Shown piece by piece: positions 1 through 64,000 of a stretch of 64,000 nucleotides of DNA (position 1 is the stretch's first letter; every line of letters begins with the position of its first letter). The position numbers and the translations under genes were made by a program. Source of the DNA: Myxococcota bacterium (GTDB lineage: Bacteria; Myxococcota_A; Polyangia; Nannocystales; Nannocystaceae); the NCBI GenBank assembly GCA_039028615.1, contig JBCCHT010000015.1:160001-224000 (forward strand), written 5' to 3'. The notes below the pieces were generated by a model that searched no databases, was not told where the DNA came from, and worked only from the letters and a program-made list of their open reading frames with translations.

Positions 1-3000
1 GCGACCCCCAATGGTGGTGGGGCCTCGCCAGCCGGGGGCGGTGGCACGGGCGCGGGTCGGCTTCCCTTGTCCGGTGGAGGTACGACCACCGTCCCTTCGG
101 GGGCCGAGACGCAGAGCATCGCCGAAGCGGCTGGGCTGCCGCAGATCTTCAGCCTGTTGAAGTCGGTGTTGGCCGCGGGGTCGCTCAATCAGCTGCAGCC
201 CAATGTGCCGTCGGCTCCCGTGGCACCGGTCTTGACGGCGGACACGACCGTCCTTCGACTCGCTGGCACGCGGACCGGGCTGCAAGCGGGCGACCCGATC
301 CTCATCGCCGGCACCGACCCCGAACGCGGTACGCCGGTCTCGTGGATCCGCTTTGTGGAGTCGGTCACGCCCAACTCCAACCCCAGCTACACCACGGTCA
401 CGTGGCAGCCGCCGCTGGGCCAGCCGAGCGAGGACGTGGCCCCGCCTTTGCCGTCGGTGGTCAACGGCCCGCAGGTGTTCGGCTTCGCCAAGAGTGCGAG
501 CCTGTTCGGCAACACCGCGGCGAAGTGGTCGACCCTGCGCGACACCGTCAAGGTGACCCTCGCTCCGCCGATGGGGGGCGTGCTGGTGTCCGCCGACGGA
601 GGAAGCACCTGGGCGGGGCAGACGTCGGGGCTCCCGATGGAGACGCCCACCGCGGTGCTGACCAGCGGCGATACGACCTTCGTCGCGCTGACCAACAAGG
701 GCCTCTACCGCAGCGATGGTGGCTCGTTCGTCGCGGCCAACGGCGGGATCAGCCAACGCAGCATCTTCACCGTGGCGGGTCGCAGCGACGACTTCATGGT
801 GGGAGCGGCCAGCGGCAAGGCCTACGGCTCGGTCGACGGTGGCGAGTCCTGGGACCCGATCATGGGCGGCCCACCGGTCTTGTCGGGGCGGGGACGCAAG
901 CGACAGGTCACCCAGACGCAGCTGCCCTCGACCAACGTCCGAGCGCTGCTGTCGGTCAAAGACGAGATCCACGCCGGGACCGATCGGGGCGCCTTCGTCT
1001 ATGACGGCACCAACTGGGCGCCCGACGGGACGCTCACCACCCCCGTGTTCGCCCTGGTGAACGGCAAGCACGGGGTGACGGCAGCGACCTCGACCGGCGT
1101 GGTGTCCCTGCAGTCGCGGGGCAAGTGGAAGCCGGTCGGCAAGGGGCTACCGAAGGCCGCCGTCGTCGGGCTGGCCGAGGGCAACGACTTGGTCGCCGCC
1201 ACCGCGACCGGAGTCTGGTTCCTCAGCGGCAAGACGTGGACGGAGAACAACGGGACGGCTCCGAACGCATTGCCCTCCGGTGTGACCATCACCGCCGTCG
1301 CGGCCACGGGCGGGACGGCCTGGGTGGGGACGAAGGCACAGGGCCTGTACCGCTCGACCGACGGCGGCTCGAGCTGGCAGCGGGTGGATGTGCAGCAGCT
1401 GTTCACCGCGCCGTCGTCCGACGCTCCCACGAGCACCACCATCCCGGAATCGCTGGCCGTCGAGTTCAGTCGACAGGGCTATCCGCTCACGCGCAAGGCC
1501 ACGCTCGCCAAGTCCGGCTCGAGCTGGACGATCACCGACGGAACGCTGGCCTACACCCTGGTCCCCGACAGCAGCGGCGTAGCGGTGTCGCTGACCGATG
1601 CGTTGCCGTCGGTCAGCGCGCTGAGTGTCGATGGGCAGACGGTGGTGGCCGTCGGTGCGTTCAACGGTTTTGCGGCGGAGCAGTGGCCGGGCTTCGAGCT
1701 GTCGCGCACCGTCGACTTGTCGAAGGTCAACAACGAGATCGTGGCCAACGGCTGGGTCGTGCTGGCGCAGAACACCTCGGCCGGGGCGCTGTCGGCCGCG
1801 TACCAGGTGGACGAGGTGCTCGGCGTGTCTCGCTCCGCGTTCGGGGTCTCCGGCGAGATCACACGCTTGAAGGTGACGCCCACCACGGGGCTACCCGAGT
1901 TCGACCTCCGCAATGCGGACGCGTGGGTCCAGAGCACGCGGCTGTCCCTCTACAGCCCGGTGACCAGCACGCTGACGCCGATCTCGGGCACCACGATCGA
2001 ACTCGACCAGCAGCTCGACACGGCCCTGCCCCTGCCACGTGCAGCGGTGGTGGAGGGCAAGGCGGTCAACGCCGCCATCGTGCCCGTGGGCGGGGTCTTG
2101 GCGTGGCAGGGCTCCTCGTGGCAGCGACGGGCCTTGGCTCAGGCGGATGTCCGGGCGCTGGCGGTCGATGCTCAGGGCAACACCTACGTCGGCACCAAGG
2201 GCAGCGGGGCGTTCGTGCTGCCCCAGTCCGCGACCACGACGACACCGCTGGCCTCGGGACTGTCGGCGAAGACGGTCGAGGCGATGTCCACCGTGCGCAT
2301 CGATGCCCACACCGAGGTGGTGCTCGCGGGAAGCTCCGATGGGGTCTCGATGCGCACGGGCGTCAGTGGGGCGTGGACCCCTGCCGGGCTCGACGGGCGG
2401 AGCGTTTCGGTGCTGGCGACCGGCAGCCACGCGAAGGTCTACGCGGGCACCAGTACCGGTGGCGTGTACTCGGCCACGATTGGGAGTTCGAGCGCGGCGC
2501 CCTCGTGGAGCACCTCTCCCAGCCTCGGCGAGGCGGTCACGGCCATCGCCATCTCGGGCGGAGGCACGGCCTACGCAGGCACGGCCAAGGGGGTCTTCGT
2601 GCTCGATGGAGGCACGTGGCGAGCGCTGACCCAGGGCCTGAGCGATACCCGGGTGTGCGACCTCGTGTTCGATGCCTCCGGCACCTTGCTCGCGGCCACC
2701 CAGGGCGGTGTCTTCAGCTATTCCGTGTCGCGGCGCGAATGGGATGCGCAACGGAACGGCCTGCCCGTCGTGCCCGTGCAGACGCTGTTGGTGGTGGGCC
2801 ATGAGCTGTACGCGGGCACGCGAGGGGCGGGGGTGTATCGTCGCGCGTCGTCGGGGCGGCGGTGGTCGGCGGTGCCCACGGGCGCTTCCAACGATGTCCG
2901 GGTGCTCATCGAGGGCCCCGACGGGAAGCCGTGGTACGGGGCGCGCAACGTGGCCGTCCTCATCGGCGAGGATCAGCGCCGCGTCGAGTTGGCGCAGCCG

Positions 3001-4629
3001 TTTTTGTTCTCGACCACCAGCGTGGACACCACCGGGTTCGGCATGCTCGACCAGGGAATGATCCCGGACACGGTCACCGATGCGTTCACGCAGGAGAAGA
3101 TCCAGCTCGATGCCGCGGCGACCGTGCTGCCGCTCGAACTCGGGGCCACGTGGCTCGTCACCAGTCAGAGCACGCTGTACGTGTTGGCGCTGTGGCAGGC
3201 GGTGGCGACCGGCGCTCCGCTCCAGGTGTATCGCAACGCCACGGTCGCCTCCGTCACCGATGCGCCGACCGGGAAGGGGGCGGTGCAGACGTACCGCCTG
3301 CAGGACAAGCTGGGCGCCTCGGGGTCGCTGTCGGCCACGGCCAGCGAGGTCCAGCTGCAGCCGGCCGCGAGCGGTGACGCGACCCTGAAGGAGCACATCC
3401 AGGTGACCGGCCAGAGTCCAGACCCGGGCCGCGACTCGACCGACGTTCCCTCGGACACCACGCTCACCACGCTGACGCTGAAAAAACCGCTTCGGCACTA
3501 CTACGACGCCTCGACGGTGAGCATTCACGCCAACGTCGGGGCGGCGCGCCACGGCACCGCAGCGAAGCAGGTCATCGGGAGCGGCGACTCGAGCCAAGCC
3601 AACCAGACCTTCGACGTTCCCGGTCCGGTCGCGGCCACGGGCTCCGAGCCGACCTCGACGACGGCCGCGGACGATGCTCATCCGCTCGTCGGGATGCCCA
3701 AGACCACGCTGAGCATCGACGTGTCGGGGCAGCAGTGGAAACAGGTGCAGTCCTTCGCCCACAGCGGGCCCGACGATCGCCACTACGTCGTCCATCATCA
3801 AGCCGATGGATCTGCTCGTGTCACCTTCGGCGACGGTGATCACGGCGCTCGCCTGCCGACCGGGCGAGAGAACGTCACCGCTCGCTACACCCGCGGCGGC
3901 GGGCCGCAGGGCGAGGTGGGAGCGGGTCGGGTCCAGCAGCTTCGCACGCAGCCACAGCTCGTGCAGCGGGGACACAACCCCACTGCGGCCACGATCCCGG
4001 CGACCTCCGGCCGACGCGATCAGGTGGCCGCGTCGATCCAGGCGCTCGGGCGGGTTGTCTCCATCCAAGACATCCGGGACTATGGCCTGGCATATCCCGG
4101 AGTCGGCAAGGCGCGGGTCGATGTGGTGCGAACGCCCAACGGCCGCACGCTGGTGCTCACCGTCGTGGGCAAGGGCAAGGACCTCGAGGAGGACCTCGCG
4201 GCGGCCATCGCTTCGGTGCGGGGTCCGGGGTTGCCGCTGCGAGTCCTGAAGGCACGCCATCGTCACTTTCGCGTGGCGGCGACGCTCTACACCGACCCCG
4301 GGGTGAACCTCGAGCACTCCGCTCGGGCGGCGATCGAGCACGCCTACGATGCCCGCGCCCGGCAGATCGGTCAGGACGTCACGTCTTCCGAGATCGTCGC
4401 GACGCTGCAGGCCATCGACGGCGTCCGGGGCGTGGAACTCACCGCGTTGTATCGACTCGAAGATTCGCCCTCCGTGGAGCCCGTGATCGAGGCCGAGGGC
4501 GCGCGGTGGAGTGCGGCCAGCCAAAGGGTGCGCGGCGGTGTCGTGCTCCAGGTCGAGTCTTCACCCCACGCGATCGAGCTGAAGGTCGTGTCCGAGCCCG
4601 CGCAACCCTTCGACGGAGACCCGCCATGA
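1..4629 (+). CDS. Large baseplate J-like (eCIS baseplate assembly) protein with inserted Asp-box/BNR beta-propellers; 5'-truncated by window edge
   Basis: Frame is open from base 1 (ATPNGGG...). C-terminal baseplate-J motifs GSGDSSQANQTF, WKQVQSF..SGPDDRHY, VTFGDGDHGARLPTGRENVTARY..GGG, RVVSIQD. Asp-box repeats SADGGSTW, SVDGGESW, STDGGSSW. Confidence 0.88.
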   Translation, partial: ATPNGGGASPAGGGGTGAGRLPLSGGGTTTVPSGAETQSIAEAAGLPQIFSLLKSVLAAGSLNQLQPNVPSAPVAPVLTADTTVLRLAGTRTGLQAGDPILIAGTDPERGTPVSWIRFVESVTPNSNPSYTTVTWQPPLGQPSEDVAPPLPSVVNGPQVFGFAKSASLFGNTAAKWSTLRDTVKVTLAPPMGGVLVSADGGSTWAGQTSGLPMETPTAVLTSGDTTFVALTNKGLYRSDGGSFVAANGGISQRSIFTVAGRSDDFMVGAASGKAYGSVDGGESWDPIMGGPPVLSGRGRKRQVTQTQLPSTNVRALLSVKDEIHAGTDRGAFVYDGTNWAPDGTLTTPVFALVNGKHGVTAATSTGVVSLQSRGKWKPVGKGLPKAAVVGLAEGNDLVAATATGVWFLSGKTWTENNGTAPNALPSGVTITAVAATGGTAWVGTKAQGLYRSTDGGSSWQRVDVQQLFTAPSSDAPTSTTIPESLAVEFSRQGYPLTRKATLAKSGSSWTITDGTLAYTLVPDSSGVAVSLTDALPSVSALSVDGQTVVAVGAFNGFAAEQWPGFELSRTVDLSKVNNEIVANGWVVLAQNTSAGALSAAYQVDEVLGVSRSAFGVSGEITRLKVTPTTGLPEFDLRNADAWVQSTRLSLYSPVTSTLTPISGTTIELDQQLDTALPLPRAAVVEGKAVNAAIVPVGGVLAWQGSSWQRRALAQADVRALAVDAQGNTYVGTKGSGAFVLPQSATTTTPLASGLSAKTVEAMSTVRIDAHTEVVLAGSSDGVSMRTGVSGAWTPAGLDGRSVSVLATGSHAKVYAGTSTGGVYSATIGSSSAAPSWSTSPSLGEAVTAIAISGGGTAYAGTAKGVFVLDGGTWRALTQGLSDTRVCDLVFDASGTLLAATQGGVFSYSVSRREWDAQRNGLPVVPVQTLLVVGHELYAGTRGAGVYRRASSGRRWSAVPTGASNDVRVLIEGPDGKPWYGARNVAVLIGEDQRRVELAQPFLFSTTSVDTTGFGMLDQGMIPDTVTDAFTQEKIQLDAAATVLPLELGATWLVTSQSTLYVLALWQAVATGAPLQVYRNATVASVTDAPTGKGAVQTYRLQDKLGASGSLSATASEVQLQPAASGDATLKEHIQVTGQSPDPGRDSTDVPSDTTLTTLTLKKPLRHYYDASTVSIHANVGAARHGTAAKQVIGSGDSSQANQTFDVPGPVAATGSEPTSTTAADDAHPLVGMPKTTLSIDVSGQQWKQVQSFAHSGPDDRHYVVHHQADGSARVTFGDGDHGARLPTGRENVTARYTRGGGPQGEVGAGRVQQLRTQPQLVQRGHNPTAATIPATSGRRDQVAASIQALGRVVSIQDIRDYGLAYPGVGKARVDVVRTPNGRTLVLTVVGKGKDLEEDLAAAIASVRGPGLPLRVLKARHRHFRVAATLYTDPGVNLEHSARAAIEHAYDARARQIGQDVTSSEIVATLQAIDGVRGVELTALYRLEDSPSVEPVIEAEGARWSAASQRVRGGVVLQVESSPHAIELKVVSEPAQPFDGDPP

Positions 4630-6767
4630 GCACGCAGGAACGACTCTACCCGCTGCTCCCGGTCTACTTTCGCCAGCGCGATCTCGAGGTGGGTCAGCCG
4701 CTTCGCGCGTTGATGGCGGTGCTTCAGCAGCAGGGCGAAGCGCTGCACGGCAACATCGCGGAGCTGTACCGGGACTGGTTCATCGCGACCTGCTCCGAGT
4801 GGGCGGTGCCCTATATCGGTGAGGCGATCGGCATCTCGGGGCTCGAGGACAGCCGCAGCGTCTCGTTCAGTCAGCGCGCCCGCGTGGCCCACACCATTCG
4901 GGATCGTCGTCGCAAGGGGCGACTGTCGACGCTCGCCTGGGCGCTGCACGATGCGAGCGGATGGTCGGTCTACGCACGGGTCGCGTTTCCCGTGGTGGCG
5001 ACGACGCAGTCGCTTCAGCACCTGCGCCTCGATCGAGGCCGCCTGGTCGACGTTCGCGATACCGAAGCGTTGGTCGAGCTCGAGCAGCCGTGGAGCGAGA
5101 CGGCCCGCACGGTGTCGATCACCGGACGATCACAGGCGGAGTCGGGAGCCGTGATCGGTGGGGTGGGGCAGTCGTTTGCGCCCTACAACTTGCCGGACAT
5201 CGCGGTGTCGATCTGGCGGCTGACGAGCTACCAGGTTCGAGGCGCGACGGCGGCCCGAGTCGTGGTCCCGCCGCGTCGAGGCCGGGGACCCTCGGGGCAG
5301 TGCTTCACCTTCGATGCGCTCGGCTTCGACGTCCCGCTGTTCCTGTTGCCCCGGACACGAACCGACCAACAGCTGCCGCCCACGCCCGCGGACCTCTGTC
5401 GCCCCATGACGCGAAACGACCTGCGGCAGGCGCTGAACGAGGCCCGTGCGGCCGTGGACGGGACCGACCACGAGGTCGGCCTGTCGATCACGCTGGTGGG
5501 GTCGAGAGGCCAACGGCAGCCGGTCTCGCCCGAGAAGATCGTGGCCGCCAACCTCGACGATTGGCGCCCGCCCCCGGTGTCGCCGCCGACCACGGCCGAT
5601 CGCTCGCCCTTCGTCGCCGTGGATCCCGAACGCGGTCGGTTGATGGTGCTGGGCGCGACCGTTGCCAGCGTCGTGGTCGGCTATGCCTACGGCTTTTCGG
5701 GCGACGTCGGCGGAGGCCCATACTCGCGCGCCTCCCAGTGGGAAAGCGCCGCCGAGGGCACCTGGGTCGCCTGCGTGGGGCGGGGCCAGGGCTACGGGGG
5801 GCGGGTCTTCTCCACGCTCCAGGCCGCGCTCGCGGCGTGGCCCTCCAAGGAAAAATCGGCCCGGATCACGTTCATCGACAGCGGCACCTACGAGGCGCCC
5901 AAGCCGGCCGAGGTCTTCGGCATCACCCTCGGGGCAGGCCGGAGTCTTCACATCACGACCGCCGCGGGAGAGCGACCCACGCTGGTAGGCACGCTGTCGG
6001 TCACGACCGCGCAGTCGGGGGCGCTCATCCTCGAGGGGCTGTGCATCGACGGCACGGTGAAGGCCACCGGACGGCTGGCGCTCGAGGTTCGGCACTGCAC
6101 GCTCGTGCCCCGCACGGAGCCAGCGGGCCGCGGTGTCGCGCCGCGCCCCGGCGTCGTCTTGCAGGATCCCTTCGCCAGCCTGCGCCTCAGCTACAGCATC
6201 AGCGGCCCGCTCCTGGGCACCGACGAGACGCTGATGGCCCTCGAACGCTCGATCATCGATGCTGGCAGCGCGGACGCCTGGGCCCTGTCGGCGGGGCCCC
6301 ACAGCGGCGGGGCCCCGATGGAGGTCATCGCCAACTCGTGCACGGTGCTCGGGCGCACGGCGGCGGCGCGGCTGTGTGCGACCGGCTGCATCTTCACCGG
6401 GACCCTCGAGGTCGAGCAGACGGCCCACGGATCGATCGACGACAGCTGGGTGCCTCCCGGGTCGACCACGCCGCCGCTGCATCGCACGCAGCCGGCCATG
6501 GCCCTCGCGGGTATCCGCGACCCGGCGGTGCGACGGCGAGTGCGGCTGCGCACCGCCCCGGTCTTCACCTCCACCCAGTACGGGCAGCCCGGCTACGCCC
6601 AGCTGGGGGAAGCCAGCACGATGCCGATCCGAACGGGGGGCGAAGACCGACGCCAGATGGGCGTGTGGTCGTTCCTCGAGCAGCCCTACCGGGAAACCGC
6701 GGTCATCTCGACGGCGGAGACCTACCAGCCCAACGAGCTCATCTCGAGCCTGCACTACCGGTCCTGA
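4626..6767 (+). CDS. eCIS/phage tail (P2 gpI-like wedge) protein with C-terminal beta-helix-like region
   Basis: ATGA overlap with the upstream stop. N-terminus RLYPLLPVYFRQRD..GQPLRALM..LYRDWFIATCSEWAVPYIG..RRKG is typical of tail proteins that follow baseplate J; also VAVDPERGRL, YGFSGDVGGGPY, PVFTSTQYGQPGYAQL. Confidence 0.82.
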   Translation: MSTQERLYPLLPVYFRQRDLEVGQPLRALMAVLQQQGEALHGNIAELYRDWFIATCSEWAVPYIGEAIGISGLEDSRSVSFSQRARVAHTIRDRRRKGRLSTLAWALHDASGWSVYARVAFPVVATTQSLQHLRLDRGRLVDVRDTEALVELEQPWSETARTVSITGRSQAESGAVIGGVGQSFAPYNLPDIAVSIWRLTSYQVRGATAARVVVPPRRGRGPSGQCFTFDALGFDVPLFLLPRTRTDQQLPPTPADLCRPMTRNDLRQALNEARAAVDGTDHEVGLSITLVGSRGQRQPVSPEKIVAANLDDWRPPPVSPPTTADRSPFVAVDPERGRLMVLGATVASVVVGYAYGFSGDVGGGPYSRASQWESAAEGTWVACVGRGQGYGGRVFSTLQAALAAWPSKEKSARITFIDSGTYEAPKPAEVFGITLGAGRSLHITTAAGERPTLVGTLSVTTAQSGALILEGLCIDGTVKATGRLALEVRHCTLVPRTEPAGRGVAPRPGVVLQDPFASLRLSYSISGPLLGTDETLMALERSIIDAGSADAWALSAGPHSGGAPMEVIANSCTVLGRTAAARLCATGCIFTGTLEVEQTAHGSIDDSWVPPGSTTPPLHRTQPAMALAGIRDPAVRRRVRLRTAPVFTSTQYGQPGYAQLGEASTMPIRTGGEDRRQMGVWSFLEQPYRETAVISTAETYQPNELISSLHYRS

Positions 6768-6817
6768 CCACGAGACCCGAAGAACGCATCATGAAGCACG
6801 GACTCAAATACGGGACC

Positions 6818-9800
6818 ATGTACGGGGACTTCTCTCGGCTCCCGGAGGGGTTGTTCGAGCCGTTCACCAACGTGTGGATGCAGCAGGGGAGGGTGCAGCT
6901 CGACTCCGACTGGAACGCCCAAGCGGCGCTGACTCGACAGCGCGCGGCGATCGGGCTGACCGACATCATCGGTCGCACCGGGGCCCCCGCCGTGTCGCCC
7001 GGGTTCGGTGTGCGGCCGATGTTCGGGGTCGAGCTGGGTCTTCACGGCTACCTCGAGGTGCACGACGCGGCCCCGTTCGCGTTCGAAGGCACTCAGCCCT
7101 TCACCCTCGAGGCCTGGGTCGACCTGTCGCCGCTCGACGGTGGGGGCACCGTGCTCACCTGCGCCTCGCCGATGGCCGATGGTGGCTACTCGCTGTTCAT
7201 TCGCGACACGCTGGTCCGCTTCGGTCGCTGGGAGCTCGACGAGCGCGGGGAGGCTTCGTGGCAGCTGCTCGAGGCCCGACGCCCGCTGACCCCCGGCCGC
7301 TTCATGCACGTGGCGGCGGTCTACGACGGTCGGGTGTCGCGGGTCTACGTCGGCGGTAAGCTGGCGGGGGAGGGCGCCGCGGGGCCGGGGGCTTCGGGGG
7401 CGTCACAGCTGTTCCTCGGTGGAGTGCCCGAGGACTCGGGGGTGCCGGGCGAGTCGCTCGATGGAGCGATGGCCGGGGTTCGGATCTGGTCGCGGGCCCG
7501 GTCGCGGGCCGAGATTGCCCGCGATGTCGCTCGGGACCGTCGGGGGCTGGCGGACGAGCGAGCGGAGCACCTGATCGCCCATTGGCCTCTCGACCAGGGG
7601 CACGGCGAACGGGCACAAAACGACGTCGGTGCTCGCTACGCCACGTTGCGCGACGGGGCGAGCTGGCGGTTGTTCGACCTGGCGATCGAGCCGGGTCGCT
7701 ACTACGTCGACGGGGCCATCGCCGAGCTTCATCGTGGCGAGCGCTACACACAGCAGCACGCATACCCGGGGGCCCGGCTGCCTACGCATCCGGGGCTCTA
7801 CGCCATCGTGCTCGAGCTGTGGGAGCGGTCGATCAACCCCATCGAGGACCCGACCCTCCGCGAGATTGCGCTGGGCGGGCCCACCACCACGACCCGCAGC
7901 GCCTTGGTGCCCGCGGTGCGGCTGATCTCGTTGCCGCGGGCTCAGGCCGACCTGCTGAAGCTCGACCACGACGAGACGGCCCGTCGCATCGAGTCCGCGG
8001 TCGACTCGCTCACTCGCAGCACGGCCCGGATGTCGGCACGCCTGCGCCCCTCGGGGCCCGTGGGCAACTACCTGTATCGGGTGGAGGTTCACGACCCCGG
8101 GGTCCTGGGCGAGAGCCTGCCGAGCGAGCTCATCGAGCTCGAGGTCGTCCGGGTCGCGGCCGAGGTCTCCGAGCTGCACCTCGGCGATGTGGACCTCGAG
8201 ATCGTCGACTTCACCATCGACGAGTACGTCGAGCTGACCAGCGGCTCGGGTGAGCTGCGCGTGCACGCCCGGGTGCTGCACTGGCATGGGGAGCGGGGGG
8301 CCCTCGGGATCGAGATCGACGTCGAGACCCTCCAGATCCTCGAGGCCGACGGCCCGACGACCCTGCGTCGGTCTCGAGGTCCCACCTTCAAGTGGTCCCG
8401 GACCAACGGGTCGACGGTGGAGGCGATCGAGCCCATCGAAGGCGACGGCAAGACCCTCGTCGTCACCGGGTGGACGGACGGCCGCATGCCCATCTCCGCG
8501 GGCGATTGGCTCGAGATCGTCGACGATCGCTACACGCTGCGCAACGAGCCCGCGCACCTGGTGCAGGTGGCTCGGGTCTCTTCCCAGCAGCGTCGCATCG
8601 AGCTGGTCGAGCCGGCTCCCTCGGGGGTCGGGCGCAACGGGTCGTTGCATCCCTTCGTGCGGCGGTGGGACCAGCACGCCACGGAAGCCACCCAGCTGCG
8701 AGGCGGCGCGGTGGTCATCGACCGTAACCAGTGGATCGCGCTCGAGCACGGCCTCTCGGTCTCGTTCGAGGCCGGGACCTACCGCCGGGGCGACTACTGG
8801 TGGGTCACGGCGCGCGCCGACAGCCAGTCGATCGAGTGGCCCACCCGCGACGACGAGCCGCTGTCTCAGCCTCCCTTGGGGGTCGCGCGCTCGCGGGCCG
8901 TGCTCGGGTTGTTCGCTCAGGGCAAGGGGGCCGCGGTCGTTCGCGATCTTCGTCGAGTCTTCGCCACGCTGCCCTTCCATGGGGGGGTGCCGCACGGGGA
9001 CACCGACGGCGACGGCATCGAGGACGAGGCCATCCCGCTCGAGCCCGAGGTCATTCCCGAGACGCGAACGGAAGAGCCCGAGCCGTCGCCGAGCTTCGCC
9101 GAAGGTGGCGAGATCATCCTTCGTACCGTCGACGAGCCGCCCCTGAACTACCACCGCACGGGCGACCGCATCGAACTCGAAGGGCCCACGCCGCACTGGG
9201 ATCACGATGCGCTGGAGGGCATGGGAGCGGACTGCGAAGGCGTGACCGAGGTGGGCGGTGTTGCGTTCGTGCTCTCGGCCGAGGCCATCTTCCGCGTGGC
9301 GGACAACGGCGCGCTCGCCCAAGGGGCACGGATGCCGGCGCTGCGTCGGGCGTTCGGCTTGACCGCGTGCCGGGGTCGCATCTTCGTGATCGGTGGTGTC
9401 GACGATCGAGGTCGGCGGGTCGATACCGTGTTCGCCTACGATCCGAGCGCCGATCAATGGGAGACGCGAGCGCCCCTGCCTCGCGAGCGCAGTCACCTCG
9501 GAGCGACGGACGTCGACGGCAAGATCTACGCGGTCGGCGGCATCGAGTCGTTCCTTTGGCTCTTCGAGCGGGCCAGCGATCGCCTCGACATCTACGACCC
9601 CGAGCACGATCGCTGGTCGGAGGGCCCCACGGCGCCGCATCGTCGCAGCGAGCTCGGGGTCGCGACCTTGGGCTCGCAGGTACACGCGGTGGGAGGCAGC
9701 CGTCGGTCGTGGGGCAAGGACCAGGAGACCGATACCCACCAGATCTACGACGTCGCTCGCAAGACCTGGGTCGAAGGGGAGCCGCTGCCGCTGCGGGTCG

Positions 9801-11008
9801 CCGCGATGGCGGTGGCGGTGCACCACGGGCATCTACAGGTGGTCGGTGGTCGCAACCGTCGCGGCTGGCTCGCTCGCGCGAACGCCTACGACCCGGCCTT
9901 TGCCACCTGGAGCGCCGCCCCACGCTTGGCGATCGCGGTCGAGTTCCCGCACGGGGCGGCGGTTCGCTCGCAGCCGTGGGTGCTCGGTCGGGCGGGCGCA
10001 GAGTCGTCGAGCGTGGTGCGGCAGCGGCTCGCGGCGCGTCCCGTGCTCTACGTGTTTGCCCGGGATGAACCCGATGCGGTCGGTCGTGGGGATGCTGCGA
10101 GTCGATTGCCGCCGCCGGTCAGTCGAGGCATGCGCCCCGCCGGGTCCGACCGTGCCCCCGAGGGCCATCGGCGCAAGCCTCGAGCGCGGAGGGCCCTCGA
10201 GATCGCGACGGCGGGCACCCTCACCCTCGGAGGTGGCGGTGGGACGGCGTGGTGGCTGCTGCCGAACGGCGAATCCTCGGGCACGGGCACGGAGGCTGGC
10301 GCCGAAGGAGGCAGCGCTGCGCTCGAGCCAGTGGCGTCCATCGGGCGTCGCCAGGTCCATCGCGTGACCTCGTTCGGCTTCGTGTTGTTCGAGTCGGGTC
10401 TGACGGTCGCGGCCAACGGAGCCCCGGAAGCGTTCCACCCCGACGGGGCGCCGGGCCTGGATGCCCTCACCGACGCGGGGCGCCCCGGCGACTGGTGGGC
10501 CCTGGTGACGGAAGGGGGAGGCTCGCGCGGCACGCCCATCGTGCAGGGCGAAGAGGACCCGGCGCCCGGCTTCTACATCTCGAGTACCGCACTGGTCGAT
10601 GCCGAGCGGCGCCAGGACGACCCGCGGCGCTACGTCGATGCCTCGCAGATCCCGTACGTGGCGCTCCCCGGAGGGCACGACTTGTTCGGAGCGCAGCTGG
10701 GCGACGTCGCCACGGTGCTGCACCTCGACAGCGGCATGGTGGCCCACGCCATCGTGGCGGACGAAGGCCCGCCCGACCTGCTCGGCACGGGGTCGATCGC
10801 GTTGGCGAATTCCTTAGAGCTCGACGCCGACCCGCGCGACGGCGGAGCCTCGTCCGGGGTGGTGTACCTGGTCTATCCGGGCACGGGAGACGGCAAGCCC
10901 CGGTCGGCGGAGGAGATCGACGAAATCGGTGCCCGTGAACTCGAGCGCCTGGGAGGCCGTGCCGAGCTCGAGCGCCTGGCCGAGCTTCATCGAGGGTCGA
11001 CGCCATGA
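6818..11008 (+). CDS. DUF6519 family eCIS protein with LamG, Kelch-repeat and C-terminal GH75-like domains
   Basis: MYGDFSR..QQGRVQLDSDWN, GRYYVDG, EDPTLREIALGGP, NYLYRVEVH, FKWSRTNGS, LEHGLSVSF..YRRGDYW. Alternative ATG at 6791. Confidence 0.85.
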   Translation: MYGDFSRLPEGLFEPFTNVWMQQGRVQLDSDWNAQAALTRQRAAIGLTDIIGRTGAPAVSPGFGVRPMFGVELGLHGYLEVHDAAPFAFEGTQPFTLEAWVDLSPLDGGGTVLTCASPMADGGYSLFIRDTLVRFGRWELDERGEASWQLLEARRPLTPGRFMHVAAVYDGRVSRVYVGGKLAGEGAAGPGASGASQLFLGGVPEDSGVPGESLDGAMAGVRIWSRARSRAEIARDVARDRRGLADERAEHLIAHWPLDQGHGERAQNDVGARYATLRDGASWRLFDLAIEPGRYYVDGAIAELHRGERYTQQHAYPGARLPTHPGLYAIVLELWERSINPIEDPTLREIALGGPTTTTRSALVPAVRLISLPRAQADLLKLDHDETARRIESAVDSLTRSTARMSARLRPSGPVGNYLYRVEVHDPGVLGESLPSELIELEVVRVAAEVSELHLGDVDLEIVDFTIDEYVELTSGSGELRVHARVLHWHGERGALGIEIDVETLQILEADGPTTLRRSRGPTFKWSRTNGSTVEAIEPIEGDGKTLVVTGWTDGRMPISAGDWLEIVDDRYTLRNEPAHLVQVARVSSQQRRIELVEPAPSGVGRNGSLHPFVRRWDQHATEATQLRGGAVVIDRNQWIALEHGLSVSFEAGTYRRGDYWWVTARADSQSIEWPTRDDEPLSQPPLGVARSRAVLGLFAQGKGAAVVRDLRRVFATLPFHGGVPHGDTDGDGIEDEAIPLEPEVIPETRTEEPEPSPSFAEGGEIILRTVDEPPLNYHRTGDRIELEGPTPHWDHDALEGMGADCEGVTEVGGVAFVLSAEAIFRVADNGALAQGARMPALRRAFGLTACRGRIFVIGGVDDRGRRVDTVFAYDPSADQWETRAPLPRERSHLGATDVDGKIYAVGGIESFLWLFERASDRLDIYDPEHDRWSEGPTAPHRRSELGVATLGSQVHAVGGSRRSWGKDQETDTHQIYDVARKTWVEGEPLPLRVAAMAVAVHHGHLQVVGGRNRRGWLARANAYDPAFATWSAAPRLAIAVEFPHGAAVRSQPWVLGRAGAESSSVVRQRLAARPVLYVFARDEPDAVGRGDAASRLPPPVSRGMRPAGSDRAPEGHRRKPRARRALEIATAGTLTLGGGGGTAWWLLPNGESSGTGTEAGAEGGSAALEPVASIGRRQVHRVTSFGFVLFESGLTVAANGAPEAFHPDGAPGLDALTDAGRPGDWWALVTEGGGSRGTPIVQGEEDPAPGFYISSTALVDAERRQDDPRRYVDASQIPYVALPGGHDLFGAQLGDVATVLHLDSGMVAHAIVADEGPPDLLGTGSIALANSLELDADPRDGGASSGVVYLVYPGTGDGKPRSAEEIDEIGARELERLGGRAELERLAELHRGSTP

Positions 11009-13293
11009 CCGAGGCGGTGGTCCAGAGCACGCCGCTGGTCTCCACGTCGGGCGAGGCGCTGCCGCTGGTCTCGTGCATCATGCCGACCAAGGACCGTCGC
11101 CCCTACGTCGCGGGCGCGATCGAGTACTTCTTGCGGCAGGACTACCCGAACCGTGAGCTCATCATCCTCGACAGCGGCGAGGATGCGGTGGCGGACCTGG
11201 TGCCCGAGCACCCGATGATTCACTACGTCCGCTGCGAGGTCGGCTTGTGCCTCGGCAGCAAGCGCAACTTGGCGTGCGAGCGGGCCCGCGGGGAGCTCAT
11301 TTCGCACTGGGACGACGACGACTGGAGCGCGCCCTGGCGGCTGCGGGTGCAGGTGCAGCAGCTGCTCGCCGACGATGCGGACATGTGTGGGCTGGCGAGC
11401 ATGCTCTACTACGACGCCCAGACCAAGGCGGCGTGGCGCTACGAGTATCCGAAGGGCGACCGGCCGTGGGTCGGCGGCTGTACCATGCTCTACCGCCGCG
11501 ATCTGTGGCTCTCGCAGCGCTTCGAGGACCTGCACAGCGGCGAGGACAACCGCTTCGTGTGGCGAGACCCCGCGCCGCGTATCGCGATACCCGAGGACGG
11601 GTCCTTCCATGTCGCGCTGGTACACGGCGGCAACGCGAGCCCGAAGCACACCAATACCGTGCGCTGGCGACCGATTCCGATCGAGCGCATCGAAGAGGTC
11701 ATGGGTTCGGATTTTCGCCACCACGGCCGAGCGCGACCGAGCCGCCCCGCGGTCTCGGCCTCCTCATCGGCCGCTACCCCTGCGCCGCGCCCGGCGGCCT
11801 CGGGCTTTCGCAATCTGTACGCGTGCCTCGTGCACGAGCGGCCGGACTGCGTCGCCGACCTCGTTCGAAACCTTCGCTATCTCGACCCGCAGGCGCACGT
11901 CCTGCTCTACGACGGAAGCCCCCGCAGCAGCCTGCTGCGAGGCGGGCACCTCGAGGGGCTCGGCGCGATGGTTCACCCCACGCCGCGCCCCATGAAGTGG
12001 GGCTACCTCCACGACTTCGCCCTCGACTGCATGCGCTACGGCCTGCAGGCGATGAGCTTCGATGCGCTGACCATCGTCGACTCGGACCAGCTGGCCATCC
12101 GCTCCGGGTTCACCCCGCGACTCGGCGAGTACCTGGCGGAGCACGAAGACGCCGGCATCCTCACCTGCGCTCCGCACCCGCAGCGGGCGGCCACCGCCGC
12201 CGACCCGGCCAAGACGGCGCTGCGCGAGAACAACCTGTGGCAGTCGTTCTTCGAGCGCTATCCGGGGCCCGAGCAGGAGCGCTGGTACTGGACCTTCTGG
12301 CCCACGACGGTCTTCACCGCCAAGGCGGCGCGGGACCTGCTGGCGATCTTCGAGGACGAGCAGCTGCGCTCGATCCTGGGGCGCTCGCGGCTATGGGCGA
12401 CCGAGGAGGTCTTGTTTCCCACCCTGACCGCGCTGCTCGGCCACGACGTACTCGCCAACCCCGGTAGCTACGACTACGTGAAGTATCGAGCGCGCTACTC
12501 CGTGGCCGACCTCGATGCGGCGATGGGCTCCGATGATTGTTTCTGGGTGCACCCGGTGCCGCGGGACTACGACGATCCGCTGCGCCGTTACATTCGCGAA
12601 CGTCACGGGGACTACGTCCGGCCCGCGTCCGAAGACGAGGCGTCGGTCGAGTCGAGGCCGGCCGACGAACGCCGGGAGGGTCCCCCCGTCTTGCGGACGC
12701 TGCCCATCGTGCGAGCCATTCGCCCGCTGAAGGGGTGGCTCGACGATGATGAGGCCGATCTGCTGGTGGCCACGACGCGCGAGGCGCTGGCGCTGCCGGG
12801 CGCACCCAACGTGGTGGAGGTGGGGAGCTTCTGTGGTCGCGCCACGGTGGCCATGGGGATGGTCGCGCGCACCGTCGATGCCGCCCACGTGTTCGCCGTC
12901 GATGCCTTCGATGGGGTGGTCGGGGCGGCGGGCGATCGCCTGGAGCACTTCGGCCCCACGCTCGAGCGCTTCACCGCCAATGTCGATCGGGCTGGCCTGC
13001 AGCGCTGGGTCACCGCCGTACCCACCGAGGGACAGCGCCCCGAGTGGAGCGCGTCGCTGGCCATGCTCGTCGTGGACGGACTACACGACTACGCGAACGT
13101 CTCCGCCGATCTCGAGCACTTCGAGCGGTGGCTTCGTCCCGGGGGCTACCTGGTGTTCCACGATTACGCGCCCTACTTCCCCGGAGTGACGACCCTGGTG
13201 GACGAGGTGCTCGCTCGCGGCGACTACGGGTGGGTGGCGCAGGCGTCCACGCTGGTCGTGTTGCGCAAGCGCGAGCCGAAGGAGGACGACTGA
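11005..13293 (+). CDS. GT2 glycosyltransferase / unknown middle domain / class I SAM methyltransferase (Methyltransf_24-like) fusion
   Basis: PLVSCIMPT..QDYPNRELIILD, SHWDDDDW (GT2). VVEVGSFCG, VDGLHDY..LRPGGYLVFHDY (methyltransferase). ATGA overlap with the upstream gene. Confidence 0.85.
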   Translation: MTEAVVQSTPLVSTSGEALPLVSCIMPTKDRRPYVAGAIEYFLRQDYPNRELIILDSGEDAVADLVPEHPMIHYVRCEVGLCLGSKRNLACERARGELISHWDDDDWSAPWRLRVQVQQLLADDADMCGLASMLYYDAQTKAAWRYEYPKGDRPWVGGCTMLYRRDLWLSQRFEDLHSGEDNRFVWRDPAPRIAIPEDGSFHVALVHGGNASPKHTNTVRWRPIPIERIEEVMGSDFRHHGRARPSRPAVSASSSAATPAPRPAASGFRNLYACLVHERPDCVADLVRNLRYLDPQAHVLLYDGSPRSSLLRGGHLEGLGAMVHPTPRPMKWGYLHDFALDCMRYGLQAMSFDALTIVDSDQLAIRSGFTPRLGEYLAEHEDAGILTCAPHPQRAATAADPAKTALRENNLWQSFFERYPGPEQERWYWTFWPTTVFTAKAARDLLAIFEDEQLRSILGRSRLWATEEVLFPTLTALLGHDVLANPGSYDYVKYRARYSVADLDAAMGSDDCFWVHPVPRDYDDPLRRYIRERHGDYVRPASEDEASVESRPADERREGPPVLRTLPIVRAIRPLKGWLDDDEADLLVATTREALALPGAPNVVEVGSFCGRATVAMGMVARTVDAAHVFAVDAFDGVVGAAGDRLEHFGPTLERFTANVDRAGLQRWVTAVPTEGQRPEWSASLAMLVVDGLHDYANVSADLEHFERWLRPGGYLVFHDYAPYFPGVTTLVDEVLARGDYGWVAQASTLVVLRKREPKEDD

Positions 13294-14084
13294 TGCGTTG
13301 GTCTCGGCACGCCGCCGCGATCACCGTGATCGTGGTCGCGATGTCGGCCGCGGGGTGTCGCGATCGGCAAGACGATTCGGGACGCGGCGCCGCGGCGGGG
13401 GATGCCACCGACGATTCCTCTTCGTTCGAGCTCCTCCCCGGCACCATCACTCCGCTGAAGCCTGGAGCGCGCGGTGTCGATCGCCTGGGCGCAATCAATG
13501 CCCGACGCGCCCGGGCCCTGCGTGCCGACGGGATCGACTTCGCGGTCCGCTATGTCCGCCACGCGTCGTCCAACGCCTCGCTGACGACCCGCAAGGAAGC
13601 AGAGGGCATCTTGGGGGCGGGCCTGACCCTGATGCTCGTGCAGGAAGGTCGAGGGTTTCGCCAAACCCGGCCCTCGGCGGAGCTGGGCGAGCGCGATGCT
13701 CGAGCGGCGGTCGCCCATGCCGAGCACCTCGGCTATCCACGCCAGGGAACGCTGTGGCTGGACATGGAGGCCATCACCGCGCCCGGTACGACCGCGGACG
13801 ACGTCATGAACTACGCGCGTCGATGGCATGAGGTCGTTGATGAGCACTACTCGCCGGGCTACTACGTGGGCCCGGTGGGCAAGCTCGACGGTGACCAGCT
13901 GGGGTCGCTGCCCTTCGAGCACTTTTGGAAATCCGCGGCTCGGGTGCCGACACCCACCGGGCGCGGCTACCAGCTCCTCCAGGGGCATCATCGCGAGATC
14001 GCGGGCGTGGTGGTGGACCCGGATACCGCCCAGGACGACGATCAGGGCGGCCGCGCGCTCGGACTCTCGCCTCCATCTCGATGA
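13293..14084 (+). CDS. DUF1906 / Rv2525c-like (GH25-related) peptidoglycan glycoside hydrolase lipoprotein
   Basis: TGATG overlap. Lipobox MSAAG-C. Motifs GIDFAVRY, EAEGILGAGLTLMLVQE, GERDARAAV..LGYP..LWLDME, PGYY. Confidence 0.78.
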   Translation: MRWSRHAAAITVIVVAMSAAGCRDRQDDSGRGAAAGDATDDSSSFELLPGTITPLKPGARGVDRLGAINARRARALRADGIDFAVRYVRHASSNASLTTRKEAEGILGAGLTLMLVQEGRGFRQTRPSAELGERDARAAVAHAEHLGYPRQGTLWLDMEAITAPGTTADDVMNYARRWHEVVDEHYSPGYYVGPVGKLDGDQLGSLPFEHFWKSAARVPTPTGRGYQLLQGHHREIAGVVVDPDTAQDDDQGGRALGLSPPSR

Positions 14085-14165
14085 GCGGCACCTCGGAGCC
14101 CACGCCTAAATCACCCAGAATCCGCTCGTAATCCGCTATCCTGACCCCAGGAGACGACGCCCTCG

Positions 14166-15509
14166 ATGCCCCATCAACGAGTTGCCGCGCGAGCGAAAGC
14201 TGCTGGAGATCCGCAGCCCGTACGCCCGGTGCAGCGCGTCGATGCTCCCGCGATGGAGGGATCACCCGGGATGTTCGGCATGAGCCTGAGCACCATGAAG
14301 GTCGGCCGCTCGCGCTCCACGAACCTGCCCGATCGCTTGCGCGCGGGCATCGAGTCGCTGAGCGGCATGTCGATGGGCGGAGTACAGGTCCACTACGACT
14401 CGCCGCGGCCGGCTCAGGTCGACGCCTTGGCCTACACACAGGGCCGGGACATCCACCTCGCGCCGGGGCAAGAAGAACACCTCGCCCACGAAGCGTGGCA
14501 CGTCGTGCAGCAGGCGCGGGGGCGCGTGCGGAGCACGGGGACGCTCGACAACGGGGCTCGCGTCAACGAAGACCACGCCCTCGAACGCGAAGCCGACGTG
14601 ATGGGGAAGCGAGCGCAGGGGCACTCGGGGTCCAGCCCCGCGCTCCCGACCGGTGAGAGCCCCGTCTCGTCGCCTCTTGCGCCCGGAACCGCCCAGGGGG
14701 GCTTCGCTCCCGTGCAGCGAAAACCCAAGAGCCTGCGGGCTCGTATTCGGGAGAAGCAGAAGAACAACACGCCGCTGACCGCACGCGAACAGAGGTTTTT
14801 GGATCAGCAGCAGCGAGCCCAGGCTCAGCCGACGCGGACCTTCTTCCACATCACGGGGAGCCCTGGCTTCGCCAATACCCTCGCGGCCGGTCGTCAGCGG
14901 CCAACGCCGCTCACCCATGCGCAGCTTCAAGCCAACCACGGCGTGAGCATCGATCCTCGGTTCACGCAGCGCAGCCGGACGGCCACGAATCCGATCGGGG
15001 ACAGCCTCAGACCAGGAGACGACCTCGGCCCTGGCTTCTATACGACCGACAGCGCGGCCTTCGTCGACCACTACCTGAACGCGAATTTCAGCGGCGGGGG
15101 CAACGAGCACGATGCTCGGATCCTGTCGTTCCAAGTTCCTGCCAATTCGTTTCGGCACTTGGACGTCCAGGACAACCGGCTCGACGACGAGGACACCTTC
15201 CAGCGAAACATGCGGGATGGCTTCGCGACTCAGGACGTTGCGACTCGACAAATCTCATTGCCGCGGCTCGATGCAGGAGTCGGCCACGATATCGTCAGCG
15301 GTCCGATCAATGACGTCGCGACACCGCCGACACGCCCCACCAGCGACGGCACGACGAGATTCAGCCAGGGGACCATCCTCAGGCTGGCCAACGAGACGCC
15401 GCGCCAGCAGAACTTCGCCAGTCGGGCCGCCGTGGACGCGCTGTACGACAACTCCCAGATGAGCGTGTTCAACCTCGAGCAGTGGCGAAAGCACCGCGCA
15501 GCGCGCTGA
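14166..15509 (+). CDS. DUF4157 (eCIS core domain) effector with DUF3990/ART-like C-terminal toxin domain
   Basis: LPDRLRAGIESLSG..VHYDS..ALAYTQGRDIH..HLAHEAWHVVQQ..ALEREAD (DUF4157). C-terminal FHITG, DLGPGFYTT, DIVSGP, QQNFASRAAVDAL. Confidence 0.85.
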   Translation: MPHQRVAARAKAAGDPQPVRPVQRVDAPAMEGSPGMFGMSLSTMKVGRSRSTNLPDRLRAGIESLSGMSMGGVQVHYDSPRPAQVDALAYTQGRDIHLAPGQEEHLAHEAWHVVQQARGRVRSTGTLDNGARVNEDHALEREADVMGKRAQGHSGSSPALPTGESPVSSPLAPGTAQGGFAPVQRKPKSLRARIREKQKNNTPLTAREQRFLDQQQRAQAQPTRTFFHITGSPGFANTLAAGRQRPTPLTHAQLQANHGVSIDPRFTQRSRTATNPIGDSLRPGDDLGPGFYTTDSAAFVDHYLNANFSGGGNEHDARILSFQVPANSFRHLDVQDNRLDDEDTFQRNMRDGFATQDVATRQISLPRLDAGVGHDIVSGPINDVATPPTRPTSDGTTRFSQGTILRLANETPRQQNFASRAAVDALYDNSQMSVFNLEQWRKHRAAR

Positions 15510-15511
15510 CC

Positions 15512-15970
15512 ATGGCGACGATCATTACTGCGGTCCGAGCGTGCCTCGAACAGGATGGGCTCCGCTACGAGCTCGATGAGCAGGGACAGGCGTTGCGCTT
15601 CGGGTTTCGCACCGAGGCGCATCGTTGGACGTGCATCGCGCAGAGCGACGAACAGCGACGACGCCTCGCCTTCTTCAGCATCGTGCTCGCGCCAGTCGAA
15701 CGAGAGCGACGCGGGGCGGTGATGGAGCTGCTGTCGCGCATCAACTGGGGGTTGTTCCTCGGGAGTTTCGATATCGAGCTCGACACCGGTCGGGTTCGCC
15801 TGCGGACCTCGGTCGACTTCGGGGAGGAGCCGCCAACGACCGGCCTGGTGCAGCCGCTCATCCACGCCAACCTGGCCACCATGTCGACGAACATGACGGC
15901 GATTGATCGGGTGATGGGGGGCCAAGCCTCGCCCGCGGAGGCGTTGCGAGAGCGCGACGGCCCGCCGTAG
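15512..15970 (+). CDS. YbjN-domain (T3SS-chaperone-like fold) protein; candidate immunity protein or chaperone
   Basis: ATG 2 nt after the effector stop. VMELLSRINWGLFLGSFDIELDTGRVRLRTSVD is a YbjN-type signature. Confidence 0.75.
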   Translation: MATIITAVRACLEQDGLRYELDEQGQALRFGFRTEAHRWTCIAQSDEQRRRLAFFSIVLAPVERERRGAVMELLSRINWGLFLGSFDIELDTGRVRLRTSVDFGEEPPTTGLVQPLIHANLATMSTNMTAIDRVMGGQASPAEALRERDGPP

Positions 15971-16065
15971 GCATCGGGGCGAGGAGACACTGGTCTCGTA
16001 TTGCAGGTGCCCACCTGCGGACTCGCGCCGAGACCCCATGACCATGGGGGCGGGCCTCCGTCGCG

Positions 16066-16135
16066 GCCGGACTGACCGTCGACGTGGCGCTGGTGGATCT
16101 GGGGCTGCCCGACATGCGCGGCACCGCTCTATGGC
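16066..16135 (+). pseudogene. Remnant of a response-regulator receiver domain
   Basis: Translates to LTVDVALVDLGLPDMRG, the phospho-Asp loop of REC domains, with no flanking receiver sequence in frame. Confidence 0.45.
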
Positions 16136-16231
16136 GTCGAGCCGCCCGCGCTGCCGCTGAGTACAGAGGCGGTCGAGTCGACCCTGGTCGTCCAGGCATC
16201 GCTCGACTGGTCGTGAGCCCTCCGTGCGCGG

Positions 16232-17761
16232 TCACTCGGCCGCGCGGTCGCCGGGAGCCCGACCCTTCGGTCGCAGATGCTCGGGTACCCGGTCTCGACG
16301 GAACACATCGTCCATCGTCTCGGCACGCCGGATCACGTGAGCCTCTTCCCCGTTCACGAGAATCGAGGCCGGCCTCGCCATGGCATTGAAGTTGCTCGCG
16401 CTGACCTCCTGATAGGCCCCCGTATCGAGCAGCGCGAGGACATCCCCGACCTCGAGCTCCGGCAAGGGAACCCGGCCGAGCAATCGATCGCCATAGCAGC
16501 TACGTCCGGTCACGTCGGCGTGCTGAGCGATGGGCGCGTTCATCTTGTTGGCGACTACGTAGTCGTGCAGGTGGTGCTCGAAGCGGCCGCCCGCGAGCCA
16601 GAACTCGGAGGTGTCGATGACCACGTGTCGCCACGGCACCGGGGCATCCATCGACTTGAGCGCTTGCACGGACGCCAGGTGTACGCCCGCGTTGCCGTGG
16701 ATGGAGCGGCCCGGCTCGAGCTGCAGGCGGACGCCATCGAGGGACAGGCCTTCGGCGTCGAGGGTGTCGCGCAGCGCTCGGGTGGTGGCTGCGGCGTAGT
16801 CCTCGATGGAGGGAGCCGCCCGTTGGTTGGGCTGGTCGGAGGCCAGCGACAGCAGCGGTCGCAGCAGGCGGTAGCGAACCGCCCGACCCAGCGCCTTCAG
16901 CCCCCAGGAGACCGCGTACAGGGCCCCCAGCTGCAGCGGAGCGAGGTAGTCGGTCGCGGCGTTGTGCGGGTCGCGGGGGATGGCGAAGCCGCCTCCGATG
17001 TCGATTTCCTGCGGCCGCAGGTTGCCCAGGGCTCGGCTCACGCGGCCGATCTCGCGCCCGTACGCTCGCATCTGGGCGCTCCACAAGTCCGTGGAGGGAT
17101 GGTGCCGACCGTGGTGCTGGTGAAAGCCCACGATGCTCAGCCCGCGCATGTCCGCGATGCGCCGCCCCGCCTCGATCGCTTCGTCGGTGGACAGCCCGCC
17201 CTTGTACATCAGCGCGACGAGGTCGGTGGGGGCGAGCCCTTGGGGCACGAAGCCGCTGGGGCGGTTGAAGTCGCTGACGGTGGGCCGTAGCCGCAGCGCG
17301 ACCCGGCCGGAACGAGCGCCATCGCAGGTGAGGTCTTCGAGAATGTCCACGTCGCGGAGGCTGTCGACGGTGATCCGGGCCCCGACCTCCAGCGCCCGAT
17401 CGATGTGGTCCAGGGACTTGGGCACGCCGTTGACCGACATCTGGGCCGGGTCGATGCCGACCCGCAGCGCGACCTCGAGCTCACCCTCGGAGTAGATGTC
17501 CGCGCCGCAGCCCTCGTCGGCCAGGACGGCTTGAATCGCCTGGGCCCAGTTGGCTTTGACCGCAGGCATGACCGTGACCGGGCCGCAGTCCCAGCCTTGG
17601 CTGAAGGATCGCTGGAAGCGTCGGACGTTGCGCCGCAGCTGATCCTCGGAGAACACGAACAGCGGCGAGCCGAAGCGCATGAGCAGGGCGGTGGCGTCCA
17701 GCTCCTCGATGTAGAGGCGACCATCACGTTCGGAGAGACATTCATCGATGGGATTGGTCAC
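16232..17761 (-). CDS. Diaminopimelate decarboxylase-like PLP-dependent decarboxylase (divergent)
   Basis: FGSPLFVFSE, AVKAN (PLP Lys), NGVPKS, DIGGGF, LEPGRS, DTGAY, SNFN. Confidence 0.85.
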   Translation of the reverse strand: MTNPIDECLSERDGRLYIEELDATALLMRFGSPLFVFSEDQLRRNVRRFQRSFSQGWDCGPVTVMPAVKANWAQAIQAVLADEGCGADIYSEGELEVALRVGIDPAQMSVNGVPKSLDHIDRALEVGARITVDSLRDVDILEDLTCDGARSGRVALRLRPTVSDFNRPSGFVPQGLAPTDLVALMYKGGLSTDEAIEAGRRIADMRGLSIVGFHQHHGRHHPSTDLWSAQMRAYGREIGRVSRALGNLRPQEIDIGGGFAIPRDPHNAATDYLAPLQLGALYAVSWGLKALGRAVRYRLLRPLLSLASDQPNQRAAPSIEDYAAATTRALRDTLDAEGLSLDGVRLQLEPGRSIHGNAGVHLASVQALKSMDAPVPWRHVVIDTSEFWLAGGRFEHHLHDYVVANKMNAPIAQHADVTGRSCYGDRLLGRVPLPELEVGDVLALLDTGAYQEVSASNFNAMARPASILVNGEEAHVIRRAETMDDVFRRDRVPEHLRPKGRAPGDRAAE

Positions 17762-18181
17762 GGTTCGGCCTCTGCACCACGATAGGCCGCATTCGCGGCG
17801 ATGGGGAACCGCGGTCAGGCCCGAGGCCGAACCCGACTGCGAAGCGGTGCGTTCGTGGGCGGCAGGACTCCCCGACTCCGAGCCCGCGCGGATCGCCGCG
17901 CTGGCCGATCGAGTTCAGGGGGACTCCGACGAGGACGCCATCATGGCCGCCCGGGCCTTGGCGATGACTGGTACGGCAGACGCCCGCATTGCCCTACAAC
18001 CTGCGCTCGATCTTCCCGTTCGGAGCCCCGAGGTCATCGCGAAGATCCACGCGGCCTGGTCACAATACGCACCGCGGTGACGCGGATGAGGGGTCGTCCC
18101 CCCACATCGTGGGGGGAGCCTACGACGGTCGTAACGCGGCTGGTGTGATCGGGGCTCTGCGTCCTAACCTTCAGGGTGCAT

Positions 18182-19357
18182 ATGCGCTCATTCTCGTTTT
18201 CGGTCTCTATGGGGTTGTTCGGAATCTTCGGGCTGATGGCTTCGGCCTGCGGCACCGAAGGGGGGCGTCAAGACGAGAGCGGCGGCATTGCGAGCATCGG
18301 ACCGGGCGGGACGGGGGCGACCTCGGGCATGACTGCCACCGACGACGCGGGCACTGGGGGCCCGACCGGAGGGGGCAGCGGCTCCGACGACGACGCGAGT
18401 AACGACGATACGGGCAGCACTCCGGTGTTCGACGTCGGAGAGCCGGCCGGGACCGAGGGCAGCATGCCCTGCGAAGTCATGCAGCCGACCCTGACCTATG
18501 TCGAGCCGATCATGCTGTTGGTGCTCGACAAGTCGGGCAGCATGTCGATCAACCAGTTCGACGCGGGCGGCGGCTCCATCACCCGCTGGAACGCGCTGCA
18601 CAACACCGTGACCTCGCTGCTCGGCACCTATCAGTCCCAGATCGCGTTCGGGTCGAAGCTGTTCCCCTCGGCCAACGGGTGCAACGTGAACGCAGGGCTC
18701 GACGTCGACCCGCTGGTGAACAACGAGGCGGCGATCATCGCCTCCATTCCGCCGCCCGGGGCCGACCTGAACTCGGGGGGCACCTCGCAGACGCCAGTGC
18801 AGCGGGGCATGGAGGAGGCCTCGGCCGCGATGCTCTCGTACGACCCCGAGGTGCCCAAGGCGGTCATGCTCATCTTGGATGGTGGGGTGAGCACGACCTG
18901 CGGAGGCAATACCGTCGCGGGGACCGACGGGGTCATCAGCACGCTGTGGAACACGCACGGGATCCCGACCTACGTGGTGGGCGTAGACATCGACTCGTCC
19001 ACCGTCAGCGACATGAACACCTACGCGGTGTCCGGTGGCGTGCCCACGGGCAACCCCGCGGAGCAGTTCTACAACGCCACCAACACGGCGCAGCTCGAGA
19101 TGTTCATGGACGGCATCGTCTCCGAGATCCTCAGCTGCGACATCGCGCTGGACACCGAGCCGCAGTTCCCCGAGCTCACCCAGATCTCCGTGGACGGCAT
19201 GGAGTACTTCGAGATCGATCAGGCCGCCTGCGAAGCGGGGAACCCCGGCTGGTACTGGAGCGAGGAGTACAGCCTGATCACGCTGTGCGGAGCGGCGTGC
19301 GACGAGTTCCTCGTGGTGCAGTCCGCCGACGTGGCGTTCTTCTGCCCGGAGGGCTGA
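18182..19357 (+). CDS. vWA-domain lipoprotein (CglB-like myxobacterial adhesin family)
   Basis: Lipobox ASA-C, Gly/Thr/Asp-rich linker, MIDAS LVLDKSGSM, TP, LILDG, IPTYVVG, C-terminal LCGAAC..FFC. Confidence 0.8.
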   Translation: MRSFSFSVSMGLFGIFGLMASACGTEGGRQDESGGIASIGPGGTGATSGMTATDDAGTGGPTGGGSGSDDDASNDDTGSTPVFDVGEPAGTEGSMPCEVMQPTLTYVEPIMLLVLDKSGSMSINQFDAGGGSITRWNALHNTVTSLLGTYQSQIAFGSKLFPSANGCNVNAGLDVDPLVNNEAAIIASIPPPGADLNSGGTSQTPVQRGMEEASAAMLSYDPEVPKAVMLILDGGVSTTCGGNTVAGTDGVISTLWNTHGIPTYVVGVDIDSSTVSDMNTYAVSGGVPTGNPAEQFYNATNTAQLEMFMDGIVSEILSCDIALDTEPQFPELTQISVDGMEYFEIDQAACEAGNPGWYWSEEYSLITLCGAACDEFLVVQSADVAFFCPEG

Positions 19358-19367
19358 GCGGCACGCT

Positions 19368-19781
19368 TCAGCGGGCCGCGGCCCGGCGCTTGACCTCCAT
19401 ACGCCCGGCCAGCCACGCGACCACGATGTACAGCGGCAGCTCGATGTACATGAACGCGGGGTGGTCGAGCTGCGCCATGTTGGCGATGCCGCCCGCCAGC
19501 GACAGCGCACCGACGATCATCGCCAGCAGCATGGGCTTGGACGCCCCGAGTCGCGCGGCCGTCCACGCGCCCGTGAACGACTGGCTGATGTGCGCCGCGA
19601 TCACGATGAGGAACGCCTGCCACGGCAGGGTGGCGATATAGGCGTTCATCTGAGCGTTGTCGTACATGTCCAGGCCCTCGGGCACCGGATAGAGCACGGC
19701 GGTGTTGAGCATGATGAGGGCCATGTTGATGGCCATGCCCACGGTGAGGCCGACGACGACGGCGATGACGTTGCGAATCAT
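19368..19781 (-). CDS. Small four-TM membrane protein
   Basis: MIRNVIAVVVGL...; four hydrophobic segments; GC3-biased codons. Confidence 0.75.
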   Translation of the reverse strand: MIRNVIAVVVGLTVGMAINMALIMLNTAVLYPVPEGLDMYDNAQMNAYIATLPWQAFLIVIAAHISQSFTGAWTAARLGASKPMLLAMIVGALSLAGGIANMAQLDHPAFMYIELPLYIVVAWLAGRMEVKRRAAAR

Positions 19782-19923
19782 GGGGGGACTCCAGGCAGGA
19801 CCGGGCCAACTATGACACGAGTGCAGACCCATGACCGATGCCGTCGCGGGCCGGGCCGTCCCCACGGCGTTTACTCCGTCGGGGACCCCATGATCGCGGG
19901 CGTGGCCTGATATCGTCGCGAGC

Positions 19924-21726
19924 GTGACCGACGTGCTCGCCCGTGCCGCCGATGCCGTGTGGTCCTATCCCGTGGTCGGGCTGTGCCTGCTGTCGGCGCT
20001 GTTCTTCACCGTGTTCCTCCGCTTCGTGCAGCTGCGGGCGCTGCCTCATGCCATCGCGCTGCTGCTGGGGCGCTACGACTCCGAGGACGAGACGGGGAGC
20101 ATCTCGCACTTCCAGGCGCTGGCCGCCGCGCTGTCGGGGACCATCGGCATCGGCAATATCGCCGGGGTCGCGATCGCGATCGCGGTGGGGGGTCCGGGTG
20201 CGGTGCTGTGGATGTGGGTCACCGGCTTGCTCGGCATGGCCACCAAGTTCGTCGAGTGCACGCTGGGCACCACCTACCGCGAGGTCGACCCGGCGACGGG
20301 CAAGGCCCGCGGCGGCCCGATGTTCTACATCCTGGCCGGGCTGGGGGAGCGCTGGCGGCCGATGGCGGTGGTCTACGCCCTCATCATCGCCTTCGCCGGG
20401 TTCGGCTTCACGTGCATGTTCCAGAGCAACCAGGCCGCGGCCGCGCTGCTGACCCACTTCGCCATCCCGACCTATGTCACCGGGCTGGCGCTGGCCGTGC
20501 TCACCGGGGCGGTCATCATCGGGGGGATCGAGAGCATCGGTCGGTGGGCGGCGCGGATCGTCCCCACGATGTGCATCATCTACGTGGGGGGCTCGGTGTT
20601 CATCTGCCTGTGGCAGTACGAGCTCATGCCGCAGGTGCTCGGGATCATCGTGCGGGACGGCATGTCGGGCGAGGCAGCGGCCGGCGGGGCTCTCGGCGCG
20701 ATGATCATGTGGGGCGTTCGTCGGGCGATCTTCTCGAACGAGGCGGGTCTGGGGTCTGCCTCCATCGCCCACGCCGCGGTCAAGACGGACGAGCCGGTTC
20801 GCGAGGGGGTCGTGGCGTCGCTGGGGCCGCTCATCGACACCGTGATCGTGTCCGGGGCGACGGCCTTCGTGATCGTGCTTTCGGGGAACTATGGGGCGCT
20901 CAAGGACGGCAGCGTGCAGCGCCTGGCTGCGGCCGAGACGAGCGCGGCGGTTGGGTCCGCGACGCTCGAGGACGCCGCGGCCGATACCAGCACCTTCGGC
21001 GATCGGCTGGACGGGGTGACGGTGCACGCGGTCGAGGAGGGGAAGGCCGAGCCGTCCACGCTGAGCTTTCCGCTGCCCGCGGGAGCGATGAAGCACCATG
21101 GCATTCGCATCCCCGCGACGCTCCGGGCGGGTCGTTTGGAAGCCTCGCTGCGTACCGACCGGGACGTGCTGGCGACGCTCGGCATCGAGCCGGGTGCAGG
21201 TGGGCGGGTATGGGAGGCCCACACGCTGGCCTTCACCAAGGCGATGCGAGAGCAGGCGGGCGATGCCGCGATTCGGCTGGAGCTGGTCGCCATCGGCCCC
21301 GCAGCGACGGGGGAGGGGACGCCCTGGGCCTTCGTGGCCGCGCCGAGCTTGCTGGAGGAGCGCACGGGCATTTCCCTGAGCGCCGCCTCTTTCGATCGCT
21401 TCATCCCCGGGTTCGGCTCCATCTTCATCTCGATCGCCGGGTTCCTGTTCGCCCTGTCGACGATGATCACGTGGTCGTACTACGGGGAGACCGCGAGCAC
21501 CTGGGTGCTGGGCCCCCGCATGCTGACGCCCTACCGGGTGGTCTTCGTGGTCCTGGCGTTCGTGGGGGCCGTGCGCAAGCTCGAAGCGGTCATCAGCATC
21601 TCGGACCTGTTGGTGGGCCTTTTGGTGATCCCCAACGTCATCGCCTTGTTGCTGCTGTCCCCCAAGGTGGCGAAGTGGTCGCGCGAGTACTTCCAGCGAC
21701 TCGCCGCGGGGGAGTTCGATCGCTAG
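19924..21726 (+). CDS. Sodium:alanine/glycine symporter (AlsT/AgcS family) with inserted soluble domain
   Basis: ISHFQALAAALSGTIGIGNIAGVA..GGPGAVLWMW, GGPMFY, FQSN, FSNEAGLGSA, FALSTMITWSYYG. Confidence 0.92.
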   Translation: MTDVLARAADAVWSYPVVGLCLLSALFFTVFLRFVQLRALPHAIALLLGRYDSEDETGSISHFQALAAALSGTIGIGNIAGVAIAIAVGGPGAVLWMWVTGLLGMATKFVECTLGTTYREVDPATGKARGGPMFYILAGLGERWRPMAVVYALIIAFAGFGFTCMFQSNQAAAALLTHFAIPTYVTGLALAVLTGAVIIGGIESIGRWAARIVPTMCIIYVGGSVFICLWQYELMPQVLGIIVRDGMSGEAAAGGALGAMIMWGVRRAIFSNEAGLGSASIAHAAVKTDEPVREGVVASLGPLIDTVIVSGATAFVIVLSGNYGALKDGSVQRLAAAETSAAVGSATLEDAAADTSTFGDRLDGVTVHAVEEGKAEPSTLSFPLPAGAMKHHGIRIPATLRAGRLEASLRTDRDVLATLGIEPGAGGRVWEAHTLAFTKAMREQAGDAAIRLELVAIGPAATGEGTPWAFVAAPSLLEERTGISLSAASFDRFIPGFGSIFISIAGFLFALSTMITWSYYGETASTWVLGPRMLTPYRVVFVVLAFVGAVRKLEAVISISDLLVGLLVIPNVIALLLLSPKVAKWSREYFQRLAAGEFDR

Positions 21727-22256
21727 CGGTCGAGCAGCCAGCCGAGCCCGCGTTCGAAATGGTCGAGCGACAGCGGGCTCGGCCGCGATGCGCCGGCCGA
21801 AAACGCGAAGCCGTGGGTGTAGTCGATGATGACGCCCAGGGCGGTCTCGAGCTCGGCTTCGGGGACGCCCCGTTCCCGTAGCTGCACGCGGACCCGCTCG
21901 GTCAGCGTGGTCAGCTCGTCGCTCATCAGCGAGAGGTCGGACAGGACGTACGCGGCCAGGTTCGGGTGGGCGACGACGCGCTGGCAGTAGCGCATGAGCA
22001 GCGCGACCAACGGTCGTCCTGCGTCACCGACCTCGACTTCGGAGGCAACCCCCGCGTAGACGCGCTCCACGAGGCTCGCGAACAATTCCCGACGTGTGCC
22101 CACGTGGTAGGCGATGGACCGCGGGGTGACGCCCAGCGCCGACGCCAGCGCCCGGAACGTGACGCTCCGTTCGCCCTGCTCGTCGAGGCGAAGCAGCGCC
22201 GCGTCGAGGATCGACGCCTCGTTCAGCCGGGCGGCGCCCTTTTTAGGACGTCCGAT
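21723..22256 (-). CDS. TetR family transcriptional regulator (apparent ATC start)
   Basis: Frame reads IGRPKKGAARLNEASILDAAL..VTFRALASALGVTPRSIAYHVGTRRELF (TetR HTH). GGAGG lies 6 nt upstream of ATC at 22256-22254. Confidence 0.8.
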   Translation of the reverse strand: MGRPKKGAARLNEASILDAALLRLDEQGERSVTFRALASALGVTPRSIAYHVGTRRELFASLVERVYAGVASEVEVGDAGRPLVALLMRYCQRVVAHPNLAAYVLSDLSLMSDELTTLTERVRVQLRERGVPEAELETALGVIIDYTHGFAFSAGASRPSPLSLDHFERGLGWLLDR

Positions 22257-22812
22257 CTCGAGCCTCCTCTGGGTACGTTGGAATGAGGCGATACTCGAGC
22301 TGGACCAGCCCGTTGTCGAAGCTCGTCGAGTCGCGCAGCTCGAGGTCGATGTCCTGCGGCAGCGACCCGAACAATCGCAGCCCTTCGCCGATCAAGATGG
22401 GCACGATGCTCAGCACGATGTCCTCCACGAGCCCGGCGCGAATGAAGGACTGCACGAGCCGGCCCCCGTCGACGTAGGCCCGCGACCAACCCTCCTCATC
22501 GAGCTGCTGCATCAAGGCGGCTGGTTCGAGGGTAGAGAGGCGGACGACGTCCTTCAGCTCGGGCGGGATGTCGTCCGGCTTCAGGCTCTTGCTCATGACG
22601 ACCGCTGGCTTGTCGTAGGGCCAGTCTCCGAACTCCAGCACCGTCTCGAACGAGCCTCGCCCCATGACGATGCCATCCACGCTGGCCGCGAAGGCCTTGT
22701 ACCCGTAGTCGCTGCCGACCGACGGGAGCTTGGTGAGCCAGTCGATGCCGTGGTTCGGGCGGGCGACGAACCCATCGAGTGACTGCGCCATGAACACGTG
22801 TCCGGTGGTCAT
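22243..22812 (-). CDS. Dihydrofolate reductase / RibD C-terminal domain family protein
   Basis: FMAQSLDGFVA, MGRGSFE, WPY, YVDGGRLVQSF, VPILIGEGLRLF, NGLVQLEY. Confidence 0.92.
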   Translation of the reverse strand: MTTGHVFMAQSLDGFVARPNHGIDWLTKLPSVGSDYGYKAFAASVDGIVMGRGSFETVLEFGDWPYDKPAVVMSKSLKPDDIPPELKDVVRLSTLEPAALMQQLDEEGWSRAYVDGGRLVQSFIRAGLVEDIVLSIVPILIGEGLRLFGSLPQDIDLELRDSTSFDNGLVQLEYRLIPTYPEEARDRTS

Positions 22813-22814
22813 GG

Positions 22815-22847
22815 TGCAGTTTATTACACTTAGTATAATAAACTGCA
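22815..22847. promoter_or_regulatory. AT-rich palindromic operator/promoter (probable TetR binding site)
   Basis: TGCAGTTTATTA-cacttagta-TAATAAACTGCA: perfect 12-bp arms directly upstream of the DHFR-like ATG; contains TATACT (-10-like) on the minus strand. Confidence 0.8.
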
Positions 22848-22866
22848 AACAGGCTGCTACGGGCCG

Positions 22867-23325
22867 TCAGCGGGGCCCGAGAAGCTCGATGCTCAGCGCG
22901 CGGAGTTCTTTTTCGGTGGCGCGGAACGACTCGGCGAAGTCGCAGCTCACGCTCACCTCGGCTGCCTCCCCGAGCTGTTCTTGCAGGCTCTCGACGGTGG
23001 GGATCGCCTTGCGAATGGCCGCGTCGGCGCGGGCCCGCTCCGACTCGTTCATGCTCCCCTTGCCCAGGCGACCGAAGTGCCAGTGCATGTCGTCGAACGC
23101 CTTGCGGGTGAGTACCTCGCGGCACGGGGCTTCGGGCGCGGGCGCGTCTTTGGCCTCTTCGGGCGACTCGGCGGCGGGGGCCGGGGCAGGGTCCGCCTTG
23201 GCGGCGGCCGGAGCCTTGGCGGCGGGAGCCGACTGGGCCTTGGACCCGTCGTCGCATCCGGTCACGATGCCGCCCAGACCGAGCAGGAGTACGGAGATAC
23301 GAAAGAACGTGGAGCCGCGCCGCAT
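22867..23325 (-). CDS. Hypothetical lipoprotein
   Basis: MRRGSTFFRISVLLLGLGGIVTG-C lipobox, Ala/Pro linker, small helical domain with two Cys. Confidence 0.65.
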   Translation of the reverse strand: MRRGSTFFRISVLLLGLGGIVTGCDDGSKAQSAPAAKAPAAAKADPAPAPAAESPEEAKDAPAPEAPCREVLTRKAFDDMHWHFGRLGKGSMNESERARADAAIRKAIPTVESLQEQLGEAAEVSVSCDFAESFRATEKELRALSIELLGPR

Positions 23326-23457
23326 GAAGTGTCGATGGACGCGGAGGTGTCCACGGGTATTCCAACAAAGGGCGAGTTTCGACCAATCCATCCCATGTTT
23401 CGCGCAGACCGTCCCTTGCTGGAGGCAAGCGGTCATGGTGCTGACTACGCTGCCACT

Positions 23458-24675
23458 GTGAATCGTAGATTCGTGGTGTGGATGGCGGCCGGGCTGGCTT
23501 CGCTCGGTGTCGGATGCGATGGCTGTGGGGGGTCCGGTGGGCTCGGTACCTTCACGGGGGGAGGCAGCGGAGGCGACTTCGACTCCGACCGTCGGCCCTA
23601 TCGCGACGAGTGGCGCCTCGAGGCCGAGATCGACTTCCCGACCGAGGAGATCGTCGAACTCGTGGTCGGAGGCACCCGCTTCAACGACAACTTCGGCAAC
23701 AACGGCGACATCATCGTCCGCTTCGACGGGCCGCCCGATCTCATGACGGTGGAGCTTCGTCGCTTCACCACGACCACGTCCCAGGCCCTGGCCGAGCTCG
23801 ACTACGCCGATTTGCACCTGTGGGCGTACTCGGGGGCCCTGGCGCATCCCGAGTCCAAGACGGCCGAGGAAGACTGCGTGCTCCAGGGGTGGAGCTCGAG
23901 CTGTGCGCTGCGGGTGCACTACGACGGGCTGTCTCAGCTGGTGCGCTCGGGCGCCGACATTCGCGTCACGCTGCCGCCTGATTTCCGCAATCGCTTGTCG
24001 TTGACCACCGAGGACAACACCGCGGGCACCGGCTACCACAACCGCGGCGATGTCTGCATCGAGGGGCTCAACGCCAGCGCCGACATCGAGCTCGGCAGTG
24101 GGCGCGTGTTCGTGGCCATGGATCCGGCGATCACTCCGGCACCGCGATGCACCGCCGAGCAGGTCGCGGCGTGCGAGAACTGGACGACGACCAACGAGCA
24201 GGGCCAGACGGTGCCCGCACCGTGGGACCTGCAGTGCGACTGCCTCGTTCAGCTCGACGGAGCGTTCGGCAACTTGACCGTGGACGGGCGGGATGCCAAC
24301 TCCACCGAGATCACCATCGACATGCCCGCGGATCTATGGAGCTCCATCCGGGTCGGCAACGATGGTCAGGGGCAGTCTCGTGACGGGGTGCACTGCGATG
24401 CCGCCGTCGAGGTGCCCGGGTGGGAGGAGGCCGACATCGGCAACGAATTCCCCTGGGAAGCGCGCGGCTTCACCAACTATCCGGGCGAGCCCGCGACCAC
24501 GGGCGCTGGCTACTCGGTGCTCGCGACCTCGGCCGCCTGCGGCCCGGTGAGCCACACCAACAGTCCCGAGGAGTTCGTGGGCGAGGACGGTGAGCAGGAG
24601 GTCTTCGATCGCGGCAACATCCAGATCTGCTCCGGCTGCATCGCGCTGGGCTGCGACGACCTGCTCGACGATTGA
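23458..24675 (+). CDS. Cys-rich myxobacterial lipoprotein of unknown function
   Basis: GTG start, LASLGVG-C lipobox, acidic Cys-rich body, strong GC3 bias. Confidence 0.72.
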   Translation: MNRRFVVWMAAGLASLGVGCDGCGGSGGLGTFTGGGSGGDFDSDRRPYRDEWRLEAEIDFPTEEIVELVVGGTRFNDNFGNNGDIIVRFDGPPDLMTVELRRFTTTTSQALAELDYADLHLWAYSGALAHPESKTAEEDCVLQGWSSSCALRVHYDGLSQLVRSGADIRVTLPPDFRNRLSLTTEDNTAGTGYHNRGDVCIEGLNASADIELGSGRVFVAMDPAITPAPRCTAEQVAACENWTTTNEQGQTVPAPWDLQCDCLVQLDGAFGNLTVDGRDANSTEITIDMPADLWSSIRVGNDGQGQSRDGVHCDAAVEVPGWEEADIGNEFPWEARGFTNYPGEPATTGAGYSVLATSAACGPVSHTNSPEEFVGEDGEQEVFDRGNIQICSGCIALGCDDLLDD

Positions 24676-24694
24676 AGCCGCTCCTGGTTCGGGC

Positions 24695-26203
24695 TCAGCC
24701 GGGCGGGACCGCGAAGGGCGGCCGCGACAGGCCTGCCGTGCAGGCATCGTCGAGGGCGGCGGGCTCGGGGTTCTCGAAGAACCGCCCGGTGAGCGAGGAC
24801 TCGCACTCACGGGCATTCGAAGTGCCGTGACCCACGTTGGGCAGCGCCACCACCCGCGAGTTGGACAGGGTCGAGGCGGCGCTACGAGCCGTGGCCGGAG
24901 GCGTGACCGGGTCGAGCTCGCCGGCCATCAGCAGCACGGGCACGTCGCTGGTCACGGGTTCGAGGTACTCCGTGGGCAACGCGGCGCGGGGCCAGGGCTC
25001 GCACGCGTGACGCAGGCCGTCGAGTGGGGCCGTGCCCATGAACGTTCCCCGGGCCGCGTCGTCGGTGGCCGTGGTCAGCAGCGGAATGTCTTCGGAACAG
25101 GCGACCGACAAGAACATGCCCAGGTGGATCTGGCTGATGATGGCGACCGTGAGCGGCACCATGAGTGAGAGCATGGGCTCGTAGTTGCCCGCATCGGCGG
25201 CGGTCAACATCGCGGGGAGCCCGGCCGACCACGACGCGTCGTAGAGCGTCAGGCGCAGGCCATCGGCGAACATCTCCCGGGTGAGGGTGATGGTGGCCGG
25301 CTGCTTGGTGCGTGGATCGGTGACGGTGACCTCGGCGGGCGCCTTGGCGAGCCGGTCGAGGATGCGATCGAGGGTGGCGGCACCGTCGGGTAGAACGCGG
25401 GCGCACCCCGCATCGGCGGCACAGTCGGCGATGAGCCGCTCGAAGGCCGCTTGGCCAACGGGGGCGAAGGTGGCGGGGAAGGGCTGTCCGGGAGGGGCGA
25501 CGCCCCACAGCACCGCGCTGCGCACGTGCTCGCCGTGCTGCCGGATGTAAGCGAGGCCCGCCCGGGTCCCGTACGAACCGCCCCACAGGTTGATGGTGTC
25601 GTAGCCCAGGGCGGCTCGCACATCGTCGAGGTCGTCCATGGCGGTGGGGGTGGCGTACTGGGTGAGGTCGGCGGGCAGCTCGTCGCGACACTGTCTCAGG
25701 AACGCGTGGTTGTCGGGGTGCCAGGGGCCGCGCAGCATGGCGTCGAGGGACTCGGGGACGCACTGCAGGCCGTTGGACGCGCCCGTGCCCCGCTGGTCGA
25801 CGAACACCAGCGGGCGGGTCTCGTTGGCCCGAGCCAGGGAGGCACCCGCGATGGGCAGGGCTTGGGTCGCCGCTTGGCCGGGGCCGCCCGCGAGCACGAA
25901 GACCGGGTCGGGCTGCGCCTCGTCGGCGTTCTTGGGCGGGAGCACGACGAAGGCGAGGTCGATGGTGCGGCCGGAGGCGGTCGCCCGGTTCTCGAAGACC
26001 TTCACCGAGCCGCAGCGCGCCCGCGCGGACAGGCCCCGCGGGCAGTTGGCCTCGGTTACCACCGGACTCGGAGTGGTGGCAGTCTCGGGGGGCTGCGAGC
26101 CCTCGGTGGGGACCGTGACGGCGGTGTCTGGGCGGCACCCCGCCGTCCCGAGGGCGAGGAACAGGCCGTAGTGGGCCAGTCGAGGGCGCGCAGACATTCG
26201 CAT
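24695..26203 (-). CDS. Alpha/beta hydrolase lipoprotein (TAP-like aminopeptidase)
   Basis: LAGGPGQ, VDQRGTG, GGSYG nucleophile elbow, DPVTP, VGHG; lipobox TAG-C. Confidence 0.9.
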   Translation of the reverse strand: MRMSARPRLAHYGLFLALGTAGCRPDTAVTVPTEGSQPPETATTPSPVVTEANCPRGLSARARCGSVKVFENRATASGRTIDLAFVVLPPKNADEAQPDPVFVLAGGPGQAATQALPIAGASLARANETRPLVFVDQRGTGASNGLQCVPESLDAMLRGPWHPDNHAFLRQCRDELPADLTQYATPTAMDDLDDVRAALGYDTINLWGGSYGTRAGLAYIRQHGEHVRSAVLWGVAPPGQPFPATFAPVGQAAFERLIADCAADAGCARVLPDGAATLDRILDRLAKAPAEVTVTDPRTKQPATITLTREMFADGLRLTLYDASWSAGLPAMLTAADAGNYEPMLSLMVPLTVAIISQIHLGMFLSVACSEDIPLLTTATDDAARGTFMGTAPLDGLRHACEPWPRAALPTEYLEPVTSDVPVLLMAGELDPVTPPATARSAASTLSNSRVVALPNVGHGTSNARECESSLTGRFFENPEPAALDDACTAGLSRPPFAVPPG

Positions 26204-26264
26204 GGGCCTTTCGACACCGGAGGGTACACGAAGGTTGCACCTCGGCCGGCCGCGCGAATGTGCG

Positions 26265-26930
26265 TCAGGCCGTGGGTTCGAGGGCGGCGACGAGCTCGGC
26301 CCCGTCCTCGTCCTGCTCGTCCTCGGCCTCTTGTTGGGCGCGGGCGGCCTCGAGGGCGCGGACCGCCTGGTTGTGGTCGGCGATGAGGATCGAGCCGCCG
26401 AGGACATCGGTGACCCACATCAGCGCGAGCAGCAGAAACCGCCCCGCCCCGAGGGGCACCAGCATCACCACGAGCAGGGAGAAGAAGAACAACATCCCGG
26501 CACGACGGCTTCTGCCCGCGTGCAGATGGGTGACCCCGAATAGCGGGAGAAAGGGGATGAACAAGATCAGCGGGAGGATCCCCCAGGACTTGCGCTTGGT
26601 CTGAGCCGTCGGCTCGACGCCGTCGTTGGCGGCTACGGGCTCGGCGTTTCGGTACGGCGAACCGGGGGCCGGGTCTTCGCCTTCGCGCTCGGGCTGATCG
26701 AAGGGCCCCACGATGTCTTCCACGACTTCGCGGGCGAGCGCCAGCCCGGCCCGCGGCACGAACACGCGAGGAGGGATCATGGCGCCGTGCAGCGGGCCCA
26801 ACACGCCGTACGCATGTTCGCCGTGGATCTGGCAGGGCACGCCGCGCGCCTCGAGGGTGGCGCGGACCGTCTGCAACTCCGCGATGGAGTGACACTCGAC
26901 CAACAGGACCCAGTCGCGTTCCGACGCCAT
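26265..26930 (-). CDS. DUF2007-domain membrane protein
   Basis: N-terminal ELQTVRATLEARGVPC..RVFVP (DUF2007-like), followed by TM segments. Confidence 0.7.
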   Translation of the reverse strand: MASERDWVLLVECHSIAELQTVRATLEARGVPCQIHGEHAYGVLGPLHGAMIPPRVFVPRAGLALAREVVEDIVGPFDQPEREGEDPAPGSPYRNAEPVAANDGVEPTAQTKRKSWGILPLILFIPFLPLFGVTHLHAGRSRRAGMLFFFSLLVVMLVPLGAGRFLLLALMWVTDVLGGSILIADHNQAVRALEAARAQQEAEDEQDEDGAELVAALEPTA

Positions 26931-27175
26931 CGACCCGACTATAGTGATCGCCGACCGCAATCTCTGACACTCTCTCGCCGCAGCCGCCGTCGATTTCGAA
27001 CGGCAGGCCACGGGACCCGCTGGCACGGACTCGGGGAACGAACACCGTTGGTCCGCTACGCACCTCGGACTCGACGCGACGAGCCGAGCGCGCGTCGTTC
27101 CGCGGTATCGTTCGTGGCCGGGTCTGGTGAAGACCGGCCCGTCTACTGTCACAACCCGCTCCCATCGAGGACCCC

Positions 27176-28120
27176 ATGCCCGATCCGACCTCGAGTGCTC
27201 CCTCTCGAGACAAGGCCGTGTATCACGCCCACAAGCTGCGTCACGGCATCACTCACACCTTCCCCGACGGCGGCGTACCGGAGATGACCGTGCTGCTCGG
27301 ACCGCTGGCGACTCGGCCGGGGCAGGACGTCAACCTCTCGCTCGTCTATCCCGCCCTCGACGATCGACCCGCGCCCACGATCCGAGTTCGCTTCGTCACG
27401 AAGAAGCAGTTTCCCGAGATCATTCAGTGCGGACCAGATGCCCCCGCGGTCCCGGCTGGGTTTCACCAGTGGCCCACCGTGCCCGTCGAAGAGCGACAGG
27501 GCCGCGACGAGGTCGTGCTGGACGACGAAGCGCCCGGGCAGATGAAGGACAGCTGGCGCCGACGCATGCAGGTGCCGGAACAAGAGCCCATGCCCGAGGC
27601 GGTCGCGGTGGCCCAGCACGCGCTGCGCTTCGTCGCCGACGAGCGCGAAGGCGTCTACGTGATCGAGGTCGATTGCGGCGAGCAGCCCGAAGGGCCCTAC
27701 GAAGGAGCGCGGCACGTGCACTACGTCGACCACGTGTTCCTGTACAACCGGGCGCCCTCCAAGTTCCCCACGCCGGAGGTGGAGGACCTCGGCGAGCTGC
27801 TGCGCGATGCGGTCAACTTGTCGACCAAGCACGGCTACGTGTGGTTCGTGCATCCCATCTTCGTGGCCGAGCAGATGCTCAATGTCACCGTCGCGAAGGA
27901 GGTCCGCGAAGAGACCTGCTACTGCGAAGACCTGCCCGACGATCTCCCGGCATACGACGACCAGCTGCTCGGGCTCATCTACGGGCGGACGCTGGCCGGC
28001 ATGCAGCGGATCTGCCTCGACCTCGACGTCGAAGCGGACGAGTGCGTGGAGACGGACGCCATGGCGGTACAGGTCGACAACCCGGTCGAACTGACCAAGC
28101 TCTTCGAGGAGATGCGCTGA
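27176..28120 (+). CDS. Hypothetical acidic protein
   Basis: GAGGA SD before ATG; GC3 bias; coupled (TGATG) to the next gene; no family recognised. Confidence 0.75.
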   Translation: MPDPTSSAPSRDKAVYHAHKLRHGITHTFPDGGVPEMTVLLGPLATRPGQDVNLSLVYPALDDRPAPTIRVRFVTKKQFPEIIQCGPDAPAVPAGFHQWPTVPVEERQGRDEVVLDDEAPGQMKDSWRRRMQVPEQEPMPEAVAVAQHALRFVADEREGVYVIEVDCGEQPEGPYEGARHVHYVDHVFLYNRAPSKFPTPEVEDLGELLRDAVNLSTKHGYVWFVHPIFVAEQMLNVTVAKEVREETCYCEDLPDDLPAYDDQLLGLIYGRTLAGMQRICLDLDVEADECVETDAMAVQVDNPVELTKLFEEMR

Positions 28121-29565
28121 TGGCCTTCTCTCCCGGAACCTTCGACATCTTGGCCGAGGTGCATCCCGCGGCGCTCGACGTGGTGATCGACATCATCCTC
28201 GAGCAGCTGCGTGCCCAGGGCAAGACCACCTTCACCCAGACCATCGGCAGCAGCGGCACCGCAATTGGGGGCCAGGTCGACGTGGAACTCACCGACCTCA
28301 GCGTACCCGGCGTGCGCAGCCTCGATCTGGCCGATCGCTTCAAGCCGGGCAACACACTGGCGAGCTTCCGCGTCGATGCGCAGCTCCAGGTCACCGTGAC
28401 CGTCTTCGGCTTGACCAATACCCTGACCGAGAGCTTCTTCATCTCGCTGGTCGACCTGCAGTTCGGCATCTTCACCACGCCGGGCGGGCTGCCCGTGGGG
28501 GTCTCGCTCGGACTTCAGCAGATCGACATCGACGCCGGAGGGCTCCAGACGCTGCGGGCCCTCAACCCTGCGCTCGACGTGTTGGCCGACTTCATCGCGC
28601 TCGGTGTGCGGACCCTGCTGTCGCCGCTGGGGCTGGTGCCGATTCCGATCCTGCAGTTCGCGGATGCGTTCGTGCAGCTGGGGCTCTCGTTCGAGCCTCC
28701 CTCGCCGCACCTGGGCACCAACCAGGCCGGGGATGCGCTGGCCATCGCGGCGGACTTCAAGGCGGCGGGCAACAGCAGCGACATCGCCGTCGTCACCGAC
28801 ATCATCCCCGCGGGGAGCCCCTTCAACGTGGCCACCGTGCTGGCGGATCGCCCCATCAACCAGCTTCTGCCCTCGCTGCTGGCCAGCAACCAGCTGCCCC
28901 GCAGCATTCCCACCTCGGGGGCGAACTTCTCGGTGCGGTCCACCAACGTCGCGTTCCTCGATCCCGGGGCGCGGGCGAGCCGGATTCAGGTCGACGCTCA
29001 CGCCTCGGCTCGCATCAAGGTGCGCAAGGGCGGGTTCTTCGGCAGCCTCTTCGGCAAGAAGAAGAAGGTCACCATCCACGCCTACGCCCGGATGACGCTC
29101 GATGCCAGCGTGGTCGATGATCCCGCCACCCAGCTGGCGGTGGTCGATTTTGCCTTCGAGGCGACCTTGCAGGCACGGGCGACGATTCAGAGCGTCCTGG
29201 TGGGCACGCTGACCGTGCTGCTGGCGCCCTTCATCGTGCCGTTTTTCATGCTCCTCAGTCAGGTCATCAACTTCGCCGCCGACCAGCTGTTGCCGCTGAG
29301 CTTCGACTTCAAGGTCAGCGGCTCGGATCTCGAGGTGCGCTTGACCAAGCTCCAGACGAACCTGCGGCTGGCCTCGGCCGGCTTCACCGAGGCGACGGTG
29401 GCGATGCGGCTCGATGCTCGCGGTGATGGTCGATTTGCCCTCGACCACTTCACGCGCCATCAGATCCAGCAGACGGGCATCCCGCTGAAGGTCGGGTACG
29501 AGCCGACCTCGCTGGCCTCTCGGGCGGGCGAGCTGTTCTTGGGCGTGGAGCTGGCCAAGCGCTGA
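28120..29565 (+). CDS. Hypothetical protein, possible BPI/LBP (TULIP) fold
   Basis: TGATG overlap; beta-strand-rich with long helices; two related halves starting FDILAEVHPAALDVVI and FNVATVLADRPINQLL. Confidence 0.6.
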   Translation: MAFSPGTFDILAEVHPAALDVVIDIILEQLRAQGKTTFTQTIGSSGTAIGGQVDVELTDLSVPGVRSLDLADRFKPGNTLASFRVDAQLQVTVTVFGLTNTLTESFFISLVDLQFGIFTTPGGLPVGVSLGLQQIDIDAGGLQTLRALNPALDVLADFIALGVRTLLSPLGLVPIPILQFADAFVQLGLSFEPPSPHLGTNQAGDALAIAADFKAAGNSSDIAVVTDIIPAGSPFNVATVLADRPINQLLPSLLASNQLPRSIPTSGANFSVRSTNVAFLDPGARASRIQVDAHASARIKVRKGGFFGSLFGKKKKVTIHAYARMTLDASVVDDPATQLAVVDFAFEATLQARATIQSVLVGTLTVLLAPFIVPFFMLLSQVINFAADQLLPLSFDFKVSGSDLEVRLTKLQTNLRLASAGFTEATVAMRLDARGDGRFALDHFTRHQIQQTGIPLKVGYEPTSLASRAGELFLGVELAKR

Positions 29566-29632
29566 GCGAGGTGGGGCGTCGGGTCGTCGCGAGGCGATGG
29601 ACCCGGCGCCGCGCATGCGCCAGACTGCCGCC

Positions 29633-30082
29633 ATGCCGTCCGCATTCGAGCCCCGCGATCCCGACTGGGAGGGCAAGGTCCGCCGCAGCTTCGAACGCCA
29701 GGGGGTGATGGGCTTGTTCGGCGCGCGCTTGGCCGCGGTTCGACCAGGCAACGTACAGATCGAGGTTCCGTTCGCGCAGAAGCTGTCGCAGCAGCACGGC
29801 TTCTTTCACGCGGGGATCACCTCGACCATCGCCGACTCCGCCTGCGGCTACTCGGCGTTCTCGTTGTTTCCGCCGGCGACCATGGTGCTGACGACGGAGT
29901 TCAAGATCAACCAGCTGGCTCCTGCCGACGGGGAGCGGCTGTTGGCGGTGGGCTCGGTGATCAAGCCGGGGCGGACGCTGACCGTGGTGGAGGCGGAGGT
30001 CTTCGTCGACAAGGGGGAGCGGCGGACGCTGTGCGCGAAGATGTTGGCCAGTGTCATCTGCCGCGAAGGGCAGGACGGGTAG
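29633..30082 (+). CDS. PaaI family (hotdog) thioesterase
   Basis: QQHGFFHAGITSTIADSACG, TTEFKIN, GRTLTVVEAEV. Confidence 0.9.
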   Translation: MPSAFEPRDPDWEGKVRRSFERQGVMGLFGARLAAVRPGNVQIEVPFAQKLSQQHGFFHAGITSTIADSACGYSAFSLFPPATMVLTTEFKINQLAPADGERLLAVGSVIKPGRTLTVVEAEVFVDKGERRTLCAKMLASVICREGQDG

Positions 30083-30095
30083 GGCAGGCGGCGGC

Positions 30096-31187
30096 TCAAA
30101 GCGACATCATGTAGTCGTACATGTCGCGGCGGCCTTCGGCCCATAGCCCGTGCCGTAGCTCGGGAATGCGGCAGTAGGCCACCTCGCCGCCGTCGACGCA
30201 TCCCGTGTATCGCAAGCAGGGCTCGGGATCGCGGGCCTCGGTTTGGTCGCTACAGCCCTGGCGTACCCGATAGCCCTCCCGCGTCGCTTCTTCGTCGGCA
30301 TGACGGGTGGTGTCGTCTTCACCCATCACGCTCAGCACCATCACCTCACCCGCGCAGGTCTGAGCGGCGGCTCCGTTGTACGGATCGCAAAGCCCGGTGC
30401 CGTACGAGAAGCAGCGGCCTCCGTTGGGCACGATGGCTCGAATGCGGTCACCCCGGACGCAGCCGAGGTGAAACGCCATCTGCCCGCCGTTGCTGTTGCC
30501 GATGACGAAGACCCGGTTGAGGTCGATGCAGTAGTCCGCCGCGATCCGGTCGAGCACCTGGTCGAACACCGTGACGCTGTCGTCGAAGCTGAAGGGCACG
30601 AAGTGATTCTCGGGCCAGTTGGGATGCCCCCAGCCCTGGGGCGCGACGTTGATCGAGACTCCGCCGTCGTCTTCGCTGAACACGTCGAGCCGAAACTGGT
30701 TGGTGTTCGCCGTACCGCCGACCCCGTGGTAGCTGAAGATCAACGCATGCGGATGCTCGGTATCGTAGGGCTCGGGCACGAACATGTCGTAGGAACGCTC
30801 GACGCCGCCGACGGTGGTCGTCTCTCCCGCAATCGCCCCGGTGGCGGGGGCTCGCAGACCACAGCCCGCACTCGGCCGGACGGGCGGCGGACCTCCGCCT
30901 CCGGTCGAACCCGTCTCGTCCTCGGAATCTCCGCTCGTGCTCGTCGTGGAAGGACTGTCGTCGTCGGAGCCGGTCTCGGTTTCGTCGGCCGAGCCCGTCG
31001 TCGTGGGCATCGGGGCCTCGGCCGTCGAGGCATCGCCGTCGTTCGGCGATGCCAGGCCCGTGCTCGTGCCGCTGCCTCGGCCGGGGTCGAGCGACCCGTC
31101 GTCTCCACACCCCAAGGGCAGGCACAGCACCCCCGCCGCGACCCCACGCGTCCAACGATCCAACCGCATCGACCCCAAGCCTGACAC
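30096..31187 (-). CDS. LpqC/PHB-depolymerase/feruloyl-esterase-like lipoprotein
   Basis: VERSY..PEPYD..HGVGG, YCIDLNRVFVIGNSNGG, RHGLW; lipobox PLG-C; exact start uncertain. Confidence 0.82.
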   Translation of the reverse strand: MSGLGSMRLDRWTRGVAAGVLCLPLGCGDDGSLDPGRGSGTSTGLASPNDGDASTAEAPMPTTTGSADETETGSDDDSPSTTSTSGDSEDETGSTGGGGPPPVRPSAGCGLRAPATGAIAGETTTVGGVERSYDMFVPEPYDTEHPHALIFSYHGVGGTANTNQFRLDVFSEDDGGVSINVAPQGWGHPNWPENHFVPFSFDDSVTVFDQVLDRIAADYCIDLNRVFVIGNSNGGQMAFHLGCVRGDRIRAIVPNGGRCFSYGTGLCDPYNGAAAQTCAGEVMVLSVMGEDDTTRHADEEATREGYRVRQGCSDQTEARDPEPCLRYTGCVDGGEVAYCRIPELRHGLWAEGRRDMYDYMMSL

Positions 31188-31295
31188 GGGAATTCGGCTC
31201 GCGCCGGTCTCACCGCGCGGTGTTTTTGCGAGGAGTTTTGCTCGCTGATCGCGGCGTAGTGGTCCTGGGTGGCGATACAGACGATGACCGCCCGA

Positions 31296-33860
31296 TCACC
31301 ACGAGCACGCTTGCGCCTGTCCCATCGCGCACAGGTCTGCCATCGCGTCGCGGATCTGCTGCAGGCGTGGATGTTCGTCGCCCAGGCTCGCTCGAAACGC
31401 GACCGCGGCCTCGTTCATTCGGGTGAACGCGGGCTCGTAGTGTCCCTGCGCCAACAATGCCCGACCGATGTCGAAGGTCGTCTGGGCGGTCTCGTGATGC
31501 TGCGGCCCGAGCAGGGCTCGCTGCACCCGGGCCGCCTGCTCGAAGTGGCGTAGTGCGGTCGTGGGCTCTCCGCGTTGCAGCTGCGCCCGACCGATGTCGT
31601 CGAGGATTCGCGCCGCCACGCGATGGTGTCCGCCCACGCTCTTGTCGAGGATGTCGTAGCCCGATTGGAAGTAGCGCAGCGCCTCGTCCAGCTCGCCGCG
31701 GGCCAAGTGTACGCGGCCGATGCTGCTGTGACTGCGCGCGACGTCGGGGTGCCCCGGCCCGAGGCTCTCGCTGCGCACCCGGAGCGCCCGGCGGTGCCAT
31801 CGCGTCGCGTCATCGACTTCCTGCCGCCACAGCGCGAGGTTCCCCAGGTTCGCGTAGCTATGCGCGGCCTCGGGGTGGTCGTCGCTCAAGACCTTCTGCC
31901 GCAGCCCCAGCGCGCGGTGGTGCCACAGCTCGGATGACTCATAGTCGCCGTCGACCTCGTGCACGAGCGCCACGTTGTTGGCCCACTGCGCGGCATCGAG
32001 TCCGTCCATTCGCCCCAAGCGCTCGAGCAACCCCTCCGCCACGTCGGCCCACTGGAGCGCCTCGTCGATGCGCGTGAGGTGATAGCCCTGCACCCGCAGC
32101 AACATCGTGGCCGCTCGTGCGGCCAGCGGATCGCTGCCGGACGCGAGCGCGAGCTTGAACGCGGTGCGCAGCTGCTCGAGGACCTCGGCGTAGCGACCGA
32201 GCTCGCTGTGGGCATCGGCGACCGCGATCCGAGCCTCGGCCTCGAGCGGCGGCCACTCGAGCGTCATGGCCGTCGAGACCGCCTGCTGGGCCAGCGCGCC
32301 GCCGCCCCAGTAGTCGCCCGCGTCTCGCAGCGCGGACGACCGCGCGAGCTGCTCGCGAACCTTGCTCAGCCGTGGGTCCTGGTGCAGTCGCTCGGGGATC
32401 ACCGGTCGTTGCGCCATCGCTCGCTCGTCGGCGCAGGACTCGAGCTGGCTGAAGTTCGCGGCCGCCTTGGCGGCCCCCGCCACCATGTCGACGTTGGCAT
32501 CGCCAAAGACCTCGAGCATGACCGCCAGCTGCTCGCGTTGCTCGTCGAAGCAGGTGGTCGCCATCTGAAGCTTGGCGGGCTCCAGCCCTTCGTCCCTGCG
32601 CGCCTGCAGGCAAAGCTGGGTGCGGTCGCGGGCCCAGCGAGCCGTCCAGGGATCGAGCCAGGCCGACATGCGCTCGTGGCTGGCCTCGGCGAAGCTCGAG
32701 CCGGTCTCCATGAATGCGTGCCGAAGTCGGGCCCGCGCATCGTCGTTCCAGACCTCGTCGATCTCCTGCCCTTCGGTGTTGCACTGATCGACGATGCGGT
32801 CGGCCCGTTGATGGGCGAGGGTGGTGCTGGTGAAGGTGGTGAGCAGGGCGAGGCCCGCAGCCACGCCGGCCGCGATGAACACCCGTCGCCGTCGCCATGG
32901 GTCGCGGGACAGACGGTTGAGCAGCTCGTCCATGCTGCCGAAGCGCTTGCTCGGCTCGACCGCCAGTCCGCGGAGCAGCAGGGCCCGGACCCACCGCGGC
33001 ACGTCGCTCGAGCGGGGCTCGGGGCGAAGCTCGCCGGCCAGGATCGCGGCTGCGAGCTCGGCCGCGTTGTCGCCCGGGAAGGGGCACTCGCCGTAGAGCG
33101 CCTCGTGCAGCGTCACGCAGAAGCTGAATTGATCGGAGCGGGCATCGGCCGGGCACCCGCTGAGCTGCTCGGGCGCCATGTAGGCGGGCGTACCGAGCAG
33201 CGCCCCGGCCTTGGTCAGGCCATCGAACGGCGTGGTCTCGAGAAATCCGTCGGGAGCAGGCGACACGAACGCGGGCTCGAGGTCGTCATGGCCGCCCGCG
33301 CGCACGAGCCCGAAGTCCAGCACGACCACGCGGCCGTCGCGACGGATCATCACGTTGTCGGGCTTGAAGTCGCGATGCACCAGCCCGTGATCGTGCGCGG
33401 CCGCGAGCCCTCGACCCGCTTCGATCACCACGCCCAGGATGTCTCGCCAGCTTCGCTCCCGTTGCAGCGTCCACAGGCGCAGCGAGTCGCCATCGATGAA
33501 CTCCATGGCCATGAACACCTGGTGGTCCACGGTGCCCACGTCGTGCACGGTGACCACGTTGGGGTGCGACAACCGAGCCATGGCCTGCGCTTCGCGAAGC
33601 AGCCGGGCGGGCCCCGATTCGCCCGCCAGCGGCCGCACGAGCTTGATTGCGAGCTTGCGGTCGAGCTGCGGATCGTAGGCCGCATACACCATGCCCATGC
33701 CGCCCATGCCCAGCGGCTCGAGCAGCAAGTAGCGACCCAGGCTGCCCGATCGCACCAGCGACGAGGGTGTCCGACGACGAGGCGCGGGCGCCTCCCCGGC
33801 GGCGCACGAATCCCCGGGCAGGGTTTCGGCTCCGCTATCCACGCTCGCGCACTGTAACAC
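31296..33860 (-). CDS. Hanks-type Ser/Thr protein kinase with TM segment and TPR repeats
   Basis: LGMGGMGMVY, AIK, HRDFKPDN, DFG, GTPAYMAPEQ; C-terminal TPR repeats (HPEAAHSYANLG, HPDVARS). Confidence 0.95.
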   Translation of the reverse strand: MLQCASVDSGAETLPGDSCAAGEAPAPRRRTPSSLVRSGSLGRYLLLEPLGMGGMGMVYAAYDPQLDRKLAIKLVRPLAGESGPARLLREAQAMARLSHPNVVTVHDVGTVDHQVFMAMEFIDGDSLRLWTLQRERSWRDILGVVIEAGRGLAAAHDHGLVHRDFKPDNVMIRRDGRVVVLDFGLVRAGGHDDLEPAFVSPAPDGFLETTPFDGLTKAGALLGTPAYMAPEQLSGCPADARSDQFSFCVTLHEALYGECPFPGDNAAELAAAILAGELRPEPRSSDVPRWVRALLLRGLAVEPSKRFGSMDELLNRLSRDPWRRRRVFIAAGVAAGLALLTTFTSTTLAHQRADRIVDQCNTEGQEIDEVWNDDARARLRHAFMETGSSFAEASHERMSAWLDPWTARWARDRTQLCLQARRDEGLEPAKLQMATTCFDEQREQLAVMLEVFGDANVDMVAGAAKAAANFSQLESCADERAMAQRPVIPERLHQDPRLSKVREQLARSSALRDAGDYWGGGALAQQAVSTAMTLEWPPLEAEARIAVADAHSELGRYAEVLEQLRTAFKLALASGSDPLAARAATMLLRVQGYHLTRIDEALQWADVAEGLLERLGRMDGLDAAQWANNVALVHEVDGDYESSELWHHRALGLRQKVLSDDHPEAAHSYANLGNLALWRQEVDDATRWHRRALRVRSESLGPGHPDVARSHSSIGRVHLARGELDEALRYFQSGYDILDKSVGGHHRVAARILDDIGRAQLQRGEPTTALRHFEQAARVQRALLGPQHHETAQTTFDIGRALLAQGHYEPAFTRMNEAAVAFRASLGDEHPRLQQIRDAMADLCAMGQAQACSW

Positions 33861-34257
33861 TTCGACCTCGTCGCTCGCGGCGAGGGTGGGGCGCTTTCGC
33901 TCCGTGCACAGACGTCGACGCGACGACCGCCGACGCCGTCACCGCCGAGCGCCAACACGAACACCAACATGGTCATCGTCGATGCGTTCACTCGGTTCGT
34001 GGGTGTCACGTTCCGGTCGGGCCTCGGGTGCAGACCACGGAGTGGATCCGGCTGTCACTTCGAGCGGTCGTGGTTGGAGTTCGCGGCATGCATCGAGCGA
34101 GCGGGGGTGATCCCAAACTCGCCCGATTCGGGCCCCCGTCGGTGAATGGCGGCCGCTGTTCCCCGCCTGGCTGCGTATCGACCGGGGTGGATCGCAGCGG
34201 TGATATGATCGATCGCGGCGGTTCGCCCCTTCTCGAGCTTGGATTGGAGCCTGAACG

Positions 34258-35619
34258 ATGAAACTAGCCCCGACGTCTCTTCCCGTGTTGATGGCTGCGG
34301 CCACGCTCGTCGCCTGCGGACCGAGCACCGCCGAGACCGAGCCCGGTCGCGAGACGGGCTCGTGCATCGAGGACGAGTGCCTCGGTGACCTGGTGTGCGT
34401 GGCGGACATGTGTGTCGATCCCAATGCTGGTGCCACGGACACGGGGACGCCGAGCGTGGACGACTCCGGCACGGGCTCGGGTACGGTTCCCGGGTCCGAC
34501 GAGACCCAGGGCGAGCCAGAGACGCTCGACTCGGTGAGCCTGCTGGTCGTGCTCGACAACTCGGGCACCATGGGGGAAGAGCAGGGCACGCTGAGCTTCT
34601 CGATGCGGGCGGTTCCCGCCGCGCTCGATGCCCTGGGCGTCAACTGGCGCATGGGCATCACCACCACCGACAACGGCAACCCCTGGTGTCAGGGCACGGG
34701 GCCCGAGGGCGGGGCGCTGCGGCTCACCTCCTGCCGTTCGCGGCCGGCGGAGTTCGTGTTCAACGGAGCCATGGACATCGATGCGTTCGAGATCTGCGAG
34801 GTGCCCTGTCCGCCCGAGTGGGAGACGATCGAGATCGAGCCCAGCGGGATCTTCGACGACCCGACGCCCGCCGTGCGGCCGTGGGTGGAGAGCATGGGCG
34901 GACAGACCAACCTCCCCGAGGGCCTGTTCTACGAGGACGCGGTCGAGTGCCTGCTGCCCCAGGGCATCAACGGGTGCGGCTTCGAGTCACCGCTGGAGTC
35001 GATGCGAAGTGCCATCCGGCGGGCGCAGACCCCCGGCGACCCCAACTACGGCTTCTTGCCGCCGGGTTCCTTGCTCGTGGTGTTGATCGTGACCGACGAG
35101 GTGGACTGCTCGTACAACCCCTCCCACGAGACGATTTTCCTGCCGGAGGGCGAGCGGGTGTTCTGGTCTGATCCCGACGCCGCGGCCCCGACCTCGGCGG
35201 TGTGCTGGAACGCCGGGGTGGCGTGCGACGGCGCCGACTGTCGCCCCGAGAATTTCGATCCCAGCGGCGGCGTGGTGGATCCGGCCACCGCGGAGAACGA
35301 CGCGGTCTTGTACCCGCTGACGCGCTACAGCAACGAGCTGGCCGCGCTGGACGACGCGGTGATGGTCACCATCAACGGCATCCAGCCGGGGGGCACCGTG
35401 CAGTACGAGCCGGGCACCGACCAGGATTTCCTGCGGAATTTCGGCATCGGGGCGGGCTGCACGAGCAGCGCCGGGCCGGCGGTACCGCCCGTCCGCATTC
35501 GCCAGCTGGCCGCCACGGTCAACGGCGATGTCGCGTCGAACCAGGTCTCGATCTGCCAGGCGGAGTACGACGACGCGGTGGAGGCCATCGTGGCCGCCGT
35601 GCAACAGCGCTTCCCCTGA
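34258..35619 (+). CDS. vWA-domain Cys-rich lipoprotein (paralog 1)
   Basis: LVA-C lipobox, VLDNSGTM, GITTTD, GCGFESPLE, VTDEVDCS. Confidence 0.85.
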   Translation: MKLAPTSLPVLMAAATLVACGPSTAETEPGRETGSCIEDECLGDLVCVADMCVDPNAGATDTGTPSVDDSGTGSGTVPGSDETQGEPETLDSVSLLVVLDNSGTMGEEQGTLSFSMRAVPAALDALGVNWRMGITTTDNGNPWCQGTGPEGGALRLTSCRSRPAEFVFNGAMDIDAFEICEVPCPPEWETIEIEPSGIFDDPTPAVRPWVESMGGQTNLPEGLFYEDAVECLLPQGINGCGFESPLESMRSAIRRAQTPGDPNYGFLPPGSLLVVLIVTDEVDCSYNPSHETIFLPEGERVFWSDPDAAAPTSAVCWNAGVACDGADCRPENFDPSGGVVDPATAENDAVLYPLTRYSNELAALDDAVMVTINGIQPGGTVQYEPGTDQDFLRNFGIGAGCTSSAGPAVPPVRIRQLAATVNGDVASNQVSICQAEYDDAVEAIVAAVQQRFP

Positions 35620-35816
35620 GCCCGGGTCGCAGCACGGAGGCCGCCATCGTGCCCGCCGAGGCTCGATGGCGTGTGTGCTGCACCCCACAGGTCAGTCTTA
35701 AAACACGAATCTTAAAATCCTGAATGGGCGGGACCGTTCGGTCGACGGTCCCGAGGGCGGGTGCTACTCGTGACACCGAGGGAGACGGCCGTACCGTCGC
35801 CCAGAGTCGAGTATCC

Positions 35817-37217
35817 ATGAACTTGCGCTTTGTTGCGTCGAGCCTCGCGTTCGCGACCGGTCTCCAATGGGGTATTGCCTGTGGCGACGAGGCGCCCTGT
35901 ACCCCCGGCTCCGAGGCGTGTGCGTGCACCAGCGAGGGCCTGTGCCTCACCGGTCTGACGTGCCTGTCCGGTTTCTGTGTCGACCCCGATGCCAGCCCGA
36001 TGACCGAGGGGTTCCCCAGCGCGGCCGCGGACACGGGGGACGGCACGGGGCCGAGTTCAGGCTCGGGACCGCAGCCCGACCCCGACTCGGGGACGCAGGA
36101 GACCGGAGGGCAGGACGTCCCGCTCGACTCCGTCAGCATCCTGGTGGTGGTCGACAACACGGGCACGATGGGCGACGAGCAGGCGGCGCTGAGCGAGGCG
36201 CTGGGCGAGGTCCCGGGGGCCCTCGAAGCCATGGGTATCAGCTGGCGGCTGGGCATCACCACCACCGACGACGGCAACCCCTGGTGCCAGGGCACGGGGC
36301 CCGAGGCGGGCGAGCTGCAGCTGTCGTCCTGCCGCTCGCGACCCGACGAGTTCGTCTTCGACGGGCTCATCGAGGTCGATGTCTACGATATCTGCGAGAA
36401 CCCGTGCCCGCCCGAGTGGGCGACGATTCAGGTCGAGCCGACCGGCATCTTCGACGACCCCGTGCCCGAGCAACGCCCCTGGATGGAGAGCATCGCGGGT
36501 GACAACAACCTCCCCGCCGGGCTGAGCTATCCCGACGCCGTGCACTGCCTCGTGCCGCAGGGCATCTCCGGCTGCGGCTTCGAGGAGCCGCTCGAGTCCA
36601 TGTACAAGGCGGTCTTGCGCGCTCAGACGCCAGGTGAGGACGGCTACGGCTTCGTTCCCCCGGGGGCGTTGCTCGTGGTGCTGTTCGTGACCGACGAGGT
36701 GGATTGCTCGTACAACCCGGACCACGAGACGATCTTCTTGCCCGATGGCGAGCGGGTCTTCTGGGAAGACCCGACCGCGGCCGCCCCTTCGTCGGCGCTG
36801 TGCTGGAACGCGGGGGTCTCGTGCCTGGGCGAACAGTGCGAGGCGGAGAACTACGGGGTCACCGGGGCGCCCGTGGCCGGCGGCACCGAGCTCGAAGACG
36901 CGGTCTTGTACCCCGTCTCGCGCTATGCCGATCAGCTCGCCGCGCTCGATGATGCGATCGTCATGACCATCAACGGCGTGCAATCCGACGGTGGCGTCGT
37001 CTACCAGCCGGGGACCGACCCCGACTTCGTGGCGGACTTCGGCATCGGTCCCGGCTGCGAGGGGCCGCATGGGCCCGCCGTGCCTCCCGTGCGGGTTCGG
37101 GAGCTGGCCATGCAGTTCACGGGCGCCACGAGCCAAAACGAGTTCTCGGCCTGCGACCCCTCGTACGCCGATGCGATGGACGCGATGGTGTCCGCGATTC
37201 AGGCACGCCTGCGCTGA
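35817..37217 (+). CDS. vWA-domain Cys-rich lipoprotein (paralog 2)
   Basis: GIA-C lipobox, VVDNTGTM, GITTTD, GCGFEEPLE, VTDEVDCS; colinear with paralog 1. Confidence 0.85.
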   Translation: MNLRFVASSLAFATGLQWGIACGDEAPCTPGSEACACTSEGLCLTGLTCLSGFCVDPDASPMTEGFPSAAADTGDGTGPSSGSGPQPDPDSGTQETGGQDVPLDSVSILVVVDNTGTMGDEQAALSEALGEVPGALEAMGISWRLGITTTDDGNPWCQGTGPEAGELQLSSCRSRPDEFVFDGLIEVDVYDICENPCPPEWATIQVEPTGIFDDPVPEQRPWMESIAGDNNLPAGLSYPDAVHCLVPQGISGCGFEEPLESMYKAVLRAQTPGEDGYGFVPPGALLVVLFVTDEVDCSYNPDHETIFLPDGERVFWEDPTAAAPSSALCWNAGVSCLGEQCEAENYGVTGAPVAGGTELEDAVLYPVSRYADQLAALDDAIVMTINGVQSDGGVVYQPGTDPDFVADFGIGPGCEGPHGPAVPPVRVRELAMQFTGATSQNEFSACDPSYADAMDAMVSAIQARLR

Positions 37218-37235
37218 GGGGGCCCCGAAACGACG

Positions 37236-37278
37236 AAGACCGCCTTCGGACCCGAGCGGGCTCGAAGGCGGTCTTTCG
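37236..37278. terminator. Hairpin terminator between convergent genes
   Basis: 13-bp stem AAGACCGCCTTCG / CGAAGGCGGTCTT. Confidence 0.7.
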
Positions 37279-37292
37279 TGCGTGAGCGGGGC

Positions 37293-39719
37293 TCAGCGCG
37301 CGGCGGTGTTGCCCACCGGGCGATAGTCTCGGCACGGCTGACCGCGCAGCGAGGGGCAGGCAGGCAGCTCGGGCGCCACGTCGACCCCGGTCACGACCGG
37401 CATCACGATGGAGGAGGCTTGCTCTCCGCCGCGCCCGACGAGGAAGGTGGGCGGCGAGTCGTAGTCGGGCGCCTCGAACTCCCAGGTCCCATGGTTGCGC
37501 CCGGGGGCGCTGACCATCACGCGCAGCGAAGACCCGGCGCGGAAGGCATGGGCGGTCGAGGGAATCTCGATGCGCGCCTGCACGTACTCGCCGGTCGGCA
37601 CGGACTCGAAGTCCTCCATGGTGTAGCTGCGGACGATGCGGAGCTCGTCGGAGGCGGCCTCGTCGAATCGCCGATGGCCCAGGCGCAGCCAGCCCGACTG
37701 CACCAAGGTCTCGATCCCGTCGGGGCGCACCTCGGTCAGGGTGACCTGCACGGTGACGTCGTCGACCTCGCTCCGCATCCACAGGTCGGCGTAGCCCGGC
37801 CCGGCGATGACCGTGTCCGCGGCGAAGGGCTCGGTGACATAGGACAGCAGGTCACCCTCGGCGAACTCGGTCCAGTCGATGTCCCACAGCGGCACGGACA
37901 GCTGATAGCCCTCGGGGCCGAAGAAGGTCTCCTCCCCCGCGGGGGCATCGAAGCGGTACGAGTCCGCGCCCGCGGTGGCGGGGCTGTCCGAGCTGAGCAG
38001 ACCGGACTCGTCGAAGTACCAGCGGGTGGGCGTGGCCTCGGCGGGCGGCCAGGTGTCGTAGGCACTCTCGAAGCGACCGAGCGGTGCCCCGGGGACCTCG
38101 TGGCCGGCTCCGTTTTCGAAGATGACCCGGACCGGAGGCTCCTGCAGGTAGTGGGCGAGGGCACCCTCGTAGTCGTCGTCGGCGAACTCGGTGAAGCGAT
38201 CGTCCTCGAAGCCGAGCCCCTCCGCACCGAAGGCCGAGCCGAACTCGGCCCCGGCCGCGGCCCGCACCAGGTCGTTCATGCGGGGCACCCGACCGGCGAC
38301 GTAGAACTCGAGGAACTCCCACCAGCGCGTGAGCACCAGGGGCGCATAGCCATCGGGATGGCGGCCGTTGTAGAGGATGAACTTGTTCTCCTCGCGCTCG
38401 GCGTAGCGGTCGAACATGCTGGCGAACTGGGCCCCCGTCTGCTCGTCCTGGAACGCCCCCGTGTGATAGACGGGCACGTCGATCTGCTGGATGAGCAGCG
38501 GCAGGCTGCGGTCGTCGGCGTCGCGGGGGCGGAACTCGAGGCCGTGCAGGAAGGACTCGAAGTCGATGTTCTGCGAGCGCAGGACCAGGTTCTCCTCGCA
38601 GGCGGCATCGCCCGCGTCCACGCGCTCGGTGACCCAGTTCATGCCTCCCGCCTCGGCCTGCGAGTTGCGGTTTTCGATCCACTGCCGGGTGAAGCCGGAG
38701 TTGTACACGCCGCCCGGCCACTGCATCTCCCAGGGATCAGCGATGGTGGACAGCGGCGTGATGGCCGACAGCGAGGGCGGCCGCGTGGAAGCGACGAAGA
38801 GCTGGGCGATGCCGGAGTACGAAAGGCCCACCATGCCCACCGTGTTGCCCAAGACCCAGTCCTGGCGGGCGACGGTCTCGACGACGTCGTAGCCATCGGC
38901 GTGCTGGGCCGGGTTGAACACGTCGAAGACGCCGCCCGAGCAGCCGGTGCCCCGCATGTTGACGCCGACGGTGGCATAGCCGAGCAGGTTGGCGATCATC
39001 GAGCCGGGCTCGACTCGGTCGGGGCGGGATGGTGAGTAGCCCGAGTACTCGACGACGGTGGGCCAGGGCCCCTCGCCGTAGATGTTGCGGTCGGGGAAGC
39101 GCACCATCACGCTCAGCTGCACGCCGTCGCGGACCTCGACGTAGTTGAAGCCGTCGTTGGGGTCCTCGCCGGTATCGATGCCCAGCGCGGAGGTGAAGAT
39201 GCCCTTGAGCACCTGGTCCTCGTAGAGCGCGGGATCGGGCACATCGTCGACGCCGAGCACGGAGAAGGGCTCGGTGGTCTCGATGGGATCGGTCTCGTCG
39301 TTGCGGATGACGTAGCCGTCGCCCGCCTTGAGCGTGCCGCCCTCGAGCACGGGGAACATGGTGGATTCGCCGGCCTCGAGCACGATGTGCTCGTCGGGGA
39401 TATAGGCGAAGTGGGCCAGGCCTCCCTCGTCGGTGATCATGGTGAGCAGCGCGTCGCCCTCGGGCCCATAGAGGGTCAGCGGCACGCCGGGCTCGGCCCC
39501 GACGACGGTCGCGATTTCCACCCCCGGCCGGACCTCGAAGGTCGCGGGCGTGGTGTTCTCGCCTCCGCTGGAGGTCTCGTCCGCCTCGGCCGTGGTGCTG
39601 GCCATGTCGGGGCCGGTACTGCCGGTCCCCGCATCGTCGACGCTCGGCGCGTCATCACTCGGGCAGCCCGCGAGGGCCAGGCCCATGATCATCACTCCCC
39701 AGTGCAAACGTTCGTTCAT
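37293..39719 (-). CDS. CocE/NonD family (S15) hydrolase lipoprotein
   Basis: RDGVQL, NMRGTGCSGG, GLSYSG, C-terminal PepX_C-like domain; lipobox LAG-C. Confidence 0.9.
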   Translation of the reverse strand: MNERLHWGVMIMGLALAGCPSDDAPSVDDAGTGSTGPDMASTTAEADETSSGGENTTPATFEVRPGVEIATVVGAEPGVPLTLYGPEGDALLTMITDEGGLAHFAYIPDEHIVLEAGESTMFPVLEGGTLKAGDGYVIRNDETDPIETTEPFSVLGVDDVPDPALYEDQVLKGIFTSALGIDTGEDPNDGFNYVEVRDGVQLSVMVRFPDRNIYGEGPWPTVVEYSGYSPSRPDRVEPGSMIANLLGYATVGVNMRGTGCSGGVFDVFNPAQHADGYDVVETVARQDWVLGNTVGMVGLSYSGIAQLFVASTRPPSLSAITPLSTIADPWEMQWPGGVYNSGFTRQWIENRNSQAEAGGMNWVTERVDAGDAACEENLVLRSQNIDFESFLHGLEFRPRDADDRSLPLLIQQIDVPVYHTGAFQDEQTGAQFASMFDRYAEREENKFILYNGRHPDGYAPLVLTRWWEFLEFYVAGRVPRMNDLVRAAAGAEFGSAFGAEGLGFEDDRFTEFADDDYEGALAHYLQEPPVRVIFENGAGHEVPGAPLGRFESAYDTWPPAEATPTRWYFDESGLLSSDSPATAGADSYRFDAPAGEETFFGPEGYQLSVPLWDIDWTEFAEGDLLSYVTEPFAADTVIAGPGYADLWMRSEVDDVTVQVTLTEVRPDGIETLVQSGWLRLGHRRFDEAASDELRIVRSYTMEDFESVPTGEYVQARIEIPSTAHAFRAGSSLRVMVSAPGRNHGTWEFEAPDYDSPPTFLVGRGGEQASSIVMPVVTGVDVAPELPACPSLRGQPCRDYRPVGNTAAR

Positions 39720-39854
39720 CTCAATATCCACTCCCCAATGGCGCGCACGATACACGAGGACCCGGTCGCCGGGGCCGCGGTCTCGATGGACGCAGACACC
39801 AGTGCCGGGCCGTTTTTCCGGGCTCTGACGCGGTTTGGGCGCCCTGCAGCCGCG

Positions 39855-39894
39855 GATTGTGCAAGTTGCCCAACGCGATTGTGCAACTTGCCCA
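39855..39894. promoter_or_regulatory. Tandem 18-bp direct repeat, putative transcription factor site between divergent genes
   Basis: GATTGTGCAAGTTGCCCA and GATTGTGCAACTTGCCCA, 22-bp period, each with an internal GCAA-N-TTGC palindrome. Confidence 0.55.
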
Positions 39895-39928
39895 GTACGC
39901 CTCGACCCGGCCCTGCGTTTTCGGCACG

Positions 39929-42769
39929 ATGGCCAACGCACGCATGAGCACGGGGCAGGATCGACGTCTGTACTGGGCCGGACTGCTCGCGTTGCTGGCG
40001 TTGGGGATCGCGTGGATCGTCTGGCGAACCCCCACCGCAGACCCGGATGCCGAAGCCGACGCCGAGCCGGTCGTGACCTCGATCGATGCGGGCGGGGGCG
40101 AGGCGTCGGGGGCCATCGCTCGCGTGCAGGGCAAGGTCTACGTCGAGCGTCTGCGTCCACGACCGGAGCCGCTGGTCGAGGTCGTGCTCGACTCGGGTGG
40201 CGGCGTGTCGGCGAAGTGGGCGGAAGGGCGCGCCCCGGACGATGAACGCGCGGCGCCCGAGCCAGACGGAGGCACGGGCGGCACCCCCACCGAGCCGGAG
40301 GCGCCGAGCGGCGAGGGCGAGCCGGCAGGCTCGGGGGATGCAGGCGCCCCCGCGAAGGACGAGCCGGAGCATCCCGAGGTCGACCTCGAGCCGCCCTCAG
40401 GAGAGTGCCGAGTCATCGCCTGGCAGTCGGGCACGCAGGTCTCCGAGCCCACGCCCTGTGCGGCCGATGGTGCGTTCGAGGTCGAGCTGAACCCCGGGGT
40501 CCACGGGCGGACCGCCTTCGAGATCCTGGTGCCCGGCCACCTGCGAGCGGTACTGGAAGTCGACGTACCCGAGGGCGGGGTGGGGCGGCTGCCTCCGGTC
40601 GCGCTCGGTCAGGCGGAGACCATCGAGGGCCAAGTGGTCAACAGCGCGGGCGAGCCGATGCCCGGGGTGGTGGTGGAGGCGATGCCTCAGCCCAACCTGG
40701 GGGAGCCGGAGCCCTGGCGGGCCACTTCGGATGCGCAGGGCCAGTTTGCGTTTCGCACGCTGCCGCCGGGTCCGGTCACCGTGCAGGCCGAGGCCCCCGC
40801 GCATGCACCCACGGTGGTCGAGGCCATCGCTCCGCAGAGCGGTCTGCTGCTGACGTTGCAGTCGCTGCTCGAGCTCGGGGGGCGTGTGGCCGGGCCGGCC
40901 GAGGTGCTGGCGCGCGCCCATGTCCGCATCGAAGGCAGCGGCATCTGGCCCGCTGCCGAGCACCCCGTGCAGGCCGACGGGCGCTTCACGATCCCGGCCG
41001 TTCCCGAGGGCATCTATGCGTTGGAGGCGGTCGTCGAGGCCGAGATGCCCGGGGAGCCGGAGTTCGCCTCGATCCCGCTCGAGAACGTGGCACCGCCGCT
41101 CACCCTCACGCTGGCCCTGGTCCCCGCTCATCGCGTGCCGGTCGAGGTGCGAGACCCGAGCGGCAACCCGGTGGCGGGGGCTCGGGTCGTGCTGAGCAAC
41201 TCGAGCGTGGGTCTGTTGCCCAAGTTCGCGCTGACCGACGAGGCGGGCCAGGTCGACGTGGGCCCGGTGGTGCCCGGACCCTACGTGGTGCGGGCCCATG
41301 CCGAGGGGTTCTTGTCCGCATCGCCGATCGCGGTGACGGTGGACGGCTCGGCGCTGCCCCGCCAGGTGCTCACCCTCGCTCAACCGGGTCGCATCGCCGG
41401 GCAGGTGGTGGACCAAGACGGACACCCGGTGGCCGATGCTCGCGTGGAGCTTTGGGCCGAGCACCTGTTCACGGCCGGCGAGAGCGGCACCCGAGAGCGC
41501 ATGGCCAAGGTGGCCCTCCAGGCCGCGGGATCGCTGGGGGTGACGACGGGGCCGGTCCCCGCGGTCCCCGTGGGCGATGCCTCCGTGTCCGACGACAGCC
41601 CCTCGACCCGCACCGACCGCGACGGGCGCTTCTCGTTCGCCATGCTGACGCCCGGGCGTTACCGGCTCGAGGCCAGTCACGGACGCTTCGCTCGCAGCGA
41701 GGAGACCACGGTCAAGCTGGGGGCCGGCCGCACGCGCTCGGATCTTCGCCTGGTGCTGCGGACCGGCCATCGCCTCACAGGGCGGGTCTTCGACGGCAAC
41801 GATCGCCCGGTCGAGCACGCCACGCTTCGCTTCGGAGCCGGACGCAGCGCCACCACCGACGATCGCGGGGTCTTCGACGGCGGCATCCATCGCGGTCGCG
41901 TCCGCGTGATTGCATCGGCGCGCGGCCTGGCGCCGCGAGAGCTCGAGGTACGCATCGACGACGAGCCGGTCGACATCGAGATCGTGCTCGGGCGCGCGCG
42001 GGCGCGGCTGTCCGGGCGCATCGAGGGCGGCAACGGAGAGGCGCTCGCCAACGCTCGGGTCACGCTGCGGACCCTCGACGGCCTGTCGTCGACGCGGATC
42101 GAGTGGACGGACGATCGGGGCGTGTACACCTTCGAGGAGCTGCCTCCGGGCGCGGTCGAGCTCGAGGTCGATCATCCCGACTACGGTCCGCGCACCACTC
42201 GGCTCCAGCTCGCCGACGAGCAAGCGGACGAGCGGATCGATCTCGACCTGCGCAAGGGGTGGTCCATCGAGGTCGAAGTCGTAGCCGAGGGCACGGGCGA
42301 GTCGCTGAAGGGGGCGCGAGTGGAGGGCGGGGGCCAGCGGGTGCGGACCGACGCCGACGGCCAGGCCACGCTGACGCAGCTGGTCGAAGACGAGGTCACG
42401 GTGGTGGTGCACGCCGTGGGCTACGGCGAGCGGCGACTGTCGCTTTCGCGCGACGATGGCGATCGTCAGGGTCGTCGGGTGGTGCTCTCCGAAGGCGGAG
42501 GCGTCCGCGGGCGAGTGACCGACTACCGCGGCGACCCGGTGCCGGGCGTGGAGGTGGTGGTCCGGGACCTCGAGGGCACCGTGCTGGGCCGGGCGCGGAC
42601 CGACGGCCGCGGTCGCTTCGACGTGTCGGGCTTGCCTGCGACCGACGTCGAAGTTGCGGCGCAGCCGCCACCCGAGCGCGAGGATGAGCTTGCGCCGACG
42701 GCGCAAAATACCGATGTATTGCGGGGGCACGTAACCAAAGGGGTCGACCTGCGGTTTGACAGGCGTTAG
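39929..42769 (+). CDS. Membrane-anchored protein with multiple carboxypeptidase-regulatory-like (transthyretin/Cna-B) repeats
   Basis: N-terminal TM; repeated G.V.D..G.PV.GA.V...TD..G.F....L.PG.Y motifs. Confidence 0.85.
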   Translation: MANARMSTGQDRRLYWAGLLALLALGIAWIVWRTPTADPDAEADAEPVVTSIDAGGGEASGAIARVQGKVYVERLRPRPEPLVEVVLDSGGGVSAKWAEGRAPDDERAAPEPDGGTGGTPTEPEAPSGEGEPAGSGDAGAPAKDEPEHPEVDLEPPSGECRVIAWQSGTQVSEPTPCAADGAFEVELNPGVHGRTAFEILVPGHLRAVLEVDVPEGGVGRLPPVALGQAETIEGQVVNSAGEPMPGVVVEAMPQPNLGEPEPWRATSDAQGQFAFRTLPPGPVTVQAEAPAHAPTVVEAIAPQSGLLLTLQSLLELGGRVAGPAEVLARAHVRIEGSGIWPAAEHPVQADGRFTIPAVPEGIYALEAVVEAEMPGEPEFASIPLENVAPPLTLTLALVPAHRVPVEVRDPSGNPVAGARVVLSNSSVGLLPKFALTDEAGQVDVGPVVPGPYVVRAHAEGFLSASPIAVTVDGSALPRQVLTLAQPGRIAGQVVDQDGHPVADARVELWAEHLFTAGESGTRERMAKVALQAAGSLGVTTGPVPAVPVGDASVSDDSPSTRTDRDGRFSFAMLTPGRYRLEASHGRFARSEETTVKLGAGRTRSDLRLVLRTGHRLTGRVFDGNDRPVEHATLRFGAGRSATTDDRGVFDGGIHRGRVRVIASARGLAPRELEVRIDDEPVDIEIVLGRARARLSGRIEGGNGEALANARVTLRTLDGLSSTRIEWTDDRGVYTFEELPPGAVELEVDHPDYGPRTTRLQLADEQADERIDLDLRKGWSIEVEVVAEGTGESLKGARVEGGGQRVRTDADGQATLTQLVEDEVTVVVHAVGYGERRLSLSRDDGDRQGRRVVLSEGGGVRGRVTDYRGDPVPGVEVVVRDLEGTVLGRARTDGRGRFDVSGLPATDVEVAAQPPPEREDELAPTAQNTDVLRGHVTKGVDLRFDRR

Positions 42770-42818
42770 AGCGCACGACTACCGTCGTCAAACCACGCTT
42801 TCAGCGGAAGAAACACCA

Positions 42819-43394
42819 ATGAATTCGGCCCCGATCATCGCCCGCCGCCTGTTGTTCACCGCCCTCGGACTGGGCCTCGTTGCCGGCTGCGACAACAAGC
42901 CCGCGACGACCACGACCAGCCCCACCGCCGAGGACAGTTCCGCCAGCGCCAAGGCCGAGCCCGCCGACAAGGCGAACAAAGCCGAGCCCGCGAAGACGGC
43001 CGACGATGGCGCCAAGACCAAGGTCGTCGACGGCAAGGCGCCTGGCGACGATCGCTACGCGCTGCTGGTCGAGCCGCCCACCGACGCGGCGGCCGGCAAG
43101 GAAGGCGAGGTCGTGGTGCGGGTCGTGCCCAAGGAGCCGTGGCACATGAACCTGGACTTCCCCACCTCCATCAAGATGGACGACGCCCCGGCCGGGGTCA
43201 CCCTGGCCAACGCCAAGCTCAGCAAGGCCGACGCCCGCAAGCTCGACGACACCTCCTGCGAGTTCGCCGTCAAGTTCACCCCGGACGAAGCCGGGGAACA
43301 TGCCTTCACCGGCAAGTTCAAGTTCGCGGTGTGCCAGGACGAGGCCTGCTCGCCCGTCACCGAGGACCTGTCGTTCAAGGTCGCCGTCAAGTAG
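42819..43394 (+). CDS. Lipoprotein with DsbD-N-like Ig domain
   Basis: LVAG-C lipobox; PKEPWHMN..FP and FAVCQDEAC (CxxxxC) resemble the DsbD N-terminal domain. Confidence 0.7.
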   Translation: MNSAPIIARRLLFTALGLGLVAGCDNKPATTTTSPTAEDSSASAKAEPADKANKAEPAKTADDGAKTKVVDGKAPGDDRYALLVEPPTDAAAGKEGEVVVRVVPKEPWHMNLDFPTSIKMDDAPAGVTLANAKLSKADARKLDDTSCEFAVKFTPDEAGEHAFTGKFKFAVCQDEACSPVTEDLSFKVAVK

Positions 43395-43524
43395 CGCGAA
43401 CCCGCGACTTCACGTGACCCCCACGGAGCAGGTGCCCGGCCCAATGCGAGGCCCGGCCAGGCTCCGCTGGGGGTTTCGACGTTCAAGGCCCCACGGGCGC
43501 TGGACTTGATAACATGCCGGCCAC

Positions 43525-45873
43525 GTGAACGACGTCGAGCCCTCCGATCTCGATCCCGAAGCGGTCGCCCGCATCGAGTCCCTGGCGTCTTCGGTCTCCG
43601 AAGAGTTTCGCACCACGCGACGGTTGCTCAGCTTCGACGAGTGGTTCGCGCTGCTGTCGAAGGAGCCGACGGTTCATGCCCGCAGCGCGGCCCAGTACGT
43701 GCGCGATGCCTTCGAGCACTTCGGGACCCGCAGCGTGCGGACGCCCAAGGGGCAGATTCAGCGCCACTGCTTGTTCGACAGCGAGTTCGACGGCTGGCAT
43801 CGGCTCGTCGGGCAAGAGGAGGCACAAAACGAGCTGTACGAGGCGATCCAGGGCTTCGTACGCCTGGGTCGCGTCAACAAGCTGGTGCTGCTGCACGGCC
43901 CCAACGGCAGCGCCAAGAGCACGCTGCTCGAGTCGATGCAGCGCGCGCTCGAGGTCTACTCCCGCACCGAGCGAGGGGCGCTCTATCGCTTTGCGTGGGT
44001 GTTCCCCAATCGGCGCCAGAGCACGGGCGGCATCGGGTTTTCGGCCAACGAATCTCTTCGCGATGCCCTCGGCGAGGAGACCTTCGCTCGGCTCGCCTCC
44101 GACGAGATGGACGCGCGGGTCATCGACGAGTTCAAAGACCCGCCGCTATTCCTCATCCCGGTCGCCTCGCGCCGCACCCTACTCGAGGAGATCCTGGGCG
44201 AGGAGCGGCAGTTCGTCATCAGCGACGTCGTGCTGCACGGCGAGCTGTCCCATCGCAACCGCAAGATTTTCGACGCGCTGCTCGCCTCGTACAAAGGCGA
44301 CCTCCGCAAGGTGCTCCAGCACGTCCAGGTCGAGCGCTTCTTCCTCAGCCGTCAGTATCGGCAGGGCCTGGTCACCGTCGAGCCCAAGCAGACCGTCGAC
44401 GCCAGCAGCTTCCCCGTGACCCGCGAGGCCGCGTTTGCGGCCATGCCCGCGTCGGTGGGCAGCCAGGCGATGTACGCGGTGCAGGGCGACCTGGTCGATG
44501 CCAACCGCGGCATCGTCAACTTCTCCGACCTGCTCAAGCGGCCCTACGAGCACTACAAGTACCTGCTCACCGCCACCGAGACCGGTCGCGTCGCGCTCGA
44601 CCACGTGATGCTCGGCCTCGACCAGATGCTCACCGCCAGCGGCAACGACCTCGAGCTGCTGCGCTTCCGCGTCACGCAGCCGGCCGAGTACCAGAGCTTC
44701 CGCGCCCGGCTCGAGCTCATCCGGGTGCCGTTCTTGCTCGACTTCCGCGTCGAGCGAAAAATCTACCAGGAGCAGGTCGGCGACATCCTGCGCGGGGTCC
44801 ATGTCGCCCCGCACGTCACCAAGATCCTCGCCCTGTGGGGGGTGATGACGCGGATGCGGCGGCCGCAGGCGGAGCACTATCCGAAGCTCGAGGAGGTCAT
44901 CAAGAACCTCACGCCGCTGCAAAAGGCCGACCTGTACGCGTACGGCCGGGTTCCACGGGGCCTGTCCAGCGAAGAGGCGCGCGAGCTGCTGGCCGCCGTG
45001 CCGCAGATGTACCAAGAGACCTTCCCGCACGCGGTGGTCAAGGCCGATGGCCGCGAGCATCCGCTGGGCGACTACGAAGGCAGCTTCGGCGCCAGCGTCC
45101 GCGACCTCAAGGGCGTGCTGCTGGCCGCGGCCTCCGAAGCGGGCGCGTCGTGCCTGACCGTGCCGCGGGTGTTCGCCGAGATTCGCGAGTACCTGAGCGA
45201 CCACGCCAACTACCGCTGGATGCTCTTGTCCCGCGACGGCTCGTTTCATCACCTCGACGGCGAAGACGGCTCGATCACCGACGCGTGCTGGGAGCGCTGG
45301 CTCGACCTGTCCGACCGTGAGGTTCGCGAGGCGCTCGGCCTGGTCGACGAGGCCCGCTACCTCGACCTGTTCCGCAAGTACGTCGTGCACGTCTCGCACT
45401 TCGTCAAGCGCGAGCGGCTCTTCGACGAGGTCACGGGCGAGCTGACCGACCCCGACGAGAAGTTCATGGGTGACCTCGAGGGCACCATGGTCTCCGAGCT
45501 GTCCACCGACCAGGCGCGCCGTCAGCATCGGGCCGAGGTGTTGTCGCGGATCGGTGCCTGGGCGCTGTCGCACCCGAACGAAGACCCCGCGTACTACGAA
45601 ATCTTCCCCGACTACTTCGCGCTGCTTCAAGAGGACTACTACAAGAAGCAGAAGGACGCGGTGTCGCGCAGCGTGCAGGCCATGCTCGGCCTGCTCTCCG
45701 AGACCGACGCGCCGCGACCCGAAGGCAAGGCGCTCGAGGCCGCCGCCCTCGACAAGGTGCGGCACGCGGTCGAGGTCCTGCTCGGCGAGCACGACGGGGG
45801 CGAGCGTCGCGACCGGCATACCCGGGAGACGCTCAAGGAGACCCTCGTCGCGCTGGCCAAGCACCGCTACTAG
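43525..45873 (+). CDS. prkA: PrkA family AAA+ serine protein kinase
   Basis: NKLVLLHGPNGSAKST Walker A, GDLVDANRGIVNFSDLLKRP, YLLTATETG. Confidence 0.88.
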   Translation: MNDVEPSDLDPEAVARIESLASSVSEEFRTTRRLLSFDEWFALLSKEPTVHARSAAQYVRDAFEHFGTRSVRTPKGQIQRHCLFDSEFDGWHRLVGQEEAQNELYEAIQGFVRLGRVNKLVLLHGPNGSAKSTLLESMQRALEVYSRTERGALYRFAWVFPNRRQSTGGIGFSANESLRDALGEETFARLASDEMDARVIDEFKDPPLFLIPVASRRTLLEEILGEERQFVISDVVLHGELSHRNRKIFDALLASYKGDLRKVLQHVQVERFFLSRQYRQGLVTVEPKQTVDASSFPVTREAAFAAMPASVGSQAMYAVQGDLVDANRGIVNFSDLLKRPYEHYKYLLTATETGRVALDHVMLGLDQMLTASGNDLELLRFRVTQPAEYQSFRARLELIRVPFLLDFRVERKIYQEQVGDILRGVHVAPHVTKILALWGVMTRMRRPQAEHYPKLEEVIKNLTPLQKADLYAYGRVPRGLSSEEARELLAAVPQMYQETFPHAVVKADGREHPLGDYEGSFGASVRDLKGVLLAAASEAGASCLTVPRVFAEIREYLSDHANYRWMLLSRDGSFHHLDGEDGSITDACWERWLDLSDREVREALGLVDEARYLDLFRKYVVHVSHFVKRERLFDEVTGELTDPDEKFMGDLEGTMVSELSTDQARRQHRAEVLSRIGAWALSHPNEDPAYYEIFPDYFALLQEDYYKKQKDAVSRSVQAMLGLLSETDAPRPEGKALEAAALDKVRHAVEVLLGEHDGGERRDRHTRETLKETLVALAKHRY

Positions 45874-45960
45874 CGGCGCACGGTCGAGACTCTGGACGAC
45901 GCGCCTGGGCTCGGCCCGTCGCGTCGTCGGCCCATGGCACATCCGGTCGGTGTGGATCGC

Positions 45961-46791
45961 CTACCGTCCGTAGAGCGCTCGAATCGCTCGCTTGTCGTCC
46001 GCGGTGAAGTCCGGCGCCAGCGGGTTGCCGAGATCGTAGCACGCGTTCATCAACGAAGGCCGTAGCGTGCCGTCGTCCTGCGGCGTGCCTTCGATCCACA
46101 CCACGCCCGCCTTGGTGTCATCGGGCGGTGTGCCATCGCCACCGCAGCTCACCACGCTCAGCGCATCCGTATGCCGTAGGCCGAACACGTGGCCAATCTC
46201 GTGCTGCCAGGCCATGACGACCTCGGCGTCGCTCAACGCCTGTTGCCTCAGGCCCACCCGGATCCGCTTGCCCGGCTTGCCTCCGGTCCCGGGCAGCAGC
46301 GATTTCCAGGCGTCGGAGTCGGGGAGGGCGACGGTCTCCACGACGTGATCGCAGGGACCCGGCGCTTGCCCATACACGTGCAGTCGGAACTGCAGCCCGA
46401 GACAGTTCCATCGCGCCATGGCGGCCTGGGCCATGTAGTAGAGGCGCGACTGGGCTTCACCCGCGAAGGGGCTCAGGTCGATGCACACGGTGGAGTAAAA
46501 GTCGGTGTCGACGCGGCGAAAGGCACGGTAGTGGCGGAAGCTCGTCTCGCCTTGTGCCGGCTCGAAGGTCTCGGCGTCGATGACCATGTCCCCCTGGAGG
46601 ATGACTTCGCCGTCGACGTACTCGATGTCTCGCTCGGAGTAGCCGGCGGCGAGCAGGCGCTGCGTGATTTCATCGGCGTCCGCGATGATCGGTGTCGGCT
46701 CGTCGTCCTCGAAGTCGCAGCCGCTCGCGGTGACGGAGGCCGTCAGAACCACGAGACGGGGGATGATGGTGTTCGACAGCGTGCGCAGCAT
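45961..46791 (-). CDS. M57 family (HEIGH) zinc metallopeptidase lipoprotein
   Basis: QGDMVI, HEIGHVFGLRHTD, WIEGTP, SLMNAC, FTADD..A...LY. Confidence 0.85.
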   Translation of the reverse strand: MLRTLSNTIIPRLVVLTASVTASGCDFEDDEPTPIIADADEITQRLLAAGYSERDIEYVDGEVILQGDMVIDAETFEPAQGETSFRHYRAFRRVDTDFYSTVCIDLSPFAGEAQSRLYYMAQAAMARWNCLGLQFRLHVYGQAPGPCDHVVETVALPDSDAWKSLLPGTGGKPGKRIRVGLRQQALSDAEVVMAWQHEIGHVFGLRHTDALSVVSCGGDGTPPDDTKAGVVWIEGTPQDDGTLRPSLMNACYDLGNPLAPDFTADDKRAIRALYGR

Positions 46792-47037
46792 CGGGACCTC
46801 CGCTCTTCCAAGGGGTCACCCTCCGCGCTTCGATTCATTCACGATTGCGCGTTCGCCTCGAAGGCTCCGGGCGAGCAGGGGTAGGGGATGACCCCTGGAT
46901 CGCGAACGAGCACGGGGGCGTGGGTCTCCGGGAGCGGTCTGCGCTGCGCTCGCCCGATCGTCGCGAGACGGCCAATGACGGCCCACTACGGACCATATGT
47001 TTGCCCGGGCCTCAGACCCGTGGGAGGCTTTGCGGCG

Positions 47038-48624
47038 ATGGACTTGGGCTTGCGTCGGGTTCGCCGGTCGATCTTGGCCTCGCTGGGCCTGTTGGCTGCG
47101 TGCGGGCCGAGTGTCTCGCTGGAATCCGGTGATGGCGCCGGAAGTGGCGACGATGGCGCAATGAACGAGGGCAGCACCAGTGCCCCCACGAGCACCAGTC
47201 CGTCCACTTCGCCCACCTCCGACGATGGCCCCGTGGGCTCCGGGGACGAGGCCTCCGACGATGGCCCCGTGCCCGTCGATCCGTGCCCGGACGGCACTCC
47301 GATCCTCCAGCGGGACGTCGACGGCTCGGTGCCCACCGGGTTCGAGCTGTGTGGTGACGGTTCCATCCATCGCGTGAGCGCGGTCGCCTGCGACGACCCG
47401 ATGCCGCGCGGAGACGCTTGCACGCTCGAGGGCCAGTCCTGCGAGGTCGATGCCGACTGCAATGCCGCGCCGCACGGGCGTTGTCTCGAGATGTGGGGCC
47501 AAAAAGACCTGACCTGCGGGTGCCAGTACGGCTGCGAGAGCGATGCCGACTGCGACGCCAACGAGATGTGTGCCTGCGGGGGCGAAGAAAACGGATACCC
47601 CGGGCAGTCGACCTGCATCCCCACCGAGTGCGCGAACGATGACGCCTGCGGGGACGCGATGTGCCTGCTCGGCTTCGGTGACGACGGGTGCTCGCTGTTC
47701 TTCGCTGGAGCCTGTGCCACCGCCGACGACGAGTGCGCGTCGACCAACGACTGCTCCGACTTTGCGAACTGCTGGCCGTCGAGCGAGGGCAACTGGACCT
47801 GCGAGGACTTCTGCTGCTGCGGCCGACCGCTGCTGGTGGCGGGACGCCCGGTGACCGCCGCGGCCGTGCCCCGGGACGACTGGACGGCGGGTCCGCGTCC
47901 CGATGCGCTCGAGCTGTCGCCGATGTTGCGGCGCCGGGTCGCCGAGTACTTCGTGCAGGCGGGGCAGCTCGAGCACGCCTCCGTCGCGTCCTTCGCCCGC
48001 TTCACGCTCGAGCTGATGAGCGTGGGCGCTCCGCCCGAGCTGTTGGTGGCCGCCCAGCAAGCCGGCCTCGACGAGATCGACCACGCGCAGCGATGCTTCG
48101 CCCTCGCGTCGCATTACGGCGCGCGGCCGCTGGGTCCAGGACCGCTGGCCACGGCGGGGGCCGTGCCCGCGGCGACGCTCGAAGAGGTCGTGGTCGCGGT
48201 GATCGAAGAGGCCTGCATCGGCGAGACCCTGGCCGCGATCGAGGCCCGGGCGGCGTTGGCCCATGCCACCGTGCCCGCAGTGCGGGAGACGCTGGAGGTC
48301 ATCGCGGCCGACGAGCTGCGACACGCCGAGCTGGGCTGGCAGACCCTGCGCTGGGCCCTGGAGGTCGCCGACGAGACCCTACGGATGCGTCTGCTGGCGC
48401 GGCTCGAGCTGGCCATCGACAAGGCCGAGCACGACCGGCCGATCTCCATGGTCGACCACGATCGCGACGCGTTGTGCCGCCACGGCCTGCTCGACCCGGC
48501 CCAGCGTCGCGAAGCGCATACCGGGGCGATCGCCGAAGTCCTGCGGCCCTGCGCAGGTGCGCTGTGGGAGCAGTACGCTGCGGTGGCACCCGGCGACGAA
48601 GCCCCTGTACCTACGCGGGGCTGA
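47038..48624 (+). CDS. Cys-rich lipoprotein with C-terminal ferritin-like domain
   Basis: LAA-C lipobox; Cys-rich repeats; CGRP then EHASVASFARF, DEIDH, EEACIGET, DELRH diiron-type motifs. Confidence 0.85.
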   Translation: MDLGLRRVRRSILASLGLLAACGPSVSLESGDGAGSGDDGAMNEGSTSAPTSTSPSTSPTSDDGPVGSGDEASDDGPVPVDPCPDGTPILQRDVDGSVPTGFELCGDGSIHRVSAVACDDPMPRGDACTLEGQSCEVDADCNAAPHGRCLEMWGQKDLTCGCQYGCESDADCDANEMCACGGEENGYPGQSTCIPTECANDDACGDAMCLLGFGDDGCSLFFAGACATADDECASTNDCSDFANCWPSSEGNWTCEDFCCCGRPLLVAGRPVTAAAVPRDDWTAGPRPDALELSPMLRRRVAEYFVQAGQLEHASVASFARFTLELMSVGAPPELLVAAQQAGLDEIDHAQRCFALASHYGARPLGPGPLATAGAVPAATLEEVVVAVIEEACIGETLAAIEARAALAHATVPAVRETLEVIAADELRHAELGWQTLRWALEVADETLRMRLLARLELAIDKAEHDRPISMVDHDRDALCRHGLLDPAQRREAHTGAIAEVLRPCAGALWEQYAAVAPGDEAPVPTRG

Positions 48625-48852
48625 GGGCTCTGCGAGCGGCGCCGAGAGGCCCAATCGACCACGTTGGGTCGAACGGTTTTCGGAGTCGATCGAGCCCGTC
48701 GCCGACTCGCGACGGCCCGTGGGTCCCGGCGATGGGTGGGTCCCGCGGTGCATCGACGGTTCTTTGGAACCTCGCGCGTTTGCACTCGTGACAGTCGGTG
48801 GGCGGGCCCCTCGATGACTACGCGATACTCAGCATGGATGACACGAACCCCG

Positions 48853-49815
48853 ATGGTGCACTCGGTCTCGGCCGGCTTGGTCGTGGTCCTCGTGTTCGGC
48901 CCGGCGGCGTGCGGGGTGCAGCCCGCATCGGTGGCCCCGGCCTCGTCGAACTCGGCCGAAGAGGCGGCGACGCCCAAGCCGGCGACTCCCGAGTCCGAGC
49001 CGGAACCCGAGCCTTCGTCGGGCGCCGAGTCGGCTCCGTCCGAGAGCGCCGACGCGGCGGAGGATGCCGTCGCGAAGGCCGAGCCCGTAGCTCCGCCTCC
49101 CGCTCCCGAGGGGATGGTGCTCATCCCCGCGGGCCCTTTTATCATGGGCCCGGGCGACTGGGATCGGGCAACGAAGGTCTACACCCCGCCCACCGACCGC
49201 GTGCATCTCGATGCGTACTACATGGACCGGCTCGAGGTCAGCGCGGGAGCGTACGCCGAATGCGTGGACGCGGGCGGTTGCCGTCCCGCCACGCGCACGA
49301 ACTATTGGTGCACCGCGCCCAAGGGCAAGAAGCTCGCCAACCACCCCATCAACTGCCTCGACTGGGAGGACGCGAGGGCCTATTGCGAGTGGGCGGGCAA
49401 GCGTCTGCCCACCGAGCTCGAGTGGGAGAAAGCCGCCCGCGGTGAGGATGGCCGCCGCTTCCCTTGGGGCAACGAGCGCGTCCGTGACGTCGTCCAAGAG
49501 CGCCCCAAACAATGCCGTGGCCTTCGCACCGTGCCGCGCGACTGCTCGCCGTGGGACGAGTCGCCCTACGGGTTGATGGACATGGCGGACAACGAGTCCG
49601 AGTGGGTCATGGCGTGGCCGGAGACGGTCGAACTCACCGAGGGGCTCCGGCCCGAGGACGCGACCGAGGTCGGGTTTCGTGGGGGCTCGTGGAACGTCGG
49701 CGCCAACTGGTGGGGCGGCGTGGGCACGCGCCACCACGGGGTGGCCCCCAACAAGCGCTTCGAGATGTACGCGCCCTGGGGGATGCGCTGCGCGCAGAGC
49801 ATCCCGGGCGCGTAG
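48853..49815 (+). CDS. Formylglycine-generating enzyme (SUMF1/FGE-sulfatase) domain lipoprotein
   Basis: GMVLIPAGPFIMG, HPINCLDW..A..YCEWAGKRLPTELEWEKAARG..FPWG, SPYGLMDMA.N.SEW, RGGSW. Confidence 0.9.
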   Translation: MVHSVSAGLVVVLVFGPAACGVQPASVAPASSNSAEEAATPKPATPESEPEPEPSSGAESAPSESADAAEDAVAKAEPVAPPPAPEGMVLIPAGPFIMGPGDWDRATKVYTPPTDRVHLDAYYMDRLEVSAGAYAECVDAGGCRPATRTNYWCTAPKGKKLANHPINCLDWEDARAYCEWAGKRLPTELEWEKAARGEDGRRFPWGNERVRDVVQERPKQCRGLRTVPRDCSPWDESPYGLMDMADNESEWVMAWPETVELTEGLRPEDATEVGFRGGSWNVGANWWGGVGTRHHGVAPNKRFEMYAPWGMRCAQSIPGA

Positions 49816-49816
49816 C

Positions 49817-51370
49817 TCATTCGCCCGCGAGGGGCTGGCCGGCGGCCTGTCGGGCGAGCAGCGTGGCGATGCGGTCTTGCACCTTGCGCGCGCGCCCAGT
49901 GTCGCTGCGTCGCAGTCCGTTGAGCAGGATGGAGAACGCGATCGGCTTGCGCCCGGGCGCACCCGCGTAGCCGGACAGGGCCGAGACCCCGTCGAGGGTG
50001 CCCGTCTTCACGCGGACCCAGCCTTCGTGCGGGGTGTCGCGCAGGCGGCTGCGGGTCGTGCCGTCGACGCCCATGATCGCCAGTGAGGCCAAGTAGTCCG
50101 GGCGCAGGCGGATGTCGTCGTAGACCGAGCCCAGCAGCGCGGTGAGCTGCGCGGGGCTGACCCGGTTGGTGTCGTACAGGCCCGAGCCGTTGCCGAGCTT
50201 CAGGCCATCGGTGGGCACGCCGCGCGACGCGAGGTGCTCGACCACGCGCCCGAGCGCGCCCTCGAAGGTGGCGGGCTTCGACGCGACGTCGATGGTCTTG
50301 AGGATCTGCTCGGCCATGAAGTTGTTGGAGAACTTGTTGACCGAGCGGATCAGGACGCCGAGCGGGGCCGAGTTGTGGGCGGCGACGCGCTCGGCTCGGC
50401 GGGGCACCTTGCCGAACTTGATCTTGCTGCGCCCGACCTTGATGCCGTGGCGCTCGAGCATCAGCTTCCACAGCTCGCCCGCGTAGCGCGAGGGGTCGTC
50501 GACGGGATAGCGAAAGGCAGTGGCGCTGGAGTCGATGCCCAGGGTGCCGCGCAGGCCCAGCTCGATCTTGCCGTCCTTGGCCTCGTAGTCGGCCAGCAGC
50601 TTGCGGTGCCCGCCCGCCTCGGTGACGGCGCTGACCGACAGCTTGATGCCATCGACGGGCGGCGCGACGCCGGCGAAGGGCGTGCCGCCCACCGCATCGG
50701 CGGGGCGCACGTGGACCTCGAAGGTGTTGAAGTTGACGACGGTAGCTCCGCTGGGCGCCCGGTAGGCGGCCAGCTCGGTCTTCTGATCGAAGCCGGGTGG
50801 CAGCTCGTCTTGGTCGAAGGCGGTAGCGTCGACGACGATGCCCCCGGTGATGCGCTTGATGCCCCGCGCCCGCAGCTTGCCCGCGAGCTCGTAGAGGTTG
50901 GCGGTGACCAGGGCGGGGTCGCCGTTGCCCTGCAGGTACAGGTCGCCCTTGATGGTGCCCCCCGAAAGCGTGCCCTCCTTGCGATACACGCCGGTCGTGT
51001 AGCGGTGGGCGGGGCCGAGGATACCGAGCGCGGCGGCGGTGGTGACGAGCTTGACGTTGCTGGCCGGGTTCAGCGGGACGTCGTCACCCCGCTGGTACAG
51101 CACCTCGCCCGACTCGAGGTCGACGACGGAGATGCCGACCTGGGCCTCGGCGAGGAACGGGGCCGACAGCGCGTCGTCGATGAGCTCGGTGAGGCTGGGC
51201 GAGTCCGGGGCCCGCGCCTCGGTGGCGACGGTGGTCGCGGTCGCCGAGTGGGCCTGGGCCAGGGCGGGGCGTTGGCTGGCCCCCGCGGCCAGGGCGACGG
51301 CAGCCAAGGCGAGGCCGCGCAGCAGGGCGGAGCCGCGAAGGCGGAGGGAGGTTCGGACGGGAGTGCGCAC
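49817..51370 (-). CDS. dacB: D-alanyl-D-alanine carboxypeptidase/endopeptidase (PBP4, S13)
   Basis: PASNVK (SxxK), GNGDP, SNN, NGSGL, KTGTL. Confidence 0.95.
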   Translation of the reverse strand: MRTPVRTSLRLRGSALLRGLALAAVALAAGASQRPALAQAHSATATTVATEARAPDSPSLTELIDDALSAPFLAEAQVGISVVDLESGEVLYQRGDDVPLNPASNVKLVTTAAALGILGPAHRYTTGVYRKEGTLSGGTIKGDLYLQGNGDPALVTANLYELAGKLRARGIKRITGGIVVDATAFDQDELPPGFDQKTELAAYRAPSGATVVNFNTFEVHVRPADAVGGTPFAGVAPPVDGIKLSVSAVTEAGGHRKLLADYEAKDGKIELGLRGTLGIDSSATAFRYPVDDPSRYAGELWKLMLERHGIKVGRSKIKFGKVPRRAERVAAHNSAPLGVLIRSVNKFSNNFMAEQILKTIDVASKPATFEGALGRVVEHLASRGVPTDGLKLGNGSGLYDTNRVSPAQLTALLGSVYDDIRLRPDYLASLAIMGVDGTTRSRLRDTPHEGWVRVKTGTLDGVSALSGYAGAPGRKPIAFSILLNGLRRSDTGRARKVQDRIATLLARQAAGQPLAGE

Positions 51371-51439
51371 CGTAGATCAGGCTACCCCAGCGGCCGGCAT
51401 GGCCGCGAGAGGGCAGGGCCCCGGCTACGTGCGACCGCG

Positions 51440-52777
51440 TCAGTGCATTCCGAGGGGAAGCGATTGCTCGCCGTCGGTGGCGGGGACCGGCGTTCGCAGG
51501 CCGAAGGGCTCGGGCAGGCCGGCCTCTTCCGCTTCGGGCACGTCGAGGCACTCCCCGGTGGAGAGCCGATGCAGCGCCACCGCCAGCGAGGTCTCTTCGG
51601 GATCGCCCAGGTCGCGGGTGAGATCGTCGGGCGCGGGACAGTCGACGCTCAGGCCATCGAAGTAGTTGCCGTAGTCGTCCGCGTTGAGCACCTGGAAGGT
51701 GATGGGGCGGGCGATCGAGTCGCAGAACTCGAAGTGCTTGGAGCCGACCGGCTTGCCCCCGGTGTCGTCGCCGACGATGGACACGGGGATGTGCGCGGCC
51801 ACCCCGTTGATGAGCAGCTCGCTCGCCGAGATCGAGGTCCCGGTGGTGATGAACACGACGTGGTCGACCTCGGTCAGCGAGTTGTCGAGCCGGGAGAGCG
51901 TGCGGTTGGTGTTCTCCGCCGCCAGCGCGTCGTTGTACATGACCTTGTAGGCGGTGCGCCCCTCCGCCACGCCGCCCGCGAGCAGGTGCATGAAGTGGCG
52001 GGCGACCGAGACGAGGCCGCCGCTGTTGTAGCGCAGGTCGACGACCACCTGGCGCACGTCGGCCGCCCGAAAATCACCGAAGGCGGCGTTGAGCTCTTCG
52101 GGGCCAGAGGACAGGAAGCTGGCGAAGTAGATGTAGCCGACCGGCTGCCCGTCGTGCTCGAGGATGTCGTGGAGGGGGACGGTCTCGATGTCGATCCAGT
52201 CCTTGGTGAGCGACACGGGCAGGACCTCGCCATCGGCTTGCTCGAGCTGGATCTCGACGGTCACCCCGGGGACGTTCTCGCCGTAGATGTCGCCCCACAG
52301 CGACTCTTCGTCGATGCGCTCGACGGCGAGGCCGCCCACCGACTGCACGATGTCACCGCGGCGCATGCCGAGCGCGGACGCGGGCGAGTCGTTTTTGATC
52401 TCGGCCACGACCACGCGACCTTGGGGGTCGCGGCGCGTTCGGAAGCCGGTACCGACCTGCTTGCCCTCTTGGAACAGCGCATTGGTGGTGACCTTGTCGG
52501 AGATACGGCTCCAGCGGTCGGGCTCGACGCGAAGGTCGGCCATGAGGGCCTGCGGCGTCTCGTACTCGAGCGGATCGACCTCCGGCATCTCGTCGGCGAA
52601 CAGGTACATCCGCTGCATCAGCGAGTAGACCCACTCGTTTTGGTCGGGTATCTCGCAGCTGCGCGGGCCGGCCACGTCAAAGGGATCGTCGGGCGCACAC
52701 CCGGACGACAACATCCACCCCAGCGATGCCGCGAGCACCGCCGAACTTCGCCACCAGTTTTTCATCTTCTCTGCCAT
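51440..52777 (-). CDS. S41 family peptidase lipoprotein with PDZ domain
   Basis: DLRYNSGG, SISASEL, GDDTGGK; lipobox SSG-C. Confidence 0.9.
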   Translation of the reverse strand: MAEKMKNWWRSSAVLAASLGWMLSSGCAPDDPFDVAGPRSCEIPDQNEWVYSLMQRMYLFADEMPEVDPLEYETPQALMADLRVEPDRWSRISDKVTTNALFQEGKQVGTGFRTRRDPQGRVVVAEIKNDSPASALGMRRGDIVQSVGGLAVERIDEESLWGDIYGENVPGVTVEIQLEQADGEVLPVSLTKDWIDIETVPLHDILEHDGQPVGYIYFASFLSSGPEELNAAFGDFRAADVRQVVVDLRYNSGGLVSVARHFMHLLAGGVAEGRTAYKVMYNDALAAENTNRTLSRLDNSLTEVDHVVFITTGTSISASELLINGVAAHIPVSIVGDDTGGKPVGSKHFEFCDSIARPITFQVLNADDYGNYFDGLSVDCPAPDDLTRDLGDPEETSLAVALHRLSTGECLDVPEAEEAGLPEPFGLRTPVPATDGEQSLPLGMH

Positions 52778-52865
52778 TACGGTACCACGTCGATTTGCGA
52801 TCGGATCCGGCAGCTGGGCCGGCGCGATTCGTTTGGGATGGATTGTCGCGGTATGCTCGTGGCCG

Positions 52866-55160
52866 ATGCGTGCAACGAGGTCTTGGCGCTCGCAGCGTCG
52901 TCGCACCGCCGCCACCCGTTGGTGCTTCGCCGGCATCATGGCGACCGGCGTGGGGCTGCACGCGGGCGTCGTGGGGGCAGCGGGACCCACTGACGACGGC
53001 CCGACCGCGCTGCGGCCCGCGGACCTTCGCGTGGCGAACGTGCAGGCTCTGCCGCTTTCGGCCGATCTCGCCGGGGGCACGGTCGAGCGACGCGAGCTGT
53101 CGATGGATGGCCTCCTGGTTCGCGGAGCGTACGAAGTCGTGCGGACCGATCCGGGCGGCCACACCGAAATGATGTCGTCCCGCTACCCGAGCGCGACTCC
53201 GCAGCTGCGTCCGGCCGATGCCCGCATCGACGCTGTGGCGGTGCCGGGCCTCATCGCGGCCAGCCGCGCCATGGGAGACGAGCCGCAGCTCGAGGAGCCG
53301 CCGCAGCTGGTCTACCTGATGATGCTGGGCCAGCCGGTGCTGGCGTGGGAGGCCCAGGCCGAGCTGACCCTGTTCCCCGAGCCCTCGCGTCGCACCTACT
53401 GGATCAGCGCCGCGACCGGTCGGGTGCTCGAGGAGGTCGAGCAGGTCCGCACCAGCCGGGCCCGGATCTTCGCCGAGAACCCCTCCATCACCCCGGAGCC
53501 CATCGAGCTCGAGCTCATCGACCTCGATGTCGACGAGGCGGGGCACCCGCTGGTCGGCGACCGGGTGCAGGCCTTCAACTGCCTGGGGGTCGAGACCGCC
53601 GAGGTCTCGCCGTGGTGGGACGAAAACGAGTGCTGGCCGCTCCAGACCGTGTTCTCCGACGAAAACGGCGACTTCTTCGTCGACCTGCCCGACGTGGTGC
53701 AGATCGAGGACAACATCGACGGCCAGGACCGCTACGCCGAGCTTTCGATGTACGTGCACAGCGAGATCTTCCTCGCCACCATGCGCGACAACGGCGTCGA
53801 GGAGTTCAAGTGCGAGTTCGCCTCGATGCTGGCCAACGTCCGCACCTTCGAGGACGGCGCGCCCGACTACAGCCCGCTCAACAACGCCTTCTACACCAAC
53901 CAGTGTGATCCCGAGCGCGGGCCCACGATGATGTTCGGGCAGGGCTCGGAGGTCGACTTCGGCTACGACGCGGACGTCATCTATCACGAGCTCGGCCACG
54001 GCATGGTGGCGCTGTTGGCCCCCGAGGGGCTGTCCGGGCGACGGCTGCGGTCGGATGGCTCGCTGGTCGACGCGTCGGGCATGAACGAGGCGCTGGCCGA
54101 CTACTTCTCGGTCATGGTCACCGACGACCCGCACCTGGCCGACTACGTCGGGCGGTTCTGGTCGGCCACGGGCCGGCCCTTCATTCGCGACGCCGAGAAC
54201 GACAAGACCTGTCCCAACGACACGGTGGGGCAGGTGCACAACGACGGCGAGCCGTTCATGGCCGCGCTGTGGGCCACGCGCAAGCGCCTCGATGACGACG
54301 GCGTGCGGGCGCTGGACCGGGCGGTGATCGAGGCGCTCATGCGCATGGCTCCCGACTCGTCGCTCGAGGAGGGCGCAGCGCTGGTCATCGAGATGGCCGA
54401 GCGCGCTCAGCTCGAGGGCGGGCTCGACTCCGACGCGGTCGACCTTTTGCGGCGCTCGTTCGATGCCCGGGGGCTCATCGACTGCCCGCGGGTCATCACC
54501 GATCCGCGCGAGGTGAGGGACGGGCGCAGCATCTATCTGCGGCGCATGGACGCGGCGGTCCATCCCTTCTATCCGGGGCCGATGCAGCTGCGCTACGAGG
54601 TCCCGGCCGACGCCGACGACATGGTGATGACCTTCGCCCTGCGACCGCGCGGATCCTCGGATCCGGTCGAGGCCACGGTGCTGGTCAAGCACGGCGACGA
54701 GCCCATCTCCTACGAGTATCAGCTGGTGTCGGTGGACGACCCTCCGCTGGAGCCCCCCGAAGAAGGCGAGGACCCGGGGGACCCCGTGCGCGAGCTGGTG
54801 CTCGTGACGGGCGACTGGGACGTCGAGCTGACGCCCTTCGAGGTCACCGAGAGCGATTACATCGTGGAGCTGGGCGGGCTCGAGCCGGGCGAGGTGGTGC
54901 ACGTGGCGCTGGCGAACATCAGCCCCACCGAGGCCATCGCGTCCAGTTTCATGATTCGGTCGTCGACCGAGCTGCCCTCGGACGACGAAGGCACGGGCAC
55001 GGACGGCGGCTCGGAGACGGGTGTGCCCGCGGCGGTGGACGAGGTCGACGCGGAAATCGGGCAAGCGAGCTGCGCCTGTCGGGGCTCGGGCTCGGTGCCC
55101 GCGGGCGCCTGGTGGGCCGCGCTGCCTTTGCTCGCGCTGCGACGGAGGCGACGGGCATGA
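52866..55160 (+). CDS. M4/M36 thermolysin-like metallopeptidase with MYXO-CTERM sorting signal
   Basis: NNAFY, DVIYHELGH, GMNEALADYF, VHNDG; C-terminal SCAC..AWWAALPLLALRRRRRA; start uncertain. Confidence 0.85.
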   Translation: MRATRSWRSQRRRTAATRWCFAGIMATGVGLHAGVVGAAGPTDDGPTALRPADLRVANVQALPLSADLAGGTVERRELSMDGLLVRGAYEVVRTDPGGHTEMMSSRYPSATPQLRPADARIDAVAVPGLIAASRAMGDEPQLEEPPQLVYLMMLGQPVLAWEAQAELTLFPEPSRRTYWISAATGRVLEEVEQVRTSRARIFAENPSITPEPIELELIDLDVDEAGHPLVGDRVQAFNCLGVETAEVSPWWDENECWPLQTVFSDENGDFFVDLPDVVQIEDNIDGQDRYAELSMYVHSEIFLATMRDNGVEEFKCEFASMLANVRTFEDGAPDYSPLNNAFYTNQCDPERGPTMMFGQGSEVDFGYDADVIYHELGHGMVALLAPEGLSGRRLRSDGSLVDASGMNEALADYFSVMVTDDPHLADYVGRFWSATGRPFIRDAENDKTCPNDTVGQVHNDGEPFMAALWATRKRLDDDGVRALDRAVIEALMRMAPDSSLEEGAALVIEMAERAQLEGGLDSDAVDLLRRSFDARGLIDCPRVITDPREVRDGRSIYLRRMDAAVHPFYPGPMQLRYEVPADADDMVMTFALRPRGSSDPVEATVLVKHGDEPISYEYQLVSVDDPPLEPPEEGEDPGDPVRELVLVTGDWDVELTPFEVTESDYIVELGGLEPGEVVHVALANISPTEAIASSFMIRSSTELPSDDEGTGTDGGSETGVPAAVDEVDAEIGQASCACRGSGSVPAGAWWAALPLLALRRRRRA

Positions 55161-55732
55161 AGGGCCTGGTCCGGCTGGCGCGGGCGCTGTGCGTGCTCGC
55201 GCTGGGGGTGATCATCGTGGCGCCCAACCTGCCGAAGGAGTGGATCGGAGACTGGCCCTCCACCATCGTCAGCTACGGCCGCAAGGTCAGCTTCGTGCAG
55301 CGCTGGAAGATGTACGCGCCCAACCCCCAGCGGGCGCAGACGTACATGAACCTCACCGCTCACTTCGCCGACGGCAGCACGGCCGACCTCGAGGAGACCC
55401 TCCAAGAGCGCGACGGCTGGGGCCGCACCTTCGCCTGGAACAAGACCCGGGTCGACATCTGGCGGCACTACGCCAACTTCAATCCCAAGCGCGCCAACGA
55501 TCATCGCAAGTGGTACCTGCGAGCGGTGTGCGTTCGCGAGGCGCGACGCGGCCGGATGCCCGACAAGATCGTGATGGAGCAGGTGACCCGTCGCTTCGCC
55601 CCGCCCGACAAGGTCGCAGCCGGTCGGCGCGGCCTGGGCCGTCCCCGACGACGCCTGGTGACCGTGGGCTACTGCAAGGTCAAGCGCGTCCGCGACATGC
55701 TCGAGGCCGATCCCGTCCTGGCCCAGGGCTAG
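55157..55732 (+). CDS. SdpA/DUF5819-like protein
   Basis: ATGA overlap with the peptidase; N-terminal TM; FVQRWKMYAPNP motif; two Cys. Confidence 0.65.
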   Translation: MKGLVRLARALCVLALGVIIVAPNLPKEWIGDWPSTIVSYGRKVSFVQRWKMYAPNPQRAQTYMNLTAHFADGSTADLEETLQERDGWGRTFAWNKTRVDIWRHYANFNPKRANDHRKWYLRAVCVREARRGRMPDKIVMEQVTRRFAPPDKVAAGRRGLGRPRRRLVTVGYCKVKRVRDMLEADPVLAQG

Positions 55733-55769
55733 CCCCGCCTGCGGCCATACCTGCTACGCTTCCCCGCCC

Positions 55770-56828
55770 GTGCGCGCCCTTTGGTCCCAGCTCGACCGCC
55801 TGATCGGCCGGGCCATGCTCGACGAGGAGGACCCCACCGCCCTCGGCCTGTGCCGCATCGTGGTGGTGGGGATCATGACCGCGAGCATGCTGACCCACGT
55901 GGGCGCGGTCTCGGACTACTTCTCGAGCCACGCCCTGCTCAACGGCGAGGCCGCCCGCGAGGCCTTCCACTCCCGCTGGTCGATCTTCTTCACCTTCGAC
56001 GAGCCCTGGCAGGTCCGCACGATCTTCGCGGTGGGGGTGGTGGCGCACCTTCTGTGGCTGGTCGGGCTGTTCACCCGCGTGGCCTCGTTCATCGCGTGGG
56101 GGGTATGGATCAGCATGGTGGGGCGTCAGCCGCTGCTGTACGCGCTGCCCGACCAACTGCACACGGCCCTCATCACCGTGATGATGATCCTACCCGCGGG
56201 GCGAGGCCTGAGCCTCGACGCGCGCTGGCGAGGCAAGCGACGCCCCGTGCCCGTGTGGTGCCGTCGGCTGGTGCAGCTGCAGATCGCGGTCGTGTACGTG
56301 TCCACCGGGGCGCTCAAGAGCGGGGCGACCTGGCGGGACCAGGGCACCGCCATCTACTACACGCTGCTCAACCCCTATAACCGGCACTTCGTGATGGACT
56401 CGTGGCTAGCCTCCATCCAGCCGTGGATCCTGCGCCCCGCCACGTGGGCCACGGTGGTCTGGGAGGTCGGGTTCGGGGGCTTCGTCGTGCTGCACTGGCT
56501 GCGCGAGATGCTGGGGCGGCCGCGTCGCTTTCCCGACCTGCGCAAGATCTTCCTGACCTTCGGGGTGCTGATGCACGGCGGCATCCAGGTGCTGCTGTAC
56601 GTGGAGTGGTTCACCCCGCTGATGATCGCCTCGTACACCGCGTTCCTGACCCCAGACGAGGTCACGCGGGTAGGGGCGTGGTTGCGACGGCGCCGGGGCG
56701 GGGCCCCGAGCGAGGCGGCCCCTGATTCGCCCGACGACGCGGCGGCGGACGAACGCGGGGCCGAGCCAGCCGAAGACGAGCCGGCAGCGGCCGAATCCGA
56801 AGCCTCCGACGACCCGCCCTCGTCGTAG
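55770..56828 (+). CDS. HTTM domain (SdpB-like) membrane protein
   Basis: ALGLCRI, GLFTR, LSLDA, RLVQLQIAVVYVSTGALK..W..GTA, WE, MHGGI. Confidence 0.85.
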   Translation: MRALWSQLDRLIGRAMLDEEDPTALGLCRIVVVGIMTASMLTHVGAVSDYFSSHALLNGEAAREAFHSRWSIFFTFDEPWQVRTIFAVGVVAHLLWLVGLFTRVASFIAWGVWISMVGRQPLLYALPDQLHTALITVMMILPAGRGLSLDARWRGKRRPVPVWCRRLVQLQIAVVYVSTGALKSGATWRDQGTAIYYTLLNPYNRHFVMDSWLASIQPWILRPATWATVVWEVGFGGFVVLHWLREMLGRPRRFPDLRKIFLTFGVLMHGGIQVLLYVEWFTPLMIASYTAFLTPDEVTRVGAWLRRRRGGAPSEAAPDSPDDAAADERGAEPAEDEPAAAESEASDDPPSS

Positions 56829-56866
56829 CTTCGCCGCGGCACCGACTGGTCTACGATGCGGGCCTC

Positions 56867-57124
56867 GTGTCCGCCTCCACCCCGGCCCGACGCACGCTCG
56901 GCGTGATGCTCGTCGTTCTCGTCGTCCTGCACGTGCTGCCGGTCCCAGGCGACCCCAGCTGGACCCTGGCCGGGTTCTTGCCCTGGGACCTGGCCTATCA
57001 CCTGCTGTGGATGGCCGCCGCGACGGTGGTGGTGCTGTACATGACCGGCCCCGCCTGGCCCGAGGAAGCGCCGCCGCAGCGGCAGCCGCCGCTGTCCTCC
57101 GACGAAGGGGGAGGGGACGCATGA
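56867..57124 (+). CDS. Small 2-TM membrane protein (DUF3311-like symporter partner)
   Basis: GFLPWDLAYHLLW; ATGA overlap with the SSS transporter. Confidence 0.7.
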   Translation: MSASTPARRTLGVMLVVLVVLHVLPVPGDPSWTLAGFLPWDLAYHLLWMAAATVVVLYMTGPAWPEEAPPQRQPPLSSDEGGGDA

Positions 57125-58599
57125 GCCTGCCGATGACCCTGCTGACGGTGTGCCTCGTCTACCTGGCGGTGGTGGCCGTGATCGGGGCGGTGGCCTATCG
57201 GCGCACGGGGAGCAGTTCCGAGGAGTACTTCCTCGGCGGACGCACGGCGCGGACGGTGGTGGTGTTCATGGCCCTGCTGGGCACCAACGTCACCCCCTTC
57301 GTGATCATGGGCATCCCCGGGCTCGCCTATCACCACGGGGTGGGGGTCTTCGGGCTCAATGCCGCGATCGTGGCGCTGGGCATCCCGTGGACCTTCTACA
57401 TGATCGGGTGGCCCGCCTGGAAAGCGGCGCGACGCGTGGGCGCCCTGACGCCGGCCGAGCTGTTCGCCGAGCGCCTCGCCAGCCCCGGCCTGGGGGTGGT
57501 GCTCTTCATCGCCTTCGTGGTCTACACGCTGCCCTACCTGGTGACCTCGGTGCTCGGGGTGGGCATCGCGGTGAGCGTGCTGACCCGCGACGCGGTGTCC
57601 TTCGAACTGGCCGCGGCGCTGATCTTGGTGGTCACCATCGCCTACACGGCCACGGGCGGGATGAAGGCCACGATGTGGACCAACGTCTTTCAGGGCTCGG
57701 TGTTCCTCGGGCTGATGGTGGTGGCGTTCTTCGGCGTCGCCGAGGGCCTCGGCGGGTTCTCGGCCGCGACCGAGGCGGTGCGTCAGGCCGCGCCCGAGCT
57801 GCTCACCAAGGGCGACCGACCGCCCTTTGCCCCGGGGGCCTGGGCCTCCTGGGGCCTGGCCATCTCGCTGACGGTCATCGCCTTCCCCCACATGCTGGTG
57901 CGGATCTTCGCTGCGCGCGACGTCGCGGCGCTCAAGAACACCTGCCGGCTCTACCCCCCGATCCTCGTGCTGCTGTGGCTGCCTGCGGTGATGTTCGGCG
58001 TGTGGGGAGCGGCCGCCATCCCGGGCCTCGAGGGGCGAGCCTCGGATCAGATCTTTCCACTTCTCGTCCAGGCTCATTTGGAGCCCGTGCTGCAGGGCGT
58101 GGCGCTGGCCGGGGTGCTCGCCGCAGTGATGTCCACCATCGACGCCCAGTTCCTGACCCTGGGTTCGATGCTCAGCCGTGACGTGGTGCGCCGCCTGGCG
58201 CCCGACATCGAGGACCGCCACGAGGTCGCCTGGGGCCGGGCGTTCGTCCTGCTGCTGGCGGTGGCGACCTACGGCGTCGTGCTCTGGCGGCCCGCCTCGA
58301 TCTTCGACATCGCGACCTTCTCCTTTTCGGGATACGTGATGTTGGTGCCGACGATGATGGGGGCGTTGCACTGGCGGCGGACCACCGCGGTAGGGGCGAT
58401 CGCCTCCATCGTGGCCGGCAATGCGGTGCTGCTATTGACCATGGCCCGCGACCAGCCACTGGGCGGCCTATTGCCGGTCGCGTGGGGGCTGGCCGCCGCT
58501 ATCGTGGCTCTGGTGGCGGGCTCTTTGCTGTCGCGACCGCCTCGGCGTGCCGTCATCGACCGCGCAATGGGCCCGGTCGAGCCTTCCGGGGCCCCGTAA
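57121..58599 (+). CDS. Sodium:solute symporter (SSS family)
   Basis: EYFLGGR, GIPGLAY, YTATGGMKATMWT, FPHMLVRIF, AAVMSTID. Confidence 0.92.
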   Translation: MSLPMTLLTVCLVYLAVVAVIGAVAYRRTGSSSEEYFLGGRTARTVVVFMALLGTNVTPFVIMGIPGLAYHHGVGVFGLNAAIVALGIPWTFYMIGWPAWKAARRVGALTPAELFAERLASPGLGVVLFIAFVVYTLPYLVTSVLGVGIAVSVLTRDAVSFELAAALILVVTIAYTATGGMKATMWTNVFQGSVFLGLMVVAFFGVAEGLGGFSAATEAVRQAAPELLTKGDRPPFAPGAWASWGLAISLTVIAFPHMLVRIFAARDVAALKNTCRLYPPILVLLWLPAVMFGVWGAAAIPGLEGRASDQIFPLLVQAHLEPVLQGVALAGVLAAVMSTIDAQFLTLGSMLSRDVVRRLAPDIEDRHEVAWGRAFVLLLAVATYGVVLWRPASIFDIATFSFSGYVMLVPTMMGALHWRRTTAVGAIASIVAGNAVLLLTMARDQPLGGLLPVAWGLAAAIVALVAGSLLSRPPRRAVIDRAMGPVEPSGAP

Positions 58600-58646
58600 T
58601 TGACGGTGCGCTACCGCCTTGGAGTGTCCTACACTTTCGGGCGAGC

Positions 58647-59609
58647 ATGGCGAAGTTGCTAGAGTACAACGCGACTCTTGTCGAACGTGTCGACATAGAG
58701 CCGGCATTATCGATCTTCAAGGTCAAGCCGGACTCGATCGTTCGCAAGGGTGAAGCGGATGACCCTTGGTTCATCCCCGGGCAGTATCTGACCATCGGTC
58801 TCAACCGAGAGGAGAGCGAAGGCGAGGACGACCCGCGACCCGTCTCGGTGCGGCGCCCGATGTCCATCGCCTCCGCGCCCGAAGAGGGAGAGATAGCGGA
58901 GTTCTACATCCGCTACGTCAATCATCCCGAGTCGGACCTTCCGCTGACGCATCTCATCTGGAAGATCCAAGAGGGCGCGCGGATGTTCTGCCGCCCCGCG
59001 GCGGTGGGCAAGTTCACGCTGCACGACACCATCGGGGCCGACGACCCTCGACTCAAGGTGTTCGTGGCGGCGGGCACCGGGCTCGCGCCGTTCATCAGCA
59101 TGGCGCGCAGCAAGATCCTTCGCGACCCCAACGCTCGGCTCGACGACATGGCCATCCTGCACGGGGCGAGCTACTCCAAGAGTCTCGGCTACCGCGAGGA
59201 GCTCGAGCGGCTGTCGAAGGAACGCGGCCTGCGCTACGTGCCGACCATCAGCCGCCCCAAGGAAGAGCCCGACTGGGACGGCGCCACGGGGCGGGTCGAG
59301 GCGTTGTTCGAGCCCGATCGCATCGAGGACACCGAGGCCCGCCTGGGTCTCGAGGCCGGGGCGATCAACCCGAAGAGCGCCGCCATCCTCATCTGCGGCC
59401 TGCAGGGGACCATCGCCAACACCATCTTGCACACCATCCCGCGGGGCTTCGTGCCCGACCACCGCAGGATTCGGCGGGCGCTCGACGTCGACGACTCGCG
59501 CGACGCCACCTTGTTCTGGGAGCAGTACGACAGCACGCCCGTGCTCGACACCAAGGACGAGGCGCTCATGGCCAAGCTGAAGGCTCAGCTGGCCGCCGCC
59601 TTGGGCTGA
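58647..59609 (+). CDS. fpr: Ferredoxin--NADP+ reductase
   Basis: FIPGQY, RRPMSIAS, AAGTGLAPF, YVPTISRP, GRV, ICG. Confidence 0.85.
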   Translation: MAKLLEYNATLVERVDIEPALSIFKVKPDSIVRKGEADDPWFIPGQYLTIGLNREESEGEDDPRPVSVRRPMSIASAPEEGEIAEFYIRYVNHPESDLPLTHLIWKIQEGARMFCRPAAVGKFTLHDTIGADDPRLKVFVAAGTGLAPFISMARSKILRDPNARLDDMAILHGASYSKSLGYREELERLSKERGLRYVPTISRPKEEPDWDGATGRVEALFEPDRIEDTEARLGLEAGAINPKSAAILICGLQGTIANTILHTIPRGFVPDHRRIRRALDVDDSRDATLFWEQYDSTPVLDTKDEALMAKLKAQLAAALG

Positions 59610-59827
59610 GCGAAGTCGGTGGGCCGTGAGAGGCCCACCGCGCGGACGCACGCCGGGACGGGCGTGTGTCGTTGATGTCGTAGCCGCGGTTACGTGGATT
59701 CGGTCTCCTGACGACCGAGCGCGGCCGGATGAATGGTTTTGCCCGAGCTGGGGCACTCCAATTCATGGCGGCTCACCAACCATGCTCGTGCGTCGCCGAT
59801 CTCCATCGATGGGGGAGGAACGACATC

Positions 59828-60490
59828 ATGAGCAACGCGATTCGACATATCACCGTGGCGCTATATCTCGCCGGAACGACGGCCCTGGGAGTGACCGGCT
59901 GTGACACCACCGAGGGGGTCGAAGAGGCCACCGAGGCCGAGGCCGAGGTGGCCTTTCGGACGAATCCCGACGGGGACGACCCCGACCTGACCGAGTTCTG
60001 CGAGGACTATGACGGCAGCTGGGTCCGCTTTCGCACCGTATTCGGGGGCAGCTTCATCACCGCCGACGGCACGGATGGGGTGACCTATCGGCGCGTGCAC
60101 GAGCTGCCTCCGGGCGAGGCGAACCGGATGTGGTGGAAGGTCGACTGCAACAGCTGCAACGAGAGCGCTCGCTTCGAGAACACCCTCACGGGCAACAGCC
60201 TGTTTGCCCGCTACGACTCGTTCGACGGCAATAAAGGCGTCGTGGTCCAGGCTCCCGGCAACCAGCACACGGATTCGCTGCGGCGGCAGTATCGCTTCGA
60301 CGTGCGACCCGTGCTGAGGCCCGATGGCCAGGCGTCTGGGATGTGGACCCTGAAGTCGAACAAGTGGAACGGCGCCAAGAACTGGGCCTATCCCGAGTTC
60401 GGAGGCAACATCCGGGTCAGCGACGCCCGGCCCACCGACGACTGGGAGAAGGTGACGATCGAGGCGTACGGGGCGACGGCCACGGAGTGA
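59828..60490 (+). CDS. Lipoprotein with possible beta-trefoil (fascin/ricin-like) domain
   Basis: GVTG-C lipobox, acidic linker, three ~45-aa Trp-containing repeats. Confidence 0.6.
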   Translation: MSNAIRHITVALYLAGTTALGVTGCDTTEGVEEATEAEAEVAFRTNPDGDDPDLTEFCEDYDGSWVRFRTVFGGSFITADGTDGVTYRRVHELPPGEANRMWWKVDCNSCNESARFENTLTGNSLFARYDSFDGNKGVVVQAPGNQHTDSLRRQYRFDVRPVLRPDGQASGMWTLKSNKWNGAKNWAYPEFGGNIRVSDARPTDDWEKVTIEAYGATATE

Positions 60491-60538
60491 GGCCGTCGTA
60501 CCGGTCGGTGGTGGGTCCGCGGATGGGCCGTGCTTCCG

Positions 60539-61411
60539 TCACTCGCCGGTATGGGGCGGGTCTCCCGGGGAGCGATAGCGATCGAGCGGGCTGCGAACCG
60601 CGTCGCTGCCGTAGTAGTGGCCGCTGCCCTCCGGTTGCCCGAAGAGCAGGAACAACGCGGACGCGGCCCCTTCGCGCGGTGTCTTCATGCCCGCGTCCGC
60701 TGCGGTGCGTCCTCCGAGGTAGGACTGCGTCAGATCGGTCGCGATGAAGCCCGGAGTGCAGGCATTGACCACCAGCTGCGGGTTCTCTCGCGCGAGGTGG
60801 ATCGTCAGCGCGTTCGCGCAGGCCTTGGACAGGCCGTAGGGCGAGCCGTCGCTCAACCCTCGCGAGGCGAACGCGGCTGCGTCTCCGGCCAGCGCCACGC
60901 TGTCGTTCATCAGCGCGTCGATCTCGGCCCAGGTGATGTCGTTGCGGGTGAACGAGCGCTGCTGGTCCGGCCCGCACTTGGCCACGAACATGGGACCGGC
61001 CGCCGACGTGACGTTGACGACGCGCCCGCCCGCGGACAGCCGAGGGATCAACGCGGTGCACACCCGATGGATGCCGCGCACGTTGACCTGCAGCACGGGG
61101 TCGAGGTCGGCGATCCCGATGCCGATGCCCGCGTTGTTCACGATGCCGTAGAGCCCATCATCGCCGCTTGCATCGGCGATGACCTTCGCGGCGGCCTGCA
61201 CCGAGGCGTCGCTGGAGACGTCCAGCTCCACGACCTGCAGCCGCTCGGCCCGGCCGGGGCCGCCCGCACGGATTTTCTCGGCTGCTGCTTCGCCGCGGCC
61301 GAGGTCGCGCGACCCGAGGAAGACGAAGGTATCGTCCGGCTCCTCCAAGATCCGCTCGGCGATCGCGTGTCCGATACCCTTGTTCGCTCCGGTGACCAGT
61401 ATTCTCCGCAT
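60539..61411 (-). CDS. Short-chain dehydrogenase/reductase (carbonyl reductase-like)
   Basis: TGANKGIG, NNAG, YGLSK, PGFIATDL. Confidence 0.93.
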   Translation of the reverse strand: MRRILVTGANKGIGHAIAERILEEPDDTFVFLGSRDLGRGEAAAEKIRAGGPGRAERLQVVELDVSSDASVQAAAKVIADASGDDGLYGIVNNAGIGIGIADLDPVLQVNVRGIHRVCTALIPRLSAGGRVVNVTSAAGPMFVAKCGPDQQRSFTRNDITWAEIDALMNDSVALAGDAAAFASRGLSDGSPYGLSKACANALTIHLARENPQLVVNACTPGFIATDLTQSYLGGRTAADAGMKTPREGAASALFLLFGQPEGSGHYYGSDAVRSPLDRYRSPGDPPHTGE

Positions 61412-61525
61412 GGCGTCCTCCGCTCGGGTGGGACCGTCCTCGATCCTCGCAGTGTTACGGGAAACCACGAAAATGGCCGGGAGCCGCGACGGATCGCGGT
61501 CTCCCGGCCAATCTGGGGCAGGGCC

Positions 61526-63550
61526 CTACTGCGCGGCCTGAGCGGGTGACTCGGCCAGCGAGGCGATGAGCTTGGGCACCGTGAACGGCCCCAGGCCGCC
61601 GATGAACTCGTCGACCTTCAGCTCACCGAGGTCGTCGGCATCGCGGCACCGCACGTTGATGGTGCCGTTTTCCGCTTCCTTCTGCCCCACCACGACCAGG
61701 TAGGGCACCTTCTGCATGGTGGCGCCGCGGATCTTGTAGCCGAGCCGCTCGTCGCTGCTGTCGACGTGGGTGCGCAGCCCCTCGGCCCGCATCGCGGTGG
61801 CGACCTGCTGGGCGTAGTCGGCGTACTTCTCGGACACGGGCAGCACGCGGACTTGCTCGGGCGCCAGCCACAGCGGGAAGGCCCCGGCGAAGTGCTCGGT
61901 GATGATGCCGAAGAAGCGCTCCAGCGACCCGTAGCAGGCCCGGTGCACCATGACCGGGGTATGGCGGGCCCCGTCGGCGCCGACGTACTCGAGCCCGAAA
62001 CGGTTGGGCATGGAAAAGTCGACCTGGATGGTGCCGCACTGCCACGAGCGACCCAGCGAGTCGCGGATGTGGAAGTCGATCTTCGGGCCGTAGAAGGCAC
62101 CGTCGCCCGGGTTGACCTGGTAGTCGCGGTTGCCCGCCTCGAGCGCGCCCTTGAGCGCGGACTCGGCCTTTTCCCACACCTCGTCGCTACCGATGGACTT
62201 GTCGGGGCGGGTGCTGAGCTCGAGCCGCACGTCGTCCAGCCCGAACACGCCGTAGACCTCGAAGAAGAACGAGATCAGCATGTGAATCTCGCTCTCGAGC
62301 TGGTCGGGCGTGCAGAAGTGATGCGCGTCGTCTTGGACGAAGGCCTGCACGCGGAACATGCCGTGGCGTACCCCGGACAGCTCGCGCCGATGCACCTGAC
62401 CCATCTCGGCGATCCGCAGCGGCAGCTCGTGGTGGCTGTGCATGCGGTGCTTGTAGATCATGAGGTGGCCCGGGCAGTTCATGGGCTTGACCGCCATGGG
62501 CCGGTCTTCTTCGCCGTCTTCTTGGCCCTTGAGCTTGCGGCGCGTGAAGAACATGTTCTCCATGTAGTGGTCGTAGTGACCGGAGGTGTGCCACGTGGTC
62601 TCGGGCAGGATGAGCGGCGTGCGGACCTCGGCGTACTCACGCCGCTGCAGCTGCGCCCGCATGAAGTCCATGAGGCCGTTGTAGACGGTGGTGCCCTTGG
62701 GGTGCAGGAAGGGGAAGCCGGGCGCCTCCTCCACGAAGTGGAACAGGTCGAGCTTCTCGCCGAGCACCCGGTGGTCGCGCTTTTTGGCCTCTTCGAGCAG
62801 GTGCAGGTAGTCCTCGAGCTCCTTCTTGCTGAAGAAGGCCGTGCCGTAGACCCGCACCAGCTGCTCGCGGCTGGCGTCGGCGCGCCAGTAGGCGCCCGCG
62901 ATCTTCATGAGCTTGGTGTGCTTGAGCCACTTGGCGCTGGGCACGTGCGGCCCGCGGCACAAGTCGATGAACTTGCCCGTGCGATAGAAGCTGACCGTGG
63001 GCGCGTCTTTGTCCCCGGAGAAGGCCCCGTGCTCCTCGAGCCCGGCGATGATCTCCTGCTTGAAGGGGTTGGCCCCGCCGTCGATGGCCACGTACTCCTG
63101 GTAGACCGCGGCGTCCTTGGCCGTGGCTTCACAGCGCTCGAAGGGGGCGTTGACCTTCGCGAGCTTGGCCATGCGCGCCTCGATGCGTGGGAAGTCGTTC
63201 TCCGACAGCGATGCGCCCTCGGGCACGTGGATGTCGTAGTAGAACCCGTCGTCCGTGGTGGGCCCGATGGTGAGCTGGGCCCCCGGGACCTCTTCGAGGA
63301 TTGCGGCGGCCATCAGGTGCGCGGCCGAGTGGCGCAAGGTGTCGAGGGCCAACGGCTCCTTGTCGGTCACGATCTTCACCTGGTCGCCATCGGCCAGGAC
63401 ATGGCGGAGGTCGACCGGCTGCTCGTTGACCACGCCGAGCACGGAGGCCTTGGCCAGCCGCGGCGAGATGGCCTTGGCTAGATCGAAGATCGTACTGCCA
63501 GGAGGGAGCTCCTTGGCGGAGCCGTCGGGAAGCGAAACGCTGATGCTCAT
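61526..63550 (-). CDS. thrS: Threonine--tRNA ligase
   Basis: TGS domain, RHSAAH, DLCRGPH, RDHR, KPMNCPGH, QDDAH, FYGPKID, QCGTIQ, HRA..GSLERF. Confidence 0.98.
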   Translation of the reverse strand: MSISVSLPDGSAKELPPGSTIFDLAKAISPRLAKASVLGVVNEQPVDLRHVLADGDQVKIVTDKEPLALDTLRHSAAHLMAAAILEEVPGAQLTIGPTTDDGFYYDIHVPEGASLSENDFPRIEARMAKLAKVNAPFERCEATAKDAAVYQEYVAIDGGANPFKQEIIAGLEEHGAFSGDKDAPTVSFYRTGKFIDLCRGPHVPSAKWLKHTKLMKIAGAYWRADASREQLVRVYGTAFFSKKELEDYLHLLEEAKKRDHRVLGEKLDLFHFVEEAPGFPFLHPKGTTVYNGLMDFMRAQLQRREYAEVRTPLILPETTWHTSGHYDHYMENMFFTRRKLKGQEDGEEDRPMAVKPMNCPGHLMIYKHRMHSHHELPLRIAEMGQVHRRELSGVRHGMFRVQAFVQDDAHHFCTPDQLESEIHMLISFFFEVYGVFGLDDVRLELSTRPDKSIGSDEVWEKAESALKGALEAGNRDYQVNPGDGAFYGPKIDFHIRDSLGRSWQCGTIQVDFSMPNRFGLEYVGADGARHTPVMVHRACYGSLERFFGIITEHFAGAFPLWLAPEQVRVLPVSEKYADYAQQVATAMRAEGLRTHVDSSDERLGYKIRGATMQKVPYLVVVGQKEAENGTINVRCRDADDLGELKVDEFIGGLGPFTVPKLIASLAESPAQAAQ

Positions 63551-63609
63551 CAGATTGCCTGTTGCTTGGCCGGGAACCCGGCAAGGGCGAGGGACGACGG
63601 AGGGTAAAC

Positions 63610-63641
63610 CAACGAAAAGACCCCCGGGTGGCCGGGGGTCT
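63610..63641 (-). terminator. Intrinsic terminator (attenuator) in the thrS leader
   Basis: Minus strand AGACCCCCGG-CCAC-CCGGGGGTCT followed by TTTCGTTGGTTT. Confidence 0.9.
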
Positions 63642-63672
63642 CTCACACGCGCGTGACACCACTCCGGCCGGC

Positions 63673-63720
63673 TTACGCCGTGTCGGTAGTCGTAGTGGTG
63701 CCGCGGGTCGAAGCGTGCAT
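63673..63720 (-). CDS. Thr-rich leader peptide MHASTRGTTTTTDTA upstream of thrS
   Basis: ATG CAC GCT TCG ACC CGC GGC ACC ACT ACG ACT ACC GAC ACG GCG TAA: 7 of 15 codons are Thr, five of them consecutive. Confidence 0.9.
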   Translation of the reverse strand: MHASTRGTTTTTDTA

Positions 63721-63812
63721 CGTGCGTTCACCATATCGCCTGGAGCCCCAGAGGCAAGCCCCGAGTGCAAAGCGTGATGTGCGCGGCCTGAAATGAGGAC
63801 GTCCGCGCCAGG

Positions 63813-64000
63813 CTAGCCGTCGTCCTCCCAGCCCGAGATCGGGTCCGCGGGGGTGCGCGCAAAGCAGGCGAACTGGAGGGTCCGGGTGGTGCCGGGCTCG
63901 TTCACATAGCGAAGCCCGGTGAAGCCGTGCTGCCCGAAGAACTCGTTGACCGGCAGGGTACCGGGGGCGATCTGGTACAGGGTGGTCGAGCTCAGGGCGC
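63813..64000 (-). CDS. 3' end of an unknown gene entering from the right edge
   Basis: Open GC3-biased frame ..ALSSTTLYQIAPG..FACFARTPADPISGWEDDG* ending in TAG at 63815-63813. Confidence 0.6.
   Translation of the reverse strand, partial: ALSSTTLYQIAPGTLPVNEFFGQHGFTGLRYVNEPGTTRTLQFACFARTPADPISGWEDDG

Follow-up and report, generated by a model that had tools for sequence, protein, structure and literature searches.

A DUF4157 gene with a predicted ADP-ribosyltransferase-fold tip and a probable YbjN-family partner beside an eCIS operon in Myxococcota

Introduction

The stretch of DNA analysed here (the window: 64,000 nucleotides of a Myxococcota contig, G000:C15:160001-224000, in a 12.3 Mb genome of about 68% GC that is 96.7% complete) raises a double question: what would be carried by the eCIS particle whose operon ends in it, and what is the role of the small gene directly behind the candidate cargo gene? 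As far as the accessible parts of the sources go, most antibacterial eCIS toxins have no recognisable immunity gene and the loading of cargo is poorly understood (PMC8213781; bioRxiv 10.64898/2026.05.27.728243). The gene at the centre of this work, P0001, is very likely a cargo gene, packaging being predicted from its sequence and surroundings. The reading that we favour, with more confidence than doubt, is that its product is a NAD-consuming toxin injected by the adjacent eCIS and provided with an escort or immunity partner. Fusion of DUF4157 to an ART-fold domain in an eCIS toxin is, as an architecture, ordinary: ART (EAT1) and RES (EAT5) toxins of these systems have been published (PMC8213781), and the initial annotation went too far in calling the kind of toxin new. 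A Gln at the catalytic position and a YbjN-family partner gene were both absent from that annotation.

A probable cargo gene behind a complete eCIS operon

The core eCIS operon lies upstream of the window (G000:C15:144495-159515). Nine of the 13 upstream ORFs scanned match the sheath, tube, T4 baseplate, Pvc16_N, AAA, CIS_tube, Phage_base_V (VgrG-type OB), gp25 and Baseplate_J families. Because sheath, tube, Pvc16, AAA ATPase, spike, gp25 and Baseplate_J stand in one operon, the label of eCIS locus, already proposed for this DNA, holds. The genes that follow within the window are:

67..4629, + strand: large baseplate-type eCIS gene (inferred from position and sequence; weak propeller matches in Pfam); the ORF may begin before the window
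4626..6767, + strand: 713-aa eCIS operon gene with no Pfam family above cut-off
6791..11008, + strand: DUF6519, LamG and Kelch protein with a weak GH75-like C-terminus; probable tail-fibre-type protein, last structural gene
11005..13293, + strand: glycosyltransferase 2 and methyltransferase gene (Pfam)
13293..14084, + strand: Rv2525c-like glycoside hydrolase (E 3e-18), N-terminus lipoprotein-like by eye
14166..15509, + strand: P0001, 447 aa, with leader, DUF4157, linker and ART-fold domain; probable eCIS cargo
15512..15970, + strand: YbjN-family gene (Pfam; T3SS class I chaperone fold), probable chaperone or immunity partner

P0001, third gene past the DUF6519 gene and on the same strand, thus comes after a complete eCIS operon, and a PLP decarboxylase gene on the opposite strand ends the run after the YbjN gene. 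It has been reported that 88% of known eCIS toxins are found within ten genes of the operon (PMC11297309); P0001, as expected of cargo, is encoded at most ten genes from the core. A syntenic eCIS operon was absent from five genomes of the same genus, where LamG/Kelch matches alone were found and the DUF6519 gene had no orthologue. A sigma-70 scan of 13200-16300 returned no promoter, and the five terminator-like sites, every one on the minus strand inside the P0001 gene, are uninformative.

Several neighbours deserve mention in their own right. The glycosyltransferase-methyltransferase and Rv2525c-like hydrolase genes (11005-14084) are coupled, and they separate the cargo gene from the eCIS core. 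Inside the operon, an 831-aa low-complexity ORF (G000:C15:147524-150019, that is L001:5025-7520) matches nothing in Pfam and, at 0.758, is lower in GC3s than the rest of the cluster. DUF6519-Kelch proteins end in differing glycan hydrolases, weakly GH75-like in the window (E 0.002; 6791-11008), a GH25 lysozyme at another locus (L002:13-3003); this C-terminus could be a swappable wall-degrading tip and could hint at the target.

From leader to linker

The ORF 14166-15509 is open throughout on the plus strand, as first annotated, and free of internal stops over its 447 codons. The region 13000-16500 is spanned by a single Logan contig (run X1) with no differing letter and no joint, a contig which is itself a possible source of this DNA; the sequencing run that holds the region is labelled marine metagenome, and there is no RNA run among the sequencing runs listed for it. 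The protein divides as follows:

14166..14324, + strand: low-complexity leader, aa 1-53, including an LSTMKV stretch; probable loading sequence (from composition, the role suggested by AlgoCIS data)
14325..14610, + strand: DUF4157 / eCIS_core domain (Pfam match aa 54-119, 14325-14522)
14611..14825, + strand: Pro/Ser/Gly linker with PVQRK and a Lys/Arg-rich stretch
14826..15506, + strand: ART-fold domain (the tip), 227 aa, of a DUF3990-like subfamily (alignment, model, fold searches)

By composition alone, and with an uncertain start codon, 74% of the leader residues promote disorder. Its length is uncertain because database copies of the protein begin at M30 (14253; P0014) or at M39 (14280; P0002). 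The DUF4157 domain was correctly called canonical: Pfam gives PF13699 (eCIS_core) over aa 54-119 at E 9e-12 (45.4 bits against a cut-off of 22) and finds no other family in P0001, and the HExxH motif of the domain is present as HEAWH (aa 108-112, nt 14487-14501). No match to P0001 was found in NCBIfam, nor by PADLOC for P0001 and the YbjN protein of the window.

Where the initial annotation erred is in making DUF4157 the loader. In AlgoCIS, cargo deprived of DUF4157 is still loaded, while cargo deprived of its disordered N-terminal region is not (bioRxiv 10.64898/2026.05.27.728243, accessible part), and none of the 11 relatives of the tip found in a full scan has DUF4157; the loader role was rejected on the AlgoCIS deletion data. 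The PVQRK junction does exist (aa 182-186, nt 14709-14723), but [VIL]QR is weakly typical of such proteins, occurring in 4 of 20 DUF4157 segments from the same genus, where shuffled sequences would give 1.3. A Lys/Arg-rich run (14718-14800) comes directly after PVQ, and the cargo-like gene G000:C2:187442-188509 has a comparable basic stretch behind its PIQL.

By eye, the LSTMKV stretch resembles the leaders of other cargo-like genes of the genome. These genes have in common a short motif, approximately [SD]-L-[SGR]-x-[IMVF]-x-V with P-[VI]-[QLM]-Q further on, some of them lacking DUF4157; it may be a loading signal of these systems. The sites are in the window at 14268-14312 and elsewhere at G000:C2:185757-188509, G000:C23:58609-60114 and L002:4550-6577.

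Codon usage had been taken as the mark of a swapped toxin tip, and this we reject, the low GC3 spanning the whole gene. Against 0.873 for 13 pooled structural genes, GC3s is 0.804 in the tip (p 0.004) and equally low, 0.787, in the N-terminal half (p 0.0005), the two parts of P0001 being alike (p = 0.72). The entire gene is atypical for the operon and mildly so for the genome, where it comes near the 23rd percentile among 6205 roughly collected long ORFs; a swapped tip is not indicated.

Predicted fold and catalytic residues of the tip

All the motifs listed for the C-terminal domain in the initial annotation (FFHITG, SIDP, DLGPGFYTTDS, ILSFQVP, HDIVSGPI, QQNFAS) are confirmed in the translation, and they exceed chance because they fall on columns conserved across the family. 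An AlphaFold2 model of aa 221-447, built on a 12-row alignment, has a pLDDT of 87.1 and a pTM of 0.83. When it was compared with 48,161 PDB representatives by VIA, the best match was RhsP2 (Z 8.0, rmsd 4.6, 125 aligned residues), a Z that models lacking a clear match can also reach. Next in rank came diphtheria toxin, ParT and others, with RES toxins at ranks 3 and 6. Among the 50 VIA rows listed, 39 are presumably of ART, PARP, RES or DarT type, judging from titles and from the nature of the named proteins. Foldseek, as had been suggested for about residues 220-447, placed RES, PARP2, RhsP2, DarT, ParT and diphtheria toxin in its top rows, the first three being RES toxins; against the PDB no row reached E 0.001 (best 3e-3), and TM-scores by query were 0.2-0.34. 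Atlas neighbours of the tip include DUF3990, exotoxin A and Tox-ART-HYD1. Sequence and profile searches against PDB chains gave no match for the tip, and a BFVD fold search gave one unnamed match at E 2.9e-4, the rest being weak. Because the matches are consistent in kind, even as individual scores are modest, the ART-type fold first suspected from the motifs is endorsed: the predicted split beta-sheet very probably belongs to the ART superfamily.

The predicted triad is H228 (14847-14849), Y292 (15039-15041) and Q414 (15405-15407). On the model these residues (H8, Y72 and Q194 of the domain) occupy the first strand (E3-10), the second (E71-74) and the fifth core strand (E193-197), which is the order of the H-Y-[EDQ] clade of ARTs, with His in strand 1, Tyr in strand 2 and E, D or Q in strand 5 (PMC7955679, in the part accessible). 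By modelled strand order and by conservation, the tip belongs to that clade. The triad is unchanged in the nine full-length rows out of nine, whose invariant columns include H8, R62, GDDLGPGFY, G159-P160 and Q194 of the domain (R282 and G379-P380 being the P0001 numbers of the second and fourth), and it is at least 90% conserved in the 16-row alignment.

Classical H-Y toxins have Glu at the catalytic position. That residue of the diphtheria/ExoA-type H-Y-E toxins is absent here, and Gln stands in its place in all full-length rows. A Glu-to-Gln change can be damaging, the E1576Q variant of RhsP2 being inactive (PMC12340436). An H-Y-Q triad can nevertheless be active, because VopU of Vibrio parahaemolyticus requires all three of its residues, H7, Y38 and Q141, for mono-ADP-ribosylation; in the accessible part of the preprint, this triad is described for VopU only, and the target is a host protein of 18 kDa (bioRxiv 10.64898/2026.05.07.723553). 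The P0001 tip is probably an active enzyme, and it may be either a transferase or an NADase. The domain has no consistent basic charge (pI 4.7-8.8 across the 16 rows).

A rare sister of DUF3990

A full scan of 1.84 billion representatives with the tip gave 12 matches, P0001 itself and 11 relatives at 30-45% identity, and a profile search added four further members (16 rows in all). The full-length relatives have low-complexity leaders of 47-116 aa that differ from one relative to the next. As cases in point, P0013, P0019 and P0023 have a common FWE-containing leader unlike those of other relatives, and P0005 begins (aa 1-15) with a leader of double-glycine type (Pfam Bacteriocin_IIc at E 0.066, below cut-off; no NCBIfam match), a hint that the same domain may also exit through an ABC transporter.

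No member of the family was found in 72 other genomes of the same order, in samples of 400 genomes each from the class and from the phylum, or among 153 genomes of the order of G469, a genome with relatives of the tip. Nothing appeared at E 1 when plasmids were searched by tblastn, and viral contigs yielded no relative of the tip family or of two DUF3990 queries. Two further searches were also empty: of 469 candidates from a word index of proteins, none scored against the tip by itself, and of 8000 proteins of 616-2000 aa none scored against the family alignment, the latter being weak evidence. The family is rare and leaders vary among relatives, which is the pattern of polymorphic toxins. P0001 is not unique in joining DUF4157 to an ART domain, because a remote relative with large insertions is also fused to DUF4157 at L006-L008 (hhalign 97%, 84 columns). 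That contig, of 44% GC, bears two tandem DUF4157 genes with near-identical leaders (L006:712-4524), the first with the remote ART relative.

The assignment to DUF3990 made at first is half right, the tip being related to this domain and outside its bounds. The P0001 tip matches PF13151, a family of the ART clan, at E 0.12 (12.4 bits), and the best relative seen scores 28.1, under the cut-off of 32.2; 13 of the 16 rows match at E 0.1 or better (best E 1.8e-6) and none reaches the cut-off. Membership of P0001 was rejected, its score being under the curated cut-off. An hhalign comparison of the tip family with an alignment of three genuine DUF3990 proteins gave 92.9% (E 3.8e-7), with a shared chain H..D[FL]GxGFY..DIVxG[PA]..QxxF..A..L over 128 columns. 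By contrast with DUF3990 proteins, the P0001 tip is about 70 aa longer, with extra residues inserted after H, ahead of Y, and again ahead of the GP motif. Since the motif chain is shared and the cut-off is failed, the family is, on sequence grounds, a rare sister subfamily of DUF3990.

DUF3990 itself is described as an uncharacterised tip of Rhs toxins, including those of Serratia and Enterobacter (PMC4524185, PMC12165300, PMC10763514, accessible parts), and in this service as the tip of a delivered toxin it resembles our domain. It has no occurrence in the eCIS operons tabulated in a 2021 survey (PMC8213781 supplement, file 4). We found the canonical domain mostly in DUF3990-DUF3791 pairs on plasmids, many of Bacteroides and Clostridium (also L025, L027), and it matches the PADLOC candidate defence models PDC-M10A and PDC-M13A/B; the pair is probably an unstudied toxin-antitoxin or defence pair.

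The probable YbjN partner

The YbjN gene starts 2 nt past the stop codon of P0001. Its product matches PF10722 at E 1.5e-10 (41.9 bits against a cut-off of 22), and all 30 of its Atlas matches are YbjN. At the three close-family loci with context, from two genomes, a YbjN gene stands directly 3' of the ART gene in every case: in the window, and at L002 and L003/L005 of G469, where YbjN overlaps the ART stop and leaders differ and lack DUF4157. At L002 the ART gene is preceded by a DUF6519-Kelch-GH25 gene, with a DUF4157 gene downstream, and the leader of the relative has 12 of 17 residues in common with that of a neighbouring gene; no eCIS gene was seen near the relative at L003/L005, over the 20 kb covered.

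Of the three YbjN and four DUF4157 matches in the genome of the window, P0001 and its neighbour form the sole adjacent pair. In four genomes of the same genus, none of 30 DUF4157 matches has YbjN on its contig (a separate local check of these loci was weak, only eight extending 300 bp past the stop), and YbjN is likewise missing beside the remote DUF4157-fused relative at L006-L008. We rejected YbjN as a universal neighbour of DUF4157, the other three DUF4157 genes of the genome and the 30 same-genus matches being unaccompanied. In a tree of 12 rows (L013, L016, L019, L020 and L023 excluded), the three ART-linked YbjN proteins group with a support of 58/22 only, and a clade is not indicated. 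They are less acidic, with 21-26 Asp and Glu against 28-46 in most stand-alone YbjN of relatives.

Published tables already contain the signal. Among eCIS operons YbjN is over-represented (odds ratio 6.1, FDR 1.2e-5, 14 cases in two phyla; PMC8213781 supplement, file 4), and in six of the 12 YbjN rows of a prediction table a DUF4157 gene adjoins YbjN, in cyanobacteria and Solimonas, the tips not being visible there (PMC11297309); in the accessible main texts of both papers YbjN goes unremarked. The protein has the fold of class I T3SS chaperones and acts apart from T3SS where studied (PMC5398634, PMC13092808), and TY-chaperones have been linked to ADP-ribose conflict systems (PMC9503650, in the part accessible). 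No match to YscJ/FliF was found in the genome of the window (96.7% complete), which leaves its YbjN without the same-genome T3SS that goes with T3SS class IA. That genome has a single FHIPEP gene (G000:C27:13009-15135) and, on a separate contig next to the ribosomal operon, a FliP/FliQ-like pair (G000:C55:68051-68925); these are scattered export-gate remnants. G469 has both FliP and YscJ/FliF matches.

Weighing the explanations

Our preferred reading has points against it: fold scores are modest, Gln replaces Glu, L003/L005 lies away from eCIS genes and the linkage to YbjN comes from two genomes. The tip might instead be a pure NAD+ glycohydrolase or phosphorylase of RES/TNT-like type, with YbjN as a dedicated immunity protein plugging the NAD pocket and bacteria as targets, an explanation that we consider rather unlikely. 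It draws on the RES toxins that lead the Foldseek rows and reappear at VIA ranks 3 and 6, on the Gln, a residue used by TNT-type NADases, on a charge that is not consistently basic, as binding to nucleic acid would lead one to expect, and on the persistence of YbjN with the ART domain as leaders change. Among eCIS toxins, moreover, the RES toxin EAT5 comes with an immunity gene of its own (PMC8213781). Yet His in strand 1 and Tyr in strand 2 are features of the H-Y clade, unlike RES (PMC7955679), and VopU, with H-Y-Q, is a transferase (bioRxiv 10.64898/2026.05.07.723553); YbjN adjoins large DUF4157 proteins in other phyla, which a general chaperone fits better than dedicated immunity does.

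If YbjN is taken as a class I chaperone, as its fold invites (PMC5398634), the tip family could be chiefly a eukaryote-directed effector of other systems, T3SS-like ones, of which this copy was recruited to eCIS against a protist or other eukaryote. All 11 other relatives from the scan lack DUF4157, the full-length ones having low-complexity leaders of 47-116 aa, VopU is an H-Y-Q effector of a T3SS (bioRxiv 10.64898/2026.05.07.723553), and G469 has the FliP and YscJ/FliF matches just mentioned. We nevertheless judge this unlikely: the genome of the window lacks YscJ/FliF and scatters its lone FHIPEP and FliP-like genes over different contigs, the L002 leader agrees at 12 of 17 positions with that of a neighbour in an eCIS-type cluster, the YbjN proteins that have been studied work apart from T3SS, and the family profile misses a probable homologue of VopU. 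The latter is a hypothetical 145-aa protein of pO55 (WP_000273581.1, at L076:18218-18655) that has a His7 and a Tyr38 and is probably the VopU homologue of E. coli; a three-member DUF3990 profile matches its N-terminus at E 0.006, while the best score of the tip-family profile on pO55 is E 1.2, the homologue there having been identified by inference.

Quite improbable, in our view, is a weak or inactive ART-like module, never injected, that would regulate or bind something within the producer, for example to time lysis or the release of particles. The missing catalytic Glu, the inactivity of RhsP2 E1576Q (PMC12340436), the mostly intracellular DUF3990-DUF3791 plasmid pairs with their PDC-M10/M13 matches and the fact that VopU does not kill cells (bioRxiv 10.64898/2026.05.07.723553) would suit such a module. 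Against it, residues of the NAD pocket are strictly conserved at 28-43% identity, and the gene is fused to DUF4157 and located at the end of the operon.

A scenario and what it would mean

An injected cargo toxin, the reading that we prefer, would work as follows. The leader, predicted to be disordered, would be recognised by the AAA ATPase of the operon and the protein threaded into the tube, DUF4157 being accessory. After injection, the tip would bind NAD+ and either move one ADP-ribose onto a target, protein or nucleic acid, or cleave NAD+, and this use of NAD+ would lead to growth arrest. In the producer, the YbjN protein would bind the cargo and keep it soluble, loadable or inactive. For YbjN, a chaperone role has close to an even chance, dedicated immunity is doubtful and neither of the two a shade more so; as targets, bacteria are slightly favoured over eukaryotes. 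To be sure, DUF4157 proteins are not always toxic, ML_1 and ML_7 having failed to kill yeast (PMC11297309).

We found no literature on this tip subfamily or on YbjN as an eCIS partner, in a coverage that lacks most subscription papers. The boldest form of the proposal, that YbjN proteins form a class, so far unrecognised, of chaperones or immunity proteins dedicated to eCIS cargo and that the cargo is an active H-Y-Q NAD-using toxin, is tentative, possible and short of probable. It is this YbjN lead that carries most of the value, since a YbjN coupled to cargo and enriched in eCIS operons is a simple candidate answer to the question of missing immunity and of loading. Were it true, the two-gene cassette would be the clearest example of such a class, and self-protection of the producer and preparation of the cargo for threading would become testable. 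The soluble-looking, well-modelled H-Y-Q sister of DUF3990 also offers a direct assay route for a domain of unknown function, and the DUF3990 clade would gain its first tested function.

Relation to described systems

P0001 resembles the DUF4157 cargo of other eCIS (Cgo1/Cgo2, EAT14) in having a leader, DUF4157 and a variable tip at the 3' end of an eCIS operon, and the SpvB-type EAT1 and the RES toxin EAT5 show that NAD-using folds are already among eCIS toxins. It differs from known cargo in its tip, a DUF3990-like H-Y-Q domain, and in its YbjN partner; canonical DUF3990 has DUF3791 for a partner instead. With VopU, a mono-ART, it has the H-Y-Q triad in common, while VopU is a protein of 174 aa delivered by T3SS2 and, in the accessible text, without known chaperone (bioRxiv 10.64898/2026.05.07.723553). 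RhsP2, the RNA ART of Pseudomonas aeruginosa, is the best structural match of the tip, at Z 8.0; it is distinguished by an R-Y-E triad and a basic RNA-binding surface (PMC12340436), where P0001 has H-Y-Q, and also by an identity of 5%, delivery by a T6SS and another immunity protein. Finally, the partner is like YbjN/AmyR, the TY-chaperones and the class I chaperones of T3SS, its Pfam YbjN match being above cut-off and its gene adjoining cargo of a secreted type. By contrast with these families, it is coupled here to the gene of an ART-fold eCIS cargo, in a genome without a recognisable intact T3SS.
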